Source: a virus
Length of the DNA stretch: 64,000 nt
Strand: one strand, 5' to 3'
IMG/VR virus record: IMGVR_UViG_3300020183_000007
Coordinates: 32,001-96,000 of that record
Shown here: positions 1-64,000 of the stretch, piece after piece
Numbering within the stretch: position 1 is the stretch's first letter
How the letters are laid out: each line of letters starts with the position of its first letter
Program-made: the position numbers and the translations under genes
The notes under the pieces: generated by a model
What the model was told of the DNA's origin: nothing
The model's input: the letters and a program-made list of their open reading frames with translations, nothing else
The model's database searches: none

Positions 1-548
1 CTTGATCCACCGGATCCTCTATTATTTTCTAACGGATTTCTGCTTTCAGAGGAAGTAATCATTGTATTTCTTATAATTTGCAAAGAATTTTCAACAAAAG
101 TATTGCCAATATTTTTTCCGGCCATACTCTTAGATAGTATTTTATTCCATGCCGCAGCTCCGGTTAGAGTGGCATTATTAGAGCCAGTAGGATCCCCCTC
201 GGGGCCAACACTAAAATCTGTTGCTTCAGGGTTAGCTATTGTAATGGTCGCATTTTCGGGAGTGGTAGCGGATGCAGCTGCAGCTCCGCCAGTAATCAAA
301 CCATTTAAAGATGCAGATACACTTGCATTCATGGCTGCTATAGGATATTTTTTACTTCTATTTAAAACATCTCCAGCCATAACTCCAGTTACATCAAAAG
401 AACTTAATGTTCTTCCTGTGGCAGGAGGCGCTAAAGAAGCGCTAGTGTTTAAAACTGGTGATTTTCCACCGGGGTAAAAATCCCCATGTATAGTTTTAGC
501 AAAAGATGCGCTATCAGAAAGAGATTCATTATTAATATTAAATGACAC
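1..548 (-). CDS. Hypothetical virion/baseplate-region protein, partial (runs off the left edge)
   Basis: Not in the ORF track. Manual translation gives GTG at 548-546, with an AGGGAG SD overlapping the TAG of the 3718-aa gene. The frame reads VSFNINNESLSDSASFAKTIHGDFYPGGKSP... with no stop to position 1. Confidence 0.6.
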   Translation of the reverse strand, partial: MSFNINNESLSDSASFAKTIHGDFYPGGKSPVLNTSASLAPPATGRTLSSFDVTGVMAGDVLNRSKKYPIAAMNASVSASLNGLITGGAAAASATTPENATITIANPEATDFSVGPEGDPTGSNNATLTGAAAWNKILSKSMAGKNIGNTFVENSLQIIRNTMITSSESRNPLENNRGSGGS

Positions 549-558
549 AATAAACTCC

Positions 559-3500
559 CTATTGCCCAACTCTTGCGGGCATTATTGCTGATTCTTCGGC
601 ACTGATGACAGAATTCCCCTCAATTTGAAGCTGCTTAGTATATACTGTAGCCAAGTTATTTGTTACCAATTCCCAATTTAGGGTAACAGGATGGCCATTT
701 TCATAGTATTCATCCCAGAATATAGTAGGCCATTCTCTAGTTTTATTATAGGTAGATTCTAGTACTTTATACTGCACTAAATCGTTATACAATTTAATTG
801 TTTCACTATTGGATAATCCATATTTAGTATTTGTATCGAGTGTTATGGATAGTGGCGAAGTGTAAACTAAGCCTAATGCTGAAAGCGCATTTAATATTGA
901 GTCTTTCTTAACAAAAAGTGGTGAATCTTGATATATAGAGTTAAAGAATAATTGTTTTATTTTTTGCTCTGCGCCGGCGCCAATTTGATTATCTATAAAA
1001 CATTTTTCAACAAAATCTTTTGCTGCCTGGACTATAGACTCTGGCTGATAATACCATACTGTACCAAGGATTCTATTTGACTCTGTAACATCTTTAGTAT
1101 AGTTTGCAACAGTATTTTGCTCTGCCCCAGCCTCGAAATCAGATTCAGAAATAACAGAACTCGACGCTGCGTTGTTAATTCTTATTCTTAAAACTACTAA
1201 TCTGTTTTCTAATTTAGATTGTACGAATATCTTAGCTTTACCACCAGGAGTATTGATTGCAGTCATTTTCGTTGATGGCGTTGAGTCATTACTATAGCTA
1301 ACTCCTAAATCGCCATCATTTGATGTAACAGTAAATGTATTAATTTCGCCAGAGTCTATTCCATCAAATCTGACAGTAAATTTTGCCCCAGAAATAACAT
1401 CCTGTACATCAAATGTGTCACCATCTTTAAATTTTATAACTTTAGCAATAACGCTAAATAGTGAAGGTTGGAGATTAGTTTTATCTGGACCTAGCCCACT
1501 TAATTGTAGCACTCTTGCATGAACTAGAGCATTCTCGTAATCTATGTATCTTATTAGATCTGTTGTCTGCCTTTCTTGCCAACCTAAACTCTTCAAAAGA
1601 TCGTCGCTTCTAATAAAAATATTTCCTTCTGGTGTTCTAACTTTTGTCCTTGCACCGAGCAGGCCGGGGAGCAATACTTTAGAGTGATGCCTGCCAACAA
1701 CCATACCCTGATTATAAGATAGTCCAGCATCCATCGGCTGACCATTCTTGCTAAGATATTGAACATAACATCCGTGTTGGTCAAGAACATTGTCTCTAAT
1801 CCATTTCCAACCCTTCCATGCCAATTGACCAACTATTGGCACAGACAAACCCATAGCAAAGCCTGCTACTCCGGTAGCGCCAGCGCCAGCTGCAGCCGCT
1901 GCGATGCCCACTCCGCCAGTTAAGGCAGTAGTCATTCCCTGAAAAACAGATCTGCTAGCAGAAGAACCATATTGCTTAATCACAGCTTCTGCTTTTTGGG
2001 GAAGAGTTGTAGCTGTTTGATTTGCCATAATATCCTTAATTAAAGCAGTAGATCCATGAGTGTATTGTAATCCACCAATCATCTGGGGGCTTAAGGCGTC
2101 GGATAAAGCATCTACTGATACCATTCCGCCTAAATTAATGCCGCTGTTGGATGCCATTATATTATCCATATAGAAACGTGTATCATTTCTTAGGTTTTGC
2201 ACAGTGAACCATGAGTTAATCCATGAGCTCAAAAACCATCTGGCAGGATCGTTAACGGTCACCAAAGCATTTGGTGTAATCGATGTAATATAGCCCATTT
2301 CTGGAGTAAAGTGATGTACTATTTGTTCAACTTCAAAAATGCCGTACATTCTTTCATAAACATCCGACAAGTAAACCAGGTCATGCGGACGTATATCAGC
2401 ATTCCCGATTATAATTAATTCCCCACCATATATATCTTTAATTGATTCTCTCAGGTGCGCTAACGCTATTCTTCTAGCAGATAGTTCGTCAGGTGTGCCC
2501 TGAATATTTTTTGCTATACCCCTGACTGTTTCCAGGGGATGCATTAGTGGATGCAGCACACCGAGAAATCCAGATCCAACGAAATTATCGTAATACAAAC
2601 CTGTTTCAACAGTTTTTTCAGTTTGACGCTCTGCTGGCGCGCCTTTGTCTAGGGCTACTGTAATTGGATACTTGCCATCTGAGACAGCTGTAACAACAGT
2701 AGAAACTCCATTTAGGTTTTCTTGAATCTGATTAGATATAATATGAGAAAATGAACTTAAATAATGCAATCTTTGGAATGATTGCCTAACTTCCACAACT
2801 GGCTCACCATACTCACGAGTAAACGGATTATCTACAGCCCTCAATAGGCTACCCTCTCTTCCAAGCGAATAATAAATAGAATCATTTAGAACTTTATTTA
2901 ATATATGAGCTTGCCTACTAAAATTACCAACTTCGGTGATAGCATATCCCATTTGCATCATGGCCAATTTAAACATACCTAAAAGACCAGAAAGACCGTC
3001 GCCTATTGCACTCATAATTGGCCCTATGTTTCTATCATAGAAATTACCAACGCTTTCTGATATTCCACTAATAAAAGTAGAAGAACCAGTTCCTTCCGAT
3101 TTTGTGGAAACTAAAAGCTTCAGAAATTTATTTTTATCCTTAGCGTATTCACCATAAGGATTTATAAAAGCTTCAAAAATTTTATCAACAGGTTTGAATG
3201 ACCATTGCCCCTCAGAACCGCCTCCACCACTTGTTATAATTCCCCTTTTACGGTTGGGCTTTAATACTAACCATGCTCTACCATAAGCTGTACTCCAAAG
3301 ATTTTGTCTAAATATTCCAACCATTAAAAGAAATAATTGTTTTGGAGTTTTAATTTTTTCACTTAGAGCAATAGCCTCTTCAGGATTTTTTTTATTTTCT
3401 AAAGCGTACTCTAATATCGAGTTTGTAACTCCAGACTCAAAAAAGTTTTCTTTGATTCCATTAAGAGCGTCAGCAATAGTAGCATTAAAAAATTGTATTA

Positions 3501-6500
3501 TCCCTGTATCAGATTCTTTTTCTGCTGCTATTAAGTCTATATAGTTTTTTCTTATAAACTCTACTGCGTTTCTTCTTTGAGTAGCGTTTGTTGACGGAAC
3601 ACCTTGACCACCCATCTGTGGATTATTGGGTATATTAAAATAATCTGCACCTAACAAAATAGCTAATTCATCTACTGCGGTATTTTCAGTGTTAGATAAA
3701 CCTGCGATTGGAATGTTTGAATCCTCAAAATTACTAAATGAGTTTTCGTTTGAGGATCCTAATATTCTAGCAAATTCTTCTGGAAATGCGTCCGTTGAAT
3801 CTGGGTCCATTCCATAAATTCTTGCAAAAATAGCTTTAACGCTATCATATGTATGATAACCAAATCTGAACTGATCCCATATATCATTTGCTTGATTCAG
3901 ATTTCTTCCATTACCAGCTATAACTGATACATTCGGGTCAAAATTTTCATCATAATAAGATCGAGCTTCAACTGAAACAGAGTCCAAAGGGTCATATACA
4001 CTTAAGAATGCAGCTCTGCCCTTACTTGTCTTTACATCTCCGGTTGTACTCAGCTCTTCATCTAAAACGTCATATAAATAACTTCTAGAAAGTTGTTCAT
4101 TTCCTACTAGATCGGAATCTTCACTTGATCCTAAACCACCAGACTCTGCTGAGGAATTAAAGTTTGTAGCATCTAATAGTGCATTAAAGTAACCTATAAA
4201 TGGTTTATCTCTTCCGTCTGGAACTGCTAAAGCATTGCCGCCAAAATCAAATCTGCTAGAAGATATTTCCGCATTTATAGGAATCCACTCCGAGAATATA
4301 TTTGGAGGATCTACCATGTCCTCATCATAAACCTTAAATCTAGAGCCAGCTCCACCTTGAAGTTCATTTATTAAATCCTGAGAAGTTGTGCGTCTTGCTG
4401 TCAGTTCTGATAACTGACCATCTTCTGTCATTGTGTAATTTCCAAAACCAAGGATCATGCTGTCATCCGGAGATCTGGCTCCTCTTTCAAGGAATCTTTT
4501 TATCGGAGCTGCTGCTGAAGATATTACACCTACAGGAACATCGTCTGGCACAAATGCAAACATACATTCCACTGGCTGTGGATTTATACTTAATCCACTT
4601 TCATTTTCATAATTTAACTCATCTTCATTACCAAAAATAGATACATTTAATCTATCGGTAATTCTATTTCCTATATATATAGGAGCGCTAATATATTGCG
4701 AAACGTTTAAAGCATAACCAAGCGCAGTGCCTGCAGCGCTGCCTACAGCGCCAGCTGCACTTGCCATTGTATTTATCCATGATGGCAATTGGTTTAATAT
4801 ATCGGATTCCTCTGAGTTAGCGGTTAATTTAAAACTTAAATTTTTTGATATGAAGTTACCCAAATACCATGCAGCGTCTGGAGAAACTACAGCTGCCGCC
4901 GTATCATCATCATCTCCCCATAGGAAATATGCTGGAGCGCAAACAACAGCCCTATTAGTTCTGGGACTATAAACTAAGACTTTTCTCTTTTTATAATCTT
5001 CTGCTGTTCCATATAAATCCGTAAATCCATACTTTTCTTTGAACTTTTCCAATGTTTCATCATAGACAGTTATGTTATTAAAGCCCGAAGGAGCTTGCGT
5101 AGAAGAGAATCCAGGATTATATGGCCATTTCATAGCAATGTAAAATTGTTCTGCCTCTGCTGCTGTTTGCTGAGAGGCAGGGAGGTCACCGGGAGATCCC
5201 CATTCTTCATAAGATATCTGATTTGATATCTCATACTCAAACGAATAATCATCAGCATTTCTCTTTGCCTCAGAAGAGCTAACTGAGTATTGTGTAATTG
5301 CAGCTGGGTCAACAGATATGCTTAATCTATTAGCTAAAACAGAGGGCAGAGGCATTCTTACATACTTTGTATTTGCTCCACCAATAAAAGACAAACCATC
5401 TACATCAATAATATTATCAATAAAAGTTGAGAACCCCAAAGGACGATCTAACTCTAATATTCCAGAAGATGGCACTAGAGTTAGTTCATTATTTAAAATG
5501 AACTTGCTTTCATACTGAAGCAGGGTAAACATGTTGGCCATAAAAGTTGCGCCACCAAAAGATCTTCTATCTTCTGCCATTGCCTCATTGACAAACCCTT
5601 GAAATTCTTCGGCGTCCATTGGAACTTCGCCTTCATTATCTAGAAACTTTCTTCCAGATTTGCCAATATCCTTAAAATGACTGGCTGCGTTCTGAAAAAC
5701 TCCGCCGTCTCTAATACTATAAGATGTAGAGTCTAATATAATAGTTTCATTGATTGTGTAAAACGGGTACCTAAATCTTGGCGGAAGATTATCCAACTGA
5801 GCATGGGCTTTTGTCATTGGAGCAATAGTTGTAGTCGGATCTCCAACAGGAAGGTGGAAACCAACTCTTGTTAAGCCAACTACTGTTGGTAGTTTTGCTA
5901 CTACCACTTTAGTTCCGTCGTCTTGTGTTTCAGAAAAGCTTGAAGCTAATGGTGAGTTAAAGTTAATTAATTTTTCTTTCAAAAATGCCGTAGGCTTATA
6001 AATGCCCTGTGAATTAACTTGATCACTAGCTAAGCTTGCCATTGTATCTGACAGTTCATTAGATCTTTTAAATGCTTCATAATCAGCAAGTGTGTTACTG
6101 GATCTATTTATATTACTCATAATATTTTGAATATCTTCATCTGCCGAACGATATTTTGGATAGCCAGGTAATTCTAGTTCAGAGCCTCTTTGCGTACTAG
6201 GAAAACCAGTAGTTACAGGTACTACGCCCGAAGTGTAAAGCCAGTGAGGCTTACCATAAAATATTGTAGATCTATCTTCAAAAGGTCTAATGGCTACAAT
6301 ATAATTGGGTAACAATCTAGCGCAAACCTGGAATAAATCCCATACAGTTCTCATATATGTTTGAGCCCTGAAGGAGACTTCGTCAAAACCTGGTAGGTCA
6401 TCATCATCGTTTGGTGAAATAATACCCATTGTTCGGAAAAGATTGGTGCCACCTCTTCCTCTTAATATTCCAAATAATCCACCACCAGCTATTCCAGAAC

Positions 6501-9500
6501 CTATAGCAAAATTTACTCCAGGTATTAGACCTACAGCTCCAGCCAATCCACCCATAAGTATATTTTTAGTTGCGTTTGCCCTACCCTCACTAGATACTAG
6601 TTGATTTCCGGCAGTCATTGTTGAAATTGCTGTTTTGGCTGACACGGACTCATTTTGAGCTTCTACTATAAGACGATTCCAAGATCTGTCTCCGGCTCTT
6701 TCCAAATACGCTTGTCCTTTTAGTTTTTTACTATCTTCCTCCACTAAAGACGAAGCTGTCAACCATCCATCATCTATGTCTCCACCAAGGAACTGAGCAA
6801 AGCCTGTTCCATTTCCTGGATAAATATTTCTTTTGAAAATTTCTAAATCAACCTCTGCACAGAAGTTAGACATTAACTGCCCCATGCTAGTCATTATTCT
6901 TCCATCTCCAAAGAATGTGCTAACAGGGTTTCTTGTAAAAACATTAGTTGCCAACTTGAATGATGCCGCATTGGCAGCTCCGCCAACATCTCCTTGACCA
7001 AGATTAGAATAAACGCTTGCTACAACATTTCTTATTCCATCAGCTCTTGCCCTCTCTGATTCGCTTAATGGTTCGTATAGTGTTGAGCCAAAATGTCTAA
7101 TACCAAATCTATTTTCAGAAAAGACTGTTCCATTTGTAGCTCTAGCAAAAGCTTCCCTAAATCTTGATGCGCCCATTGAAAGCAATCTAACCATTAGGTC
7201 TCTAGGTTCAGACAAATACATGCCAGTATCTACGCCACCATCTATTTTACCTGTGTCGCCTTTTTTATTTGTAGAGTTAACTATTGCACTAAGCTCAATT
7301 GCATCAGACTGTGCTGTTACTGTAACAATTTCACCTTGCTCCACATTTGTTATCACACCATTGAAAACTGTTTGCAAAGAGTTTGGATTAGCACCATATC
7401 CAACCCTAAGATGAACGCGAACTCCAGGCTTTAATCTAATATTATTAATATCTACAACATAATCATTTCTCATTCCTGAGACAATATTTTTAGCTATATT
7501 CAAAGTTCTATCCAAAATAGATTCAATACCTTGAGTAAAGTCTATTGGAGCATCATTTGGTTGGTTATCTCTAGAATTAAAAATTTCAGTAGAAGGACGT
7601 GTAGTCAATTTTGAATACATATTTGATACTCTAAATATTAAAGTATCACCCAAGAGATCCTCTGAGGAAACAACGGAAAAATCTACTATAGACTGCAACC
7701 CATAAAAGTTATCGAATAATTTAACACCAGCAAAAAAACCACCTTCGTCAATTAACCATAACATGTAGGTGGGAAATGCCCTGATCATTCTTCCAGATAT
7801 ATCTCTATACTGTACATCGTTCATCATCTTTTGAATATGGCTACCAAAGGATCCATCATAAGCTTTTTGATACTTATTTAATGACTGAACACCTTCTACG
7901 CCGGTAAGGGCATTTTTGCAACCTCTATCTGGCGTTTGTGTATCCTCAACCTGATTCTCTACTAGTCTCTTGTCTCCATGGTCATCTATCAAAACATTGG
8001 CTCCATCAACTGTTAAATAAAATCTTCCATTGTCTTTATTAATATAGCCAAAATGAGTCCCTAATGCTGATTGCATCATTGCCGGAATGTCTGATCCGGA
8101 TCCAGCTTCTTGCGGATTTGTTGCTGGAATCAAGTATATAACTTTATGAAAATCAACTTCATCTGGATTAAAGCTGACTTCTGTTTCAGTTGCTAAATGA
8201 GAATTTGTCAAAACCTGTTTGATTAAATTTAGCGTTTCTGCACTACTATAATTTACATTACCAACGGAATAACCGGCTCCAGAAATTTCTTCAAATACTG
8301 GATTATCTTCAGTTGATTGTGCAGAAATAAAAACATAATCGGTTAATAAGGCTTGCTTTTCTGAAGTTTGAAACTCAGAAGTTTCTGCTTGTACCACTTC
8401 TTGGAAAAGACTAATAAAGTTATGAACGCTTATGCCGCTACTGTTCACATAGTCTATGATTTCGTCAATTAATATTTTATTATTATTTGCTCTTAAAAGC
8501 TGCGGCAATGGCTCATTGGCAATATCCTTATAAGCGTATCTTCTAAGAAAATCTGTAATTCTATTTTTAACTTGATTTTTTCTTATTTCTATACCACGCG
8601 CATCTCCCAGCTTAGCCCAATTATCACTATAATCAAATTTAAAATCTTTTGTTATATCTGGTTGATAAGTAAAGTTATTAATGACATCTCTGTCAAACAT
8701 TTCAAAACTTCTAAAATAGAAGTCTGGATCCAAATTGCCAACTATTTCATTTTCTTTATCACGAACTTCCAGCGGCATATCGGGATATGCATTAAATGCT
8801 CCCCACAACTGCTTAATTCTTAAAAATGGATTTCTTTTTGACCCAAAGTGGTCAATAAAATCTTTTTGCTGCTTTGATGAAAGCTTTTCTCTTTTTTGCT
8901 GAAATATGTCAAAGTCAACAAAACTTAATTGAACATTGTAAACATGTGGATAATTTGGTATTGTATCGACTTTGAAGTTTAATGGAATAACATATTTGAT
9001 TCCACATAGTGCGCTAATAATATTTTTAATTCCAAGGAAACCAATAACTCCCGTAGAGTGTTCAAGCCTTGCTAATGAATTGATATGATCAAAAATTGCT
9101 CTAATTTTATAAAGCTCTCTTTCACCAAAAACAGTCATTGATATATTGACATATGAATCTTTTCCACCTATATACTGATATGTTGGTTCCTCCTGCATTT
9201 GCACTTGCAACTTCGAAAGGTTGTTTCCAAGACTTACGCTTACACCATTAACTATAGCTTTTTTAGGGTCTAAATCAACTCTGTTCATTGGGACTTCCCA
9301 TTCCTGGAAATGGTAATCTCCCTCCCTTAAACGCTTTGCCTCCATAAGATTTTGGATATAGCCATCAGAAAAAAAGCGATCATACAGTGATAATAAGAAT
9401 GCATCAGTTACTTGTTGACGAATTTTTTTTTCGTCAGGCACGGCTGTTTCGGTGCCTAAAACTTTTCTTTTTTCAATCTCTTCGACAATCAAAGTTTCAA

Positions 9501-11715
9501 TAATATTACCAGAAGAATAAACTGAATCCCAAATACTTTTTTTGATAAAGTTTAAACTAACACTATTATTTTTATTATTGAAAACTGGATCATTCAATAT
9601 ATATGATCCTTCTGTTGGATATAGGGTAAAGTAGTCTACATCAAATGGCATTTGGTCTGGAGTTAGGTAATTCAACAACCATTCTTTTTCTTGTGTCGTC
9701 AACTTTAATATGTTGCTTGATATAAATGACTGTACCTTGTATTTATAGATTCCAGCCCTGTAGTCACTTTGATTAATACCAGCAGTAATTATATCTACAG
9801 ATTGCCTAACAGCTGTCTTAATAGAAGGGGGGAATGTTGGCTCTAGAGAAAGAGACTTGATTTGATCTAAATCACGAATTGCTGGTGTATTTGGAGAAAT
9901 TTCAATTCCGAATTTTGCCAGCAAACCATTCCACAGTCCAAAACTTTGTTGATTAAGAATTTTTTCCTGCTCACTTCTGAAAGAAGAAGTATCAGGTAAG
10001 AACATTTTTGTTTGAGTTTCAGCTGGAGTATAAAAAGTTAAGTTACTACCGTCTCTCCACTGAGCAACTATATTGGTATATAAAACATCATTTTCATACG
10101 TGTTAAGCAGTTCTACTGTGTCATCCGTTAAAGAAGAATCTACTAGCGCAGATTCATCGATTAAAATAGGTCCATGTGGATTTTTCTGATATATATATGA
10201 GTCACTACGAATTATTCCAGTATTATCTTCTGTCTCTTGGACATTTTTATTATCGGACGTCTTTAGTAAGAAGGATTCGTTTGCGTATTTATGCATTGCA
10301 CCCGCTGCTTTACCCATGTACTGCCTGTATTTACCCCAATGAATTGCTTGATTAAAGTCTTTGAGCATTGGCAAAAATGGTTTGTGATTATAAGCGAGCA
10401 GCTCTAAATCAACCATTAAAGAAAATGGATAATTAGGAACTGTAGAAACAGACATAGAAGATAATGCCACAGCTGAAATTCCATGGACAGAATTTATATA
10501 ATCATTTTTTATTGGAAGTATTGGAGAGTATTTAAATGCTGCTACTAATCCACGCAAAGAAGAAAGAAACTTATCTATTTTTTCTTCCGAATCTCCAGTA
10601 TTCTTAAAATCTATTTTAAAATTTTCCTTAAGATCTATTGCCGAAGCATCGCTTATATGCATGCCCCATATTTCTTCATAGTTTGGAAAGAATAATCTTA
10701 AAGAGATTGAAGTTTCTTTATAGCCAGCATTATATTTGGGAGTATTTCTTTGTCTGATTGCTCCGCCAGTAAGTGATCCAGTTTTAAATGCAGAATTAAC
10801 CGTGATAGAAATAGGCGGTACATAAAAATTAGCTGCGCCTAAACGCAAATGAAAAATATCAGGTTTTTTGGGAGGTATATGAGCTCTATATGGAAAGTCT
10901 TCTATTGCCTTACGAATTCTTTCGGAAGTGTTACCTCCAATTCTAAAAGCCATAGTAAATATTGGCTCACCATTTGGAGCAAGACCAAAAGCTTTTTCCA
11001 ATTCATCAATAGCATCCTCTTCCCTATTGAGGGTATCCTCTTTTCCGCCACCCTTGCCTGCATTTGAGTAGTCGCCTGTTACAGCCAACGCATCAAAAAC
11101 AAACGTCATTAAACCCGGCAGGTAGTGATTTATAATAGAGAAAGATATAGGATCCGCTTGAAGATTGTAAACTACTTGGCTTAATAAAGTAAGCCATTCG
11201 GTATCAACCGCTGGATCTATGTGATAATCTAAAGACTTTTGTGTAATATACACATTTTGTAGTCTTTTCTTGCCCAATTCACTTATTTCATAGGCGAATG
11301 ATGCTAGATATAGTAGGCCGGTAGATTCTAGCCTTTTATACAAATTTACCAGAAGAGTATTGTCGTCAATGATTGAAGACAATGTGCCCCCAAGCGTAAA
11401 AACTCTAGTAGTAGCTTCTACCCTTTTCTGATAGTTATCTTTCGCTTCTTCCAGACCAGATGAATAATCTGCAAGGGTTGCATAATGATCTATATCAAGT
11501 ATGGGAAGAATTTCAGGCCTAGTTAAAGAAAAAAACCTTTCAAAAGCTTCTTCTGAGTTTTTGTACCGAGACTTAGGTAAATAATCATCGGTTAGATTAA
11601 GCGGACCAACCGTCATCATATTCACAAAAGCTTTTTGACTGTAATTATATGACAATGGGTCTGCGGAGTTTAAATTCTGTTCTTCTTGATTTTCCGATTG
11701 TTCGATATTAGACAT
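559..11715 (-). CDS. Giant multidomain baseplate hub protein (3718 aa) with tube-like N-terminal domains, hub, RlpA-like domain and C-terminal SNase nuclease
   Basis: Hub-like segments KPGVRVHLRVGYG...VFNGVITNVEQGEIVTVTAQSD (~7290-7430) and GELIIIGNADIRPHDLVYL..DVYERMYGIFEVEQIVHHF (~2270-2420) resemble gpD/gp27/VgrG hubs. SNase motifs are DGDTF, VRFDGIDSGE, NRILGTV and LNWELVTNNLATVY. Lies downstream of the tape-measure-like gene. Confidence 0.8.
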   Translation of the reverse strand: MSNIEQSENQEEQNLNSADPLSYNYSQKAFVNMMTVGPLNLTDDYLPKSRYKNSEEAFERFFSLTRPEILPILDIDHYATLADYSSGLEEAKDNYQKRVEATTRVFTLGGTLSSIIDDNTLLVNLYKRLESTGLLYLASFAYEISELGKKRLQNVYITQKSLDYHIDPAVDTEWLTLLSQVVYNLQADPISFSIINHYLPGLMTFVFDALAVTGDYSNAGKGGGKEDTLNREEDAIDELEKAFGLAPNGEPIFTMAFRIGGNTSERIRKAIEDFPYRAHIPPKKPDIFHLRLGAANFYVPPISITVNSAFKTGSLTGGAIRQRNTPKYNAGYKETSISLRLFFPNYEEIWGMHISDASAIDLKENFKIDFKNTGDSEEKIDKFLSSLRGLVAAFKYSPILPIKNDYINSVHGISAVALSSMSVSTVPNYPFSLMVDLELLAYNHKPFLPMLKDFNQAIHWGKYRQYMGKAAGAMHKYANESFLLKTSDNKNVQETEDNTGIIRSDSYIYQKNPHGPILIDESALVDSSLTDDTVELLNTYENDVLYTNIVAQWRDGSNLTFYTPAETQTKMFLPDTSSFRSEQEKILNQQSFGLWNGLLAKFGIEISPNTPAIRDLDQIKSLSLEPTFPPSIKTAVRQSVDIITAGINQSDYRAGIYKYKVQSFISSNILKLTTQEKEWLLNYLTPDQMPFDVDYFTLYPTEGSYILNDPVFNNKNNSVSLNFIKKSIWDSVYSSGNIIETLIVEEIEKRKVLGTETAVPDEKKIRQQVTDAFLLSLYDRFFSDGYIQNLMEAKRLREGDYHFQEWEVPMNRVDLDPKKAIVNGVSVSLGNNLSKLQVQMQEEPTYQYIGGKDSYVNISMTVFGERELYKIRAIFDHINSLARLEHSTGVIGFLGIKNIISALCGIKYVIPLNFKVDTIPNYPHVYNVQLSFVDFDIFQQKREKLSSKQQKDFIDHFGSKRNPFLRIKQLWGAFNAYPDMPLEVRDKENEIVGNLDPDFYFRSFEMFDRDVINNFTYQPDITKDFKFDYSDNWAKLGDARGIEIRKNQVKNRITDFLRRYAYKDIANEPLPQLLRANNNKILIDEIIDYVNSSGISVHNFISLFQEVVQAETSEFQTSEKQALLTDYVFISAQSTEDNPVFEEISGAGYSVGNVNYSSAETLNLIKQVLTNSHLATETEVSFNPDEVDFHKVIYLIPATNPQEAGSGSDIPAMMQSALGTHFGYINKDNGRFYLTVDGANVLIDDHGDKRLVENQVEDTQTPDRGCKNALTGVEGVQSLNKYQKAYDGSFGSHIQKMMNDVQYRDISGRMIRAFPTYMLWLIDEGGFFAGVKLFDNFYGLQSIVDFSVVSSEDLLGDTLIFRVSNMYSKLTTRPSTEIFNSRDNQPNDAPIDFTQGIESILDRTLNIAKNIVSGMRNDYVVDINNIRLKPGVRVHLRVGYGANPNSLQTVFNGVITNVEQGEIVTVTAQSDAIELSAIVNSTNKKGDTGKIDGGVDTGMYLSEPRDLMVRLLSMGASRFREAFARATNGTVFSENRFGIRHFGSTLYEPLSESERARADGIRNVVASVYSNLGQGDVGGAANAASFKLATNVFTRNPVSTFFGDGRIMTSMGQLMSNFCAEVDLEIFKRNIYPGNGTGFAQFLGGDIDDGWLTASSLVEEDSKKLKGQAYLERAGDRSWNRLIVEAQNESVSAKTAISTMTAGNQLVSSEGRANATKNILMGGLAGAVGLIPGVNFAIGSGIAGGGLFGILRGRGGTNLFRTMGIISPNDDDDLPGFDEVSFRAQTYMRTVWDLFQVCARLLPNYIVAIRPFEDRSTIFYGKPHWLYTSGVVPVTTGFPSTQRGSELELPGYPKYRSADEDIQNIMSNINRSSNTLADYEAFKRSNELSDTMASLASDQVNSQGIYKPTAFLKEKLINFNSPLASSFSETQDDGTKVVVAKLPTVVGLTRVGFHLPVGDPTTTIAPMTKAHAQLDNLPPRFRYPFYTINETIILDSTSYSIRDGGVFQNAASHFKDIGKSGRKFLDNEGEVPMDAEEFQGFVNEAMAEDRRSFGGATFMANMFTLLQYESKFILNNELTLVPSSGILELDRPLGFSTFIDNIIDVDGLSFIGGANTKYVRMPLPSVLANRLSISVDPAAITQYSVSSSEAKRNADDYSFEYEISNQISYEEWGSPGDLPASQQTAAEAEQFYIAMKWPYNPGFSSTQAPSGFNNITVYDETLEKFKEKYGFTDLYGTAEDYKKRKVLVYSPRTNRAVVCAPAYFLWGDDDDTAAAVVSPDAAWYLGNFISKNLSFKLTANSEESDILNQLPSWINTMASAAGAVGSAAGTALGYALNVSQYISAPIYIGNRITDRLNVSIFGNEDELNYENESGLSINPQPVECMFAFVPDDVPVGVISSAAAPIKRFLERGARSPDDSMILGFGNYTMTEDGQLSELTARRTTSQDLINELQGGAGSRFKVYDEDMVDPPNIFSEWIPINAEISSSRFDFGGNALAVPDGRDKPFIGYFNALLDATNFNSSAESGGLGSSEDSDLVGNEQLSRSYLYDVLDEELSTTGDVKTSKGRAAFLSVYDPLDSVSVEARSYYDENFDPNVSVIAGNGRNLNQANDIWDQFRFGYHTYDSVKAIFARIYGMDPDSTDAFPEEFARILGSSNENSFSNFEDSNIPIAGLSNTENTAVDELAILLGADYFNIPNNPQMGGQGVPSTNATQRRNAVEFIRKNYIDLIAAEKESDTGIIQFFNATIADALNGIKENFFESGVTNSILEYALENKKNPEEAIALSEKIKTPKQLFLLMVGIFRQNLWSTAYGRAWLVLKPNRKRGIITSGGGGSEGQWSFKPVDKIFEAFINPYGEYAKDKNKFLKLLVSTKSEGTGSSTFISGISESVGNFYDRNIGPIMSAIGDGLSGLLGMFKLAMMQMGYAITEVGNFSRQAHILNKVLNDSIYYSLGREGSLLRAVDNPFTREYGEPVVEVRQSFQRLHYLSSFSHIISNQIQENLNGVSTVVTAVSDGKYPITVALDKGAPAERQTEKTVETGLYYDNFVGSGFLGVLHPLMHPLETVRGIAKNIQGTPDELSARRIALAHLRESIKDIYGGELIIIGNADIRPHDLVYLSDVYERMYGIFEVEQIVHHFTPEMGYITSITPNALVTVNDPARWFLSSWINSWFTVQNLRNDTRFYMDNIMASNSGINLGGMVSVDALSDALSPQMIGGLQYTHGSTALIKDIMANQTATTLPQKAEAVIKQYGSSASRSVFQGMTTALTGGVGIAAAAAGAGATGVAGFAMGLSVPIVGQLAWKGWKWIRDNVLDQHGCYVQYLSKNGQPMDAGLSYNQGMVVGRHHSKVLLPGLLGARTKVRTPEGNIFIRSDDLLKSLGWQERQTTDLIRYIDYENALVHARVLQLSGLGPDKTNLQPSLFSVIAKVIKFKDGDTFDVQDVISGAKFTVRFDGIDSGEINTFTVTSNDGDLGVSYSNDSTPSTKMTAINTPGGKAKIFVQSKLENRLVVLRIRINNAASSSVISESDFEAGAEQNTVANYTKDVTESNRILGTVWYYQPESIVQAAKDFVEKCFIDNQIGAGAEQKIKQLFFNSIYQDSPLFVKKDSILNALSALGLVYTSPLSITLDTNTKYGLSNSETIKLYNDLVQYKVLESTYNKTREWPTIFWDEYYENGHPVTLNWELVTNNLATVYTKQLQIEGNSVISAEESAIMPARVGQ

Positions 11716-11723
11716 GCTTCACC

Positions 11724-12170
11724 TTAGGTAAACGTCATATTATTTTTGATAATCTTAGACAATCTTTCACTAGAAGAATCTTTCATAGTGGAAGAACTAT
11801 AATTATCTATTATACTACTTCTTGTTTCTTTTGTAAAAGAATTAAAGTTAAAATTACCACTTAATTTTGTATTAAAATTTTTAGAATATCTAGCCTTTTG
11901 ATGTCTCTTGCCACTATAACCACTTTCATCCATCAAAATATGTGCGGGAGATGAATTCTCTAAACCCTCAAAAGAGCCCCTAACCTTATCCGACTGACCA
12001 GATGCTTGAATCTTTTGGCGTGACTCAGACACAACATTCTTAGTAGGGCTTTTACTCGAAGCTATTTTTGCTGCATACTTATTAGCTGTAATGCTTCTAT
12101 GAGATGTATCTTTTGGCTGTTTTGCAGCGGAGGCTAAAGTTTTATTTTGATCTTTAACACTTAATATCAT
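11724..12170 (-). CDS. Hypothetical basic Ser/Lys-rich protein (148 aa)
   Basis: Tightly packed between two giant genes on the same strand, with an AAGG SD. No recognisable domain. Confidence 0.6.
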   Translation of the reverse strand: MILSVKDQNKTLASAAKQPKDTSHRSITANKYAAKIASSKSPTKNVVSESRQKIQASGQSDKVRGSFEGLENSSPAHILMDESGYSGKRHQKARYSKNFNTKLSGNFNFNSFTKETRSSIIDNYSSSTMKDSSSERLSKIIKNNMTFT

Positions 12171-12180
12171 CTAATCAACC

Positions 12181-15100
12181 TTAAAATGAGCTAGCGAGCT
12201 GCTGATATGGATCAGACGTCACACTTGGGATCCTATTATACATAGTACTGTTAATCGGTCCATTAGTAAGTCCAGAAGCTGCTTGTTGAAATCTTTCAAC
12301 ATCCTGCCTAGAACCATATAAGGAAACCTTGTAACTCATTCCAGAAGCAGATGCCTGTCCACCAATTTGGGGAACAGAAACATTAGAAGTTGGATATCCC
12401 TGCTCATAAGCTGATCCACCAGGAAGAAGCGGAGGACCCGCAGCGTCTTCTGTTGTTTTATCTTTTTTATTTTGATATAAAAAGCTTCCCGCTATCAATA
12501 GTCCTGCTGCGATGGCAGTTTTTTGAACAGATGGCTTAGAAAACTGCTCTGTTAAATAATCCATATCTAAACGTTTAAATTTAGATGGATTTACATTGGA
12601 TGGAGATTGATCTTCAAGATCTCTCAAAACATTACCAACTATACCCTTTGGTTTATCTTTGCGTCCGACGACTTTATCTGCAGATATTTGACCATTCAAA
12701 AAATCGTCTATTGCGGGATCCAAAATGTCTCTTTCATATAGAGCCCTAGATCTTATGGCATTAGATATGGTTTTTATAGTTTCATCTGTAGTATCTTCCA
12801 CACCTTTTCCTACAGCTTGACTTAATTGTTGCATGTCGATACCTAAATCTGCAAACATTCCAGAAACATCGCCATATTGAGAAAGGTCTAAAGCCCTTTG
12901 TTTGGTGTTGCCTTCAATAATATCCGTAAGCAGTAACTCCCTCGTGGATGATGTGGCGCTAAAGAAATTGTCAACAATATTTTTGACTTGTAAATTTGAA
13001 GTTGCCTTTGTGTAGGCTGCTTTATTCCTTTTCGCCATGTTAAGTCTGGCAAAAAGATTAGCAAATTCTTCATTTGAATCCTCGGTAAGATCAGTTAACT
13101 GCTCAAAAACATATGAGCTCATTCCACGATCTGAAGCTTCTAATTGAAGTGCATTTAATAAATTAAATCCAGTTAAAGGTCTTTGTGATCTAACTTCATC
13201 AATTCCTCTTAATAAATTGTCTCCTAATTCAGTTTTTAATATTTCAGCTCTTAATCGAGCCTGTTCAAAGCCCATAGATAGCTCTTGCCTTCTGGCAGCA
13301 TCGATAAACTGTCCATCCTCTATGCCTTCTCTAAATAATTTTTGTGCGTCTCTATAAGCTGCATTGGCTTCCATAAGTTCGTCAAAAATATTCTGATTTG
13401 CATCTAAAATAGCTTTTGCAGATAATTGTGCTTCAGTAGCGTTTTTGCCCATGCCAGCAGTAAGCGTATCTCTTAGTTCTTTCATATTATCGCCAAATCT
13501 TTTTCTCGCTGCGTTGAAACTATCTTGAGCTTGCTGAGCAATTTCAATTGTTTTAGAAAGATTACCTCTACCAATAACTCCTATATCTGTTAGGGCCGTT
13601 ATTATTTTAGCTTTAGAAGGGGCATCTCCGCCTTCAAACAGATTCTTTAATTTACTAAGATCTTCATCAGTTTGTATTCCTTCAGCAATCCTAGCCTCAG
13701 CGCCCTTTATATAACTCTCAGCAAAAGCTGTAAGGTCATCTTTGTTTAACTTTCCAAAATCAATGAGAGCCTTGTCGAGAACAAACTGTTGCCCCCCTCT
13801 ATGTTGTAGATATCCGAACATTTCCCCATATTGACTCACAGCTTCTGCGCCGCTTGTTTCTAGATCAAAATTATTTCCATACATTCTTCTAAAAATATCC
13901 ATGCCATATCTAGTATCTGCTGCTGCTTCTGCCTCCATTTTTAATTTCAGTCTTCCAGAAGTAAATGTTTGGGTCATGTCTACTGCGGTTTCCGATGATG
14001 GAAAACCTACCAATAGCCCTTTCCCATTGTCATATCGCCTAAGTGCATCGTTAATTGCTTGATCAGATCCAAAAGCTTTTTCAAATTGAGCCAAACCATC
14101 TGCAATTACCGTAGCTCTGTTAACATGCTTACCAAGATTGTTAGCGTTTTCCGTAGATGCTTTTTCCATGCTTTCAAGATAGAATTTATTAAATGCAATA
14201 GCTTTTTTATTTTTATCTAATTGAAAACTATCTAAAGTTTCACGAAAAGCTTTTGAAGCTTTCTTTATATCTGCCTGTGCCTGTTCTAATGCCGCCAGCT
14301 GCACTGGATCATCGTAAACAGAACCAGGTATAAACTGACCGGAATATGCCGGACCTTTTAATGCTTGTATCTGATCTCTGATAGCACCTAGTTGCGTTTT
14401 TTGCTGATCTGTCATAAGATGCTCATACATCCGATAAATATCATCTTCAAGATTCATTTCCATAACTTCAGTCTTTAACTTTTGAAAGCCAAGGGAAGTT
14501 AAGCCCGGATCAACGCCAGCAAAATCAACTAATCTAGATCCTGCAAAAAAATCAACTGTACTAGCACCCTGCTTTAGGACGCCTAGTGATTCGAAATATG
14601 CTCTATCAAAAGTTCTTGCTTTTCCACCATACAATCTATCTCTAACATCTATAATTGTTTCCTCAAGTTCATCTAATAATGCAGACTGATCAATTCGTGT
14701 CATTTCTTCTGATGTGAATTTTCCAGATAAATTTTGCTGTAAAATATTTAATCTGTCTAAGGTTGGAGAACTACCAGAACCTGCCAATTTTTCTTTTTCA
14801 TCTAAAATCATTTGATCTAAAGTTTTCATAAAATCTGCGTTATGACCAAATAATTCTTGATAACTTTCTATATCATTAAAGCGAACAAACCCAATCATTT
14901 CGCCTGCACCCGTGGGCTGACGAGCCATGGCCATAGCCAAACGTCTTTTGCCATTAGACATGTAGGTTCCCAAAACTGGTAGCCCTTTGTCGTCAAGGTC
15001 GAATCCACCAAGAGCATGGTGGAACCTAATAACATCCCTTTCGCTCATTAATAAGTTGTGATTAGAAAATCTTACACGAGTTGTACTGAGACTGAATCCT

Positions 15101-17256
15101 TCATCCATCATTATATTTTGATCAGTCATATCCAAGAACATTCTGCCACTTGATATACCAATCTGGGTAGATTCTGCGTTCAAAGCAAATCTATACACAT
15201 CGGGCATTACTGGTAGTGGTATTCCCTTTTTAATCTTAAAAAATTCTTTTTGAGCAAAATCTATAATTCTATTCATAGCCCTGGGATGCTGATCTAGCGG
15301 AATGCCACTTCTATGGATTTCAAGTATCTCTTGCGCCATATTCCTATTCATTAGTTGAGAAAATTGCTGAGTGTCTAATATATCTTCAGATTGGAAATTT
15401 GCAGCGCTTAATAGGGATTGATAAAATTTTCCATTCTCATCAATCCTATTTGCTTTTAACATCTCGTTAAATTCTTTTTGTAAAGCAAGAGAATACTCTC
15501 TACCCAATTGTTGCGATTGTGGCGAACCAAATACTGCTGCATGAAACGCATCAAGCATAGGATCGGCATAGACTGCACCTTTAGACTCTCCGGTACCAGA
15601 AATGTTTAGAATGTCTGTTAAACCAGATATTCTAGTTTCTCTTTTCGTTGTTGCCTTTGGTGCAATAATAGAATATTTTGTATATCTTCCAGTAAACTCA
15701 ACACTCATTGCTGCGCCTTTTAGAGAGAATATTCTAGCGGGGCGCGCTTGATCTCCCGCATCAAAGACAACATTTCCACGAACAGTTATTTGAGACAAGC
15801 CCTTAGATTTATCTAATTGGCTCGAGGATCTCTGAATTTCTCTTTTTTTCAAAAGAATATCTTGTTTTTCTAATCTACTAGTAGCCTGTGCATACTGTTT
15901 ATCTAATTCATCTATCTCAGATTGATACCCTTTTCGAATAGCTTTAGTATAGGAATCATTTATCAACATAGAACCATCTGACCCCTTTTCCATCTCATCA
16001 AGTAAAACGTCAATAATGTTAAACTTTTTATCTATTTCACTTAAAGCCTTTTCATCGCCAGCTGCACCTTTTTCTAACCTATCTTTCAATAAACCAAGCT
16101 TACTTTTCAAAACATCTGTACCATATTTGCCAACAGTAATATCTACATCTCCACTGTCTATAGCGTCTTGCATAGCTATCTTTAGATAATTGCCAATATC
16201 AGAATATACTTCAGTTTTTATTGGCCCTGGCCCAGTCTGTCCACGAATTACCTCATCTAAAATTATTTTATAAAAATCCTTAGATCTATCTTGACCCCCA
16301 ATCATCCAAGAATCTCTTATTCTTTGCGCTGCGTCTGCGGCTTTTTCTGCATTGTTCATTCCTGAAACATTTTTCAATGTATCAATATCTAGAGCTAACC
16401 CCAGTGCCTCAAAAACTGGATCAGTGTTAAGAATTGAATCAGCGAATGATAACCCAGGCTTACCAACTTCATCCAATATTGATTCTAGAGCACCACCAGA
16501 AACAGAAACCTCTCTTGGAGACAAAACGCCACGCAATCTTTTATCCAACTTTTGAATTAAAGAAGCTACTTTTTTATTTCCCGACCTCAAAGCGTCCTCT
16601 AAAACATCTGGATCTATAGCAGATACATTTGCTGCCTGCATCACTTCCAATGTTTGATCTAAACCTAGAACTTGTTTTTTGCCAGCAATTGTCGCAACCA
16701 AGTTCAAAGCAATTCCGCCATCATCCGTAGGTAAGAGTAAACCATAGCCTTTTTGCTTCTGTGCATCAAAAAAGGCTTTTAGCGCTTCAGTGCCCTGCTG
16801 AGTATCTAGTCCACCTTTATGAATAGCGATATTCATCTCTAAAGCTTCTATACCAAAAAGATTTTGCTGTATGGCGACTTTTTCCATATCCCTTAAAACC
16901 TGACCATATCCCCTATATACAACGGGGACATCATCTTTTGATAATCTGTAAACTTCAGTAATATGCAGCGAAGAAAAATATTCTATAGCGTCGTTAACAG
17001 AGTTAAATACTTTCCTGCCTTCATCTGGATCAAAATAAGATGACCTATATTTTAAAATGTTATCTGCTGGATCGACAAACGGTTCTATTAACCTTTTTTG
17101 GCCAGTAGGTATTTTTCCTATTATTCTTCTAGCTGCTCTAACTTGTTTCTCTGGAGATAAAGGAGACAAGTACGCAGACAAATAGTCGCTAAAGGATTCA
17201 TACTCAGGAATCTCTTGTCTTCGTTTTTCTAGAAAACTAGCTATTTTCCCCAACAT
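12181..17256 (-). CDS. Large virion-module protein (1691 aa), putative divergent single-subunit two-barrel RNA polymerase
   Basis: The ORF itself is unambiguous. Motifs in order: S426-D-G-S-M-L-I, SQITVRG, SLK513G, IIAPKATTK538, VMPDVYRFAL, G750GFDLDD, R779QPT, N806ADF. These resemble the two double-psi barrels of YonO/RdRP/beta-beta' polymerases. There is no canonical DxDGD. Confidence 0.55.
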   Translation of the reverse strand: MLGKIASFLEKRRQEIPEYESFSDYLSAYLSPLSPEKQVRAARRIIGKIPTGQKRLIEPFVDPADNILKYRSSYFDPDEGRKVFNSVNDAIEYFSSLHITEVYRLSKDDVPVVYRGYGQVLRDMEKVAIQQNLFGIEALEMNIAIHKGGLDTQQGTEALKAFFDAQKQKGYGLLLPTDDGGIALNLVATIAGKKQVLGLDQTLEVMQAANVSAIDPDVLEDALRSGNKKVASLIQKLDKRLRGVLSPREVSVSGGALESILDEVGKPGLSFADSILNTDPVFEALGLALDIDTLKNVSGMNNAEKAADAAQRIRDSWMIGGQDRSKDFYKIILDEVIRGQTGPGPIKTEVYSDIGNYLKIAMQDAIDSGDVDITVGKYGTDVLKSKLGLLKDRLEKGAAGDEKALSEIDKKFNIIDVLLDEMEKGSDGSMLINDSYTKAIRKGYQSEIDELDKQYAQATSRLEKQDILLKKREIQRSSSQLDKSKGLSQITVRGNVVFDAGDQARPARIFSLKGAAMSVEFTGRYTKYSIIAPKATTKRETRISGLTDILNISGTGESKGAVYADPMLDAFHAAVFGSPQSQQLGREYSLALQKEFNEMLKANRIDENGKFYQSLLSAANFQSEDILDTQQFSQLMNRNMAQEILEIHRSGIPLDQHPRAMNRIIDFAQKEFFKIKKGIPLPVMPDVYRFALNAESTQIGISSGRMFLDMTDQNIMMDEGFSLSTTRVRFSNHNLLMSERDVIRFHHALGGFDLDDKGLPVLGTYMSNGKRRLAMAMARQPTGAGEMIGFVRFNDIESYQELFGHNADFMKTLDQMILDEKEKLAGSGSSPTLDRLNILQQNLSGKFTSEEMTRIDQSALLDELEETIIDVRDRLYGGKARTFDRAYFESLGVLKQGASTVDFFAGSRLVDFAGVDPGLTSLGFQKLKTEVMEMNLEDDIYRMYEHLMTDQQKTQLGAIRDQIQALKGPAYSGQFIPGSVYDDPVQLAALEQAQADIKKASKAFRETLDSFQLDKNKKAIAFNKFYLESMEKASTENANNLGKHVNRATVIADGLAQFEKAFGSDQAINDALRRYDNGKGLLVGFPSSETAVDMTQTFTSGRLKLKMEAEAAADTRYGMDIFRRMYGNNFDLETSGAEAVSQYGEMFGYLQHRGGQQFVLDKALIDFGKLNKDDLTAFAESYIKGAEARIAEGIQTDEDLSKLKNLFEGGDAPSKAKIITALTDIGVIGRGNLSKTIEIAQQAQDSFNAARKRFGDNMKELRDTLTAGMGKNATEAQLSAKAILDANQNIFDELMEANAAYRDAQKLFREGIEDGQFIDAARRQELSMGFEQARLRAEILKTELGDNLLRGIDEVRSQRPLTGFNLLNALQLEASDRGMSSYVFEQLTDLTEDSNEEFANLFARLNMAKRNKAAYTKATSNLQVKNIVDNFFSATSSTRELLLTDIIEGNTKQRALDLSQYGDVSGMFADLGIDMQQLSQAVGKGVEDTTDETIKTISNAIRSRALYERDILDPAIDDFLNGQISADKVVGRKDKPKGIVGNVLRDLEDQSPSNVNPSKFKRLDMDYLTEQFSKPSVQKTAIAAGLLIAGSFLYQNKKDKTTEDAAGPPLLPGGSAYEQGYPTSNVSVPQIGGQASASGMSYKVSLYGSRQDVERFQQAASGLTNGPINSTMYNRIPSVTSDPYQQLASSF

Positions 17257-17258
17257 TT

Positions 17259-20200
17259 TTATCTAACCCCTGCACTTATGTCAATTTGTTGACCACCAAA
17301 TGGATTCATTACCGGAGTAACAGAACCGCTAACTCCCATGCCATTCATTAAAGAGCGCAACCTATATGACACATCAGCATTGGAGTTCGAAGAGTAGTCA
17401 AACCGAGGATAACTCGGATTAGCCAAATTAGCTTCTCTTATTTGTTGAGGATAGTAACCCATTTGAGACATTTCAAGACCCATGTGCTGACCTATTTTAA
17501 TCTTAACAGAGTCCATATTTGTATTGGGATGCCAGCCCTCCCACCCCTCACCGGGAAGTTCGTGTCTACTAAAATAATCTGTTAACTCTGGACGCTTCTC
17601 AACAGGCATCCCCCATGCTGCTTCGTATATTCTTCTTTCTAATCTTCCAGCTGTAGAAAGTATCCTTTCCCTATCTTCTTCTGGAGCATTAATCATTGCC
17701 TTAAAATGCTCTCTCTTCCTTTTTGGAATCGCTAAAGATAAAGATTCTACATCACTTCCATATTTACCTGTACCAATAGCTTCTATTGGTGCTCCATACA
17801 TTGTTCTTTTTGCTGCTGATCTAAACTGAAAAGCTGCTGCTGCGTCTCCGGAAGATTCTGCCATGTTAGCTAACCTTGTATTTTTTACATAACTTAGAAT
17901 ATCAGCATACTCTTCAAGGGCTAATTCCTTTTTTCTTTCTATTGGTATAAATCTATCTCCAGTTATTGCCTCTTGAAGATTTGCCCCAGTAGAAGCTACT
18001 AAACCAGTCGCGGCACCTAGGCCAGACATGACTAATTTTCCAGGCTGCGTTCTACCTGCAAAGAGTCCGAAAGCAGCTAAGCTTGCAGAAGCAGCTAATG
18101 GATTTCTATCTGCAGCTTTGTTAAGCATTGGTTCTATAAAGCTTTCAAATGGCCTTTGCCATTCGGGGAATGTAGCCCCATAAACATTATTTCTTTCCCA
18201 ATCTTCTACTGCTGTCTGTTTATTAATAAATTTTCTATTGATAAAAGTATCTCTGTGAGCAATGTATTCTGCAGCTCTGGATAGATTGTGGACTAATGGA
18301 TTAGTTCCAGCTTCTTGAGCGGTTTTGCCCACATGACTGTATTCAGAAAAGCTTTCCTTCTGCTGTATAGATGCCACTCTCTCTCTAATGCTGTCTGCTT
18401 GCAGTCTTTCTGATGGATCATCTAAATAGCTGTTAATTTTTTTATCTAAATATCTATACTGCTTAGAATATGGAGCGACATCACCAAGTATTTTAAACTG
18501 ATCCAATAAACCATATCTTCCAGTTTCGTCTGAATGTAACTGGTTTAATCTTTCATAAGCGACTCCGGGTAAACGCAATTCGCCTTCTTGAACTTTTGTA
18601 AAAGGATCTCCCCTAGTAAAATCTAAATAATATTCTGGTCCTGGCAAAAATGGATACTGTTTGCCCATGGTGTTTTGTATTGGATTAAGGTAATCCACAC
18701 CAGTTCTTTCTTTTGGTATAAATCTTCTAGTTATTTCGGAAAATTCTATCGAACCAAAATTTCTTCCACCCAACATTGGAACGTCGCCAAGTCCACCAAG
18801 ATTATAATCCCAGAACTGCCTACTCATACCGTATGCTTTAGAGGCAGACTGTAGAACAGCTCTTTGTGGTTCAAAGTCTCCTTGACCATATCCAAAAGAT
18901 TCTCTGAATGTTGCGCTAGCAAAACCATAGATACCTAAGGCCTCTTGGGTTCTGTACCCAAATTCTTGAAGCTGCACCTGTGGATCGCTAACTGAAATTG
19001 GCGAACCTGCACCAACAATTCTTGGCGGCATCATCCCAGGAGTTTTTGGTGGACCATATGCCATCTGAGTATACTGATTATTTATTTGACCTATATTTTG
19101 CATAGTCGAATATTTAGCAGTATTTAAAGCTCCTGCCCTGCCTGCCAACTGAGCATTTATTGATGCCTGCATTCCTGGTCCGGGCCCACCAGAAGAAACA
19201 CCCATTGACATCATAGGCATTCCCCCCTGCGCTGATCCGCCAATAAAAGCTTGACCAGATTGCTGCTGCGCAGCTTGCCCTGGCAGCATTGGCATGGCTG
19301 CTTGCTGCAAATAAGCGCTTGCATCATATGCTCCAGACTGCCCTGCTGGAGCATAGTTTGATAAGGCTTGGGAAACTTCTTGTTCGTGCATTTTTACTTG
19401 AGGCTTTAATACTCTACCCAAAGTGGCATTTAGAGCAGGAGTTAGCGGACCAAAAGGACCAGAAAAATACTCTCCACTCACAGGATAAGGTCTGTCCTCA
19501 TAATGTTTTCTTTCAAAACGATATGGATCCAATGGACGCAGTGGAGATACATCTGTATAAAATAACGCTCTTTCAATAGGTGAACCATACGTGTCAGAAG
19601 TAAACATCGACCCTGTTTCAATCTTACGATAAATGCTAGGCCTATAATACATTATCTTTCCGCCCATAAAAGGCGTATTACCTAATGGCCAAAAACGACC
19701 TTGTCTTATGGGTACTTCGCCCTCAAAAAGCTGTTCTCTTTTTTCTTCATAGCTCATTCCGCCAGGCATAATTCCCGCACCTAATGCATGAACTTCGCCT
19801 ACAGCTTTTGCGGCAGCGCCAACAAAGAATGGAGAATAAACCCTTTCTCCTCTTGCATCTTTTTCGTTTACCATTCCACCAATTGTTCTATCAGCAGTCA
19901 TAAACGCTAATCCACCGGCATATAGTGGTAATACTCTTTTGCCTATCATACCTCGCGCAAAAAGATCCAATGGAGAGCCATACTGATTTACGTCTAGTTG
20001 CAAACCAACTGTGCCAAAATATTTATTTAATCTTTCCACACCATGAGAAACTGCGGCAGAGAGATTAGAATAATTTTCCGGACTACTATAAGTATTTATC
20101 CCTGCAACACTCTTTAATGCGCCTACAGGATTTCTAGAAAATACGCTACCAAAAGTAGGAACCAATAAAACGTCTGCTCCAGGCCCAGTAGCAGAACCCA

Positions 20201-23200
20201 GTGGGTCTGTAGCTAAATGAGATATCTTAAACGATGCGGTGCTTAGTGAGGGATATAATAATTTTTTAGCTAAACCCAGCTTACCTATTTCTCCAACTCT
20301 TTCAATTGAACCTGTTGCAAATGGCTGAATTAGTTCAGGGGCAGCTTCTAATGATTCTATTGTATTTGCAAGTGCTCTTCTTTGAACCTGAATTTCTTTT
20401 AGAAAGGATCTGTTAGCTCTTACTGAGTTTAGATTGGTTAGAGCTCCAAATGCTGCGGCTTGTGCTTCGGCCAATTCGCCAGCTGGCATTTCTTTAGCCA
20501 TCTGTGCTAAAGCTTGGTTTATTTTAATAAAATTTTGACCAAATGTTTGACTCGTACTATTTGCAATTAATTCATTTCTTTGAATTAAAAACTTAAATAA
20601 TTCGTTTGTTAACTCATCTTCTCTTGTAATAATTGTTGGGCTAACCGAACGAATTTGTGAACCAGATAAAAGATCTGATTCTTCTAATACTTTCCTAATT
20701 CTAGATTCACTTTGGTACAACGTTGCGGGATCAATGCCCTGTCTTCTTAAAACATTTGCATCTCTTTCGATATTTCTAAGTAAGACATTAGCGAAGTCTA
20801 TTTTGTCTTGCACATTCTGAAGATCAGTTATTCTCCTACCATTAAATGTAGCTAAGGCCGGATCTGCTACTTCAATTTTTTGCATTGCACGTCGAGAAAA
20901 ACCGGCTTTAAATGTTCTTCTTCTAAAACCTTCAAAAGCTTCTAGCAAAGCTTTTTCTGAAACCATTTCTTGACCAGTTTCGGCATTGATTACATTTACC
21001 TTTTGAACATTGCCATCTACATCTTTAATGATGTTCCTTCTTAAGGTGCCGGCTTTTGTGATGATATCTTTTCCGGCTATTACTTCTGCAAAAAATCTAG
21101 GATTTTCTGGATCGATATTTCTTCTAGAAAATCTAGACATGAAACCAAATATTGAGTTTGGCTGGTCATAGTTTATATCAAAAGCTTGTCTAAATCTCAA
21201 TTCTTTTTCTGGCGTTACACCAAATCTAGATAGAGCAGAAAAGAATTTACTTCTAAATGTATTTTCCTGATAGTTTAAAGAGTTAAGTGACTCAGCATCT
21301 CTTTCGGCAGCAGCGTTTCTGGCTGCACGAGTTAAAAGCTGCGAACTGTTTTTCTTTAAAGGTCTAAAAGTTCCATCTAATGTTCTAGAAGTGTATTGTT
21401 GAGCCATGACGTTGTAATTAAACGCCATAACATTGCCTTTGGTTTTTCCACCACTAAAAAATAAATAGAAGTCAGCAGATTTATCTGCTTCCTGCAAAAA
21501 CGGCTGAGAAATTTTACCTTGGATAAATTGGAATGGTGCTCGTCCAGACATTTCATTAAACGACTGCTTAGCGGCTAAATCTGCTGGATTAAAACCAAGA
21601 ACTGGTATTCTTAAATCATTAGCTAAAAAGTTTCCAACATTTCTTACAGACTGTTTTATTCCAGAAACATCTAAAATATTACCTGTTTTAGTGATAAAGA
21701 TATCAGGAAGAACAGAAACACTCGAAGCTGTTTTTGTTGGATCAGCCCTAACCATACTGGATGATAATTGATTAATAAAACTTTGAGTTTCCTCATCTAG
21801 ATTTGCGAACACTCCACGTTGAGTTGCCTCGTCAACAGTTATTTGCCTTAAACCTAAAAGATTAAAACCGCTAGCAAAAACACCAGAGCTTATTTGCTTT
21901 TCTCTAACAAGAAAACTTCTTAGCTGACCAAGGTTTTTTACATCAAGACCAACCTTACCTAAAGACTCCCCTAACTCACCCCTAGTTAAGTCTGTGCCAT
22001 CAGCTGATTTTAGTTTCATTCCTAATCTTTGAGCAGATCTTTTAATTAGAAAATCTTTTTGTGCGTAAGATAAGTTATCCAAATCAAGAAAATCTTCAAA
22101 ATCTGCTTTCTTAGTTTTTAAAACTTTTCCAGCTACCTTAAACATTCCTTGTTCCTGGAATGCCTTATACCCCTTTGTGGCTTTAGCTTTTATGGCGGCC
22201 TGAAACTCTGCTCCTGCGAAGAGTCTGTTTGCATCAATGATTGATTGCTGTAGAACATCAGAATTGCCAACTTTTTGAACAAATTCATCTGCTCTATTTT
22301 TTGATAAAGTTCCTTTAAATCTATTTATTATTTCGTCAAATGGCTCATCGCCATCAAGGAGTATTTTAGTTTCGCCTATAGTTATTCTTCTTGATGGCTC
22401 CATAGCGGTTTTATTGATATCTATATCGTCAATAAACTTTGCTATAGTTTTTGCAAAATCATCTCTATCTGACGTTGCAGTTTTTTCCATCAAAGATCTA
22501 TATAAGACCTTCTTATACTCGGTTTGCTCTATTCCCTTATAGAACTCTGACGAATAAAAACTCTCAGAACCCATTGGTCCACCAAATGTTCTAGCCATTT
22601 TGCTAGCCATAGTGGCCATTCTATTGGAAGAGTTAGCTTGAAGATTTTCTATAATTCCTTTTAGCTGCCTTCTGTAGGCGTCAGGATTTGCAGCGCCATA
22701 TTTTTGAACAGCAGCATCAAAGTCAATGGCTCTAGTTACGACATCGTAACCTTGACCTACTTTACGGAATTGATTTATACCCTGTCTAACGGCACTGCCA
22801 ACGCCTCTAAGTCCAGGAAATAAATCTATATATCCAGAATTTCCATTAACGTCATTACCAAATGCGTATTGGGTCGCTACATTTCTTGCCCTTTTAAGCT
22901 TAGACCCCTTGGAATCTTCATAGATTTGCTTTGCTCTAAGATTTCTTGTTCTTGAAAGAATCGTATTAATATCAACTCTTTGTTGATTATATTCTGTAGT
23001 AGCAGCTTTTATCGCTCCACTGGTTTGAGCAGAAACTTTTATAGCTTTTTGAGTTATATTTGCTAAATCATGACCAACTTCAGACATAATATCTGCCAAA
23101 TTAACAAACATTCTTGAAGAAGTTGTTTTCAGATCTGTCGTGCCAGTCGACCTTGCCAAGTCTGACATTGAATATCTAAAATTAGACAGTGAAGATCTAG

Positions 23201-23954
23201 CATTCCCGATGGCAGCGCCACCGACTTCGAACGGAATCATCATTGAGACTAGGTTAATTGTGGAATCTTTAACAAAATCTGTAACTACGTCAACAGGATT
23301 ATACCATTTAACCTTAGAATCGTCTCTACCGCCAAAAATTGGATCAACTATAGCTTTCTGACCAACATACATCGCCGGCAGTTCGTAGGGCATTCTACGG
23401 GCCATAGAGACTAAGCGAGACTGAGATTCCTCTCGGAAACCCCATACTCCAGCTGTCTCATACTCTATCCCTTTTCCACTTCTTCTAATTTCTCCAGCAG
23501 TCCAGTGATAACCTCTGTCTGTGTGCTTGATCACGCCGGTAGTAAGCTTGCCTTCTGCTGTCTCAAAGACAAGTCGGGAATACGGATCTAGTTGATCGGG
23601 AGTATTCCCATCAATCATTCGGCTAACACCAGAAAGCTCGTCTAACTCTTTTCTGATTTTAGGAAATACATTAACAATATTAGAAGAAAATCTGCTAGCA
23701 CCACTGTCAGCTCTATCCTGAACAGTCTTGGCCAGCCTTAGTCCACCCTCTTTTGTTAGCTTTGACAAAACAAAAGCCGAAGCCATTGTTGTTGCTGCAG
23801 TAGATATAAATCTTAGAACAGGGTGATCATTTAAAGCTTTTGTAATAAAAGACGAATTAGGGGCATCTCCCCTTTCTTCATCAACCATAGTTGGGACGTC
23901 TCTAGACGTCACGCTGTAGCCTAGATTATGAATAGGTCCCGGATCTCTAATCAA
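17259..23954 (-). CDS. Tape-measure-like / DNA-delivery protein (2231 aa)
   Basis: Very long, largely helical-looking ORF directly after the tail chaperone genes, which is the canonical TMP position. TTG start with an AGGGA SD. Several Gly/Ala-rich hydrophobic stretches. Confidence 0.65.
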   Translation of the reverse strand: MIRDPGPIHNLGYSVTSRDVPTMVDEERGDAPNSSFITKALNDHPVLRFISTAATTMASAFVLSKLTKEGGLRLAKTVQDRADSGASRFSSNIVNVFPKIRKELDELSGVSRMIDGNTPDQLDPYSRLVFETAEGKLTTGVIKHTDRGYHWTAGEIRRSGKGIEYETAGVWGFREESQSRLVSMARRMPYELPAMYVGQKAIVDPIFGGRDDSKVKWYNPVDVVTDFVKDSTINLVSMMIPFEVGGAAIGNARSSLSNFRYSMSDLARSTGTTDLKTTSSRMFVNLADIMSEVGHDLANITQKAIKVSAQTSGAIKAATTEYNQQRVDINTILSRTRNLRAKQIYEDSKGSKLKRARNVATQYAFGNDVNGNSGYIDLFPGLRGVGSAVRQGINQFRKVGQGYDVVTRAIDFDAAVQKYGAANPDAYRRQLKGIIENLQANSSNRMATMASKMARTFGGPMGSESFYSSEFYKGIEQTEYKKVLYRSLMEKTATSDRDDFAKTIAKFIDDIDINKTAMEPSRRITIGETKILLDGDEPFDEIINRFKGTLSKNRADEFVQKVGNSDVLQQSIIDANRLFAGAEFQAAIKAKATKGYKAFQEQGMFKVAGKVLKTKKADFEDFLDLDNLSYAQKDFLIKRSAQRLGMKLKSADGTDLTRGELGESLGKVGLDVKNLGQLRSFLVREKQISSGVFASGFNLLGLRQITVDEATQRGVFANLDEETQSFINQLSSSMVRADPTKTASSVSVLPDIFITKTGNILDVSGIKQSVRNVGNFLANDLRIPVLGFNPADLAAKQSFNEMSGRAPFQFIQGKISQPFLQEADKSADFYLFFSGGKTKGNVMAFNYNVMAQQYTSRTLDGTFRPLKKNSSQLLTRAARNAAAERDAESLNSLNYQENTFRSKFFSALSRFGVTPEKELRFRQAFDINYDQPNSIFGFMSRFSRRNIDPENPRFFAEVIAGKDIITKAGTLRRNIIKDVDGNVQKVNVINAETGQEMVSEKALLEAFEGFRRRTFKAGFSRRAMQKIEVADPALATFNGRRITDLQNVQDKIDFANVLLRNIERDANVLRRQGIDPATLYQSESRIRKVLEESDLLSGSQIRSVSPTIITREDELTNELFKFLIQRNELIANSTSQTFGQNFIKINQALAQMAKEMPAGELAEAQAAAFGALTNLNSVRANRSFLKEIQVQRRALANTIESLEAAPELIQPFATGSIERVGEIGKLGLAKKLLYPSLSTASFKISHLATDPLGSATGPGADVLLVPTFGSVFSRNPVGALKSVAGINTYSSPENYSNLSAAVSHGVERLNKYFGTVGLQLDVNQYGSPLDLFARGMIGKRVLPLYAGGLAFMTADRTIGGMVNEKDARGERVYSPFFVGAAAKAVGEVHALGAGIMPGGMSYEEKREQLFEGEVPIRQGRFWPLGNTPFMGGKIMYYRPSIYRKIETGSMFTSDTYGSPIERALFYTDVSPLRPLDPYRFERKHYEDRPYPVSGEYFSGPFGPLTPALNATLGRVLKPQVKMHEQEVSQALSNYAPAGQSGAYDASAYLQQAAMPMLPGQAAQQQSGQAFIGGSAQGGMPMMSMGVSSGGPGPGMQASINAQLAGRAGALNTAKYSTMQNIGQINNQYTQMAYGPPKTPGMMPPRIVGAGSPISVSDPQVQLQEFGYRTQEALGIYGFASATFRESFGYGQGDFEPQRAVLQSASKAYGMSRQFWDYNLGGLGDVPMLGGRNFGSIEFSEITRRFIPKERTGVDYLNPIQNTMGKQYPFLPGPEYYLDFTRGDPFTKVQEGELRLPGVAYERLNQLHSDETGRYGLLDQFKILGDVAPYSKQYRYLDKKINSYLDDPSERLQADSIRERVASIQQKESFSEYSHVGKTAQEAGTNPLVHNLSRAAEYIAHRDTFINRKFINKQTAVEDWERNNVYGATFPEWQRPFESFIEPMLNKAADRNPLAASASLAAFGLFAGRTQPGKLVMSGLGAATGLVASTGANLQEAITGDRFIPIERKKELALEEYADILSYVKNTRLANMAESSGDAAAAFQFRSAAKRTMYGAPIEAIGTGKYGSDVESLSLAIPKRKREHFKAMINAPEEDRERILSTAGRLERRIYEAAWGMPVEKRPELTDYFSRHELPGEGWEGWHPNTNMDSVKIKIGQHMGLEMSQMGYYPQQIREANLANPSYPRFDYSSNSNADVSYRLRSLMNGMGVSGSVTPVMNPFGGQQIDISAGVR

Positions 23955-23967
23955 TTTCTTTCCCTAC

Positions 23968-24597
23968 TTATCTTATACCCCACAGCTTTTGGGCAATAGG
24001 ATCTTCATATACAGCCTCGCCATCTTTCTTGGAAAGATTATGTCTAGCTGCAGAAATCTTCTGTTTTTGCTCTTCTTCTTCGGGATCTATCAACTGAATC
24101 TTTAAGTCAGTAGATTCCATACCATTAGCATTTTGTTTTATTTCAATTATCTTTTCAGATAAAGCTACTTTTTCTGCTAATTCAGAGAAAGTCATATTCT
24201 CCAAATCTTCTGGAGTATATGATGTTATAGTAGCTAAAACAAATGCTTTCATTAAATTTTTAACTTCAGTTGCTTCAAACCTTTTTTCATCAAGAATTCT
24301 CTTAGCAATTGAAGCACTGAAGAAGCCAGATATATCTAATATTTCGGAAGACAAGTTGGCAACAATACCCGGGGGTATCGTCATCGTATCGAAACCCTCC
24401 GGGTATATTACGGCAAATTCGAGAATAATATCTTCGATGTCAGAAGAGTCAACATCTTCTAGGGTTTTTAGATAAAGAATTTTATCGTATTCTTTGAAGG
24501 TTAATTCTCTGAAAACAACAGTTTCATTTTTTATATTAACACTATAAATGTTGCCGTATTTATTTTTCAAAGAAAAAATAAAATCAGCTGTTAACAT
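23968..24597 (-). CDS. Tail assembly chaperone-like protein 2 (209 aa)
   Basis: Between the tube genes and the TMP. Shares K-YG-IY, R-L---EY--I, YP and IL-SGF motifs with the upstream 185-aa gene. Confidence 0.65.
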   Translation of the reverse strand: MLTADFIFSLKNKYGNIYSVNIKNETVVFRELTFKEYDKILYLKTLEDVDSSDIEDIILEFAVIYPEGFDTMTIPPGIVANLSSEILDISGFFSASIAKRILDEKRFEATEVKNLMKAFVLATITSYTPEDLENMTFSELAEKVALSEKIIEIKQNANGMESTDLKIQLIDPEEEEQKQKISAARHNLSKKDGEAVYEDPIAQKLWGIR

Positions 24598-24598
24598 T

Positions 24599-25156
24599 TT
24601 ATAACTGTCTTACCTCTAGCGCTACGAATCCAGAAGCCTCTAATACCTCCTGGGATATTAGTGATGGCAAGCCAGCCATAAACCCTACTGCATTGGTCTT
24701 ATCAAATCTAGGGTAGAGCATACACAGTTCAGCTATAGTTTCTTCGTTCCAAAGATTAGCCTCAGCTGTAGATAACTGACCAGACTGAACCAATTGCTCC
24801 ATCTTCTTAACAATTTGCTTGTATTCAGCTCTATTAAGAACACGCCACACAACATGCTTATCATATGTGATTGAGGTGACATAAATGTCGCCGTACTGCT
24901 TTTTCCACTCTTTGACAATACCGGCTTTAGGACCGTCTTTCCAGATTTCTTCTTCGTCTGGGACCTGTTCTATGTCGGTATACTGCTTTTGTTCCTCTTC
25001 AGCGATATCTGCCAAAAACTGCTCATCATCTTCCAATTCAACATCCATAGAATTTATATCATCAGATCCTGAAAGGGTAAAATTAATTTCCTGAGAAGTA
25101 TTTGTATCTTCTATTTCTAGATTCTGTAAAACAACTTTTCTTTTATTTTCCATCAT
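24599..25156 (-). CDS. Tail assembly chaperone-like protein 1 (185 aa)
   Basis: Canonical chaperone position, acidic N-terminus, AAGGAG SD. Paralog of 23968-24597. Confidence 0.65.
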   Translation of the reverse strand: MMENKRKVVLQNLEIEDTNTSQEINFTLSGSDDINSMDVELEDDEQFLADIAEEEQKQYTDIEQVPDEEEIWKDGPKAGIVKEWKKQYGDIYVTSITYDKHVVWRVLNRAEYKQIVKKMEQLVQSGQLSTAEANLWNEETIAELCMLYPRFDKTNAVGFMAGLPSLISQEVLEASGFVALEVRQL

Positions 25157-25173
25157 ATCTCCTTGAACTAATC

Positions 25174-25189
25174 ATTATACATTATATCA
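25174..25189 (-). promoter_or_regulatory. Extended -10 promoter (TGATATAAT, overlapping TGTATAAT)
   Basis: Minus strand reads TATGATATAATGTATAAT in the intergenic gap, about 20-30 nt upstream of the chaperone start. Confidence 0.55.
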
Positions 25190-25192
25190 TAA

Positions 25193-26194
25193 TCATATTA
25201 TAGGAGCTAAACCACCTAGTGTTTGACCCAAATTTGTTACATAATTTAAATTCTCCGCAATTGCCAAAGGTGCCAACGGACCAGAAGAAACATTTTCAGC
25301 CGAAGCTCTCTTTATAAAAGTTGTGTCTACCTCTGTGAAATAATGATCTCTTGCCATAAATTGATAAGTTTCCACAACTGGCTGCCCACCTGGGGCATAT
25401 ACTGTTGACATATTAATCAGGTTTACTTCTTGTATTACAATTTTCATTGGAGAACTTAAAGAAGTGGATTTAACCACTCTTTGATTAACGTCAGAAAGCA
25501 TTGTTCTAGAAAGATTATCTAAAGAACCATTAAATTCTAGATCATTTGTATCTGTCTGAAATAGGTTTTTGGGCGACAAAGCGACTTCCTCCATGCCATA
25601 AACTATAACAAGGTTAAAAGGAGGATGTGCGCTAAATATATTTCTATTAGAGTCTATGATATTCTTAAAATATGGATCATCTGTAATTCTGTCTAACTGA
25701 CCTCTTTCCCAATATTTATCAATTAAAGCCTCATCTTCTTCTGTTTCTAATTGGCTTCTTAAATTAGATAGAACTCTGCCTGGAGCACTTTTGTTATTTG
25801 CTAGTGCAGATCTAGTTGATGCTGCCTTCTCTAGTAATTCCGTCATCCTTCTCGGGTATCTAGTGTATAAGGCTATTTCTCCAGTTATAATTCTAGTTCC
25901 ATACATTATAGCATCGTAATTGTATGACCAAAATCCATATAATGGCTGTTTTTCTTGACGTACATTGAAAGCAAAAGTTGCTATATCTAATTCATCATTG
26001 GGATCAAATAATCCATCAATAAAAATTTTGATATCCTCTCCGCTAAAGTAATAATCGTAATAGTTGCTAAATCTTCGATCTGTAGAATTACCACCACTCC
26101 AAGTTAAGTCTAGTCTTTCATTGATTGGATTAAATTCTTTTCTAGCGTTACTGGAAAAAATTCCAGGAAAAACCTGTGCAATTGGTGCTGGCAT
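25193..26194 (-). CDS. Tail tube-like protein 3 (minor tube/baseplate initiator, 333 aa)
   Basis: YFSGEDIKIF, VRQEKQPLYG, GTRIITGEI and HPPFNLVIVYG match the motifs of the 220-aa tube gene. Confidence 0.7.
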   Translation of the reverse strand: MPAPIAQVFPGIFSSNARKEFNPINERLDLTWSGGNSTDRRFSNYYDYYFSGEDIKIFIDGLFDPNDELDIATFAFNVRQEKQPLYGFWSYNYDAIMYGTRIITGEIALYTRYPRRMTELLEKAASTRSALANNKSAPGRVLSNLRSQLETEEDEALIDKYWERGQLDRITDDPYFKNIIDSNRNIFSAHPPFNLVIVYGMEEVALSPKNLFQTDTNDLEFNGSLDNLSRTMLSDVNQRVVKSTSLSSPMKIVIQEVNLINMSTVYAPGGQPVVETYQFMARDHYFTEVDTTFIKRASAENVSSGPLAPLAIAENLNYVTNLGQTLGGLAPII

Positions 26195-26206
26195 GATATT
26201 ACCTTT

Positions 26207-27004
26207 CTAGAGACGGAATCTTCGAGGAGGCACAACCTCAACCGGAACTGTTGGTCTATTGTAGTTTGTATTATAATATTCAGTTTCTTCAACTTGCTCC
26301 TGCAGAGCAGCTAGATCAGCAATAATTAAATCACCAAAAACATTTGTACTGATTTGATCCCTAGCTTTCATCTCATCAGTGTAGGATGTGTCCCTGGAAA
26401 CTGTACTATCATCAGGCATTCTGACCAGAGGTTGTATGCCCCTAGCCATATAGGTGTATGTTTGTTCGGTAATTAAGTCATCTATAGATAGAGTCTGCCC
26501 TTCATCGACTATTGTTACTCCAAATATTTTCATCTTTGAACCAATACCATATTCATTGAAGAATGTTATAACAATATCAAATGGGGGCAACATATCTGCC
26601 AATGGAGCAAAGTACCCGGTTTTTCTTGCTAAATATTGCTTAAATTCTTTTATACGATAAAAAGCGTACTCGTTAAAAACTGTAAATATTAAGCTTCCAG
26701 CAATTGTTCTGCCACCTTTTATAAATCCCCTAACGTTAACATGACCTAGCGTTCTTACTGGAGAATTCTCTCTGTGTATAGAATAGGAAATTGTTTGCAG
26801 TTCTCCAAGATTTATAGAATCTCCTTGAGACTCGACATTTCCATCTGGACCTATTACTGGTAAAACAATTGTGGCAACAGCGTCTGCGCCAGAATATGAC
26901 ATTGTAGATAAATATTTTTCCCAGTCATAAAGATCATTGCCACTTTGCGGAGCGGGTTCTTGTTGTTTACTTTTTCTAAAAGTATATGTTTTAATTTGTC
27001 CCAT
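26207..27004 (-). CDS. Tail tube-like protein 2 (about 265 aa; start moved to the ATG at 27004)
   Basis: YSGADAVATI, GELQTISYSIHRE, GGRTIAGSLIF, LPPFDIVITFFNEYG, IVDEGQTLSIDD. A GGAGA SD precedes ATG 27004. Confidence 0.75.
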   Translation of the reverse strand: MGQIKTYTFRKSKQQEPAPQSGNDLYDWEKYLSTMSYSGADAVATIVLPVIGPDGNVESQGDSINLGELQTISYSIHRENSPVRTLGHVNVRGFIKGGRTIAGSLIFTVFNEYAFYRIKEFKQYLARKTGYFAPLADMLPPFDIVITFFNEYGIGSKMKIFGVTIVDEGQTLSIDDLITEQTYTYMARGIQPLVRMPDDSTVSRDTSYTDEMKARDQISTNVFGDLIIADLAALQEQVEETEYYNTNYNRPTVPVEVVPPRRFRL

Positions 27005-27014
27005 TAAAATCTCC

Positions 27015-27051
27015 AAAAAATAAATAAATGCATGGAAGATACCTCCCATGC
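27015..27051 (-). terminator. Rho-independent terminator after the major tube gene
   Basis: Minus strand GCATGGGAG-GTAT-CTTCCATGC (9-bp stem with one G:U) followed by ATTTATTTATTTTTT. Confidence 0.7.
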
Positions 27052-27077
27052 ACTTATTTCGGCGACACTAGAAATTA

Positions 27078-27740
27078 TCAGGGTCTGATGATTGTTGTGT
27101 TCAATCCCTCAGGTGGTATTCCTGCCAAGTTAGTTGGATCAACAAGAGTGTCATTTCTAATTGTGTACATGGGACCAAGTTCACGGGCAACATATGTCAT
27201 TGTTTCTTCGATAACAATGTCATCCATTGAGGCGCCAGAACCCTCGTTGAGAAGCTCTACACCGAAGATCGATCTAACGGCAGCCTGGCCATACTCATTG
27301 GCAAATGTTACAGTAATGTCAAAGGGTGGAATTTGGTCAGCGTAGAAAGGAACCTTTCTAACTACTCCAGTCTTCTGCTCGTTTACTTCAGCGATGCCTC
27401 TTCTATGGCCATTATCGCCAGGAAGGGTATTGTGACTTCTGGTATAGAAGTCCATAGGTCTGTTTTGCGAGTAGTTCTGATCTAACATCTTGTATAGAGC
27501 TGGGCGATCAAAGACTGTAAAAATTAATGAACCAGCGATACCTCTTTTGCCTCTCGAAAAAGAGCGTGGGTTAGGTGATCCCATGGTGTAGATTGGGGCC
27601 TTTTCTCTGGTGACCGAGAAAGTAATGCCGGAAAGGGCACCTATTTCTACTCCACCAAATGTAGCTACAATGTCTGCACCTGAGAATGTGGTATAAGTAT
27701 TAAGATACTTGTTAACTGATGTATATTCCTCTGCTGCCAT
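27078..27740 (-). CDS. Major tail tube protein (220 aa)
   Basis: Directly follows the sheath gene, has a strong GGAGGG SD and is followed by a terminator. Motifs: TFSGADIVATF, ITFSVTREKAPIYTMG, RGKRGIAGSLIF, IPPFDITVTFANEYG. Confidence 0.85.
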   Translation of the reverse strand: MAAEEYTSVNKYLNTYTTFSGADIVATFGGVEIGALSGITFSVTREKAPIYTMGSPNPRSFSRGKRGIAGSLIFTVFDRPALYKMLDQNYSQNRPMDFYTRSHNTLPGDNGHRRGIAEVNEQKTGVVRKVPFYADQIPPFDITVTFANEYGQAAVRSIFGVELLNEGSGASMDDIVIEETMTYVARELGPMYTIRNDTLVDPTNLAGIPPEGLNTTIIRP

Positions 27741-27768
27741 TTTGTTTTACCCTCCTAATCGGTAATTG

Positions 27769-29031
27769 TTATAGATTAATGGCTACTCTGACTTCGATCT
27801 CCTTGAGCTCGAAGGCAGGTGTTAAAATGAGGTCTACAATCGCCTTGTTTTCGTTTGGTATGTATGATACTGTAAAGTCGCTACCAAGCAAGGCTCCTAC
27901 GATTTGCATACCTCTCAAGCCAGAAGTGATAGCTGTTTCCATCGCATTTCTTGTTTGAATGTTTGATGGTTCGCCAACAAATCTCTGGCAAGCTTGTCTT
28001 ACAATAGATGTTGCGTCGTCTATAATTCTCTTTGTTGAAAGACGAGTATAGTCTGATGTTGCCCAAGCAAATGTTAAGCCTTCTCCGAATACTGGAATCT
28101 TATTAAAGTTTATAATAACAGTATTTACGCCCTTGCCTCCAAGAGTGCTCTGCTGAGTTCTTGAGGGGGCATAACGAACAGCCTCTACGTTGAAAAGAGC
28201 TTTATTTACTAGTGAACTAAATGAAGGAAGTAAACTTAGAGCGCCAGCTACATGGGCTGCACCGTTAGAGTAACCAAACTCTGTTGTACCAGACTGGTAA
28301 TTTACAGGCTTAATCTCTGCTGCGACTACAACAACATATGGTCCAGTTTCCTTGAAAAGCGCGCTAGCGTTTCTGTTAGGTAGGTCTGTCAAAGCTAAGT
28401 GCGCAGAAACCTGACCGGGTGTCATAACCTCTGTTGTGCTGTAGTATGGCTTTATGCCCATAATTGCAATGCAAGGATTAATATTTTCTGAGATATCCTT
28501 AACTTTTGCGGCGACCTGGTAAGCCCAGTTGCTTAGAACTGTTGAGGTATTGTCTGCAACGAAGCCGTATGATGCATCATCGCTGGGTGTAGCTGGGTTT
28601 TGCCAGTCGTTTGGATGAGCCCCTCTACCCCAAGGAATAATCATGTCTGGGATAGCAGCTTCGGCAGCAGTAAATGCTGCATCGAAAACTGATCCACCAT
28701 AAGAAGAACTTGTTACAGTTCCTGTGGCTGCAGGGCTAGTGGGGTCGGTATCCCATTTGGTGTCAGAAGGAAGTGGAACAATAAAAATTCTTCCAGCTCC
28801 AGCTAAAACAAGCTCCAAATAAGCTCGGTGAGCGTCTGAGCCGTCACCAAATGCGGTGATAGCATCTGCCTCATTGGTAACTCTGACGACGTCAAGATCT
28901 GCTACTGAACCAGTATTATTTGCTGTGCTACGACGTGCTATTGCAACTATTCTAGGACCAACAGGTGTATCCTGACGTGATACACTGTAGAAGCGATCTC
29001 TAATTAATGTTTTTACTCCAGGTATAGCCAT
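27769..29031 (-). CDS. Tail sheath protein (420 aa)
   Basis: Sheath-type N-terminus (MAIPGVKT; EADAITAFG) and C-terminus (LGGKGVNTV, RLSTKRIID, FVGEP, VDLILTPAFELKEIEVRV). GGAGG SD. Upstream of the tube gene. Confidence 0.85.
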   Translation of the reverse strand: MAIPGVKTLIRDRFYSVSRQDTPVGPRIVAIARRSTANNTGSVADLDVVRVTNEADAITAFGDGSDAHRAYLELVLAGAGRIFIVPLPSDTKWDTDPTSPAATGTVTSSSYGGSVFDAAFTAAEAAIPDMIIPWGRGAHPNDWQNPATPSDDASYGFVADNTSTVLSNWAYQVAAKVKDISENINPCIAIMGIKPYYSTTEVMTPGQVSAHLALTDLPNRNASALFKETGPYVVVVAAEIKPVNYQSGTTEFGYSNGAAHVAGALSLLPSFSSLVNKALFNVEAVRYAPSRTQQSTLGGKGVNTVIINFNKIPVFGEGLTFAWATSDYTRLSTKRIIDDATSIVRQACQRFVGEPSNIQTRNAMETAITSGLRGMQIVGALLGSDFTVSYIPNENKAIVDLILTPAFELKEIEVRVAINL

Positions 29032-29074
29032 ATTAGTTTCAATCCTCCAAATAATAAACTTTTTTGAATCTTCA

Positions 29075-29098
29075 ATTATAGTAACACATAACTTATAA
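29075..29098 (-). promoter_or_regulatory. Putative late-promoter motif TTATAA-N8-TTACTATAAT upstream of the sheath gene
   Basis: The same motif with identical 8-nt spacing occurs at 40476-40499. The TACTATW core recurs before several structural genes. Confidence 0.5.
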
Positions 29099-29143
29099 AA
29101 ACAACTACAAAGTTACCTTCAGAGCGTTTTTATATATACCATT

Positions 29144-30007
29144 TCACGTGTTTGGAGTTGCCGTCTGGAACAGATCTATTATATTACCACTTGTACCTCG
29201 ATAATTGGGCGTTGCTAGCTGATTCACTAACAGCTCCTTCTCGTAGGCCATCCAAGTTCTTGCATCAACAACAATTTTTTCGATTCTTCTATTGGACATC
29301 GCAAATGTTTTTTCTGTTGTCAACATATAGGTCACAGTTCTTTTATGAACGTCTTTAGCATCTCTGTTAATTTCAGAGTCAGATAAACGCCTAGAGTAAA
29401 CTAATTCAGAAGCGCCTGCAGCTTTAAAAATAGATGTATATTCTAACATAAAATTCTCAAATGCCTCAATTACCTGATCACATAAAACCGCTGCATCAAG
29501 GTCATCTCTGGTAGTTAAGCCATTGGCGCCTTGGAAAGTGCCAACTTTAGACATAACGGTAAAACCAATAATGTTTTGAAAACGCTGGCCATAAATGGTC
29601 ACAGTGTTAGATAATACATTTTGCCTCATTCTTGGTTTGGGTTCAGTTGTATGTGCTTTTCTTAACTCTAAATGATATCCTATGATTGCGGGGAATTCAT
29701 CAAGACCAACATAGGTCGAAGATGGAGCGGAAGATAGATCCCCAGAGGTGACATCTGTCCCGCCATTATCTTTATAGGTCACATAAGTTTCTCTATTTAC
29801 ACTCGATGGAAGTATGGGTATTGCTGGATAGCTTTCTTCCCATATTTTCTTAACTAAACCAATAAATTCTAAATAACTTAAATTACCAGAATAAATTTCC
29901 TCAATACCATGTTCATCTAGTCTTCTGTACCCAGGTGCCTGCAACTGAGGATATGCATATCTAAGGTTTTCGGAAAAACTAGGAAAATCTCTATTAATAT
30001 ATCCCAT
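29144..30007 (-). CDS. Probable tail completion/terminator protein (287 aa)
   Basis: Assigned mainly from position between the neck genes and the sheath. Beta-rich pattern (YGQRFQNIIGFTV, RTVTYMLTTEK). Confidence 0.5.
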   Translation of the reverse strand: MGYINRDFPSFSENLRYAYPQLQAPGYRRLDEHGIEEIYSGNLSYLEFIGLVKKIWEESYPAIPILPSSVNRETYVTYKDNGGTDVTSGDLSSAPSSTYVGLDEFPAIIGYHLELRKAHTTEPKPRMRQNVLSNTVTIYGQRFQNIIGFTVMSKVGTFQGANGLTTRDDLDAAVLCDQVIEAFENFMLEYTSIFKAAGASELVYSRRLSDSEINRDAKDVHKRTVTYMLTTEKTFAMSNRRIEKIVVDARTWMAYEKELLVNQLATPNYRGTSGNIIDLFQTATPNT

Positions 30008-30008
30008 T

Positions 30009-31604
30009 TTAAGCTCCTGGACCAGCTGCTAAAGAAAAGTTAATTTTCTTAAGAGCAAAATATGATATTAATTCTATATCAAAAATTAATTTACCTTTTG
30101 TTGAATCAGAGAACTTTGCATTAAAAGAATAGTCTAAAATAGCTTTATTAGTCTTTAGAAATTGCAAATATTTCTTTGACTCATCAATAATATTATCAAA
30201 TGCCAATAAATCATGACCAGCTGCTGCAATACCTTTTATTTCGCTAACAACTGCTGCAACTAATCTCATTTGGAATAGTTTACTAAAAACAGAATCTTGA
30301 TTTGCCATAGTATATTCATTAGTTGCATAAGTTTCAAAAGGAATAGCTCTTCTAGTTTTTCTTCCCCTGTAAACTGTATTTATCCCTAGAGTTTCCAATC
30401 TTTCATATTCCAAATAAGTTAGATCTGAACCAAATAGCGATAATGCGCCAGGTATTCTAGTTCTGATTAATGCTTTTGCCTGTTGATTTGCCGCAACCAT
30501 CCCAGCGTAAGCTGCAGCTGCAGCTGACGTGTAGCTAATTTTAAGTTGTGGATGTTGAAAAACCAATTCGCCATAAATAGGTATCACATACCTACCTTTA
30601 TCCGATGATATTTGTCCGTCCAAATAGGTGGTAAATTTATTGGTAAATAATGAATTAGCTTCTAAGATATCTATATCAGATGGCTTTATTCCATCTGATC
30701 TTGAACCAATAATCCCCATCTGAACAAATCCCGTAGAATTATGAAAAGACGAACAATAGTTTGCCAGTTGAGTAATAAAATCAACTCCACCAGTATTCAT
30801 AATACTAGTCTCCAATGGTACAACTATATCAACAAAATCTAAATCGATTATATCCTCATATGTTTGAGTCAATCTATCATAGTATCTTTCATAAAAAGTA
30901 CTCTGAGTGCCTGGTGTAGCATCATTGATGGCAAAAACTGTGGTTGATAAATTTTTTTGAGCGTAACCCTCTACATATTCTGACATTGGCGCAACAGCAC
31001 AAATCATAATATCCCTAGCGCCACAGGAATAGGCATCTAGCACTCCCCTCAAAAGGGGACTATTGGTATTTGCACCTATTAAATCTACTGCATGTTGAAT
31101 GGAATTAATTCTAATTGGGTAGTTTAATTGCATTCCATCAGCGTGACCGAGAAGTAGTATAGTGCTTGTATTTCTTTTGTCCAATTGCTGATAAGTTGGC
31201 TTGTAGTTTATGACAGAAGATTTTGGTGAGGCAATAGTCACTGATGAAACTTCATTTGTGGAGTTTTTTACTTGAAAAGTTGCTGTTGCATTTATATTTT
31301 GAACAGTGCTACTTGTTCTAGCTATAATAGTATAAACGTATTCATATAAGTTTTGTGGAACCTTATAGGTAAACGTGTACTCACCAACTGCAGATCTAAC
31401 TATAGAATTATTATTTTGATTTGCATTGTCTAGCAATAATGAGAAGGGTCCATCGATTACTGGCCCAGAGCCAGTATCTCCCCTGAGAACATAAACAACA
31501 ACATCTACCGGAGTAGACAAATTGCCAGGATCATAAATAGATCCATCATAATCAGTAAAAACAAATTTAAATTCTGCTGTCTGTCCTTTTGATAAAACTA
31601 TCAT
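30009..31604 (-). CDS. Second sheath-like protein with an N-terminal Ig-like domain (531 aa)
   Basis: INSIQHAVDLIG..SPLLRGVLDAYSCGARDIMI parallels sheath TNEADAITAFG..SDAHRAYLELVLAGAGRIFI. The C-terminal LETLGINTVY and RLVAAVV..IK are also sheath-like. Confidence 0.6.
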   Translation of the reverse strand: MIVLSKGQTAEFKFVFTDYDGSIYDPGNLSTPVDVVVYVLRGDTGSGPVIDGPFSLLLDNANQNNNSIVRSAVGEYTFTYKVPQNLYEYVYTIIARTSSTVQNINATATFQVKNSTNEVSSVTIASPKSSVINYKPTYQQLDKRNTSTILLLGHADGMQLNYPIRINSIQHAVDLIGANTNSPLLRGVLDAYSCGARDIMICAVAPMSEYVEGYAQKNLSTTVFAINDATPGTQSTFYERYYDRLTQTYEDIIDLDFVDIVVPLETSIMNTGGVDFITQLANYCSSFHNSTGFVQMGIIGSRSDGIKPSDIDILEANSLFTNKFTTYLDGQISSDKGRYVIPIYGELVFQHPQLKISYTSAAAAAYAGMVAANQQAKALIRTRIPGALSLFGSDLTYLEYERLETLGINTVYRGRKTRRAIPFETYATNEYTMANQDSVFSKLFQMRLVAAVVSEIKGIAAAGHDLLAFDNIIDESKKYLQFLKTNKAILDYSFNAKFSDSTKGKLIFDIELISYFALKKINFSLAAGPGA

Positions 31605-31605
31605 C

Positions 31606-31977
31606 TTATTTCTCTCTTGTAGCGCCTACAATCCAATAGCTTACCTTACCCATACGCCCTCTTACCGCAGTAACAGCATCTATTGTAAACATGGTATATT
31701 TTTTGTTTACTTTCAAAGAAAAATTTTCGTATATTCTGTCACCCTCTTTGGGGCTAATATTATCTTCGAAATAATATACGGCATCGTATTTTGTGAATAG
31801 CCCATCTTGGGCTTCTGAGGCTGAAAGAGAATTGGTTACACCTGATTGACCTACCTGCCTAGTCGTGACTCTTTCAAATTTATTAGAATGATTTCCATTT
31901 AATAATATTCTTTGAATATAGATATCATGACCCCATTCTCGAAGAACTTTTTTAAAACTCCTTTTTACATCAATCAT
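31606..31977 (-). CDS. Head closure/neck protein (about 123 aa; start likely ATG 31977)
   Basis: YYFEDNISPKEGDRIYE...FTIDAVTAVRGRMGKVSYWIVGA is typical of head-tail joining proteins. Start overlaps the stop of the upstream gene. Confidence 0.6.
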   Translation of the reverse strand: MIDVKRSFKKVLREWGHDIYIQRILLNGNHSNKFERVTTRQVGQSGVTNSLSASEAQDGLFTKYDAVYYFEDNISPKEGDRIYENFSLKVNKKYTMFTIDAVTAVRGRMGKVSYWIVGATREK

Positions 31978-32872
31978 ACTTCTTGAGGCCCCTTCTTGGC
32001 ATAGGGTCATCTTGAGGCGGAACACTTCTTCCTGGTCCATACAGTTCTCTGTCTGAGAGATAAACTATCTTTCCAGTTTCCACTTCTGGAATTTTTCCGG
32101 ATGTTACCGCAAATCCGCTACCAGGAAGACCCTTCATTTGGAATCCCTTAGGGCCAACTTTTCCGGCTAATATTTCTTTTCTCAAAGATGCCGCTATTTG
32201 GCACCATGTAGTTGCATTATCCCTTGTTACCTTAGATCTAGGAATGGATTTATTTGTTAATGAAAAATCACCTAATTTAACTGACATTTCGTCGTCTCCA
32301 CCAAAACCATACGTTCTACTAAGTTCACACGCAGTTGATGCCTTAATATACTCTAATACAGTGAATGATAAGCCGGATCCATTTTCATCATCTAAAAGAT
32401 TGTATAGAGCCTTAACTTCATTGGAATAATTATGCACTATCTCGCCTATTTCTAGCAATGAAGCGTCTGGAAAATATGGTAAAAGTTCTTCTGGGTTAAG
32501 ATATAAAGGAGCAAGATCAGGAGCAAAAATAATTATTTCTTCAGACTTAAGTGTGATTTTTGGCTGATATTCCGTAACAGTCGAGCTAACATATAATTTT
32601 TGGTTAACAACAACAGAGTTGCCGCTGTTTAAAAGACCAGTAAATTTAACAGAGTATGTATCAGCTGAAGTTGGAGTAAAATCATATGTATATACAGAAG
32701 AAGAACTTGCAGTAGCGTTTCCCGATTCAACTGTATTACTTTCTGAATTTTTAATAATAACCGTTACAGGTGCCACTGGTACTAAATCAACTTCATTGCC
32801 GGAACTGTCTATATCTTTAAATTTAACAGTTATTCTTACTGTATCATTTATAACAATTTTATCTGTAGACAT
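31970..32872 (-). CDS. Head-tail adaptor with an N-terminal Ig-like domain (300 aa)
   Basis: Ig-like N-terminus (VRITVKFKDIDSSG...YTYDFTP), then an adaptor-like part (YIKASTACEL, SVKLGDFSLT). Neck position. Confidence 0.55.
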   Translation of the reverse strand: MSTDKIVINDTVRITVKFKDIDSSGNEVDLVPVAPVTVIIKNSESNTVESGNATASSSSVYTYDFTPTSADTYSVKFTGLLNSGNSVVVNQKLYVSSTVTEYQPKITLKSEEIIIFAPDLAPLYLNPEELLPYFPDASLLEIGEIVHNYSNEVKALYNLLDDENGSGLSFTVLEYIKASTACELSRTYGFGGDDEMSVKLGDFSLTNKSIPRSKVTRDNATTWCQIAASLRKEILAGKVGPKGFQMKGLPGSGFAVTSGKIPEVETGKIVYLSDRELYGPGRSVPPQDDPMPRRGLKKYD

Positions 32873-32888
32873 AAAACCCCTTATATAT

Positions 32889-33341
32889 TTATGCGTTAGA
32901 TATTATAGTAATATCTATTGTTCCAGCAGAATTTTTATCAAAAACTATAGTATCGGCTGTAGCAAATGCGTAAGATTCATTTTTATCTACGGATATAGCA
33001 ACATAACCAGAACTCTCGGCGTCAATCCCCTGGGAGCTTGCTATAGCATATGCTTCTGCATTTATTTTATCAAATTCTATTGATCCATATCCATCAAATG
33101 CAGCAAATTCTAGGGAAGATGATGTTTCAGAATTTTCTATAACACCCGTTGGAATTATTAATGATGAAGATGGAAGAAAAACTAATGTACTGGTAATAGA
33201 AGGTGGCTTTAAAACAATTACTTTTAGTAAATTTAAATTACCAAAATTTAGTGTCAAACCAAATGACTGCGGAGATACTACATATAAGCCATTATATTGA
33301 TAATGCTCTTGGCTATATGCTATATCTCCATCATATTTCAT
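32889..33341 (-). CDS. Hypothetical virion protein (150 aa)
   Basis: In-operon ORF with tight spacing. No domain recognised. Confidence 0.55.
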   Translation of the reverse strand: MKYDGDIAYSQEHYQYNGLYVVSPQSFGLTLNFGNLNLLKVIVLKPPSITSTLVFLPSSSLIIPTGVIENSETSSSLEFAAFDGYGSIEFDKINAEAYAIASSQGIDAESSGYVAISVDKNESYAFATADTIVFDKNSAGTIDITIISNA

Positions 33342-33354
33342 TTAAATCTCTTTA

Positions 33355-35283
33355 TCAGAAGGTTCCACAATCTATAGTTATGCCATCAATTGACCCACCA
33401 GTAATTGAAACGTTATTTGAGTTTTGTGTTGCAATAGTTCCTAGACTTAGGGTGCTTCTTGCTGCTGCTGCATCTACATCGTCTATAAGTGAACGACCAA
33501 ATGATGTGAAGGTTGCCAGTTCAGCAGTACCCGAACCAGTAAAGTATGGAAGTTTATCTGATGCAGATGTGAGTCCGGCAATTGCTGCCAACTCTGCATC
33601 ATATCCCTGAACATCAGTTCCTATAGCTAACCCTAGATTAGTTCTAGCAGTTCCAGCATCTGTTGCCCCAGTACCGCCATTGGCAATCGCAATAGCGGTA
33701 CCGTTCCATGTGCCAGTTGAAATTGTTCCAACAGATGTTAAGCTTGAAGCGGTTACTCCAGAACCAAGTGTAGTTGAACTTAAAACAGATGTTCCATTAA
33801 TTTTAAATTCTTTACCAGTCAACAAATTCAGGTGTTCAGATGAAGTCCACGAATCTGTAGCATCAACCCAGTTAAAAGTCTTGTCGGTAGCGCCTTTAAG
33901 AGTAATACCGCCGCCGTCAGCACTTGCGTCAGTTGGAGAGTCTATAGAACCGAGCTCCAAGTTTTTATCATCAACTGTGATTGTTGTTGAGTTGACAGTT
34001 GTTGTAGTTCCATTTACTGTTAGGTTTCCAGTAATTGTTACGTCTCCACCTGCAGATACGTTATTAAACTGAACATTACTATTTGTTGCCACTGCTTGAC
34101 CAATTGCAATTGTTGCATTTGATCCTTCGCCTGGAGTATGGGTAATGGTTACGCCTGTTCCAGCAGTAAGGTCTGACATATAGTTGCCAGTAGTATCTGT
34201 ACCAAGAGCTATTGTGCCAAGAAGAGCTACTGTTCCAGTTGCATTTGGTATAGTTATAGTCCTATCTGCAGTTGGATCAGTAACCGTTATGGTTGTTTCG
34301 TGATCGTCTGAACTTGACCCCTCAAAAACTACAGAAGAACCATTTATGGTTAGCCCTGCAAATGTTGGCGAATCAGAGGTGGCAACTGCTTGACCTATAG
34401 CAATTGTTGGAGTTGCCGTCTCCCCTGAGTTGTTGCTGAGTGTTACGCCAGTTCCAGCAACAAGAGATGCAACATAATCACCACTTGTGTCTGCCCCTAA
34501 GGCAACTGAGTTTGCAGCTATTGTTGCTGTTAATGTTGCGTTGCCGAGGTTTGTAACAGTAGCACTACCGCTAAGGTCTCCTCCTAATGTTATTGTAAAG
34601 TCGGCAACATCAAAATCTAATGTATTATCAGTATCGTCGTAGCTTACGTTAATTCCAGATTCTGTGTTTGAAGACACCATTGCTCCAACAACGTCTGCTA
34701 CAGCTTCATTAAAGTCTGTAACTGCTGTAGATGCTATTGCAATATTTGTTGCTCCGGCAGTTGTTAAACGACCCTGTGCATCAACAGTAAATGTTGCTAC
34801 TGCCGTAGCTGAACCATATGAGGCTGCTGTTACTGCTGTATTATCAAGATTGATTGTAACTGTATCTGTTGCAGAAGCGACTGATGTAAGACCTGTACCG
34901 CCAGAAATGGTCAAAGTGTCTGTGCCAGAAGTTATCGTTTGGTTAGCGCCACTGTCTGCAGCTACCGTAAACGACGTTGCAACGGCTCCAACAGCAGTAT
35001 CGACATATCCTTTTGTTACAGCGTGTGTGCTGGAACTGGGAGCCGGAACTATTACTGTCCCTGAAAATGTTTTATTACCAGAAATTGTCTGAGTGCCAGT
35101 TAGTGTTGCAAAAGCTCCGGGACCGGCTATTGCAAGGACGGACGTTGCATCTCCGCCCGAGTCACCTTTGCCATAATAAAGTGTTTCATCAACCTCGTTA
35201 AATGCTAATTCAGCATTTTTTAAACCAGACGGAGCGCCAGATGCTCCACTTGTTCTTCTTTTAATTCTAATTGTATTAGCCAT
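33355..35283 (-). CDS. Gly/Thr/Ala-rich fibre protein (642 aa; head, collar or tail fibre)
   Basis: [10 protein letters not shown]...AELAFNE N-terminus, fibre-type repeats, [13 protein letters not shown] motif. Internal duplication of about 98 aa (ALG-DT-G-Y---L-AGTGVT...[10 protein letters not shown]). Confidence 0.75.
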
Positions 35284-35622
35284 TTAAAAATTTCCTCCAT
35301 CCGTAACTTCTTTTTCAGGCGCATTGACCCAAACAGCTCCGTTATATCTTAATATATCATTGTTCGCAACTGAACTGATAGTAACATCAGTTAAACCATT
35401 TAAAACTGATTGTGTAGTTATAGCTGATTCTGCTGCTATAATTCTATCTTTAACTGTTAAATGCGATCCAGCTGGACTAAGACCCAAAACTGTCTCAATA
35501 GCTTCTACTGCATCATTTAGGTCAGCATGCTGCTGATGATGTGGCACTGTAGCTGAGTTTAGTTTATCTGTTGAAGTTGGATTAACAAAATTATCCAATG
35601 TACCAGGATATAGCGTAGGCAT
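35284..35622 (-). CDS. Small virion/fibre-associated protein (112 aa)
   Basis: LNGLTDVTISSVANNDILRYNGAVWVN is a fibre-type repeat. C-terminal DGGNF resembles the DCGTF end of the adjacent fibre gene. GGAG SD. Confidence 0.65.
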   Translation of the reverse strand: MPTLYPGTLDNFVNPTSTDKLNSATVPHHQQHADLNDAVEAIETVLGLSPAGSHLTVKDRIIAAESAITTQSVLNGLTDVTISSVANNDILRYNGAVWVNAPEKEVTDGGNF

Positions 35623-35630
35623 TGTTCTCC

Positions 35631-36044
35631 TTATAGGCTAAATATTTTATATTGGTCATTGTTCCAGTTAATTGTAACTGAAATAGTTTCTGCTGTAGCA
35701 GATATGGGCAAACCAGTGGCTGTATCAATATAAGCTATTAATCTAGATGTTGAGGCAACACCTGTATCTCTGTAAATAACTAGATATGCAAAACCAGAAT
35801 TGCCATAATCTTCTATTGTTATATTATCTGCGTCAAAAATACCAAGAGAAGTTGATTTTTCAGTTAAAATACTTGAAGTTGCAGCAATAGCATCATTAGA
35901 TATATCTGATAAAAATTGATCGGTATTTAAGTTAACAGAATAATTATTTTTTACTAAAGCAATTTTTATTGTATTATCAGTTAGATCCAATAAACCCTCA
36001 AGTAAAGCTTCTTTGGCTTTGGCATAAAGTGCATTGGCCATCAT
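35631..36044 (-). CDS. Hypothetical virion protein (137 aa)
   Basis: MANALYAKAKEALLEG..IKIALV...FDADNIT...LIAYID pattern, seen in phage structural modules. Confidence 0.65.
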   Translation of the reverse strand: MMANALYAKAKEALLEGLLDLTDNTIKIALVKNNYSVNLNTDQFLSDISNDAIAATSSILTEKSTSLGIFDADNITIEDYGNSGFAYLVIYRDTGVASTSRLIAYIDTATGLPISATAETISVTINWNNDQYKIFSL

Positions 36045-36814
36045 GGGCCAACTTCTGAAGAAACAATTAACCTATACTTATAACCTGATTCAAAGTATTC
36101 TTTATTATCAGTATTATAAACTGGAGTAGCGTCATCGGATGGAAAATCTATGTATACATCAGCTTTCCATGAATGCATTGATATTTCTGTATCTACAGTT
36201 TCCCATCTACATGGTGTTTTCTGTATTTTCTTTTTTTGAGCCTTAAAATACTTTGAGGTCAAAAAGTTTGAAGCTGGGCGAGAGCTAAAGCTTATAGTAA
36301 CTCTTCCGTTGTTTTCATCATTATAGATATAAAAACTACCAGTTAAAGGATCTGTTGAAATTATGTAAAAATCTGGATTTTTTGCTAAAATCTGATAACC
36401 AGTCTCTATATCCACCCTAACTGATTTATCTTCAACTAAAACCTCATTAAGAACAGTACCCTGAACCTCCTGGAGAATAGATGGTGTAGCGGAATTGGTC
36501 TGACTCGCAAAATTAATTTGTTCTTCTGGAATAGTTAAACCAGAAGAATCTACTAAATTAGCTACTTTTATAATATAATCTGAACCAGAAGATAGTACAA
36601 CATTCCAATAAAGAGTTAAAGTTCTACTAATCTGATTATAATCAGTTATTGTATTTATAGTTCTAAAAGCAGAACTAATTTCAACTGGTGTAGCAGCATC
36701 AGTAAATAATTTAAAGTTAGCGTTTACTAAAGAAGCTATTTTTATTGTTCTACCAAATTTAATATTAACTGTATTAACAGTTACGGTAGCGTTGTCTATT
36801 AAATACAAGCTCAC
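36041..36814 (-). CDS. Hypothetical virion protein, probably Ig-like domains (257 aa)
   Basis: Beta-rich composition (RTLTLYW, YIIKVANLVD, YKYRLIVS). First gene after the capsid terminator. Confidence 0.55.
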   Translation of the reverse strand: MSLYLIDNATVTVNTVNIKFGRTIKIASLVNANFKLFTDAATPVEISSAFRTINTITDYNQISRTLTLYWNVVLSSGSDYIIKVANLVDSSGLTIPEEQINFASQTNSATPSILQEVQGTVLNEVLVEDKSVRVDIETGYQILAKNPDFYIISTDPLTGSFYIYNDENNGRVTISFSSRPASNFLTSKYFKAQKKKIQKTPCRWETVDTEISMHSWKADVYIDFPSDDATPVYNTDNKEYFESGYKYRLIVSSEVGP

Positions 36815-36842
36815 TCAGTACACTCCATTAATAAAACCTAAT

Positions 36843-36852
36843 TTAATAGTAA
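36843..36852 (-). promoter_or_regulatory. Putative late-promoter core TTACTATTAA
   Basis: Intergenic, about 30 nt upstream of ATG 36814 and just downstream of the capsid terminator. Confidence 0.45.
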
Positions 36853-36859
36853 CAAACCA

Positions 36860-36906
36860 AAACAAATAAAAGCATAGGGGGTAGCAGATTTCTCTACTAC
36901 CCCCTA
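36860..36906 (-). terminator. Rho-independent terminator after the major capsid gene
   Basis: Perfect 10-bp inverted repeat TAGGGGGTAG (36875-36884) / CTACCCCCTA (36897-36906), followed by a U-rich run on the minus strand. Confidence 0.75.
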
Positions 36907-36947
36907 GCTATAGGGTTAAATCGCAACTATAACAACCCTAAGGTCTA

Positions 36948-38006
36948 TCAGGTTGCCTCGTTGGTAACCATGATTTCGTAGTTACGGCTTAGTCTGACAT
37001 TCTTGGCTACAGTAATACCTTCACCATCACCTAGCATTACGATGTCATAGCGCTCCTTCATCTTCAACGAACGAAGATCGCGGCTTGGATCATCGAATTG
37101 GTCGGTGCTCATGTCGTCCTTAACCAGTAGTGTACCTACCTCGTTACGGTCAATCAGGAACAAATCTGACTTAGCTGCATTTGCACCACTCTTAGCGGTA
37201 AAGCTTACGAATGGCGAAACAAGGACGTTTAATCCCATTGGGGCTGTTGCATTAAGAGCGCCCTGAGCTGACTGAGGACGGTAACCCCAACTTGTGCCAA
37301 CAGCAGAAGCTGCACCGCCGGCGTGGAAGATGGAATCCTTAAGGAATACCGACCACATTAGGGGGTGAAGAATAAAGTCTGTTGGTACATGATTTTCAGC
37401 CATCAGAACAGCAGCCATATCTACAATGTTATCCCAGGTAATTGTCTTATTGGCAACGCCGTTAATGTCAAAACCTGTTGTATCATCATATGAACCACTA
37501 TCATTGTCAAAAACGATAGTAGCTGCGTCCTTAAAGCGACTAAGTGCTATTTGCTCTTTCAAGCGAGCCATGGCACGACCGGCTGCACGAACATGTAGAC
37601 CGACAATGTCCCAAAGTGAATCGGCAATTACCTCTTCTGTAAAGGCGAGCTTAACGCCTTTCTTTGAAACCTTACCTTCTACCTGCTTTGCAAAAGCGAG
37701 TGCTTGCTCTGGATACTCTTGTCCTTCTGGGATCTCTGCTGCTTGGATTGCATTGACTGCTGGGAACTCCAAAGAGCGCCCCTTGCCGAGGCGAACTGTA
37801 GAAAGAAGAGGCGTAACCAGCAATTGTGGCTCAGCTGCTTCTCTTAGCGTACGAGAGAGAACTTTGGGGAAAAGAGCTGCTGCGTCTGGTGAAGCAAAAG
37901 CCTCCTTAATGGTTACTCTATTGTCTGCATCGATATACCCGTCCTCAGTCATTGCAGTCTCCCAAGCTGGGAGACCACAGAGGAGCTCTTGGATTGTCTT
38001 ACTCAT
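36948..38006 (-). CDS. Major capsid protein, HK97-type (352 aa)
   Basis: Follows protease and decoration genes, has an AGGAGG SD and is followed by a terminator. EIPEGQEYPE, KKGVKLAFTEEVIADS and LKMKERYDI fit HK97-fold capsids. Confidence 0.9.
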   Translation of the reverse strand: MSKTIQELLCGLPAWETAMTEDGYIDADNRVTIKEAFASPDAAALFPKVLSRTLREAAEPQLLVTPLLSTVRLGKGRSLEFPAVNAIQAAEIPEGQEYPEQALAFAKQVEGKVSKKGVKLAFTEEVIADSLWDIVGLHVRAAGRAMARLKEQIALSRFKDAATIVFDNDSGSYDDTTGFDINGVANKTITWDNIVDMAAVLMAENHVPTDFILHPLMWSVFLKDSIFHAGGAASAVGTSWGYRPQSAQGALNATAPMGLNVLVSPFVSFTAKSGANAAKSDLFLIDRNEVGTLLVKDDMSTDQFDDPSRDLRSLKMKERYDIVMLGDGEGITVAKNVRLSRNYEIMVTNEAT

Positions 38007-38039
38007 CTTAGGAATATTCCTCCTGTGTTATTGTTTTGA

Positions 38040-38810
38040 TTAGAGTGTCAAATTGACGCGGAAAGCACCAGTGACATTATATACATCTAGGTTGGCACGG
38101 ATACCGAGCTTGCCCTTATGGCTTCCGCTACGAGTAAGTTCGTATACGGTTTTTAGTGCACCTGGATCTGATGGGAGCTGCATGTAGCTAAGGAGGCCAT
38201 CATCGAAGTTTGTAGCAAACTTCTCAACCTCAATAACCTTACCGACCTGTAGGTAGGCGTATACAGCTGAACTGTTATAAAAATCAGCTGCAGCTGCAGC
38301 CACTGGACGTCCCATAAAATCAGAACGGATTAGTGACCCAACTGTTACATCGTCATTGATACCAGCAACCATGGGGTACTCTACATAACCATGGGTGATA
38401 AAGCCAGCACCTTGTGATGTGCCCTTATCAAATGGCCTATAGAGATCATATTGTGCGCAACCGATAGGAATTGAACGAGCCGGAACTGTGACTGTGTCAC
38501 TTGAACCAGTTGTTGATGTTGGTGTAGCACCGTCTAGTGGATTCCAGCTTGGCATTACATCACCATAGCTCTTGCTAGATGATGTACCATTCGCTGGTAC
38601 CACACGGGCATCACCGTTGCTATCGGCAACCACGGAAAGAATGGTACCCTTAGGAATAACAATCTCGAAACGATCATCTTCGCTATCTAGATACCATGTT
38701 GGCAAACCAGGGTGGGGAAGCAGGTATGCACTGGGGGCTATGCCCTCAGAAACAACAAACCGGCCAGCGCCTGTCTTGCTATGAACCTTACGGAACTTTG
38801 CTAAACTCAT
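38040..38810 (-). CDS. Capsid decoration/cement protein (256 aa)
   Basis: Between protease and MCP. VIPKGTILSV and PIGCAQYD patterns. GGAG SD. Confidence 0.6.
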   Translation of the reverse strand: MSLAKFRKVHSKTGAGRFVVSEGIAPSAYLLPHPGLPTWYLDSEDDRFEIVIPKGTILSVVADSNGDARVVPANGTSSSKSYGDVMPSWNPLDGATPTSTTGSSDTVTVPARSIPIGCAQYDLYRPFDKGTSQGAGFITHGYVEYPMVAGINDDVTVGSLIRSDFMGRPVAAAAADFYNSSAVYAYLQVGKVIEVEKFATNFDDGLLSYMQLPSDPGALKTVYELTRSGSHKGKLGIRANLDVYNVTGAFRVNLTL

Positions 38811-38828
38811 TTTCTATCTCCTTAATTA

Positions 38829-40448
38829 TTAAAGTTTACGTCTGCCCATTAGAGCATCTACTAAAACCTGTTCAAAAGAATCTACGGAAGAAACAGGCTT
38901 GCCAATTTCTTCTTCTTTACCAAGAGTCAAAACATTATCCTCTAACTTATTTACCTCTGCCTCAGAAGTAACTTCTGGCATTCCAACAAAATTAGAAAGT
39001 CTTTTATTAAGTTTTGCAGGAGTCTTAGCCAAATCTCTAAGAGTATCAGCTAGTGATGAGGCCGTGCGAGCAACGTGCTCTTCGATCAACTTTTCGCGAT
39101 CATCAACAGACTCAAAACCTAGACTAATCTTGGTATCGACAACTCTTTCAACCAAAGTTCTATGTAAAGCACTCTTAAGCTTTGCATTTTCTTCTTCAAG
39201 AAGCTCAATTCTAGCCTTAAGTGGATTGATGTCTTGCTCAACGCCCTCTTTGTTATCGCTGAGCTGATCAATCTCTTCGGCCTCTTCTTGATTCTCATCA
39301 GTCATTTCGACCAATGACTCTTCTGGCTTTTCAGCATTTTCGGAATCTACAATCTGTACATCCGCCTCTTCTGAATCGTCAGCTGAGTTCTTTTCTTGCG
39401 AATCTGTTGAAGCAGACTCTTCTGAAACCTCTTCCGCTTTCTCTTCTGAAAACCCTTCGGCAACGTCTTGATCGGTTGCCCCTAAAGTGTCTTCGGAAGA
39501 AGAAGCTGCTATATTAGAGAGATCCTCGCTTAAGCCTTTGGCTACAGCCAGAATATCCTCTTCTTTATTAACATCTTTCATGCTATGAGTCTCCTCAGAA
39601 TTATTTTTTTCAGAATCTTCATTGGATAGTAATGAATTAGAATTAATTATATAACTTTCACTTTCTTGAAGGGCTAGCGCTGTTAAAAATGCACCCTTTA
39701 AGTGTAGATAAATTGGTTTAGATTCTTTCTTTTTCATATCTGAAAAAATTGATCTATTTTCCTCAATTGAGACAATATCTTCATTATCCATACTTAAAAT
39801 AAAAGCAGAGCTTTTTGCCATCCAGTCATCGGAATCTGAAAGCTCTGCTTTACCGTCTTGAATCTTTGTAGATCTAACTCCAGATTTTTGATCTGCTGGT
39901 TGATTAACAAATGAATACTCTTTAAATGATATATCTTGCATATCAATGTAGGCAAGTTTGCCTTTGTAAACCTTACCTCTTTTAAACTTTGGCATACGAG
40001 GACGACCGGAATCATCTTCGGTAGCTAGATCGTCACCAGATATGCTGCAAACAGCTTTTGCAGCTCTTCCCCCAACTGAGCCAGTTAAATATCTTTTATC
40101 AACAACTTTTTGAGCTGCGACAGGATCAGTGATTGCAATTTGCAATCTTACAAATGCACTTCCGTCCGACTCTTTATCCATTTTAGCTGCCATGACCCTG
40201 CCAATTGGCTCTGCGTTTAAATCGTGGTTAAGAATGATGGGTTTTGGATAAGGCTCAACCCATGACTGCAAAGCTTTTTCTAACTCTAAAGCTGAATAGT
40301 GGTTATAATTAGCAGTCAAACCCTCGTGTATTGCGGCAACCTCGATTATTAAACCGTGCTTGGAGTTAAATGACTCCGAAAAATCTATATCTGATTTCGA
40401 AAAATCAGGAAGCTGTAATATAAAGTTTTCCACAAAATCAAAAGACAT
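38829..40448 (-). CDS. Prohead protease fused to an acidic scaffold domain (539 aa)
   Basis: KPIILNHD..PIGRV, YLTGSVGG and EYSFVNQPAD (His/Ser protease motifs), followed by a very acidic linker and a coiled coil. Confidence 0.85.
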   Translation of the reverse strand: MSFDFVENFILQLPDFSKSDIDFSESFNSKHGLIIEVAAIHEGLTANYNHYSALELEKALQSWVEPYPKPIILNHDLNAEPIGRVMAAKMDKESDGSAFVRLQIAITDPVAAQKVVDKRYLTGSVGGRAAKAVCSISGDDLATEDDSGRPRMPKFKRGKVYKGKLAYIDMQDISFKEYSFVNQPADQKSGVRSTKIQDGKAELSDSDDWMAKSSAFILSMDNEDIVSIEENRSIFSDMKKKESKPIYLHLKGAFLTALALQESESYIINSNSLLSNEDSEKNNSEETHSMKDVNKEEDILAVAKGLSEDLSNIAASSSEDTLGATDQDVAEGFSEEKAEEVSEESASTDSQEKNSADDSEEADVQIVDSENAEKPEESLVEMTDENQEEAEEIDQLSDNKEGVEQDINPLKARIELLEEENAKLKSALHRTLVERVVDTKISLGFESVDDREKLIEEHVARTASSLADTLRDLAKTPAKLNKRLSNFVGMPEVTSEAEVNKLEDNVLTLGKEEEIGKPVSSVDSFEQVLVDALMGRRKL

Positions 40449-40475
40449 GAATTCCCCTATTGATTAATATCTATT

Positions 40476-40499
40476 TTAATAGTAAGTTTGTTTTTATAA
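40476..40499 (-). promoter_or_regulatory. Putative late-promoter motif TTATAA-N8-TTACTATTAA upstream of the protease-capsid operon
   Basis: Same layout as 29075-29098, about 28 nt upstream of ATG 40448. Confidence 0.5.
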
Positions 40500-40524
40500 C
40501 ATTGAACAATTTTATATAAATATA

Positions 40525-41304
40525 TCACACTTTAGCATAGTTTTCAAAAATTAATTCAGATCTCTCATCTCCATGCTTTAGATATTGACGGTACATCACT
40601 TCAGACATTATATGTGGAGCATATATATAAGAGGCACAGTACAAATTATACCCTGCCTCTTTACAAGACCATGACCAACTAACATCTTCGCCCTGCTCAT
40701 GGATTCTATAGTTTATACTAGAGTATACTTTTTTGCTCATCATTTTTGCTGCCATAATTACATCAGACTTAAAATAAGTTCCAAGAGAATACTGCTCTTG
40801 TCTAAAAGCTTTTCCGGGGACATCTGATCTCCATGTCATAACACTGGGGTACATTGTTCCAAACGGAGTCATGAACATTAGTGGATTAACGGCATCTGCG
40901 CCAGATTTAATATGAGCTATTAATAATTCTATTGTGTTTGGATTGACTAGAAGTATATCTGAATCTAAACTAAAATAATAATCAGGATTGATATCTCTTA
41001 CTGTTTTTAATAAAGAATTTCTTAGTGACACCATATTTTCATATTTAGAAATAGTCCATTGTCTTCCATTGTTTTCATGCTGGAAATGAGGTATGTCTTC
41101 TCTTATGTTTATATAAAAATAAGGTATTCTATTATCGTATTTCTTCCAAGCTTCAAGACAATTTATTGTTTCTGTATCATCTGGTGAAACTTCAAATACA
41201 AAACCAATATCCTTAAGTGAAACAGACTGGCTAGCAATACATCGGATCCAGTCAGGCAATATCCAGGATCTCTTATACATTGGGCAACCTATTAAAAGCT
41301 TCAT
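40525..41304 (-). CDS. GT-A fold glycosyltransferase (GT2-like, 259 aa)
   Basis: LLIGCPMY N-terminal strand, SLRNSLL, YYFSLDSDILL (DxD motif), GEDVSW, and H in IYAPH. Confidence 0.8.
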   Translation of the reverse strand: MKLLIGCPMYKRSWILPDWIRCIASQSVSLKDIGFVFEVSPDDTETINCLEAWKKYDNRIPYFYINIREDIPHFQHENNGRQWTISKYENMVSLRNSLLKTVRDINPDYYFSLDSDILLVNPNTIELLIAHIKSGADAVNPLMFMTPFGTMYPSVMTWRSDVPGKAFRQEQYSLGTYFKSDVIMAAKMMSKKVYSSINYRIHEQGEDVSWSWSCKEAGYNLYCASYIYAPHIMSEVMYRQYLKHGDERSELIFENYAKV

Positions 41305-41666
41305 TGGGGATTTTTAGTCTCCTCAGCCTTCATCTCGGCATCCTTTGCTTCTTCGATTACAGGCATATCGTCCTTTTTTACCTCTTCTTTGACATAAGAC
41401 TGCATAGGCTGGTCTAGTACGATGGGCTCTTTATCTTGCGTATTTTCAGGTGCATCAGCTTCATTATAAATACTATTATCAACTGAATAAACAATATCTT
41501 CTAAATCCATAACTCTTTGTGTTAATTCAGAAACAAGATCCAAAACGACTTGAAGAGCAAGTCTTGTTTGACCATTTTCTACGGCTTTCTCTAAGGCTTC
41601 AATCGAATCATCTGTTGCCAAATAAGCTACTAACTGTTCATTCTTGAGTGTTGGGTTGATCGACAT
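41301..41666 (-). CDS. Hypothetical protein (121 aa)
   Basis: AAGGA SD, overlaps both neighbours, acidic C-terminus. Confidence 0.6.
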   Translation of the reverse strand: MSINPTLKNEQLVAYLATDDSIEALEKAVENGQTRLALQVVLDLVSELTQRVMDLEDIVYSVDNSIYNEADAPENTQDKEPIVLDQPMQSYVKEEVKKDDMPVIEEAKDAEMKAEETKNPQ

Positions 41667-43302
41667 GATTATATTCCTTTTCCTCTTTTGTATAAACTAT
41701 AGTATACTCTGATTCAAGGGCATTTTCAACTAATGTCAGCCATGTATTATCGGATCTTCTTATGTTTGGTGAAATATTTCTACCTTGCTGATTTGCGGGA
41801 CGAGTTGCATTGCCAACTCCTCTTCTGTTATTTGGTAGATTTCTTTGACCCTTTTGTGCAGAAGGCTGTTTATCGCCATCTCTTAGCACATCTTTTGGTT
41901 CCGCCTTAGTCATTGTCAGCTCAGCTTGATTTTTTGCTAAATCCATCTGCACTTTACCCTGTATAGCGGCAAACATTTCCTCTTGTTCATAATCAGGATT
42001 TAATCCCAGTTCTAATCTTGCTTCTTTTATGGAAATCATATTATTGACATATTTTTGTATAACATGTGTTTCCTTTTTAACCTGGGTATCAACATCAATC
42101 TCGTTAAACTTAAAATAACACCTATCAGATAAACCTTCTTCTAGCGGAGTGGTTACGGGATCAAATCCGCCTTCAAGTAAAAGTTCATTGAATATATGCA
42201 CCCTAATCATTTCTGCAACTATTTTTTGATACTGTTTAATCTTATCGTACAGAGCGGTGTCGAGACGATCTGACACTGCTCTGTTTCCGCCATTCATCGT
42301 CATACCCAGGTGATGAGGGGCAACACCCAAACCAACAGCAACTCTTTCCTTGAAATGCTCCAGGTACTTTGAGGCATCTAGTGCGGTATTGTTTGCTCCA
42401 ATTACCTCAATATTATGTCTATAAGGAAGTATTAAACCCCCCTCCGATCTTAGGGACTCTATCTCGGACGCAGCGTTAGAGATTTCTTGCGGCTCTGCTG
42501 GTTGATCTGCTGTACCTATAATATATTTGTATAATGGAAATAGTTCTCTATGAACTAAATTTTGGATATCCTCCTCTATTTGACGCAAAGCTACAACATC
42601 GTCTAAAACCGAACTTAAGAACGGCGTGCCAAAAGCTCTTCCAGATTTTTTATCCAAATACATATGTATGACACGATCAGCTGACCACACAGGGTCTCGT
42701 TCTGACGGCATATAGGTTAATGGATCCGTAGCCTGCTGATATGATCTTGGTCTATTAAACTTATCTCTTAAAATTCTTACCTGTTCTGTTGGAATTAAGT
42801 AATAACCAACTACTGGTTGAGCTGCATTGACGCCTGATATTGATATTGGGAAATATTCAGATATATCACCCCTAGCTTTAACAATAAACACATTTGCATA
42901 TTTAACAATATGTTCTGTAATTTCAATAAGAAAATCTAGAAATGGTCTTTTCATAGCCATTTCCATATAATCTATTCTTTGATATAAATACGATACAGCT
43001 TCTGGATTTTCGCCTACTATTGACCAGTTTTCCTTCCAGAATAATTCCTTATATTTATTTATTGCCTGCTTCACATAAGAATCCGTATCAGCTGCTTGCA
43101 TAATCCTATCAAAATCATAGGGAGAAGGCTCAAAGGTAGCTCTATTATTATAATAATAGGTGTTACCCTGGAAACCAAGTGCGAGAGCAGCCACTTTCAT
43201 AGCTTTGTTGATGGAACTTATCTCTTCTGGCTTTAGAGCTTTTGCTACAAAGTTATTTTTTTTATCGACTTGCCTAAAAGGCAAGAAATCAGCAACTGCC
43301 AT
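41638..43302 (-). CDS. Portal protein (554 aa)
   Basis: Size and position before the protease. YANVFIVK, VIHM...FGTPFLSSVLDDVVALRQIEE, GLGVAPHHLG, ISIKEARLELG. Confidence 0.85.
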   Translation of the reverse strand: MAVADFLPFRQVDKKNNFVAKALKPEEISSINKAMKVAALALGFQGNTYYYNNRATFEPSPYDFDRIMQAADTDSYVKQAINKYKELFWKENWSIVGENPEAVSYLYQRIDYMEMAMKRPFLDFLIEITEHIVKYANVFIVKARGDISEYFPISISGVNAAQPVVGYYLIPTEQVRILRDKFNRPRSYQQATDPLTYMPSERDPVWSADRVIHMYLDKKSGRAFGTPFLSSVLDDVVALRQIEEDIQNLVHRELFPLYKYIIGTADQPAEPQEISNAASEIESLRSEGGLILPYRHNIEVIGANNTALDASKYLEHFKERVAVGLGVAPHHLGMTMNGGNRAVSDRLDTALYDKIKQYQKIVAEMIRVHIFNELLLEGGFDPVTTPLEEGLSDRCYFKFNEIDVDTQVKKETHVIQKYVNNMISIKEARLELGLNPDYEQEEMFAAIQGKVQMDLAKNQAELTMTKAEPKDVLRDGDKQPSAQKGQRNLPNNRRGVGNATRPANQQGRNISPNIRRSDNTWLTLVENALESEYTIVYTKEEKEYNHVDQPNTQE

Positions 43303-43321
43303 ATGTGTTCTCCAATATAAA

Positions 43322-43340
43322 AGCTACTGTAATAGTAGCT
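43322..43340 (-). promoter_or_regulatory. Hairpin AGCTACT-N5-AGTAGCT containing a CTACTATTAC motif, upstream of portal (promoter and/or weak terminator)
   Basis: 7-bp inverted repeat followed by TTTT on the minus strand. Contains the TACTATW core about 27 nt before the portal ATG. Confidence 0.4.
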
Positions 43341-43361
43341 CTCTGGATTTTTTTTTATAAG

Positions 43362-43562
43362 TTACTGGCCAGATTGCTGTGATCTAGCAAATGCGTTATT
43401 TAAAATGAGGGCTTTGACAGATTCCATCCAGAAAATAGTTTCTGCTTCATTAAAATCACTCTTATATTGTAGGTTTGCATCTGAAATCTTAATTTCAATT
43501 GTAAACTCTTTTTTCGCTTCAGTTGCTTCTGGTACCTCTGTTGCCTCTGTTATCTGTGACAT
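43362..43562 (-). CDS. Small hypothetical protein (about 66 aa; start ATG 43562)
   Basis: A GAGG SD precedes ATG 43562. In-operon. Confidence 0.6.
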   Translation of the reverse strand: MSQITEATEVPEATEAKKEFTIEIKISDANLQYKSDFNEAETIFWMESVKALILNNAFARSQQSGQ

Positions 43563-43570
43563 TTTTATCC

Positions 43571-43756
43571 TCACTTAAACTCTTCTGGTTTATCTACTTT
43601 TGTTTGTTTTACTGGCTTTACGTTTTCAGTTAACTGCTGAATCTGTGCTGTCAACTGCTTAATTGTTGCCTCTTTAATAACTATTTCAGTCATCATTTGA
43701 GACATACGCTCATTAAATACTTGAATCAATATATTAATATCAAGATCATTATTCAT
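43571..43756 (-). CDS. Small coiled-coil hypothetical protein (61 aa)
   Basis: AAGGAG SD. Heptad-like KEATIKQLTAQIQQL. Confidence 0.65.
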   Translation of the reverse strand: MNNDLDINILIQVFNERMSQMMTEIVIKEATIKQLTAQIQQLTENVKPVKQTKVDKPEEFK

Positions 43757-43779
43757 GATTACTCCTTAAATAGGAGTCT

Positions 43780-43788
43780 ATTATATCA
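43780..43788 (-). promoter_or_regulatory. Extended -10 promoter TGATATAAT
   Basis: Exact motif overlapping the TGA stop of the fibre gene, 24 nt upstream of ATG 43756. Confidence 0.55.
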
Positions 43789-45732
43789 CTTATTTTCTAG
43801 AATTTCTAATCTTTCTATTATTTCCTTAACAGCTGAAGATAATAGTGTTGTTATCATACTATAGTTCAACGCTTGATGAACTGGTTGACCATCTTCTGAT
43901 ATTTTATCTTTCACACCTACCACTGCGTAGGGCATTATTTCCTGAACTTCGTGGGCTATAAAACCAATTGCTTGCTCTTCTGGTTTATGTAGATAGGTAA
44001 ACCTTAAGGGGTTCAATTTTTTCACTAAACTACATGAGTCAATAATAGATTCAAAATTTTCCTTTATTCTATAATCGGAAAACGTAATAAATGCCTTTGC
44101 ATAAACATTAACCCCCACAGCATTATTCAAACCTTCTGTAAAATATAGGGCGTCGCTGCCACCTAATCTAATTTGAGCAGAATATGTTCCATTCTGTGCT
44201 TTAAAACCTAATGAAACATTAGCATTGGATGTATTCATGATTACATTGGCACTGTTGACATCTGCTGCATTTGCAGCTGTATCTAGATGAAGGTCTGATG
44301 CAATAATTCTAACATTTGTTGTGTCGTTATAATTTCTAAAATAGAAAAAATTAGCACCGCCGCCAGAACGTATTTGACCCGTATCGTTATCAGTGGTCCC
44401 TCTAAAGGCTATTGAACAGTTTCCAGTTGTATCAGCTCTGGCTATAATATTAGCGGTTCTCCAATCTGTGGTTACATTTTTTCTTACATCTATGGTTCCA
44501 TCTAAGACTTGTAAATATGCTCCAGCTTCTAATCTTACTCCAGTTGTTCCAATATCTCCAGGATAGTAACCAATACTCATTGTTGAACCTTGAGCGCTCA
44601 CTTTGATAGCACCAGTACTAGTTATTAATCCATAATCTGTTGAGCTGGCTGGATTAAAAGTAATAGTTGATGTATCACCGGAACCAGAAGAATATAAGTT
44701 GAATGAAGTCTCACTGAGAACAATTCTTTTGCCACTAGATGCAGTTTGAACTGTTCCGCCTGTTACTGTTGCACCAGATATTGTACCACCAGATATTGTG
44801 CCACTTGCTGTAATTGTTCCGGTAAATGTTCCTGAGCTAGCATTAATTTCACCACTGACAGTAACTCCAGTAGCAGTTAGCGCACCTGAGCTAGAAACTT
44901 TAAAAGGTGCGGAAGCGTAGCTTGCATTACCTAGCCACATGTTACCATTTGCATCTACATGAAAGGATGTTGAATCTGATCCACCTATATCAATAGTTGC
45001 ACCGACAACCGCTCCCCTGACTGTAACATTATTAAATTCAGCTAAACCATCACCTCTAATTAACCAACCAGTTGAACCAGACTGATAATTAGATGTTCTT
45101 AATACAGCCATATTTGCTGGTGGAGTATAAGAGTATGTAGTTCCTGGCTGAGTTAGAATGATTTCATGTGCACCGATTGTTCCTGCAGTTATTTTTGCTG
45201 CGGTGAGTGAGCCAATGAATTCCTCATCAATAAGAGGAGTATCACCAGAAGCTACAATAGAAGTCCAATCACTAATATTTCCTGCGCTATCTATTGCGCG
45301 AACCCTTCCGTAGTATTTAACTGGATTGGTTACAGAAGAAGTGCTGGTAGTTGCGCTGTTATCATCGACTGATACTAGAAAAACATTTGTTTGCACAAAG
45401 CCAGTTCTATGGGGAGTTAGCGGAGTTGCAGCAGAAATAACTTGATACCCGCCTCCAACACTTTCTATTTGCTCCTGCTTATAAAGTTCGTATTCGTATT
45501 TAGCTGTATCTTCGTCAACACTATCAGTATATTTAAATAAAACATTTAAGAATGACGCCGCTAAAACTAGGTTGGTTGGAGCATTTGGAATAGTAGAATC
45601 TGTTGGTGTAGAAAATCTTACAGAATCAGTATATGCCGAAACAACATTGACATCATTGTTCTTGCTTCTAACTGTAACAATATATTCTTTATTTGGTTTT
45701 AGATTTTCTATATTTACAGGTATAATAGCCAT
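43786..45732 (-). CDS. Tail fibre/spike with N-terminal FnIII-like domains and a C-terminal S74 intramolecular chaperone (648 aa)
   Basis: PNAPTNLVL and YYGRVRAIDSAGNISDW (FnIII). GSLTAAKITAGTI and GWLIRGDGLAEFNNVTVRG (fibre). FSDYRIKEN...LNPLRF...IGFIAHEVQEIMP (S74). Confidence 0.85.
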   Translation of the reverse strand: MAIIPVNIENLKPNKEYIVTVRSKNNDVNVVSAYTDSVRFSTPTDSTIPNAPTNLVLAASFLNVLFKYTDSVDEDTAKYEYELYKQEQIESVGGGYQVISAATPLTPHRTGFVQTNVFLVSVDDNSATTSTSSVTNPVKYYGRVRAIDSAGNISDWTSIVASGDTPLIDEEFIGSLTAAKITAGTIGAHEIILTQPGTTYSYTPPANMAVLRTSNYQSGSTGWLIRGDGLAEFNNVTVRGAVVGATIDIGGSDSTSFHVDANGNMWLGNASYASAPFKVSSSGALTATGVTVSGEINASSGTFTGTITASGTISGGTISGATVTGGTVQTASSGKRIVLSETSFNLYSSGSGDTSTITFNPASSTDYGLITSTGAIKVSAQGSTMSIGYYPGDIGTTGVRLEAGAYLQVLDGTIDVRKNVTTDWRTANIIARADTTGNCSIAFRGTTDNDTGQIRSGGGANFFYFRNYNDTTNVRIIASDLHLDTAANAADVNSANVIMNTSNANVSLGFKAQNGTYSAQIRLGGSDALYFTEGLNNAVGVNVYAKAFITFSDYRIKENFESIIDSCSLVKKLNPLRFTYLHKPEEQAIGFIAHEVQEIMPYAVVGVKDKISEDGQPVHQALNYSMITTLLSSAVKEIIERLEILENK

Positions 45733-46670
45733 TATCTAAGCCCACCTATCTTTGTAAAACTATTATCTATTTGATTTATTAATTCGGTTCCGACTTTAAG
45801 ATAAAGATTATAGCTAAAAGAATATTTAGATATTTTAATATTATTTCCTCTAGAACCAATATTTTTTTCATATAATACTTCTAGTTCAGCTACGTGATCT
45901 TTTTCTTCAAAATCTAATTTTGAAAATAATTCTATATTATCTGAAAAACTTGAAGAAAAACAATCTATTGTTTGCCAATCTAATGCAAGCACTGCTGGTG
46001 TTTCGGCATTTTGTAATGCTGTAAATTTAATTCTAAATTTTCCATAGTTAATTCCCTTTGAACCATACAACGTAAACTTTGGCCCAGAAAAATTAATATA
46101 TAATTTAGATCCGGGTTTATTTGACAAGCCATTGTCCCAATCTGTCATTGAATTAATGAAAGAAAAATTATAACTTGAATCTGAATTTAAATTAACTTCA
46201 TATTGATCTGTTGAAACTTCAGAGTAAAGTCCGCAATATGGATTAGGAGGTGATAAATTAACTTGATAATCATTAGTTCCAGCATTATCAACTTCATTAA
46301 GCTTTCTAAGATTTGGCGTTGCATAATAAACAAAGTAGCTACCTTGAATTTCATTTACGGCTGTATGTTCTTCTGCTGTTTCGAAATATATATAGTCTCC
46401 ATTAATAACTGTTTTAACAGGATTAAAAGTTATACCTTTTTCATACACAACAACATAAGAATTGGCGTCTTCCAAAGTTTCCAGCGTTGAACTTTTGTAT
46501 GTATTTATATTTAAATCTTTTATATTTGCAAAAAGCCAAAAATCAGCAGACAACGTATCCCTGGGTGTAAATTTAGAAATAGCCCTTTTACAGTAGGGAT
46601 ATGAATAGCTATAATTAGGAGTTGCAGAACTAATGCTTTGATCTAACTTAAAATATTTAAACCACGCCAT
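45732..46670 (-). CDS. Virion protein with a probable C-terminal beta-sandwich (312 aa)
   Basis: FSGPKFTLYGSKGINYGKFRI resembles galactose-binding-like domains. Next to the fibre gene. Confidence 0.5.
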   Translation of the reverse strand: MAWFKYFKLDQSISSATPNYSYSYPYCKRAISKFTPRDTLSADFWLFANIKDLNINTYKSSTLETLEDANSYVVVYEKGITFNPVKTVINGDYIYFETAEEHTAVNEIQGSYFVYYATPNLRKLNEVDNAGTNDYQVNLSPPNPYCGLYSEVSTDQYEVNLNSDSSYNFSFINSMTDWDNGLSNKPGSKLYINFSGPKFTLYGSKGINYGKFRIKFTALQNAETPAVLALDWQTIDCFSSSFSDNIELFSKLDFEEKDHVAELEVLYEKNIGSRGNNIKISKYSFSYNLYLKVGTELINQIDNSFTKIGGLR

Positions 46671-46671
46671 A

Positions 46672-48453
46672 TTAAGTTACTTCCGTATAAATAATTTCAT
46701 ATTCATAATTATCTATTATATCATCAACTACTTCTATATTCAGAACTGCATCACACCTAGGTAAACCATTAACAATATCTACAATAAATTGGCTGACACT
46801 TATTGATACTGGCTTCTTCGCAGCATCTAGGCTATAATCTACACTTCTAGCCAAACTATAATCAATATCCAAAGAAGATATCTTCTTAGAGCCATCTGCG
46901 CCAGTATGCGCATGATCACTTAGGTCTACTCCATCTATAGTAATACCTTCTGCAACTTCTATATCACCAATAATTTTCCCACCATCTTTTAATAAATATT
47001 GAGGATGATCATTTTGATCTAATCCAGATAAAAGTTGGTGATCTGATTGAACTACATCTTTTCTTGTTAAGGAAATAATTGCTCCATCAAATATTTGAGC
47101 ATATACGTCATTATCTACATTCAGCAGAACATTTGGCTTTGGCAACCCCTTAACGGAAAGCTGAGATATATAGTTGGCATATTTTCTTTTTTCATGAATT
47201 AACTGCATAAGGGAATCTGTTTTTCCCATAACTATATGATGTCTATCTACAACATCAGCCATGATTGAAGTAAAATTACCCTTTAAAAGAATTGAAGCCA
47301 GTAACATTTCTTCAGTTAAAAATGGAAATCTTTTCTTAAAAGAAGTTGTTTCATAATCCAAATCAAAGGGACTTCCTATTTCAGAAGAAAATTTTAATCC
47401 AGGAGCTAAATATCTTGTATAAAAAATTACAGAGTTCTCTTCTAAATCTCTCTTTAATGATTGTAATATGTCTTCTATTTCTGAATCTACAGCGTTTAAT
47501 TTAATCGCAAAAAAAGCTTGAAATTTTGCGGCATGTTCTTTTGAGATTTTATCCAATTCGGTTGAGGGAATCGCTCCTGGTTTGGATACGATTGTTTTTG
47601 CAATCCTGCTCGAATAATGTTTGGCCGTTTTACACCATGAGTCGTAGTGCGATGCGACTTTTTGCTGCAGTTCGTTTTCATAAACCTCCCTAAAATCTTG
47701 GTTTAAAGATAATTGTATTGCATATACTTCTCTCTGAAGAGACTTTAATAATTTTCTGAATTGTAGAAAATATGAAAAGGTAGAGTGAGCTATAGAATAA
47801 TAAAACTCTTCTAAAAATTTTCTTGAAGAGGTAGAGTTTAACTTTTCCGCAAACATTATTTGTTGAAAATTGATATGACCAGGAATTGGTATTCTCAACT
47901 TTACCATTTCGTCTTTACGATCTTTGTACACATCGCTGTTTGGAGGTGGATAAGGAAGTATTGTAGCAATGTCATCAGATTCTTCTAGATCTTTTTCTGA
48001 CACATCTATTTCATTTGATTGTGGTAAATTTTGCGATGAATTTATCTTTAAAGAATCTGCTACACGCTGATTATAAACTGCTACAGCTTGAGGCTGTGTT
48101 GTATAAAGGTTTCTATGCAGTTCGTTCCAAAGATTTTGATGTGCCACCAAAAGATCATTATTGATATTAGGATTAATATAAACTTTTTTCATCAAGTTTT
48201 CAATATCATTAATCGTGTCAGTTATGAGCATCTGAGCTGATTCTGATTCTTTTCTAACAAAATCTATAGGTATAGAATATGCCTGTTTAATTCCAGATTC
48301 TGCTGTTCTATTATAGGCTTTTTCTCCTACAGCTTTATAGGCTTCTGCTCCTGTGGGATTTGTAAATGGAGCATCTTGGAATTTATAATCCCCATAAATA
48401 TTATTTGGAACTTGTGAATAAGATTCCTGATAATTTACACCAATATCACTCAT
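46672..48453 (-). CDS. Hypothetical virion protein (593 aa)
   Basis: Helical body, and C-terminal HQLLSGLDQNDHPQYL and IDGVDLSDHAHTG motifs typical of fibre or baseplate proteins. Confidence 0.6.
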   Translation of the reverse strand: MSDIGVNYQESYSQVPNNIYGDYKFQDAPFTNPTGAEAYKAVGEKAYNRTAESGIKQAYSIPIDFVRKESESAQMLITDTINDIENLMKKVYINPNINNDLLVAHQNLWNELHRNLYTTQPQAVAVYNQRVADSLKINSSQNLPQSNEIDVSEKDLEESDDIATILPYPPPNSDVYKDRKDEMVKLRIPIPGHINFQQIMFAEKLNSTSSRKFLEEFYYSIAHSTFSYFLQFRKLLKSLQREVYAIQLSLNQDFREVYENELQQKVASHYDSWCKTAKHYSSRIAKTIVSKPGAIPSTELDKISKEHAAKFQAFFAIKLNAVDSEIEDILQSLKRDLEENSVIFYTRYLAPGLKFSSEIGSPFDLDYETTSFKKRFPFLTEEMLLASILLKGNFTSIMADVVDRHHIVMGKTDSLMQLIHEKRKYANYISQLSVKGLPKPNVLLNVDNDVYAQIFDGAIISLTRKDVVQSDHQLLSGLDQNDHPQYLLKDGGKIIGDIEVAEGITIDGVDLSDHAHTGADGSKKISSLDIDYSLARSVDYSLDAAKKPVSISVSQFIVDIVNGLPRCDAVLNIEVVDDIIDNYEYEIIYTEVT

Positions 48454-50309
48454 TAAAACATCCTTCTTACTCTTTTAGAAGAAGTAGATCTACGAAAACC
48501 TGTTGAAGGATTCAGTGCATCAACTCGACCACTAATTATAACTTTATTTTTTTCATCATCTTCTTTATCTACTTTTTTATTGTCTGGAACAAAAAAATGA
48601 TTAGAGAAAGTTTCAGTATTTGTTGCATACTGCCCCTGAGAAAACTCTCCATAATTTTGCGTAATAGCCAACAAGGCTAGCATTAAAGCATCGTGTGCGT
48701 GATCCATCGCAGATCCTGCAGCCTCAAAAACTGGTCGACCAGTTTGAGTTGTGCGAACAACAACATAAGATATTAGCTGCATATATAGCTCTTCGTCAGA
48801 GTCTGGAATCATTAATTTTTCTTTTTCCAAAAACTGTCTAAGGTTATCGACCATAAATGGTTTCATTTCCTTTTTAACCATTAACTTAGTATATGGATCT
48901 CTTACGTCAATACTTTCACCAAATGCAACACCTTTTATTTTTTCTTTCAATCCGGATCTAGGGTTCTCAACACCATGTTTCTTCAAAAGCTCTACTTGTA
49001 CCTCTCCATATCCACGGTCTACATAAATGTGTTTTGGATTAAATATTTGATTAAGTTCAATAATTCTATCTACCGCTTTAGTCAAAGTATATTCTGATCT
49101 AGCAATTTCTTCTCGATAACAAATTTTTGTTTTGCCTCTAAATGTAGAATTTTCATAATTCTCAGAACATACCTCTACAACAACAATATTTGTTCCGGCA
49201 CCGTATTTATCCCAGTCAACGCCAATTGTATGAAATGATCTAGCAGATGTTATTTCTGGAGTATAATTCCAGGAAGGAGAAATAAAAGCCCTATCAACAA
49301 ACTTTCTAGGATAAACACCTTCGGAATCTTCGCCCCAATCAGCCTCAATTTCATGCCTATATCCATTGGGCGAATATTGCTCCCTAAATTCTTCTTCTTG
49401 CTCTTTAGAAAAATATGGATTGCAATAACTCGGAAACCAAAATTCGGTAAACCTAGGTGATCTACACCATTCCCAAAATCTTTCCCGCCTTCCAGTTGGA
49501 GTAGATGCTCCAATCATCACTTTATCAGGTTGATCTTCTGCTGTTTTTTGAAGCATGGCGTATAGGGCATCGAGATCATCTGCATGCATATAGTCCATTT
49601 CATCAAGAATAATTAAATGCGCTTCTTGACCACGAGCAACATCTGACTTGCCTCCTGATTTCATTCCTGAAGTGAAAAATCTAATTGTAGAACCATTTGA
49701 GAATTGAATCATAAATTGAGGACTAGTTACTTTTCTTGTTATAGAATCTATAACAACTTCATTCTTAGAGGCAATTCTAAGAATCTCCTGATAGATAAGT
49801 TCTACTTGCGTTTTCATTGGTGCAATAACTAAAGATCTACCATCTTTATGAGTATAACTGTAATGCAATAGCTGCACTGCTAGGCTAAATGTTTTACCTA
49901 AACGACGACCAGCTCTTAAAACTTTTCTTAAAGAAGGGTCTCTTAATATTAATATTTGATACACACGAAGGTTGGCTTCCAAAAATTGTTTTGCCCAAAC
50001 TACAGGGTCTTTAGAAACATGTAACTGTCGTTGATGATCTGCGCTAATTCCATCTGCCAATAAATCTAAATCAATTTCAAATGGTTCATCAATTAAAAGA
50101 GCTAATTCTCTGTTGGTTATTTCTCTTTCTATAACAGGCATTCCGTTGTTCCACGATAGGTGAGATAATTTATTTTTAAATACCCATTCAATTCTGTTGA
50201 CTTGCTTAATAAGTTCAGGATCTTGGATGCGAATTATTTCAAGTAAATCTTCTCTAGACAATTTTTGTAAGGCACTTCTAAATTCTTGTGTTTTTGTAAA
50301 TATACTCAT
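48453..50309 (-). CDS. terL: Terminase large subunit (618 aa)
   Basis: Walker A RAGRRLGKT, Walker B IILDEMD, motif III ASTP, nuclease GVDWD ... DHAHDAL. Confidence 0.93.
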   Translation of the reverse strand: MSIFTKTQEFRSALQKLSREDLLEIIRIQDPELIKQVNRIEWVFKNKLSHLSWNNGMPVIEREITNRELALLIDEPFEIDLDLLADGISADHQRQLHVSKDPVVWAKQFLEANLRVYQILILRDPSLRKVLRAGRRLGKTFSLAVQLLHYSYTHKDGRSLVIAPMKTQVELIYQEILRIASKNEVVIDSITRKVTSPQFMIQFSNGSTIRFFTSGMKSGGKSDVARGQEAHLIILDEMDYMHADDLDALYAMLQKTAEDQPDKVMIGASTPTGRRERFWEWCRSPRFTEFWFPSYCNPYFSKEQEEEFREQYSPNGYRHEIEADWGEDSEGVYPRKFVDRAFISPSWNYTPEITSARSFHTIGVDWDKYGAGTNIVVVEVCSENYENSTFRGKTKICYREEIARSEYTLTKAVDRIIELNQIFNPKHIYVDRGYGEVQVELLKKHGVENPRSGLKEKIKGVAFGESIDVRDPYTKLMVKKEMKPFMVDNLRQFLEKEKLMIPDSDEELYMQLISYVVVRTTQTGRPVFEAAGSAMDHAHDALMLALLAITQNYGEFSQGQYATNTETFSNHFFVPDNKKVDKEDDEKNKVIISGRVDALNPSTGFRRSTSSKRVRRMF

Positions 50310-50311
50310 AA

Positions 50312-51790
50312 TTATCCATAATGCGCAGCCATCATTGCGCCCTCTGTACCTAGCATGCTTCTTGCGTTTAGTCTAGAATTTTGTATTGCCTGAACACCTC
50401 TAGCTCTAGAAGTTGCTGCAGCTTCGGTATCCCTAAAGCCCATTCCAAATGTTGGTTTGGCTATAGAACCTTGTAAAGATTTATTTGCATCTCTTGTAAA
50501 ATTGATTCCACTCTTAACTAATTCTCCGCCGAGCCGAGCAAGGTCGTATGCCAATGATGCTGCAGCGACGACCTGAAGACCGGGCATTGCTAGTGCAGCC
50601 CCTCTCATTGCCATCATTCCAGCTGCGCCCTTACCACCAAGCTTTAATGCTGTCCTTGCTCCAACTTGAGAGAAAAACTTTTCTCCTCCAGTTGATCTAA
50701 GAAATGATACCGCTTCGTCTGCTCCTTTTAAAACCTGACCACTTGCTAACTTTATTCCATCGTCACCAAAAGATTGAACAGCTTTAGCAAATGCATCTTC
50801 TGCTGCCTTTGCACCTTGTGCTGCTCTGCCAACTAATCCAGGTTGACCACCAAAACCTAGTGCACCACGAGAATATCCGGCTAAATATCCCGTTGCTGCA
50901 CCCGCTAGAGCAGAAGCTTGAAGATTACCACGAACACCAAGAGCGCCGGCTCCTGTAGCTGCGTTATATCCCCCTAAGCCAACTGCTGTTTGAGCTGCTG
51001 TTTGTCCAGCCGGAGCGACAATTCCCATACCCATACTTTTAGGTATAATCCGCCCAAACTGTCCACCAGAAACAGTTAAGCCTGCTGGTGAATTTATTCT
51101 TAAAAGCGAGGAAGTGGCAGTATCTATTTTTCCAAGTTTTGCTGCGGCCCGAGAAGATCCTTTAAGTGCTCTTCTTTCTAAAGCGTCTGTTTTAACTCCT
51201 GCGGATATGCCGGAAAGCAGTCCTGGACCAAAAGCCTTTTCTCCTTCAACTAGAGGATTGTTACCTAAAATTTTGCCAGCTAGCCTTTGTCCATGCTTAC
51301 TGTTCAAGAGCTTATATCCACCAAACATTGAATATGCTCCAGCTTTTTCTCCAGCAAAAATAGTTTGAGAATGACCTCTAAAGAAAGCTCTAGGATTTGC
51401 TGTTATATTATTAACTCTTGAAGATCTTAAAAATGGAGTTTTTCCTGCAGCTCTAGCGCTAGTTTGTCTTGATGAAGAGCCCATAAAATGAGAATCCATG
51501 GCGTCAGACATGTGTCCGCCAACCATAATCCTGTGCTTAGAAGCTCTTTTGGCTAATCTTTTTTGACGTCTTGCACTTAAAACTTTTTGAGGATCACCAA
51601 GATCATCCATGAATCCGCCATACATCATTGTATTTGAGCCTCTCATGGAACCAAATGCAATAGTTGTACTCAAACCAGGTAGATGTTCCATCATCCTAAA
51701 GCCCAAAGGAACATCAGGGGTATCAACAAAAGTTGACTCGTTTAATGGGCCTATTGACTGACTATATCCAGTTGGATCACCTAAGGGCAT
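50312..51790 (-). CDS. Gly/Ala-rich basic protein, candidate internal virion/ejection protein (492 aa)
   Basis: Very high Gly/Ala content, hydrophobic AALAMPGLQVVAAASLAY near the C-terminus, and an ATSRARGVQAIQNSRLNARSMLG tail. Confidence 0.6.
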   Translation of the reverse strand: MPLGDPTGYSQSIGPLNESTFVDTPDVPLGFRMMEHLPGLSTTIAFGSMRGSNTMMYGGFMDDLGDPQKVLSARRQKRLAKRASKHRIMVGGHMSDAMDSHFMGSSSRQTSARAAGKTPFLRSSRVNNITANPRAFFRGHSQTIFAGEKAGAYSMFGGYKLLNSKHGQRLAGKILGNNPLVEGEKAFGPGLLSGISAGVKTDALERRALKGSSRAAAKLGKIDTATSSLLRINSPAGLTVSGGQFGRIIPKSMGMGIVAPAGQTAAQTAVGLGGYNAATGAGALGVRGNLQASALAGAATGYLAGYSRGALGFGGQPGLVGRAAQGAKAAEDAFAKAVQSFGDDGIKLASGQVLKGADEAVSFLRSTGGEKFFSQVGARTALKLGGKGAAGMMAMRGAALAMPGLQVVAAASLAYDLARLGGELVKSGINFTRDANKSLQGSIAKPTFGMGFRDTEAAATSRARGVQAIQNSRLNARSMLGTEGAMMAAHYG

Positions 51791-52656
51791 CAGTATCCCC
51801 TTCTAGAGTTATGCATTCCGAGAACAATATCTCCACTAGCGTTCAATGTGCTCTGAGTATTTCTTGTTGTGGAGTATGGCGAATTTTGAAAAAACTCTCT
51901 GTTATTATTCATATAAGCTCCGACGCCAAGTGCTGGCAAAACTACTCCCACGTTTGCCCCAACAAAACCACCAACTAATCCGCCACTAATTTTTCCTATT
52001 TTAGATCCAGTTTTACCAAATGCAGAACCTAAAAATGCTCCAGCTGCTACTCCCATCGTTCCAGTAACTGGACCGGTTGCAGTTCTTGCTGCAACCATAG
52101 CGGCACTAAACGTATCTGAATTTATTGGTGGATTCGCAGCAAAATAATCCCCTGGGGCAGTCGCCTGTAACATGCGTCCACCAACTCCACCCATTAGTGT
52201 TCCAGCTAAAAATCTAGCATCTAGGTCTCTTCCAGTAAAATATCTATCTGCTTCAGTATCATTAAAAGCTGCTTCAAACGCAGCATCTTTTACAGCTGGA
52301 CCGACAGAAGAACCAAAGCCGATTGCGCCAGCGCCAATTGTCACACCAGCTATCCCGGCCCTACTTGAAGCAACTTCGCCTAGGGCTCCCCCTAAACCAG
52401 CTGCTGCTCCACGAGCAGCCCTTCCGGTACGGCCTTGAGCAAAACCTTGAGCTGTTCCTTGTAATTTTGGAATAAGCTCTTCATCTATTCTTTTGCCAAC
52501 TGATTCAGAAACGTCATCAAACGTTTGCCTTGCTCTGCCGCGTAAACCAGCTGTTCTTGCAGAAGCTGATGCCCTTTGACTTTCAGCCATTGGCTTTATG
52601 GTATCATTAAATAAAGATGTAACTCTTTTACCTAAAGAACCCAAATTAACTGGCAT
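51790..52656 (-). CDS. Gly/Ala-rich protein, candidate internal virion/ejection protein (288 aa)
   Basis: Several glycine-zipper-like hydrophobic segments (GIAGVTIGAGAIGFG; GGLVGGFVGANVGVVLPALGVG). Confidence 0.6.
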   Translation of the reverse strand: MPVNLGSLGKRVTSLFNDTIKPMAESQRASASARTAGLRGRARQTFDDVSESVGKRIDEELIPKLQGTAQGFAQGRTGRAARGAAAGLGGALGEVASSRAGIAGVTIGAGAIGFGSSVGPAVKDAAFEAAFNDTEADRYFTGRDLDARFLAGTLMGGVGGRMLQATAPGDYFAANPPINSDTFSAAMVAARTATGPVTGTMGVAAGAFLGSAFGKTGSKIGKISGGLVGGFVGANVGVVLPALGVGAYMNNNREFFQNSPYSTTRNTQSTLNASGDIVLGMHNSRRGY

Positions 52657-52658
52657 TA

Positions 52659-55600
52659 TTACTGCCCTCCATAAAGATGATTATATTTATTGTTTCCCAT
52701 TTTTGTATGTCCAATTTTATTTCTATCTAGATTTCCGACAACACCAGCAGTAACCAATGGATCCCTCCTGGAGGAAGGCAACGAAGTCATGGAAGCAGTG
52801 TAGGTATTCGTAACACTATTTTGATTATAGTTTTCTAATGGTTGCCGTTCAAGTGTTTCGTTATATAAATCTCTTTCTTCTTTTTTTCTAAACAGATAGT
52901 AACCACCAGCCATGGCTGCTGCACCCATAGCAATCAAACCAGCGTGTGGTTTTATGTTATTGTATATTTCAACACTTTTTGAAATATCTTGCTTTCGAGT
53001 TCCAGCTTTAATATTTTGTAAAGCTGTTCTCAGCAGGTCGTTATCACCAGCAAGTCGTTCTGCTACATCATTAGCACCCTTCAATGAAGATCTAGCAATG
53101 GCATTCATATTTCTGGTAAATGTGGTTCCAGCTGGAGCAGTGGCTCTTGCTGTAGTTTCGTCAAAGAAAAATACTCTCAATAAATCAGTAGAATCATCTA
53201 TTACATTACCAAGAATTCTATTTCCAGTATCTCTAGTTAAATCTACTCCCATGGATGAAGCATTTTGAACTAATCTAGCTATTGGGCTATCTACGCCAGT
53301 ATCTTCTATAAATCCTGCTACAACTCCTCTTTTAGCTAAAGCTTCTAATTCTGCTACTGCAGACTCTTTACTTTTTTTCTCAAAAAGAACTTTTAAGTTT
53401 TCTATTTCAGCTCGCAAACGAGAATCTGGTTCTTTTATGATATTCTTATAGTTATCTGTCTCAACAAAATCTTCATATAACTTTTCTGCTATTTTTTTTG
53501 AAGTAAGACCAGAATCATCTCTGCCCTCTTGCCAGGTTAGGTTTAACATATTGTGCACTGTATGTTGATTAGTTTTATCATCTTTTATTGCTGTTTCAAT
53601 AAAACTAAGAGACATATTAACTTTACCCTCAGCCAAAGCTTTACCCATATCGGGTATGCTTGGATCTGAAGCTAGTTCAATTGATTTAAAGTACTCATAA
53701 GGAAGAATTAGCTTCTTTCCTAAAGATGACTGAGTTTGAGATTCCATAATTCTCAAAGATGATTGGAATTTAAAGTGCGATACACCAAACTGAGAAACAA
53801 CATCACCTATCTCTTCAGATGCTCCATATCTCATTGAAGTTCTGAATTGAGATAAATATGAGTCACTTACACCAGCCTTTGGCTGGGTGCTTAAAGTCTG
53901 GAATCTTTCTCTAGCCACACCACCGGTTGCCCTTGACATCATATCGCCAAAAGCCAATTCAGTAGGACCTAAGATAGAGTTAGCCATTCCTAAACCAGAC
54001 ATTGTCTGACCATGAGAAACATATTGAGCCAATATCTCAGAAGAACTGCGTGCATTCATATTGAATCCCATAGAGAACGTTGGTGTTTTTGAGGGATTCA
54101 TTAAAGAGCGAATTTGCCCAACAACACCCCTGATTGTACCAGGTGAATCTCCGCCTATTACCCTGGGATTATCTGCAAAGTTTTCATAAAAATTACCAAC
54201 ATTGTGAATATAAGAATCCACATCTACAGGACTAATATTTGTTGGCATGCCGATTTGATCTATTAGTTCTTGTGCTATTAGAATATTTGAATTTTCTCTT
54301 CTTGTTAAACCCAAGCTCATTATTTGTTTTTCAAATGGGTTTATTCTTCTCGTAATCGAAGGAGCTGCCCCTTGTGGGGTTAAATTAATTGTTTTGTCAT
54401 ACTGTGTATCTTGAGCTCCTGTAATGACACTTCTTAAATATTCTTTTGCTTGAACCTTATCTAATTCTATTGGGCTTCCTTGTCCAGTGAAAATCTTATA
54501 CGAACCCTGATCATACTTTATAAAGCCTTTTTCAATATCTGCACCAAAATCTACACCAAAAGTCTTTTTTGCTTCCTGCGCATCAATCATAATGCTTGTG
54601 CTAGCCAGTCCCTCATCTGTTTGTATGTATCTAAGAGCTGCTTGAGACAACTGTCGCGGATCAGATATGTTTGCTTCTGGTACAATTGCTGAGGACTTTA
54701 GCGCTGTTAATCTCGCCATATCTATGATATCTTTAGATATTTTTGCACCGGGCTCTTTTGTCTTCGGATTACGAAAATCTAATTTACCCTGATGTATATA
54801 CTTCAACATGTAGTCCTGCATAATTGTGTCAGTTTCAGCTACGTGAGAACCTTCAAATATTTTTGCAAAAACCTCAGGCGCATGATCTTCGGCAGCTATT
54901 AAATCCAATAGATTTGTATTCATGATGAAGTTTTCCATAGCGGCATATGTAGCTTTTCCTCCACGAGAAATATCAGCTAAGGTTTCTTCCGCAAAAAAGC
55001 TTTTTATAAATCTATCTCCTCTAGCAATAGCATCATCAGGCGATAAACCTTCAGTTTGCTGAAATAGATTTCTCATATATTGACGACCAATTTCAAGTGT
55101 ATCTATCATGAAATTGGGATTATTATCTACTCTATCTAAAAACTTATTAACTACCAGATTAAGTGAAGCATTCTGCTTGTAGCCCCTCATTGACCTAGCT
55201 GTATCGAGCAATGTATTTATGTCATACTGAATGTTGTGTCCAGTAAGAAAATCAACTTCAGATTCATCAGAAAGATAACCAAATAATTTTGTCATCCTTT
55301 CCATAAACTCATCTTCATTACCAATAATATTTCCTAATTTGTCAAACCCTTCTTGCTCAGCTATAAACTGGCTCAAAGTTTGACTATCACTAGCCAGAAC
55401 ACCCGCAAGTCTTGGTGAGTCATACATAAAATCCATGCCTTCTTCGGCAACCTTAACCATTTTAGCTGCCTCATCCAAACCAGTTCTCTGTATCAAAGAA
55501 ACAGATCTAGCCTGAGAGCCAAACATTAGTCCAGTAGATTCAATGTCTATCGTTGCTATTTTTGAAGTTTGAGTAAAAAGACTTCCATTAGCAATAGCAG

Positions 55601-56171
55601 ATATCTGAGACATGTTTCTTTGTATCTGCGAGGAAGACATGATGTTTTGCGTATTGAATGTCATGTCAGATATAGACTCAGACATAGGGTCAACGTTAAA
55701 TATCATTTTATTTAAAACTGAAAAAACAGGATGTTCCATTTTTTGGTTTATGTCAAACATTAAACCAACTCTTACATCATTAGCACCTTCTGGTAAGGCA
55801 ATATTGGGGAAGCCAACATTTGATATTAGATCACCCAATTTAACAACCTTAGTTCTATAATTAGATATTAATTCTTGTCTTGCCTGATAATTAAAATAAG
55901 ATAAATCAATTTTACCCATTTTACGAAGATGCTCTACATCTACAACGTTTACCATTCCAGGCTTAAGCTTTTCTGGATCAGACAACATCCTGTAATACAT
56001 ATTCTCAAACTCTTTTTGTGACTGCATAAACTCATCTGCAGTCCCGTATATGCCTGTTGCTGTTTGATCATTTAAGATCACTTCGCCAATACCTTTGTTT
56101 TTCTTAAAAGGAAAGGATTGAGTACTTTTGTCGACTAATCTAGATAGTCTTTGAAAAAGCTCTTCTGACAT
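52659..56171 (-). CDS. Large protein (1170 aa) with an internal DEDDh 3'-5' exonuclease domain and a C-terminal hydrophobic helix
   Basis: ExoI TIDIESTG (~55531-55555), ExoII GHNIQYD (~55221-55243), ExoIII HVAETD (~54828-54846). GLIAMGAAAMAGGYYLFRKK near the C-terminus. Confidence 0.8.
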   Translation of the reverse strand: MSEELFQRLSRLVDKSTQSFPFKKNKGIGEVILNDQTATGIYGTADEFMQSQKEFENMYYRMLSDPEKLKPGMVNVVDVEHLRKMGKIDLSYFNYQARQELISNYRTKVVKLGDLISNVGFPNIALPEGANDVRVGLMFDINQKMEHPVFSVLNKMIFNVDPMSESISDMTFNTQNIMSSSQIQRNMSQISAIANGSLFTQTSKIATIDIESTGLMFGSQARSVSLIQRTGLDEAAKMVKVAEEGMDFMYDSPRLAGVLASDSQTLSQFIAEQEGFDKLGNIIGNEDEFMERMTKLFGYLSDESEVDFLTGHNIQYDINTLLDTARSMRGYKQNASLNLVVNKFLDRVDNNPNFMIDTLEIGRQYMRNLFQQTEGLSPDDAIARGDRFIKSFFAEETLADISRGGKATYAAMENFIMNTNLLDLIAAEDHAPEVFAKIFEGSHVAETDTIMQDYMLKYIHQGKLDFRNPKTKEPGAKISKDIIDMARLTALKSSAIVPEANISDPRQLSQAALRYIQTDEGLASTSIMIDAQEAKKTFGVDFGADIEKGFIKYDQGSYKIFTGQGSPIELDKVQAKEYLRSVITGAQDTQYDKTINLTPQGAAPSITRRINPFEKQIMSLGLTRRENSNILIAQELIDQIGMPTNISPVDVDSYIHNVGNFYENFADNPRVIGGDSPGTIRGVVGQIRSLMNPSKTPTFSMGFNMNARSSSEILAQYVSHGQTMSGLGMANSILGPTELAFGDMMSRATGGVARERFQTLSTQPKAGVSDSYLSQFRTSMRYGASEEIGDVVSQFGVSHFKFQSSLRIMESQTQSSLGKKLILPYEYFKSIELASDPSIPDMGKALAEGKVNMSLSFIETAIKDDKTNQHTVHNMLNLTWQEGRDDSGLTSKKIAEKLYEDFVETDNYKNIIKEPDSRLRAEIENLKVLFEKKSKESAVAELEALAKRGVVAGFIEDTGVDSPIARLVQNASSMGVDLTRDTGNRILGNVIDDSTDLLRVFFFDETTARATAPAGTTFTRNMNAIARSSLKGANDVAERLAGDNDLLRTALQNIKAGTRKQDISKSVEIYNNIKPHAGLIAMGAAAMAGGYYLFRKKEERDLYNETLERQPLENYNQNSVTNTYTASMTSLPSSRRDPLVTAGVVGNLDRNKIGHTKMGNNKYNHLYGGQ

Positions 56172-56887
56172 TAGTCGATGTCCTTTGGTGAATCTATTTC
56201 AATATAATCATCTTTATCATAAATGCCCAGTTTTTGTTTAAGAACTTTTTCTCTTTGATTCTCTAAAGACTGAACTTTATAAAGTATATCTGATATAGCT
56301 TGAGCGCTATCAAGCTGAGCTTGTCCAACCTTAGCTTTAGCTTCTCTTGTGGCAAGCAGTTGATTTCTTAGATCTTTTCTACGCTTATGTAATCTGTCTT
56401 CCAGTTCTACTGCAAGGTGTAGCTCTTTTTTAAGGATTGGCTGGCCATCACTATCAACGCCAATAATATTTTCTTGCACAAAATGTTCTTTAGCAAGAAG
56501 TTTTGTTTTGCGAATATATTGAACCTCTTGATCAACAAGATCTCTAACCATAGAAACTTCAACCAAATTGTCTGGATGAACATCTAGCTGTTCCATGTAT
56601 TCCTTGGTAAATTGTGCAACTATAGACATTTCTATAGGACAGGGCTTTCCGCGTGGTGCTAGATTTTCCTTGAGGAGTGGACATGTGTCTGCAAAAGTGC
56701 ATTTATGCGCCTCACAATTCATAGGAATAGAAGAAAACATGGATGTTCTAGTTTTCTGAGGCCGGACTAATTCAACAGCCTTTTCTTTTTCTTCATCTGT
56801 CCAATTGTCAGGAAAAAACAAATCTGGACGCAGGGATTCAAAATCTTGTAAAAATTTTCCCTTGTCACTCTTTTCTATGTTGCTCAT
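56171..56887 (-). CDS. Probable terminase small subunit with a Cys cluster (238 aa)
   Basis: HLAVELEDRLHKRRKDLRNQLLATREAKAK resembles the small-terminase C-terminal helix motif. N-terminal C-x4-C-x5-C...C cluster. Upstream of terL in the same operon. Confidence 0.5.
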   Translation of the reverse strand: MSNIEKSDKGKFLQDFESLRPDLFFPDNWTDEEKEKAVELVRPQKTRTSMFSSIPMNCEAHKCTFADTCPLLKENLAPRGKPCPIEMSIVAQFTKEYMEQLDVHPDNLVEVSMVRDLVDQEVQYIRKTKLLAKEHFVQENIIGVDSDGQPILKKELHLAVELEDRLHKRRKDLRNQLLATREAKAKVGQAQLDSAQAISDILYKVQSLENQREKVLKQKLGIYDKDDYIEIDSPKDID

Positions 56888-57050
56888 TTAAATCAATCCA
56901 CTCGCTATCATAGGAGCCATCAGAATGAAATCTTTCTATTGTAGCACTTTTGCAGTAAGAACAATACATGTCTCTTGTTAAATATCTTTTTGAGAAATCA
57001 AAATATTCAGTTATAACTTGAACCATGCCGTTACATCTGGGACAATTCAT
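56865..57050 (-). CDS. Small zinc-ribbon protein (61 aa)
   Basis: CPRC ... CSYC pairs. Confidence 0.6.
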   Translation of the reverse strand: MNCPRCNGMVQVITEYFDFSKRYLTRDMYCSYCKSATIERFHSDGSYDSEWIDLNEQHRKE

Positions 57051-57453
57051 CTAGAGCTTTCATTAAACCCTTCTGTAGTTTACTGGCTACTTCTGCATTT
57101 TGAATTGCATTATAGAAAATGCCAACTTCTCTAATTTCATCAGAGGTTAGATAAGGCGATATCCTGTATCTGGATCCCTTACATATTTCGCAATAAAAAT
57201 CTTTTTCCTCATTAAAACAAGTGCACTTTTCAATTAAATCAAAAAACTCTAATGAATCAGCTATTTCAAACCATTTTGACTTAAACAATTTTTTTGTCTG
57301 CTCTTTAAATGCTCTAAGCTTTTGCGGATCATTAGATAATAATGTTCCCATATCTAAAGACTGTTTCATCAAATCATTTATTGTCTTATACAAAAAATTT
57401 GCTAACTGAAAATCACCATTAACATCTGTAAACTTCTTCCAATCATTCATCAT
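57031..57453 (-). CDS. Hypothetical protein with a Cys cluster (140 aa)
   Basis: CTC...CEICKG motif, AGGA SD, in-operon. Confidence 0.65.
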   Translation of the reverse strand: MMNDWKKFTDVNGDFQLANFLYKTINDLMKQSLDMGTLLSNDPQKLRAFKEQTKKLFKSKWFEIADSLEFFDLIEKCTCFNEEKDFYCEICKGSRYRISPYLTSDEIREVGIFYNAIQNAEVASKLQKGLMKALDELSQM

Positions 57454-57472
57454 AATTCCTAACTATTATTTT

Positions 57473-57934
57473 TTAATATCTATACATTGACTGTCTTCCA
57501 GAGGAAGCGCCTTCTCCTCTTCTGTTCATTGCTACTCCAGCTGCAACACCAAGGCCAAGACCTATGCCCAAAAGACTTCTTTTACTCATTTTCATCCCCT
57601 TAGTAGTAACCGGGGGAACCGAGGGACCGTGCATCATTCCCGTGTCAACGCCACCTAATTTTGCAGCTGCCTGTCTCATTGATGACTGCCTTGCTCTTGC
57701 TGCATCAATTCCAGCCATTCTCTTTGGTGTCATAACTGTTCTTTTTGCATCTCTTGCTGACCCCGGTGCATTCGCTGGATTAAAACCTGGCAAAAAGGGT
57801 TGTCGCGGTCTTGATGGGCCCATGGTTACTGGAACTGGCCTTCTTGCTCGTGCATTTCTTGCAGCGGCGGAATGTGGCCCGACCATTGGCCCTCTCGTGG
57901 GTGTTTCAAATCCTGGTAATTGCATTTGTGGCAT
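57473..57934 (-). CDS. Basic Pro/Arg-rich protein with a C-terminal hydrophobic helix (153 aa)
   Basis: LLGIGLGLGVAAGVAMNRR near the C-terminus. GGA SD. Confidence 0.65.
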   Translation of the reverse strand: MPQMQLPGFETPTRGPMVGPHSAAARNARARRPVPVTMGPSRPRQPFLPGFNPANAPGSARDAKRTVMTPKRMAGIDAARARQSSMRQAAAKLGGVDTGMMHGPSVPPVTTKGMKMSKRSLLGIGLGLGVAAGVAMNRRGEGASSGRQSMYRY

Positions 57935-57950
57935 GTCTATCGTTTTTCCT

Positions 57951-59360
57951 CTACTCTATATTTGCTTTTCTTTTTGTTGGCTTTTGAAAATCAAAAGTAA
58001 AACTATTATTAAGATAGTCAATATAAAATATAGTACCCTTTGGTATGCTGCTATTAACAATAGTTTTAGCAAGTGGTGTTTCTATAACATCACGTCTCAC
58101 CTGAGAGATGCCTCGTGCGCCTTTAACTGTATCTATCCCTTTATCTATCAGGGCATTTATAACATTGTCAGTGTAAGCAATTGATAGCCCTTTTCTGGAA
58201 AGCTTGTCAGCTATAAGGCTCATTTCCATTTCTGCTATTTTTTGACAGTTTTCATAATTCAAATGATTAAATATAACAATTTTGTCTAATCGGTTAATTA
58301 GTTCTACTTTAAAATATTTATTAATAGCCTCGTGAGCGTTTCTTTGTACAACAGATCTTGGTGGTACTTCTTTTGTTTCTCTTTTAAAAACAACATTTCT
58401 TGTGAAGCCAGCACCAGTAGAAATTATATGATCAACTGTTTTATCGTTTCCTAGATTGGTCGTTAATATAATAATACAATTTCTGAAGTTAACGCTTTCA
58501 CCTTTAGAATCTGTAACCATACCTTCATCAAATATTCTTAAGAAGGTGTTCCATATGTCAGCATGTGCTTTTTCGACTTCATCAATCAGCACAACGGTAT
58601 TTGGATTTTTCTTGATTTGGTTAGTTAATTGACCCCCATCATCATGACCTATGTAGCCCGGTGGTGAACCTAAAAGCTTTTGATTTTCATGTTTATGTTG
58701 ATATTCTCCGCAGTCTATTCTAACCATGGAGGAATTGCTGTCAAAAAGATATTTGTGCAGTGCATTAGCTAAATGGGTCTTTCCGACACCAGAACTTCCC
58801 GCAAACAAAAAGACACCCAAAGGTCTATTAGGATCATTTAGTTCAGCTTGAGATCTGAACAGCGCAGAAATAACCTCATCAATTGCTTCATCTTGACCTA
58901 TGACATTACTTTTAAGATATTGCTCTAATCCTAAAAACTTTTGCTTGTTAAGTTTTTTTATCTTAGAGGGCGCAGAACTATTTTTACTTTTATTTTCAGC
59001 TTGACGTAAAAATTTCTTAATTTGATCAATATTATAATCTTTTCCAATACCATCAGAAAATTTAGCTGGATTTGTTGAGTATGCGATATTTAACCAGTAA
59101 TCAATATCCAGGCCAGGATTTAACATAATACAGCCGGCATAAACTGCCTCTAGCGCTCTTTCTGCTGCGTCCCTAGACATCGACGCTAAAGCAGCGGCAA
59201 CATCTGTTGTTAAATTATAAACAATAAATTGTAATATTCTTTTTCTTAAGTCTTTTGCGGCTTTATTCTTCTTAACAAAGTCTTCTAAATCTTTTACTGG
59301 CAAAACTTTAAACTTAACATTAGTGCCTAGCTCAGGTATGAATATCTGATATATGTTCAT
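57951..59360 (-). CDS. Clp/Hsp100-family ATPase with a single NBD2-type AAA+ domain (469 aa)
   Basis: VIGQDEAI, RPLGVFLFAGSSGVGKT (Walker A), RIDCGEY, LLGSPPGYIG, VLIDEVEKAH (Walker B), ELINRLDKIVIF. Preceded by a roughly 135-aa unrecognised N-domain. No NBD1. Confidence 0.9.
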   Translation of the reverse strand: MNIYQIFIPELGTNVKFKVLPVKDLEDFVKKNKAAKDLRKRILQFIVYNLTTDVAAALASMSRDAAERALEAVYAGCIMLNPGLDIDYWLNIAYSTNPAKFSDGIGKDYNIDQIKKFLRQAENKSKNSSAPSKIKKLNKQKFLGLEQYLKSNVIGQDEAIDEVISALFRSQAELNDPNRPLGVFLFAGSSGVGKTHLANALHKYLFDSNSSMVRIDCGEYQHKHENQKLLGSPPGYIGHDDGGQLTNQIKKNPNTVVLIDEVEKAHADIWNTFLRIFDEGMVTDSKGESVNFRNCIIILTTNLGNDKTVDHIISTGAGFTRNVVFKRETKEVPPRSVVQRNAHEAINKYFKVELINRLDKIVIFNHLNYENCQKIAEMEMSLIADKLSRKGLSIAYTDNVINALIDKGIDTVKGARGISQVRRDVIETPLAKTIVNSSIPKGTIFYIDYLNNSFTFDFQKPTKRKANIE

Positions 59361-59423
59361 CGGCTATCTCTTTCGTGGGCACGTTCTCTTATATAGAGTA
59401 TATTATTATATGTTACCATATAA

Positions 59424-59485
59424 GTATATAGGTATATAGTAACTATATATGTATATAGTAAAGGGGGGAAGGGGGGAAGGGGGGG
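59424..59485. repeat. AT-rich GTATATAG repeats and palindrome followed by G6-AA-G6-AA-G7
   Basis: GTATATAG at 59424, 59432 and 59451. Palindrome TATATAGT-A-ACTATATA at 59433-59449. G runs at 59463-68, 59471-76 and 59479-85. Confidence 0.85.
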
Positions 59486-59541
59486 TCATGGCTAGCTTAT
59501 CATACTGTGTCAAGTCAAGCCAACACATAGTGACAATATAG

Positions 59542-59703
59542 TCAATCTTTTTTTGATGAATAATCCTCTATCCACGGATGATCCTCTAGGCACGGCCCGG
59601 AAAAAGCCCAGTACCTAATAAGATCTACCGGTGTGTTAAAGCGGTTGTTTAGAAGATACAATGCTAAATGCAACTGCTCGTTAACTTTAATTTTTTTTTG
59701 CAT
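59542..59703 (-). CDS. Small hypothetical protein (53 aa, not in the ORF track)
   Basis: Manual translation MQKKIKVNEQLHLALYLLNNRFNTPVDLIRYWAFSGPCLEDHPWIEDYSSKKD. AGGAG SD and a TGATATAAT promoter upstream. Confidence 0.6.
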   Translation of the reverse strand: MQKKIKVNEQLHLALYLLNNRFNTPVDLIRYWAFSGPCLEDHPWIEDYSSKKD

Positions 59704-59739
59704 AACGCTCCTAATTTGTAATATAAAAACTATTGTAAT

Positions 59740-59748
59740 ATTATATCA
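59740..59748 (-). promoter_or_regulatory. Extended -10 promoter TGATATAAT (leftward member of a divergent pair)
   Basis: Exact motif 37 nt upstream of ATG 59703. Confidence 0.55.
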
Positions 59749-59789
59749 TTAGTCCTGCACATTGAGTCGGAGACATCTGTGTTTTTTTG

Positions 59790-59798
59790 TGATATAAT
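59790..59798 (+). promoter_or_regulatory. Extended -10 promoter TGATATAAT upstream of recA
   Basis: Exact motif 36 nt upstream of ATG 59834. Confidence 0.6.
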
Positions 59799-59833
59799 CT
59801 ATACATCATTAAGATGAAGATCGGTAGGATTTA

Positions 59834-60853
59834 ATGACAGAAGAGACAGTAGTGGCGGAAAATGAAAACGCATTGGCAAGTAAAAAAGTTTTGAAAGAGG
59901 ATTCAAAAGCTTTAGAGCTTGCAATCGCACAACTGCAGAAGCAGTATGGTTCAGGGGCAGTTATTAAACTTGGTTCCACTAATGTAAAACCTTGGGCTTC
60001 AATTCCCACTGGAGCCTTAACCCTTGACCATGCTCTTGGTATTGGTGGGTTACCACGTGGTAGAGTCGTAGAAATATTTGGTCCAGAGTCTTCAGGTAAG
60101 TCTACCATTGCTCTTACTGCTGTGGCCAAAGCTCAAAAAATAGGCCTTACATGCGCCTATATCGATGCTGAGCACGCTCTTGACCCAGTGTATATGCAGG
60201 CCGTTGGAATCGATTTGGACAACCTCTTGCTAGCTCAACCAGACTATGGCGAGCAAGGTTTTGATATTGCCGATACATTGCTGCGTACAGGTGATATTGG
60301 CCTGATTGTCATTGATTCTGTTGCGGCACTTGTTCCTAAGGCTGAGCTTGAAGGGGAAATGGAGCAACAACAGATGGGCTTACAGGCACGCATGATGGCA
60401 AAAGCTATGCGAAAGCTAACGGGATTAGCTGCTCAGCATAATACTTTAATTATTTTTGTTAATCAACTAAGAAATAAGATTGGTGTAATGTTTGGTAATC
60501 CAGAAACAACGCCTGGGGGCTTCGCTTTAAAGTATGCAGCCTCTGTTCGAATTGATGTGCGCAAGAAAGAAGATTTGAAGGACAAGCATGGTGATCCGAC
60601 TGGTATTAGAGTCAAAGCTAAAATCATCAAGAATAAAATGGCTCCGCCGATGAAGATAGTGGAATTTGATATTATGTATGCTCGGGGCATCGATGAGTTT
60701 GGTTGCATCTTCGATCTTGCAATTAATAAAGGAATTCTTAATCAAAAGGGCCCATGGGTTTACTATAATGGAGAAAACTTTTCTCAAGGGCGAGATAATG
60801 CTATTGAAAAATTAAAAAGTTCTCCAGAAATAGTGAGTATAATAAAAGGCTAA
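59834..60853 (+). CDS. recA: RecA recombinase (339 aa)
   Basis: GGLPRGRVVEIFGPESSGKST, YIDAEHALDP, IVIDSVAALVP, GLQARMM, NQLRNKIGVMFGNPETTPGG, ALKYAASVRID, KNKMAPP. Lacks the long acidic C-tail. Confidence 0.97.
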   Translation: MTEETVVAENENALASKKVLKEDSKALELAIAQLQKQYGSGAVIKLGSTNVKPWASIPTGALTLDHALGIGGLPRGRVVEIFGPESSGKSTIALTAVAKAQKIGLTCAYIDAEHALDPVYMQAVGIDLDNLLLAQPDYGEQGFDIADTLLRTGDIGLIVIDSVAALVPKAELEGEMEQQQMGLQARMMAKAMRKLTGLAAQHNTLIIFVNQLRNKIGVMFGNPETTPGGFALKYAASVRIDVRKKEDLKDKHGDPTGIRVKAKIIKNKMAPPMKIVEFDIMYARGIDEFGCIFDLAINKGILNQKGPWVYYNGENFSQGRDNAIEKLKSSPEIVSIIKG

Positions 60854-60855
60854 CA

Positions 60856-61008
60856 ATGAAGTTTGAACCAACAACTTGCCCGGAATGCTCTTATCCACCT
60901 AGATTTATTGTTACCATGGGAAATGACAACGGTCAAAAAATTTTTTTTATAAAATGCAGAGATTGTGGTGATTGCTGGGAGGAAGCTGATGACTCAGATG
61001 ATAAATGA
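60856..61008 (+). CDS. Small zinc-ribbon protein (50 aa, not in the ORF track)
   Basis: Manual translation MKFEPTTCPECSYPPRFIVTMGNDNGQKIFFIKCRDCGDCWEEADDSDDK. Starts 2 nt after the recA stop. Confidence 0.65.
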   Translation: MKFEPTTCPECSYPPRFIVTMGNDNGQKIFFIKCRDCGDCWEEADDSDDK

Positions 61009-61117
61009 GGCTACCTTACAGATTGCAACGTATATGAGAGTTTTTTTGTTGTTTGATGCTGTTCGTGATATTATCGATTAATTTTAGGTACTATATTCCG
61101 TAACTAAGGGTGGTGTT

Positions 61118-61408
61118 ATGGATTTTGTTCGAAGGATACTAGATTTATTTAAAAATAAAGTTAACGTTAATTCTTCAGAGTTTTATTCGTTTGCACATTT
61201 TTTTGAGAAGGATGAATCTGAATACGTTATTACTGTCCATAGTGAACCTAATGGTTATTTGATCTTTTGTGTCTTCTCTTATGATGAGTGGACTATGGTT
61301 GTTGATATTTGTGAGTTGACGAGCCGTAATGCTTGCGATGTTGTTCGTGAACTTGCTGATGATAATGCTGTGATGAACATTGTTGTTGATCCTCGGGATA
61401 TGAGCTAG
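61118..61408 (+). CDS. Hypothetical acidic protein (96 aa)
   Basis: AAGGGTGG SD. GTACTATATT motif at 61088-61097 upstream. Confidence 0.65.
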   Translation: MDFVRRILDLFKNKVNVNSSEFYSFAHFFEKDESEYVITVHSEPNGYLIFCVFSYDEWTMVVDICELTSRNACDVVRELADDNAVMNIVVDPRDMS

Positions 61409-61410
61409 TT

Positions 61411-62871
61411 ATGGCTACGAATCCTAAGTTGGATGAGCTGAATAAGCTTGGTTTACAGTATTTTGATAACTGGAAAGACTATGCTGCTGCTACGGCTAAC
61501 GCTTCTCCTGGTCAGGTTATTGGTGGTATAAATAAAAAGGGTAAGCTTGTTTTTTATCAGGGTGGTATTGGTGAGATAAACATTAAACAGGCTAAAGTTG
61601 AGTTGACTTCTTTAAGAAATGCCAATGCTCCTTCACAAGCGCCTGTTGCTGCTGTTTCTCAAACTGTGGCTTCTCAGCCTGCTAATACTCCTGTGTTGCA
61701 GGGTACAATTACTCAAACGCAGCCTTCTAGTAGTGCTGCTGCTGCTGGTGTTCAACAAAATGTTATTGATCCTCAACAGGTGAATCCGTCGACTAAAACA
61801 ATCGATGATGCTTTAAAAAATCCGAAAAGTAAAAGTACAAAAAAGGACACTACTTTAAAAACTGGTAAAAGGACGTCTGCTTCTATTGATCGTAGTGCAG
61901 CTATCATCAAGCTTGCCAATAATCCTGATGCTGAACAGGAAATGATGAGTATCATTTCTCGATCTGTTGGAATGAGAAAAGGTGCATCTGGCTATAGTAA
62001 GATAGTCAAATCTGCTAAAGGTACTTTAGGTAAGCCTAGTCCTGGTCCAAAGTCTAAACAAGGATATATTGATGCTGTAACTAATAGGGATTTCTTTATA
62101 GAAGAAGGAAGAGATAATACGAGCTCTTTGTTGCGTGCAAGGATTCAAGAAGAGAATCCTAACATAAGTAAAACAAAGTTAAGAAGTTTGGTAGCAAAAA
62201 AAATGTCAACTTACAGCGATGAAGCTCTTTTCAATATTGGCGAAGAGATGAACAGAGACTTAATACGGAATTATTACGTAGACACATATGCATATGAGGA
62301 ATTTGAACGTTTGGCTTCAATGACTTCAGAACAACGTTTACAAGTTTTTCAAGGTCAAAGAAGCAGGAACGTTGGTGGAAAAAGAGTTCCTATCAACAAT
62401 ATCTCTGATAGACAGGTTTTAGATTTATCCGCAACATATTTGAAACAATACGAAAGATTAGAGCTTGGTGACAGCAGAATCGTCGGCAAACTAGCAAAAG
62501 CCGGAGAAAAATTACGAGGAGGTATCGCTATGGGTGATATAAGCTATCATCCAGGATACTCTGCCATAGAATCATCGTTAGATGAAGCCTACATGCGCAG
62601 AATGGCTAATAAAGCTGCTGGCGTAGCCAGCGCAGCTGCAGACGACTCCGCTATGGTTGCCGCACAAATCTCTTCAGCGTTATCATCATCTGGGAACATG
62701 CTAGAAGACTCTGCCCAAGCCATCAACAAAGTCACTAGAAAAAAAGCTATCTCAGCGAAAACACTAGAAAAAATCATATCCTCACACAGCCTATCAGCTG
62801 GACTAGCAGCCGGAGGAGCAGCTCTACTATACGGACTCAATAAAAAACGAGGAGAAGAACAAGTAGGATAA
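61411..62871 (+). CDS. Hypothetical basic protein with a C-terminal hydrophobic helix (486 aa)
   Basis: Long clean ORF with a Gln/Ala/Pro linker, ending LSAGLAAGGAALLYGLNKKRGEEQVG. Confidence 0.75.
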   Translation: MATNPKLDELNKLGLQYFDNWKDYAAATANASPGQVIGGINKKGKLVFYQGGIGEINIKQAKVELTSLRNANAPSQAPVAAVSQTVASQPANTPVLQGTITQTQPSSSAAAAGVQQNVIDPQQVNPSTKTIDDALKNPKSKSTKKDTTLKTGKRTSASIDRSAAIIKLANNPDAEQEMMSIISRSVGMRKGASGYSKIVKSAKGTLGKPSPGPKSKQGYIDAVTNRDFFIEEGRDNTSSLLRARIQEENPNISKTKLRSLVAKKMSTYSDEALFNIGEEMNRDLIRNYYVDTYAYEEFERLASMTSEQRLQVFQGQRSRNVGGKRVPINNISDRQVLDLSATYLKQYERLELGDSRIVGKLAKAGEKLRGGIAMGDISYHPGYSAIESSLDEAYMRRMANKAAGVASAAADDSAMVAAQISSALSSSGNMLEDSAQAINKVTRKKAISAKTLEKIISSHSLSAGLAAGGAALLYGLNKKRGEEQVG

Positions 62872-62901
62872 AATATAGTCATTCGCCGGTAAAAAATTTT
62901 T

Positions 62902-62945
62902 AAGGGGTAGGAGTAACAGTAACGTTGCTCCTACCCCTTTTGTTG
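62902..62945. terminator. Probably bidirectional Rho-independent terminator between convergent genes
   Basis: 12-bp inverted repeat AAGGGGTAGGAG / CTCCTACCCCTT with a T-run to the right and an A-run to the left. Confidence 0.8.
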
Positions 62946-62969
62946 TATTTAGAAACAGTAAAGAAAAAC

Positions 62970-63188
62970 TCAGTAGTCGTAACCAGACTCCCAGCCCATT
63001 TCTTCGTACAATTCATTGCTGGATACATAGGAATTATACTGATCTAGAACAGCAAACTCTACATTAGCTATACCGCCAAACTGATTAATCCATTGGAAAC
63101 AGTCCGGACAACGTACACTTAGCCCAATTAGTTCTTCGCTAATAATAAACTCCGAACCACAGTGTGGGCAATCCATATATGAACTCAT
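62970..63188 (-). CDS. Small zinc-ribbon protein (72 aa)
   Basis: CPHC ... CPDC. AAGGA SD. Ends at the terminator. Confidence 0.7.
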   Translation of the reverse strand: MSSYMDCPHCGSEFIISEELIGLSVRCPDCFQWINQFGGIANVEFAVLDQYNSYVSSNELYEEMGWESGYDY

Positions 63189-63607
63189 ATTTTATCCTTT
63201 GCTTTGTTAGGCATTGAGTGAGTGATGTTTGCCGGCGTCAATAACCGGACATGTAGAAATATAGCCATCCACAGCATTGCTTGCAACACATATGCGAATA
63301 ATATCCAAAAAATTTCTTGCGGGCGACTTTTACGATCAGAAACAACACTGATTTATATAAGATTATATAAGTTTAATAAGGGATAATATCAGGAAAAATT
63401 TATGGGGGGGAGATAATGAGTACATGTTGTGGCTTCAGACTTTTAACGAGGCCACCCCCCCATGGGGTATGTGCTTGCTAGGAACGACAATGAGCGGTCG
63501 TCCACTCCCTACAGTGGTGCAGGTATCCCGCATAAAAGGACAGCTCCGATGAACACGTTACCATCGTAAAAGAAATGTGTAGCCATGTTAATGAAAGGAT
63601 CATCAAC

Positions 63608-63901
63608 ATGATAACATGCATCAACGATGTCATCGGCAAGTATGCCGTTGACATGAACGGAAACACCCTTCCCTATCACAAGGAGGTGACCGGACTTTTT
63701 GTCGCCCACACGGGCACTGAAGTCTGGATCAAGTCTCCGAGTGGGGACAGCTCGGACGTGCTCATCTTCGGGCATGTACACGGCAACACCGGGTGGTTCG
63801 CCCGGGAGTTCGGTGGTCGCATGATCACCGTCAGGAGCCAGCGCAAGTGGGACTACCAGAACCAAATGTGGTACTGGTACAACACAGTCCACGCTGCCTG
63901 A
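63608..63901 (+). CDS. Hypothetical protein (about 97 aa; start likely ATG 63608)
   Basis: GAAAGGA SD before ATG 63608, C/G-ending codons, strong terminator downstream. Confidence 0.6.
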   Translation: MITCINDVIGKYAVDMNGNTLPYHKEVTGLFVAHTGTEVWIKSPSGDSSDVLIFGHVHGNTGWFAREFGGRMITVRSQRKWDYQNQMWYWYNTVHAA

Positions 63902-63935
63902 CAAAGCACCTGGTAGGGCAGGTGCACAAAGAGTT

Positions 63936-63976
63936 GTTCCCCTGGGATCTTCGGATCCTGGGGGAACTTCTTTTTT
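63936..63976 (+). terminator. Rho-independent terminator with a UUCG tetraloop
   Basis: GTTCCCCTGGGATC-TTCG-GATCCTGGGGGAAC (14 bp including two G:U) followed by TTCTTTTTT. Confidence 0.85.
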
Positions 63977-64000
63977 GAGGATAGGCATCCAGCCATGTCC

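Follow-up and report, generated by a model that had tools for sequence, protein, structure and literature searches.

Why a phage should carry a nuclease on its tail tip is a question that has stood since an SNase-bearing hub was noticed in 2007, when a homologue of the 0305phi8-36 protein gp147 from the prophage-like BtI1 was reported to carry an SNase domain whose role seemed 'not obvious' (Hardies, Thomas & Serwer 2007, PMC2147016). The question arises again in a 64,000-nucleotide stretch of DNA (the window; positions 32,001 to 96,000 of the 179.6-kb virus record IMGVR_UViG_3300020183_000007) from an uncultured, contractile-tailed phage of ~180 kb. From the ORF list and its translation, one giant gene (P0001; 559..11715, (-) strand, as for all features of this gene given below) encodes 3,718 aa plus a stop. 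A sequence-only reading had proposed that the product is a baseplate hub ending in a hydrophobic segment and an 'intact' SNase domain. All six strings quoted in support of that proposal fall in one frame of the 3,718-aa ORF and had been placed to within a few bases; they comprise a Gly/Ala hydrophobic string (aa 3267-3296, window 1828-1917), KFKDGDTFDV (aa 3428-3437), TVRFDGIDSGE (3447-3457), GGKAKIFV (3491-3498), SNRILGTV (3546-3553) and LNWELVTNNLATVY (3679-3692).

The carrier protein and its C-terminal layout

We compared the giant protein with gp147 by BLASTP and observed five collinear blocks, with E values of 3e-25 to 4e-7. A gp27/gpD domain-1-like block, aa 1294-1543 (7087..7836), is 27% identical to gp147 aa 833-1063 (E 3e-25), matches phrog_20474 at E 8e-121, and has tblastn matches in the hub proteins of five Bacillus/Moorella jumbo phages. 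The C-terminal hub domain, aa 2975-3156 (2248..2793), matches gp147 aa 1191-1415 (E 9e-17) and phrog_8809, and is separated from the first block by an insert of more than 1,100 aa. Blocks nearer the N-terminus, aa 271-560 and 813-996 (8728..10905), are collinear with gp147 aa 245-694 (E 1e-16 and 1e-11). gp147 itself has been placed in the T4 gp27/P2 gpD family by HMM-HMM comparison (PMC2147016). Direct tests of hub-family membership gave no Pfam family for the whole protein, only noise in a profile search of the C-terminal hub block against the PDB, and an E value of 0.12 for hhalign of that block against P2 gpD, which is not significant and falls at the expected C-terminal motif. A structure model of aa 2900-3300 had a mean pLDDT of 36.

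Gene order runs from sheath (27769-29031) and tube-like genes, which lie upstream of the hub gene, through genes for giant proteins to the hub gene itself, with genes for a gpW/gp25-like product (126 aa) and a Baseplate_J product (389 aa; PF04865, E 5e-11) downstream of it. The hub gene thus occupies the slot expected for the hub family, with tape-measure-slot genes on one side and gpW/gpJ-type wedge genes on the other, and one BFVD homologue bears the name 'Baseplate hub protein'. Homology to gp147 and gene order together support the identification of the carrier as a gp27/gpD-type baseplate hub, in agreement with the sequence-only reading. Homologues numbered 253, with lengths of 2.0-4.1 kaa, and came from contigs of up to ~210 kb. 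Three of these contigs are MAG-binned (Cyclobacteriaceae, Iamiaceae and Planctomycetaceae), which is not decisive for the host; the binning hints at Bacteroidota as a possible host group.

The hub protein contains at least two Gly/Ala-rich hydrophobic segments free of charged residues. The first spans aa 1719-1751 (6463..6561; Kyte-Doolittle 19-residue mean of at most 1.67). The second, 33 residues long, spans aa 3267-3299 (1819..1917; mean of at most 1.54) and directly precedes the C-terminal module, as had been proposed; a comparable segment lies 380-700 aa from the C-terminus in 114 of 120 homologues. It is followed by a family-specific domain, aa 3300-3417 (1465..1818), which has many invariant columns in alignment A2 and is the most conserved part of the hub C-terminal region. 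This domain has no match in Protein Atlas, Pfam or PDB (the top Protein Atlas score for aa 3296-3420, 0.78, is noise), and its pLDDT is below 60 everywhere and below 50 over about two-thirds of its length. The protein then continues with an SNase-like domain, aa 3418-3696 (628..1464), and ends in a short tail, aa 3697-3718 (562..627), with pLDDT of 40-51.

A stretched SNase-fold domain

We modelled the C-terminal region with AlphaFold, using an alignment of 54 homologues as input. The model is confident across aa 3418-3696 (pLDDT 80-95). Foldseek matched the domain to SNase and SND1 structures throughout its top PDB matches (E 6e-4, probability 1.00), and its top matches in BFVD were likewise all SNase or thermonuclease proteins. 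VIA-align against SNase chains gave Z scores of 11-12 and rmsd values of 2.3-3.2 over 102-111 residues, with 24-28% identity. The combined data indicate that the domain has the five-stranded OB barrel and helices alpha1 and alpha2 of the SNase fold, the outcome that the sequence-only reading had set as a check on its proposal. The VIA-align alignments cover SNase residues 6-116 and stop at residue 113-116; nothing in the hub domain was aligned with SNase helix alpha3.

Three insertions, of about 30, 30 and 115 aa, break up the fold. A variable loop, aa 3458-3488 (1252..1344), lies at the site of the SNase omega-loop and has low pLDDT at model residues 168-187; some homologues carry ~200 additional aa at this site. 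The largest insertion, ~aa 3556-3670 (706..1050; ~115 aa), is helical in the model (residues 264-365, pLDDT ~90), and corresponds to an insertion for which ~120 aa had been estimated from sequence. It lies between the strand with the R87 equivalent and the helix equivalent to alpha2. Canonical and stand-alone SNases lack it, as do the hub homologues of a sister clade (2,300-3,250 aa).

With E values of up to 10 allowed, Pfam searches of the whole protein and of three pieces of its C-terminus returned no family and left the SNase model unscored, which we attribute to the stretching of the fold by insertions; Pfam-based annotation is blind to SNase domains of this kind. When PDB sequences were searched by phmmer and hmmsearch, the region itself and profiles A1 and A2 all gave noise only, and the last 459 aa had zero tblastn matches among 50,697 GenBank phages. 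Profile A2, which represents the hub C-terminal region, picked up small PF00565-positive proteins at E 2e-5 to 9e-4 among 1.84e9 sequences, including P0223 (59.8 bits) and P0226 (89.6 bits), and hhalign of the hub region against the stand-alone SNases of the same phage family gave E 2e-6 and a probability of 90%. The profile and hhalign matches establish sequence homology to the staphylococcal nuclease family (PF00565). Sequence profiles and the structural model therefore agree in presenting the hub C-terminus as a real, if stretched, SNase-fold module of the SNase family.

Overlapping BLAST segments had raised the possibility of two SNase copies in some homologues; motif counts gave one copy in 118/120, and we rejected it. 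In P0122, P0123 and P0132 the C-terminal module appears as a separate gene of ~530-640 aa; their start positions are homologous to internal hub sequence, and they are probably contig-edge fragments.

Active-site residues, proposed function and alternatives

We aligned the hub domain with PF00565-positive proteins using hmmalign. DGDT at aa 3431-3434 (1414..1425) is equivalent to SNase D19, G20, D21 and T22, and RFDGIDSGE at aa 3449-3457 (1345..1371) provides the equivalents of R35, D40, T41 and E43. Canonical residues D19/D21/T22/R35/D40/T41/E43 thus map to aa 3431/3433/3434/3449/3454/3455/3457, with S3455 at the T41 position, and R87 maps to R3548 (1072..1074), which aligns with an arginine of P0224. 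The agreement with canonical SNases at the seven active-site residues is column for column, and the five catalytic equivalents named in the sequence-only reading are all in place: D3433 (D21), R3449 (R35), D3454 (D40), E3457 (E43) and R3548 (R87).

Conservation of these residues varies by position. Across 120 homologues, the D21 equivalent is Asp in 114, the R35 equivalent is Arg in 111 and Lys in nine, and the E43 equivalent is Glu in 89; at the R87 position we observed 89 Arg and 28 Lys, and at the D40 position 74 Asn, 23 Ile and 14 Asp. The pattern D-R-(D/N)-E-R is present in 87/120, across lineages with only 35-45% identity, and the sister clade of 2,300-3,250-aa hubs mostly has D-R-(D/N)-E too. 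By contrast, the active site is degenerate in 33/120, comprising one clade of ~29 and four single sequences, which have lost the D40, E43 and R87 equivalents and retained the domain. The description 'intact' consequently holds for the five catalytic residues in the source phage and its close relatives; it does not extend to the fold, with its unaligned alpha3 and three insertions, nor to the family, in which most members have Asn at D40 and one clade lacks D40, E43 and R87. Expected conservation in homologues was likewise borne out for the majority and not for the degenerate 33/120.

Among the sequence relatives that we found, the nearest is a stand-alone SNase encoded within the phage family itself (G000:C1:4-282; L092-L096), which has a canonical length of ~132 aa, is Pfam-positive (49-59 bits), and is 40-45% identical to the hub domain over the DGDT...R...G(I/V)NTxE half. 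Its gene lies ~30 kb from the hub gene and is present in the source genome and in 5/5 near-complete relatives, with 77-90% identity among the relatives. The D-R-N-E-R pattern is common to this enzyme and most hub domains, and Asn at the D40 position is invariant in the stand-alone protein, so Asn at this position is compatible with a maintained enzyme.

On the sequence and the model, the hub SNase domain is probably an active virion-borne nuclease. We see about an even chance that the fuller reading also holds: a working, metal-dependent, virion-borne nuclease on an enlarged jumbo-phage hub, held at a membrane and acting on extracytoplasmic nucleic acid. The gene product would be the central gp27/gpD-type baseplate hub of a contractile-tailed jumbo phage. 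Very large inserts would have expanded it, and its last hub domain is followed by the hydrophobic segment, the ~120-residue family-specific domain and the divergent SNase-family domain. D3433 and D3454 would be Ca2+ ligands, E3457 the general base, and R3449 and R3548 the phosphate-binding arginines. By analogy with trimeric hubs, three copies of the nuclease may be present at the tail tip, at the site where the Bacillus relative gp147 has peptidoglycan hydrolases. The substrate would be nucleic acid that the nuclease encounters outside the cytoplasm as the phage adsorbs or penetrates, for example DNA bound to the surface or in the matrix, or periplasmic nucleic acid, and the hydrophobic segment could retain the nuclease at the membrane once the tail has contracted. 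The retention of catalytic residues in most lineages, at the site of the cell-wall hydrolases of relatives, allows a nuclease step at adsorption or penetration to be put forward as a testable proposal, for example the removal of matrix or surface DNA. The association of SNase and hub is old and widespread, extending to hundreds of uncultured phages of ~200 kb in two deep clades; its practical value is modest for now.

Several of the observations above count against an active nuclease, namely the missing Pfam score, the unaligned alpha3, the three interruptions of the fold, and the ~29-member clade and four single sequences without D40, E43 and R87 equivalents. The proposed extracellular site is also open to doubt: the stand-alone SNase has no signal peptide, indicating that the source phage evidently uses SNase-type enzymes inside the cell, and this makes it less compelling that the site of action of the hub domain must lie outside it.

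A less probable alternative, which nevertheless deserves weight, is that the domain is mainly structural or binding, either plugging the baseplate centre or serving there as an adaptor of OB-fold type, or else as a polyanion- or DNA-end-binding module; the residues would then form a ligand or metal site and cleave nothing. A comparable role is played by the T4 gp5 or P2 gpV OB-fold domain, which docks beneath the hub. Retention of the domain in the ~29-member clade implies that the fold serves a non-catalytic purpose as well. The SNase domain is always the hub C-terminus, with no enzyme swap among 54 viral loci and 120 homologues; the helical insert is large, well packed and lineage-specific; and an active stand-alone SNase, as judged from its sequence, is already encoded in every related genome checked. 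On the other hand, 87/120 homologues and the distant sister clade retain surface active-site residues that folding does not require, and D/N toggling at the metal site parallels that in the stand-alone enzyme, which argues against a non-catalytic reading.

We consider it doubtful that the domain is an injected effector, as the sequence-only reading had suggested by comparison with a T6SS VgrG effector, with hydrophobic segments entering host membranes and the C-terminal module threaded into the cytoplasm for early degradation of host DNA or RNA. The uncharged Gly/Ala segments, one of them conserved upstream of the module in 114/120, and the signal-less stand-alone SNase, which places SNase chemistry in the host cytoplasm, are consistent with injection. 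However, there is no sign of any gp27/gpD-type hub leaving the tail tip, the phage genome would itself be exposed on entry to a non-specific nuclease in the cytoplasm, the segments are borderline for transmembrane helices (maximum hydropathy 1.54-1.67), and we identified neither a cleavage site nor a release signal. It is just as improbable that the hydrophobic segment, the ~120-aa domain and the SNase form a self-translocating module that carries the nuclease across the host membrane after tail contraction; if true, this would be the first phage hub to act as a true effector-injecting 'evolved VgrG'. That the SNase likeness arose by accident, through motifs occurring by chance on a generic OB-fold, is scarcely credible: although Pfam and PDB sequence searches gave no match, this reading is contradicted by the Z scores of 11-12 with 24-28% structure-based identity, by reciprocal profile matches to PF00565 proteins with an hhalign E of 2e-6, and by seven active-site residues that agree column for column.

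Comparison with known systems

A hub with an SNase domain has a close precedent in the 0305phi8-36 lineage (gp147, BtI1, vB_BceM_WH1 gp094, Edson and KLEB27-3), which likewise has enzyme-decorated giant gp27/gpD-type hubs in the same gene slot. We detected PF00565 at aa 175-263 of WH1 gp094 (E 1.4e-5, Pfam) and, by tblastn, an SNase domain in the Edson and KLEB27-3 hubs; in gp147, NlpC/P60 and M23 peptidase domains occupy the C-terminal position that the SNase domain has here. In that lineage, whose hosts are Firmicutes, the SNase domain is N-terminal, compact and detectable by Pfam, whereas in the source phage it is C-terminal, invisible to Pfam, expanded by the ~115-aa helical insert, and preceded by a hydrophobic segment and a conserved domain of a new kind, in a protein ~1,400-1,800 aa longer. 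hhalign of A2 against the WH1 gp094 SNase region gave a probability of 5%, which carries no evidential weight, though the alignment fell at the right motif. tblastn with the gp147 hub block did not recover the Acinetobacter phage ME3 hub, and we found no literature on virion-associated or tail-borne SNases besides PMC2147016.

With the evolved VgrG proteins of T6SS and with phage Tal proteins, the giant hub shares a hub-type module at a tail-like tip and a C-terminal enzyme extension. VgrG effectors are delivered, and Tal domains cut peptidoglycan; the enzyme type here is a nuclease. Pfam found no VgrG, gp5 or PAAR family in the hub protein or its neighbours, and neither a gp5-like beta-helix nor a T6SS context was found; the hub gene is part of a structural module of the phage. 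Of the label 'evolved-VgrG-like' used in the sequence-only reading, the architecture of a hub with a C-terminal enzyme therefore stands, as an analogy without membership. The nearer parallel is the published decoration of the same hub family with SNase or peptidoglycan-hydrolase domains (PMC2147016).

The hub domain shares with the PF00565 family the OB-fold barrel and helices, the D21/D40/T41 metal site, E43 and R35/R87. It differs in its three insertions, in the unaligned alpha3, in falling below Pfam detection, in being built into a virion protein of 3,718 aa instead of acting as a secreted enzyme, and in the Asn that most of its homologues have at the D40 position. The membrane-anchored S. 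aureus Nuc2 (PMC3994088) resembles the hub protein in having a hydrophobic anchor N-terminal to the catalytic domain.

The hub gene and its neighbourhood

The window spans bases 32001–96000 of one virus record 179.6 kb in length. The proposed nuclease domain is encoded at the 3' end of a minus-strand open reading frame of 3,718 residues (window 559–11715), delimited from the ORF list and its translation. All of the motif strings quoted in the sequence-only reading were located in this one frame, at positions differing by a few bases at most: a Gly/Ala hydrophobic segment (aa 3267–3296), KFKDGDTFDV (starting at aa 3428), TVRFDGIDSGE (aa 3447), GGKAKIFV (aa 3491), SNRILGTV (aa 3546) and LNWELVTNNLATVY (aa 3679), all on the minus strand. 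As judged from sequence comparison, the gene is real. We found 253 homologues, mostly 3.3–4.0 kaa long, in metagenomic and viral contigs of up to ~210 kb, and nearly every one of these conserves the C-terminal 419 residues over their full length, with 40–92% identity. Across the 54 viral loci examined, no protein extends more than 26 residues past this region. In one related viral contig (L049:3001–3165), the counterpart of the C-terminal module is interrupted after 55 codons by an in-frame stop; the gene may be split, or the stop may come from a frameshift or an assembly error.

Among PHROG families, the protein matches best to one of 1,954 positions that bears the label 'endolysin' (E 8e-121), and tblastn matched the protein to hub proteins of Bacillus phages 0305phi8-36, vB_BceM_WH1, Edson and KLEB27-3, and of Moorella phage MTATph1. 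Five blocks (aa 271–560, 813–996, 1294–1543, 1777–1825 and 2975–3156) are collinear with 0305phi8-36 gp147 ('baseplate hub protein'), with >1,100 residues inserted ahead of the last block. HMM-HMM comparison has placed gp147 in the T4 gp27/P2 gpD hub family (Hardies, Thomas and Serwer; PMC2147016). Upstream of the gene are sheath and tube-like genes and two giant genes in the tape-measure slot, encoding 2,231 and 1,691 aa (window 12181–23954, minus strand), that had no PHROG match; downstream are small proteins, including a gpW/gp25-like one, a Baseplate_J protein and, immediately adjacent, a 780-aa protein (G000:C1:30227–32569 of the whole virus record, minus strand; window 1–569 and beyond) with no PHROG or PDB sequence match and no Pfam match at E 0.01. 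Based on the homology to gp147, the published assignment of gp147 and synteny, the protein is probably a baseplate hub, as had been claimed. A hub-fold structure model had a pLDDT of 36, and hhalign of a hub block to P2 gpD gave no significant match. Three tandem genes directly after the sheath gene (333, 280 and 220 aa; window 25193–27740, minus strand) all match phrog_9206, whose label, 'major head protein', is doubtful, as their position suggests paralogues of the tail-tube type.

The C-terminal region

The hydrophobic segment expected ahead of the nuclease domain was found at aa 3267–3299, and a comparable segment lies 380–700 residues before the C-terminus in 114 of 120 homologues. It has no charge, is 50–77% Gly/Ala/Ser/Thr and reaches a Kyte-Doolittle mean of 1.54, making it a borderline candidate for a transmembrane helix; a stronger hydrophobic segment lies at aa 1719–1751. 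Between the segment at aa 3267–3299 and the domain resembling staphylococcal nuclease (SNase) is a conserved domain (aa 3300–3417; window 1465–1818, minus strand) with the landmarks QLAWKGWKW, DQHGCY and NGQPMD; nothing else in the whole C-terminal region is as highly conserved in a 54-sequence alignment (A2). Searches with aa 3300–3417 detected no relative outside the hub family, and its AlphaFold model gave no fold (pLDDT <60 throughout, mostly <50).

Pfam searches with the whole hub protein and with C-terminal pieces, up to E 10, returned no family; the hub domain also escaped the Pfam SNase model when the genome was searched in six frames; and PDB sequence and profile searches with the C-terminal region returned only noise. 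We modelled this region with AlphaFold2 using A2 as input, and obtained a pLDDT of 80–95 at model residues 123–400 (aa 3418–3695). The PDB entries ranked highest by Foldseek were all staphylococcal nuclease variants or SND1 SN domains (E 6e-4, probability 1.00), and VIA-align superposed 102–111 residues on SNase residues 6–116 (Z 11–12, rmsd 2.3–3.2 Å, 24–28% identity). The first structural match in a viral library was a homologue named 'Baseplate hub protein', followed by thermonuclease-like proteins of phages and giant viruses. In a search of 1.84 billion representative proteins with the A2 profile, the hub family's own members were followed by small proteins (E 2e-5 to 9e-4) that are Pfam SNase members (e.g. 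P0226, 89.6 bits; P0223, 59.8 bits). Aligned with the hub profile, the phage's own stand-alone SNase is 45% identical across the DGDT...R...NTPE half (E 9e-7), and an alignment of intact stand-alone SNases from five relatives matched the profile at E 2e-6 (probability 90%). The agreement of three independent lines, namely structure, profile search and the phage's own SNase, indicates that the domain is of SNase type, bearing out the sequence-only reading by the structure prediction that it had proposed.

The domain differs from canonical SNase by three additions: ~30 residues after E43 in place of the omega loop, modelled with low confidence and much longer in some homologues; ~25 residues ahead of the R87 strand; and a confidently predicted helical insert of ~115 residues between the R87 strand and helix alpha2. 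The last is absent from a sister clade and from the stand-alone SNases compared, and is thus lineage-specific. Members of the sister clade (P0140–P0215 in the representative library; 2,300–3,250 aa) end in the conserved domain and SNase module. Helix alpha3 has no evident counterpart, since the structural alignments end at SNase residue 113–116 and the final 22 hub residues are of low confidence.

Catalytic residues and possible role

Alignment with Pfam-positive SNases using hmmalign placed D19, D21, T22, R35, D40, T41 and E43 at aa 3431, 3433, 3434, 3449, 3454, 3455 and 3457, and R87 at aa 3548. The catalytic equivalences claimed earlier are therefore correct for this phage; they do not extend to all 120 homologues, 33 of which are degenerate. 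The D21 position is Asp in 114, R35 is Arg in 111 and Lys in nine, D40 is Asn in 74, Ile in 23 and Asp in 14, E43 is Glu in 89, and R87 is Arg in 89 and Lys in 28. Jointly, 73 homologues have D-R-N-E-R and 14, including the phage studied here, have D-R-D-E-R. Asp and Asn interchange many times at the D40 position on a tree of the SNase region, and the stand-alone SNase conserved in this family always has Asn there (GVNTPE), so Asn should not be taken as inactivation. The distant 2,300–3,250-aa clade mostly has D-R-(D/N)-E, and retention of catalytic residues across such deep divergence argues for a working active site.

We favour, with roughly even chances of its being right, a model in which the tail tip bears a probably active, metal-dependent nuclease, located where relatives have wall hydrolases and tethered by the hydrophobic segment, whose target would be nucleic acid lying outside the cytoplasm as the phage adsorbs or penetrates. 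Degenerate sites fall mainly within one clade of ~29 sequences, with four changes sufficing in all; loss of catalytic residues from a retained domain shows that the SNase fold has a non-catalytic role as well. An OB-fold module that is chiefly structural or binding draws support from this clade and from the presence of an SNase gene apart from the hub, but we consider such a main function rather unlikely given the conservation elsewhere. That the nuclease is an effector injected into the cytoplasm is more doubtful still: the hydrophobic segments would permit it, but nothing speaks directly in its favour. A chance resemblance to SNase is scarcely credible. For the tail-tip nuclease, then, the original observation is confirmed and its interpretation partly supported.

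SNases elsewhere in this and related phages

A canonical stand-alone SNase gene (PF00565, 28 bits), truncated by the contig end, lies at G000:C1:4–282 (minus strand), ~32 kb before the window start. All five near-complete relatives (L092–L096) have one ~132-aa copy, 77–90% identical and with no signal peptide. An SNase domain has been described on a gp147 homologue with the comment 'it is not obvious why', together with the proposal that stand-alone genes were its source by intragenomic transfer (PMC2147016). The co-occurrence of both forms in this genome and the five relatives fits such transfer, as does the Asn variant shared by most hub domains and the stand-alone SNases. Among cultured phages, WH1 gp094, a hub homologue, has a Pfam SNase match at aa 175–263 (E 1.4e-5), and Edson and KLEB27-3 have regions homologous to it. 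By contrast, the C-terminal slot that holds the SNase-like domain here is occupied in gp147 by NlpC/P60 and M23 wall hydrolase domains. Hub decorations of this kind are thus known, though functionally unexplained; new here are the C-terminal position, the inserts and the invisibility to Pfam.

What the first reader, a model, noticed from the sequence alone, without database searches (positions are those of the whole stretch)
14821..15012. Non-canonical catalytic loop: DLDD lies before RQPT, and a degenerate NADF lies after it
Seen: GGFDLDDKG (aa 750-758) precedes RQPT (779), and HNADFMKT begins 27 residues after that Arg. Knowledge: in beta' the order is RxP then NADFDGD about 33 residues later, and RdRPs have GxDLDGD. 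Inference gives two alternatives. (a) The barrel is rearranged and DLDD is an Asp triad missing the Gly, which would be a new active-site architecture. (b) NADFMKT is a decayed catalytic loop and the protein is an inactive polymerase reused structurally. I also considered a match of GFDLDD to the beta GYNFED motif, but a beta-type barrel already appears upstream.
Basis: partly seen in the sequence, partly recalled or inferred. Interest (0 to 1): 0.72.

Follow-up and report, generated by a model that had tools for sequence, protein, structure and literature searches.

The report
Rewired RNA-polymerase-like core in phage tail protein
A 1691-residue protein encoded among the tail genes of an uncultured ~180-kb phage most likely contains a very divergent copy of the catalytic core of cellular-type RNA polymerases. 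Its metal-binding loop is one residue shorter than the textbook one and lies before, not after, its partner Arg-x-Pro motif; the phage also carries a second, compact gene with the same arrangement.

Summary
GGFDLDDKG (aa 750-758), RQPT (779-782) and HNADFMKT (805-812) lie where stated, in the minus-strand gene 12181-17256.

- **DxDD:** it is kept in every homologue that covers the site, about 145 cluster representatives down to ~20% identity.
- **R779, P781 and E786:** these are also fixed.
- **NADF:** it is not conserved (only F809 is), so the "decayed NADFDGD, inactive enzyme" reading fails.

RQP sits at the end of a β-hairpin that returns to the Asp loop. Controls (phi14:2 gp66, 0305phi8-36 orf99) have RxP 39-44 residues upstream instead.

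An 860-aa paralogue elsewhere in the genome has the same DxDD-(~23)-RSP layout. It co-occurs with the tail gene on 9 of 11 contigs of at least 160 kb.

Best reading: a tail-delivered virion RNA polymerase plus a non-virion paralogue, with a rewired catalytic barrel. Activity, packaging and the exact strand order are untested. This scan has already noted the same family in at least 7 other genomes.

The parts
12181..17256 (-). Whole gene, 1691 aa (P0001): tail-module protein with a polymerase-like core
   Evidence: ORF list and translation. 139 cluster representatives from the exhaustive search, most of them 1550-1750 aa. No Pfam, PHROGs or PDB sequence hit.
15958..15987 (-). KGSDGSMLIN (aa 424-433). 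Invariant D427-G428 is the candidate fourth acidic residue, equivalent to QDE-1 D709 and Rpb2 D837.
   Evidence: Invariant in A1 and A2. The VIA range of the large model, 1..831 against QDE-1 698..1182, places it near D709. The equivalence is inferred.
15532..15819 (-). First barrel-like region (aa 480-575), carrying Q489, T491, R493, K513, K538, S553-G554 and D565
   Evidence: K513 is invariant in 40 diverse sequences; R493 and K538 are kept in at least 90%. Beta strands are predicted here. The core model range 1..285/297 against QDE-1 725..1019/1022 puts R493 near QDE-1 R738.
14872..15240 (-). Second, catalytic barrel-like region (aa 673-795), carrying P685, R689, E695, R729, H733, the DLDD loop, the hairpin, RQPT, E786 and D795
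   Evidence: DSSP of both models: strands, then helix 739-748, a loop, and strands 757-767, 770-780 and 787-790. Conservation.
14989..15000 (-). D753-L-D755-D756: the proposed metal-binding triad (DxDD)
   Evidence: DxDD is present in all 146 of the 151 sequences held for this family that cover the site. It lies between a helix and a strand, as NADFDGD does in beta'. In the QDE-1 alignment it lies 8 residues before the end of the range, exactly as D1011 does.
14914..14988 (-). Beta-hairpin aa 757-781 (K757...R779-Q-P781). The return strand ends in RQP beside the Asp loop.
   Evidence: DSSP shows strands 757-767 and 770-780 with a two-residue turn. R779 and P781 are invariant. That R779 lies next to K757 and D756 in space is inferred from the hairpin register.
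14911..14922 (-). RQPT (aa 779-782): the same letters as Rpb1 NRQPSLH and beta' NRAPTLH, but downstream of the triad
   Evidence: The canonical upstream position was confirmed in phi14:2 gp66, 0305phi8-36 orf99 and in the literature (PMC2919709). The Rpb1 and beta' motif strings are from my own knowledge.
14830..14841 (-). NADF (aa 806-809): a chance look-alike inside a helix, not a catalytic loop
   Evidence: N, A and D are not conserved; only F809 is. DSSP places it in helix 796-804/807 onward.
12184..12525 (-). C-terminal module (aa 1578-1691): a short hydrophobic segment AIAAGLLIAGSFLY, then GPPLLPGGSAYE...ASSF. Together with the DLDD block it is the best conserved part of the protein.
   Evidence: Conservation profile and invariant columns. 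In IMG/VR loci L057, L058 and L065 it is still 49-50% identical where the rest of the protein is undetectable. Its role as a tail anchor or membrane segment is inferred.
17259..23954 (-). Upstream 2231-aa ORF in the tape-measure position
   Evidence: It follows the sheath gene (27769-29031), tube-like ORFs and two small ORFs. The order ~2200 aa, ~1560-1790 aa, ~140 aa, ~3700 aa recurs in loci whose central protein is only 23-25% identical. It has no family hit, so its tape-measure identity rests on position alone.
559..11715 (-). Downstream 3718-aa giant ORF, baseplate or hub-like, preceded by the 148-aa ORF at 11724-12170
   Evidence: It matches phrog_20474 (named endolysin) at 8e-121 and phrog_8809. 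The synteny is conserved.

Best explanation
P0001 is a highly divergent single-chain two-barrel polymerase, of the fold class of cellular RNA polymerases, QDE-1/RDR and YonO. Its gene lies between the tape-measure-position gene and the baseplate giant, so the protein is probably carried in or at the tail and enters the cell with the DNA to start phage transcription. This would resemble P23-45 gp96 and crAss gp66. The catalytic metal site is the invariant loop G-G-F-D753-L-D755-D756-K. It sits between a helix and a strand of the second barrel, where DxDGD sits in known enzymes, but it is one residue shorter. The universal Arg-x-Pro element is missing from its usual place 33-45 residues upstream. 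Instead an invariant R779-Q-P781-T ends the return strand of a beta-hairpin that starts right after the Asp loop, so the Arg is brought back next to the triad. Either the beta3-RxP-beta4 segment of the barrel has moved behind beta6, or a new hairpin has taken over its role. D427, R493, K513 and K538 supply the acidic and basic residues that the first barrel contributes in known enzymes. NADF is a chance match. An 860-aa paralogue in the replication and early part of the genome has the same DxDD-then-RSP layout and is the likely non-virion polymerase. Shown here: the motif positions, their conservation, the predicted secondary structure, the fold matches, the paralogue and its co-occurrence. 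Inferred: the residue equivalences, the strand order, catalysis and virion delivery.
For: Conservation:
- DxDD, R779, P781 and E786 are fixed across 146 sequences down to ~20% identity.

Fold:
- The models are good: pLDDT 79.1 with pTM 0.75, and pLDDT 85.6 with pTM 0.80.
- In one search the QDE-1 range ends 8 residues after D756 and 8 residues after D1011.

Paralogue:
- P0152 has GGMDEDD...RSPNGYGE with the same 27-residue spacing.
- All 120 listed homologues keep it.
- The pattern occurs twice in the six-frame genome against none in 200 shuffles.
- 21 of its 30 nearest ESM-Atlas clusters carry Pfam RdRP, at score 0.95.
- Both genes occur on 9 of 11 IMG/VR contigs of at least 160 kb.

Context:
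- The window holds sheath, portal and terminase genes, and the tail-module synteny is conserved.
- A tape-measure-fused virion RNAP is a published precedent (PMC10770324).
Against: - No sequence method links the family to any known polymerase. This covers Pfam, PHROGs and PDB profile searches and hhalign against gp66 and orf99.
- Even the two DxDD families align only at P = 0.14.
- The letter of two defining motifs is not met: the loop is DxDD rather than DxDxD, and there is no upstream RxP.
- No coordinates were available, so metal geometry, strand order and the R779-to-Asp distance are unverified.
- There are no virion proteomics, no activity data and no cultured relative carrying the gene.
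Confidence: 0.6

Rival explanations
1. The fold is derived from a two-barrel polymerase, but the tail-module protein no longer polymerises RNA. It would serve as a structural or ejection component of the tail lumen or baseplate, and the fixed acidic and basic residues would be kept for metal-dependent folding, DNA-end binding or another phosphoryl-transfer reaction. Real transcription would be done by the compact 860-aa paralogue or by the host.
For: The tail protein evolves much faster than the compact paralogue on the same contigs, for example 26% against 64% identity on IMGVR_UViG_3300027733_000030. Its best conserved part, together with the DLDD block, is the non-catalytic C-terminal module. 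Its position directly after the tape-measure-position gene is typical of tail-lumen proteins (established knowledge of Mu-like and P2-like tail modules).
Against: The whole proposed active-site set (D427, K513, D753, D755, D756, R779, P781, E786) is invariant in 40 sequences at ~23% mean column identity, and R493 and K538 are kept in at least 90%. Inactive derivatives usually lose such residues. P23-45 gp96 shows that a tail-borne polymerase can be active (PMC10770324).
Confidence: 0.2
2. It is not a two-barrel polymerase at all. The AlphaFold model or the weak matches would be misleading, and GGFDLDDK...RQP would be the active site of an unrelated Mg-dependent enzyme or a binding site in a new fold.
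Against: Four independent structures of two different RdRP lineages are the only long matches, in both models and in both an unbiased and a Foldseek-seeded search. The alignment ends place DLDD on DxDGD. The kinds of invariant residue match the universal set of eight. The paralogue's nearest language-model neighbours carry Pfam RdRP.
Confidence: 0.15
3. One reading: HNADFMKT is the decayed remnant of NADFDGD, and the protein is an inactive polymerase.
For: Only the four-letter resemblance NADF, and its position 27 residues after an RxP, which roughly matches the beta' spacing.
Against: N806, A807 and D808 are not conserved even among close homologues: the consensus is HNKxF, and distant members have DxF or other letters. 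The segment is predicted to be helical. No homologue has DxDGD at this site.
Confidence: 0.02

Closest known systems
Eukaryotic RNAi polymerases QDE-1 (PDB 2J7N, 7Y7P, 7Y7T) and RDR2 (7EU1, 7W82, 7W84); Pfam RdRP PF05183
   Different: There is no Pfam PF05183 hit. The triad is DxDD rather than DxDGD. RxP lies 26 residues after the first Asp, whereas in QDE-1 R962 lies 45 residues before D1007. The protein has a ~420-aa N-terminal and a ~800-aa C-terminal extension, is encoded by a phage in a tail module, and is presumably DNA-dependent.
YonO-like phage polymerases (SPbeta YonO; Bacillus phage 0305phi8-36 orf99)
   Same: They are phage single-chain two-barrel enzymes. By terminase similarity the 0305phi8-36 group is among the nearest cultured relatives of this phage (28.7% identity to 0305phi8-36 itself, up to 33.6% in the group). 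orf99 carries FRSP and GGADTDGDK, close in letters to the compact paralogue's TRSP and GGMDEDD.
   Different: orf99 has the canonical order, with R557-S-P 44 residues before D601-T-D-G-D, and it hits PF05183 at 1.1e-20. Neither DxDD family shows a significant hhalign match to it. No homologue of either DxDD family was found in 0305phi8-36.
Thermus phage P23-45 gp96 (tape-measure-fused virion RNAP) with gp64 (non-virion RNAP), Chaban et al. 2024, PMC10770324
   Same: The biological layout is the same. A two-barrel polymerase is tied to the tape-measure region of the tail, and a compact paralogue is encoded elsewhere in the genome. In both phages the two appear to derive from a duplication within the phage lineage (here).
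   Different: Here the polymerase is a separate gene next to the tape-measure-position ORF, not fused to it. This phage has a contractile tail. The P23-45 enzymes have DxDxD. No sequence match to any PDB chain was found, and these structures did not appear among the listed fold matches.
crAss-like phage virion RNAP (phi14:2 gp66, PDB 6VR4)
   Same: It is a large virion-packaged single-chain two-barrel enzyme encoded among giant structural genes. Its loop GSDFDIDK ends in Lys, as GGFDLDDK does.
   Different: gp66 has the canonical order R1322-I-P ... D1361-F-D-I-D and a five-residue triad. There is no profile similarity. The phage lineage is different (podovirus-like Crassvirales).

Membership tests
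Two-barrel (double-psi beta-barrel) RNA polymerase superfamily | Two double-psi beta-barrels in one catalytic core, with overall fold similarity to known members | tested here: inconclusive
Two-barrel (double-psi beta-barrel) RNA polymerase superfamily | D-x-D-x-D metal-binding triad in the catalytic barrel | tested here: not met
   The loop is D-x-D-D in all 146 tail-family sequences that cover the site and in all 120 compact paralogues. No DxDxD occurs at or near the site. It has three Asp in the right structural place but is one residue shorter.
Two-barrel (double-psi beta-barrel) RNA polymerase superfamily | Invariant R-x-P 33-45 residues upstream of the triad | tested here: not met
   There is no conserved RxP upstream; that region (aa ~700-725) is variable and has indels. 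An invariant R779-x-P781 lies 26 residues downstream. Controls have the canonical order (PMC2919709).
Two-barrel (double-psi beta-barrel) RNA polymerase superfamily | A fourth invariant Asp and two invariant basic residues from the first barrel | tested here: met
   D427 and K513 are invariant; R493 and K538 are kept in at least 90% of 40 diverse sequences. Their equivalence to QDE-1 D709, R738 and K743 rests only on alignment ranges and is inferred.
Two-barrel (double-psi beta-barrel) RNA polymerase superfamily | Template-dependent RNA synthesis | not testable with these tools
   This needs purified protein and a primer-extension assay.
Pfam RdRP (PF05183), including YonO-like proteins | A score above the family's gathering threshold | tested here: not met
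   hmmscan found no hit at E up to 1 for P0001 or P0152, and the search of the own genome found none. The positive control, 0305phi8-36 orf99, scores 69.1 bits. A weaker lead is that 21 of the 30 nearest ESM-Atlas clusters of P0152 carry PF05183.
P23-45 gp96-type tape-measure-fused virion RNAP | Polymerase domain fused to the tape measure protein | tested here: not met
   It is a separate ORF, 12181-17256, directly downstream of the 2231-aa ORF at 17259-23954.
Virion-packaged phage RNA polymerases (functional class) | Presence in the virion and transcription of early genes | not testable with these tools
   Only gene position supports this: the gene lies in the tail module, with synteny conserved in loci whose central protein is 23-25% identical.

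The most novel reading that the evidence does not exclude
Within the catalytic double-psi barrel the beta3-RxP-beta4 segment has been transposed to follow beta6, and the Asp triad has been shortened from DxDxD to DxDD. This rewired site is active and has been kept in two paralogous polymerases, one tail-delivered and one non-virion, of a widespread lineage of ~170-210-kb uncultured phages. It would be the first natural example of the universal two-barrel active site built with a different chain order.
Probability: 0.4. Interest if true: 0.85.

Novelty: new variant of a known kind. Interest (0 to 1): 0.7.

Why it matters
The DxDxD loop and the upstream RxP are among the eight residues reported as invariant in every two-barrel polymerase, from bacteria to RNAi enzymes (PMC2919709).

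- **Active-site evolution:** a large natural family that keeps the residues but changes both their spacing and their order would show how much the most conserved active site in transcription can be rewired. It would also give a natural test case for how the third Asp and the ribose-contacting Arg are positioned.
- **Phage biology:** this would be a third independent case of a phage delivering its own cellular-type RNA polymerase, after crAss-like phages and P23-45. Here it is in contractile-tailed ~200-kb phages that are common in metagenomes. It also suggests that motif searches for DxDxD miss such enzymes.

Tried and rejected
- **Sequence families and solved structures:** Pfam, PHROGs and PDB sequence searches of P0001 and its neighbours gave nothing useful. 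Pfam on all 16 members of A1 gave only noise. A PDB profile search with A3 found only designed helical repeats.
- **Cultured phages:** tblastn of P0001 and P0152 against 50,697 phage records gave no match. Profile searches of Moorella phage MTATph1, 0305phi8-36 and KLEB27-3 with A1 and A4 gave none.
- **Foldseek against the PDB:** neither model gave a hit at E up to 0.001. P23-45 gp96/gp64, phi14:2 gp66 and the beta/beta' barrels did not appear among the listed VIA rows. That is no evidence either way.
- **Atlas:** the fold library was unavailable. The feature search on P0001 aa 420-900 gave no usable hit.
- **hhalign:** the family against phi14:2 gp66 and against 0305phi8-36 orf99 showed nothing. 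The tail family against the compact family aligns in chain order over 249 columns with all motifs matched, but at P = 0.14, so the paralogy rests on the motif pattern and spacing, not on the profile score.
- **Fused forms:** a search for proteins over 2960 aa, such as tape-measure fusions, found none. The tool itself calls this weak evidence.
- **Other polymerase families in the own genome:** Rpb1_2, Rpb2_6 and RdRP gave none. The search for T7-like RNA_pol also gave none, but its controls failed, so it is uninformative.
- **Repeat region at 93-109 kb:** tRNA and Rfam scans found nothing.
- **Double-psi barrel strand neighbours:** I looked for a published description of which strands are adjacent, to settle the permutation question. 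The paper read did not give it.
Full report
**Observation**

The finding lies in a 1691-codon minus-strand gene, window 12181-17256. One search confirms every coordinate:
- GGFDLDDKG is aa 750-758.
- RQPT is aa 779-782.
- HNADFMKT is aa 805-812, with N806 lying 27 residues after R779.

**Context**

The window belongs to a 179.6-kb IMG/VR virus record judged 85% complete. It carries a tail sheath, a portal and a large terminase. By terminase similarity the nearest cultured phages are Moorella phage MTATph1 and the Bacillus phage 0305phi8-36 group, at only 29-38% identity.

The gene sits in a run of giant minus-strand ORFs: 2231 aa in the tape-measure position, then 1691 aa, 148 aa and 3718 aa. 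The same run (~2200, ~1560-1790, ~140 and ~3700 aa) recurs around homologues that are only 23-25% identical.

**Conservation**

A word-indexed search gave 16 homologues. An exhaustive HMMER search with aa 520-1000 gave 139 cluster representatives, most of them 1550-1750 aa long.
- In the 16-sequence alignment L749-GGFDLDDK-757, R779, P781, E786, D795 and F803 are invariant.
- In 40 diverse sequences at 23% mean column identity the invariant set in the core is D427, G428, K513, L749, D753, D755, D756, R779, P781 and E786. R493, K538, D565, R689 and K757 are kept in at least 90%.
- An HMM alignment of all fetched sequences shows D-x-D-D in every one that covers the site. R-x-P follows, mostly 26-27 residues after the first Asp.
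- NADF is not conserved. The consensus is HNKxF, distant members have quite different letters, and only F809 persists.

This disposes of the "decayed NADFDGD" reading.

**Fold**

Two AlphaFold models were built from 40-sequence alignments:
- aa 420-1250: pLDDT 79.1, pTM 0.75.
- aa 480-880: pLDDT 85.6, pTM 0.80.

Both give the same local picture. Helix 739-748 is followed by the loop GGFDLDD, then by a long hairpin of strands 757-767 and 770-780. The return strand of the hairpin ends in R779-Q-P781. After that come strand 787-790 and a helix that contains the NADF letters.

|---|---|---|---|---|---|---|
| All 48,161 representatives | large | QDE-1 | 7.8 | 5.0 | 387 | 47 |
| All 48,161 representatives | core | QDE-1 | 5.6 | 4.9 | 225 | 64 |
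| Foldseek candidates | large, core | AtRDR2 | 7.8, 6.8 | 4.2, 4.4 | 351, 209 | 51, 75 |
| Foldseek candidates | large, core | QDE-1 | 7.7, 5.6 | 5.6, 5.6 | 392, 215-218 | 51, 75 |
| Foldseek candidates | large, core | maize RDR2 | 6.0, 5.3 | 4.2, 4.0 | 361, 208 | 51, 75 |

**Comparison with the defining residues**

[quoted passage not shown] The family studied here has one of each kind among its invariant positions. It departs in two ways: the triad is DxDD, and RxP follows the triad instead of preceding it.

- phi14:2 gp66 has R1322-I-P, then D1361-F-D-I-D.
- 0305phi8-36 orf99, a bona fide PF05183 member, has F-R557-S-P, then GGA-D601-T-D-G-D-K.

The letters around R779, a hydrophobic strand followed by R-Q-P-T, are those of Rpb1 NRQPSLH and beta' NRAPTLH (my own knowledge of those motifs). 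Because R779 ends the return strand of a hairpin whose outgoing strand begins at K757, it must lie next to the Asp loop. This follows from the hairpin register.

Two readings fit:
- The beta3-RxP-beta4 segment has moved behind beta6. This is feasible if beta3 and beta6 are antiparallel neighbours, which I recall from memory but could not confirm.
- The barrel keeps its usual order and a new hairpin supplies the Arg.

The region where a canonical RxP would be expected (aa ~700-725) is variable and full of indels.

**A second gene with the same layout**

A six-frame scan of the whole record for D.DD followed by R.P found one further convincing site. It lies in an 860-aa plus-strand ORF at genome 117,958-120,540, outside the window (P0152, locus L009).

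The ORF carries, in order:
- LLDGGFVIS
- FNAR...LLKGN
- VKKE
- HGGMDEDD
- ATRSPNGYGE

The Arg lies 27 residues after the first Asp, the same spacing as in the tail protein.

Evidence on this family:
- At least 210 homologues were found. All 120 listed keep GG[HM]DxDD...RSPNGxGE.
- The pattern GG.D.DD(15-45)R.P.G..E occurs twice in the six-frame translation, against zero in 200 residue shuffles.
- hhalign aligns the two families in chain order over 249 columns with all motifs matched, but only at P = 0.14. The paralogy therefore rests on the motif set and spacing.
- The language-model neighbours of P0152 in the ESM Atlas are dominated by viral clusters carrying Pfam RdRP: 21 of 30, at score 0.95. 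The tool treats this as a lead, not a proof.
- In IMG/VR, 9 of the 11 contigs of at least 160 kb that carry the tail gene also carry the compact gene.
- The compact gene is much better conserved than the tail gene, 49-64% against 24-26% identity on shared contigs.
- Three significant BFVD matches of the core model are uncharacterised phage proteins of 851-1141 aa. Their lengths suggest compact-family members, but I could not verify this.

**Mechanism proposed**

By analogy with P23-45 (PMC10770324), the tail-module protein would be carried in the tail and enter with the DNA to transcribe the first genes. The compact paralogue would be made afterwards. No canonical RNAP subunit family or RdRP hit exists in the record. 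Nothing here shows packaging or activity.

**Novelty**

I found no paper in the held library that describes DxDD in a double-psi-barrel polymerase. No Pfam, PHROGs or named protein covers either family.

The same scan has already flagged this family in at least seven other genomes, and follow-up agents reached similar readings. Those are AI notes, not independent evidence. One of them (e1-5705035) gave me the lead to look for a compact copy, which I then verified here.

I class this as a new variant of a known kind: a two-barrel polymerase with a rewired catalytic barrel, in a virion plus non-virion pair.

**Verdict**

- Interpretation (a) is partly supported and (b) is rejected.
- Confidence that this is a two-barrel polymerase core using DxDD is about 0.6.
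- Confidence that the chain order of the barrel is truly changed is about 0.4.

Noticed in passing
L009 (G000:C1:117958-120540, + strand; outside the window): An 860-aa compact paralogue (P0152) with LLDGGFVIS, FNAR..LLKGN, GGMDEDD and RSPNGYGE. It has the same DxDD-then-RxP order and spacing as the tail protein. Its family has at least 210 members, and it co-occurs with the tail gene on 9 of 11 large IMG/VR contigs.
   Followed up: yes
L008:1241-1631 (G000:C1:121740-122130), plus one unit at G000:C1:125564-125600: A tandem array of about ten 37-bp units, each GAATGAATCA-N9-ATTAGTAACA-N8, lying between plus-strand genes just downstream of the compact polymerase gene. It looks like an iteron array and may be a replication origin.
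   Followed up: no
window 63974 (G000:C1:95974) and nine more copies up to G000:C1:106831 (L007): Ten same-orientation copies of RATGGYCTATCCTCAAARARAAA..TCCCC, most of them followed by a GC-rich hairpin-like CCCCGAGGA...CCCCGGGG, in the gaps between small genes next to the structural block. No tRNA or Rfam hit was found. They are candidate phage-specific promoters or terminators that a phage polymerase might read.
   Followed up: partly
window 12184-12525 (aa 1578-1691 of P0001); L057, L058, L065: The C-terminal module (a hydrophobic segment followed by GPPLLPGGSAYE...ASSF) is, together with the DLDD block, the best conserved part of the protein. It stays 49-50% identical in loci where the rest is no longer detectable by tblastn. 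It may anchor the protein in the tail or act in the membrane.
   Followed up: partly
window 559-11715 (-): The 3718-aa ORF matches phrog_20474 (named endolysin) at 8e-121 in five stretches, and also phrog_8809. It appears to be a giant baseplate or hub fusion protein carrying wall-degrading domains.
   Followed up: no
window 27078-27740, 26207-27049, 25193-26194 (-): Three consecutive ORFs just downstream of the sheath gene all match phrog_9206, which is labelled 'major head protein'. Their position suggests that they are paralogous tail-tube-like proteins and that the PHROG label is misleading.
   Followed up: no
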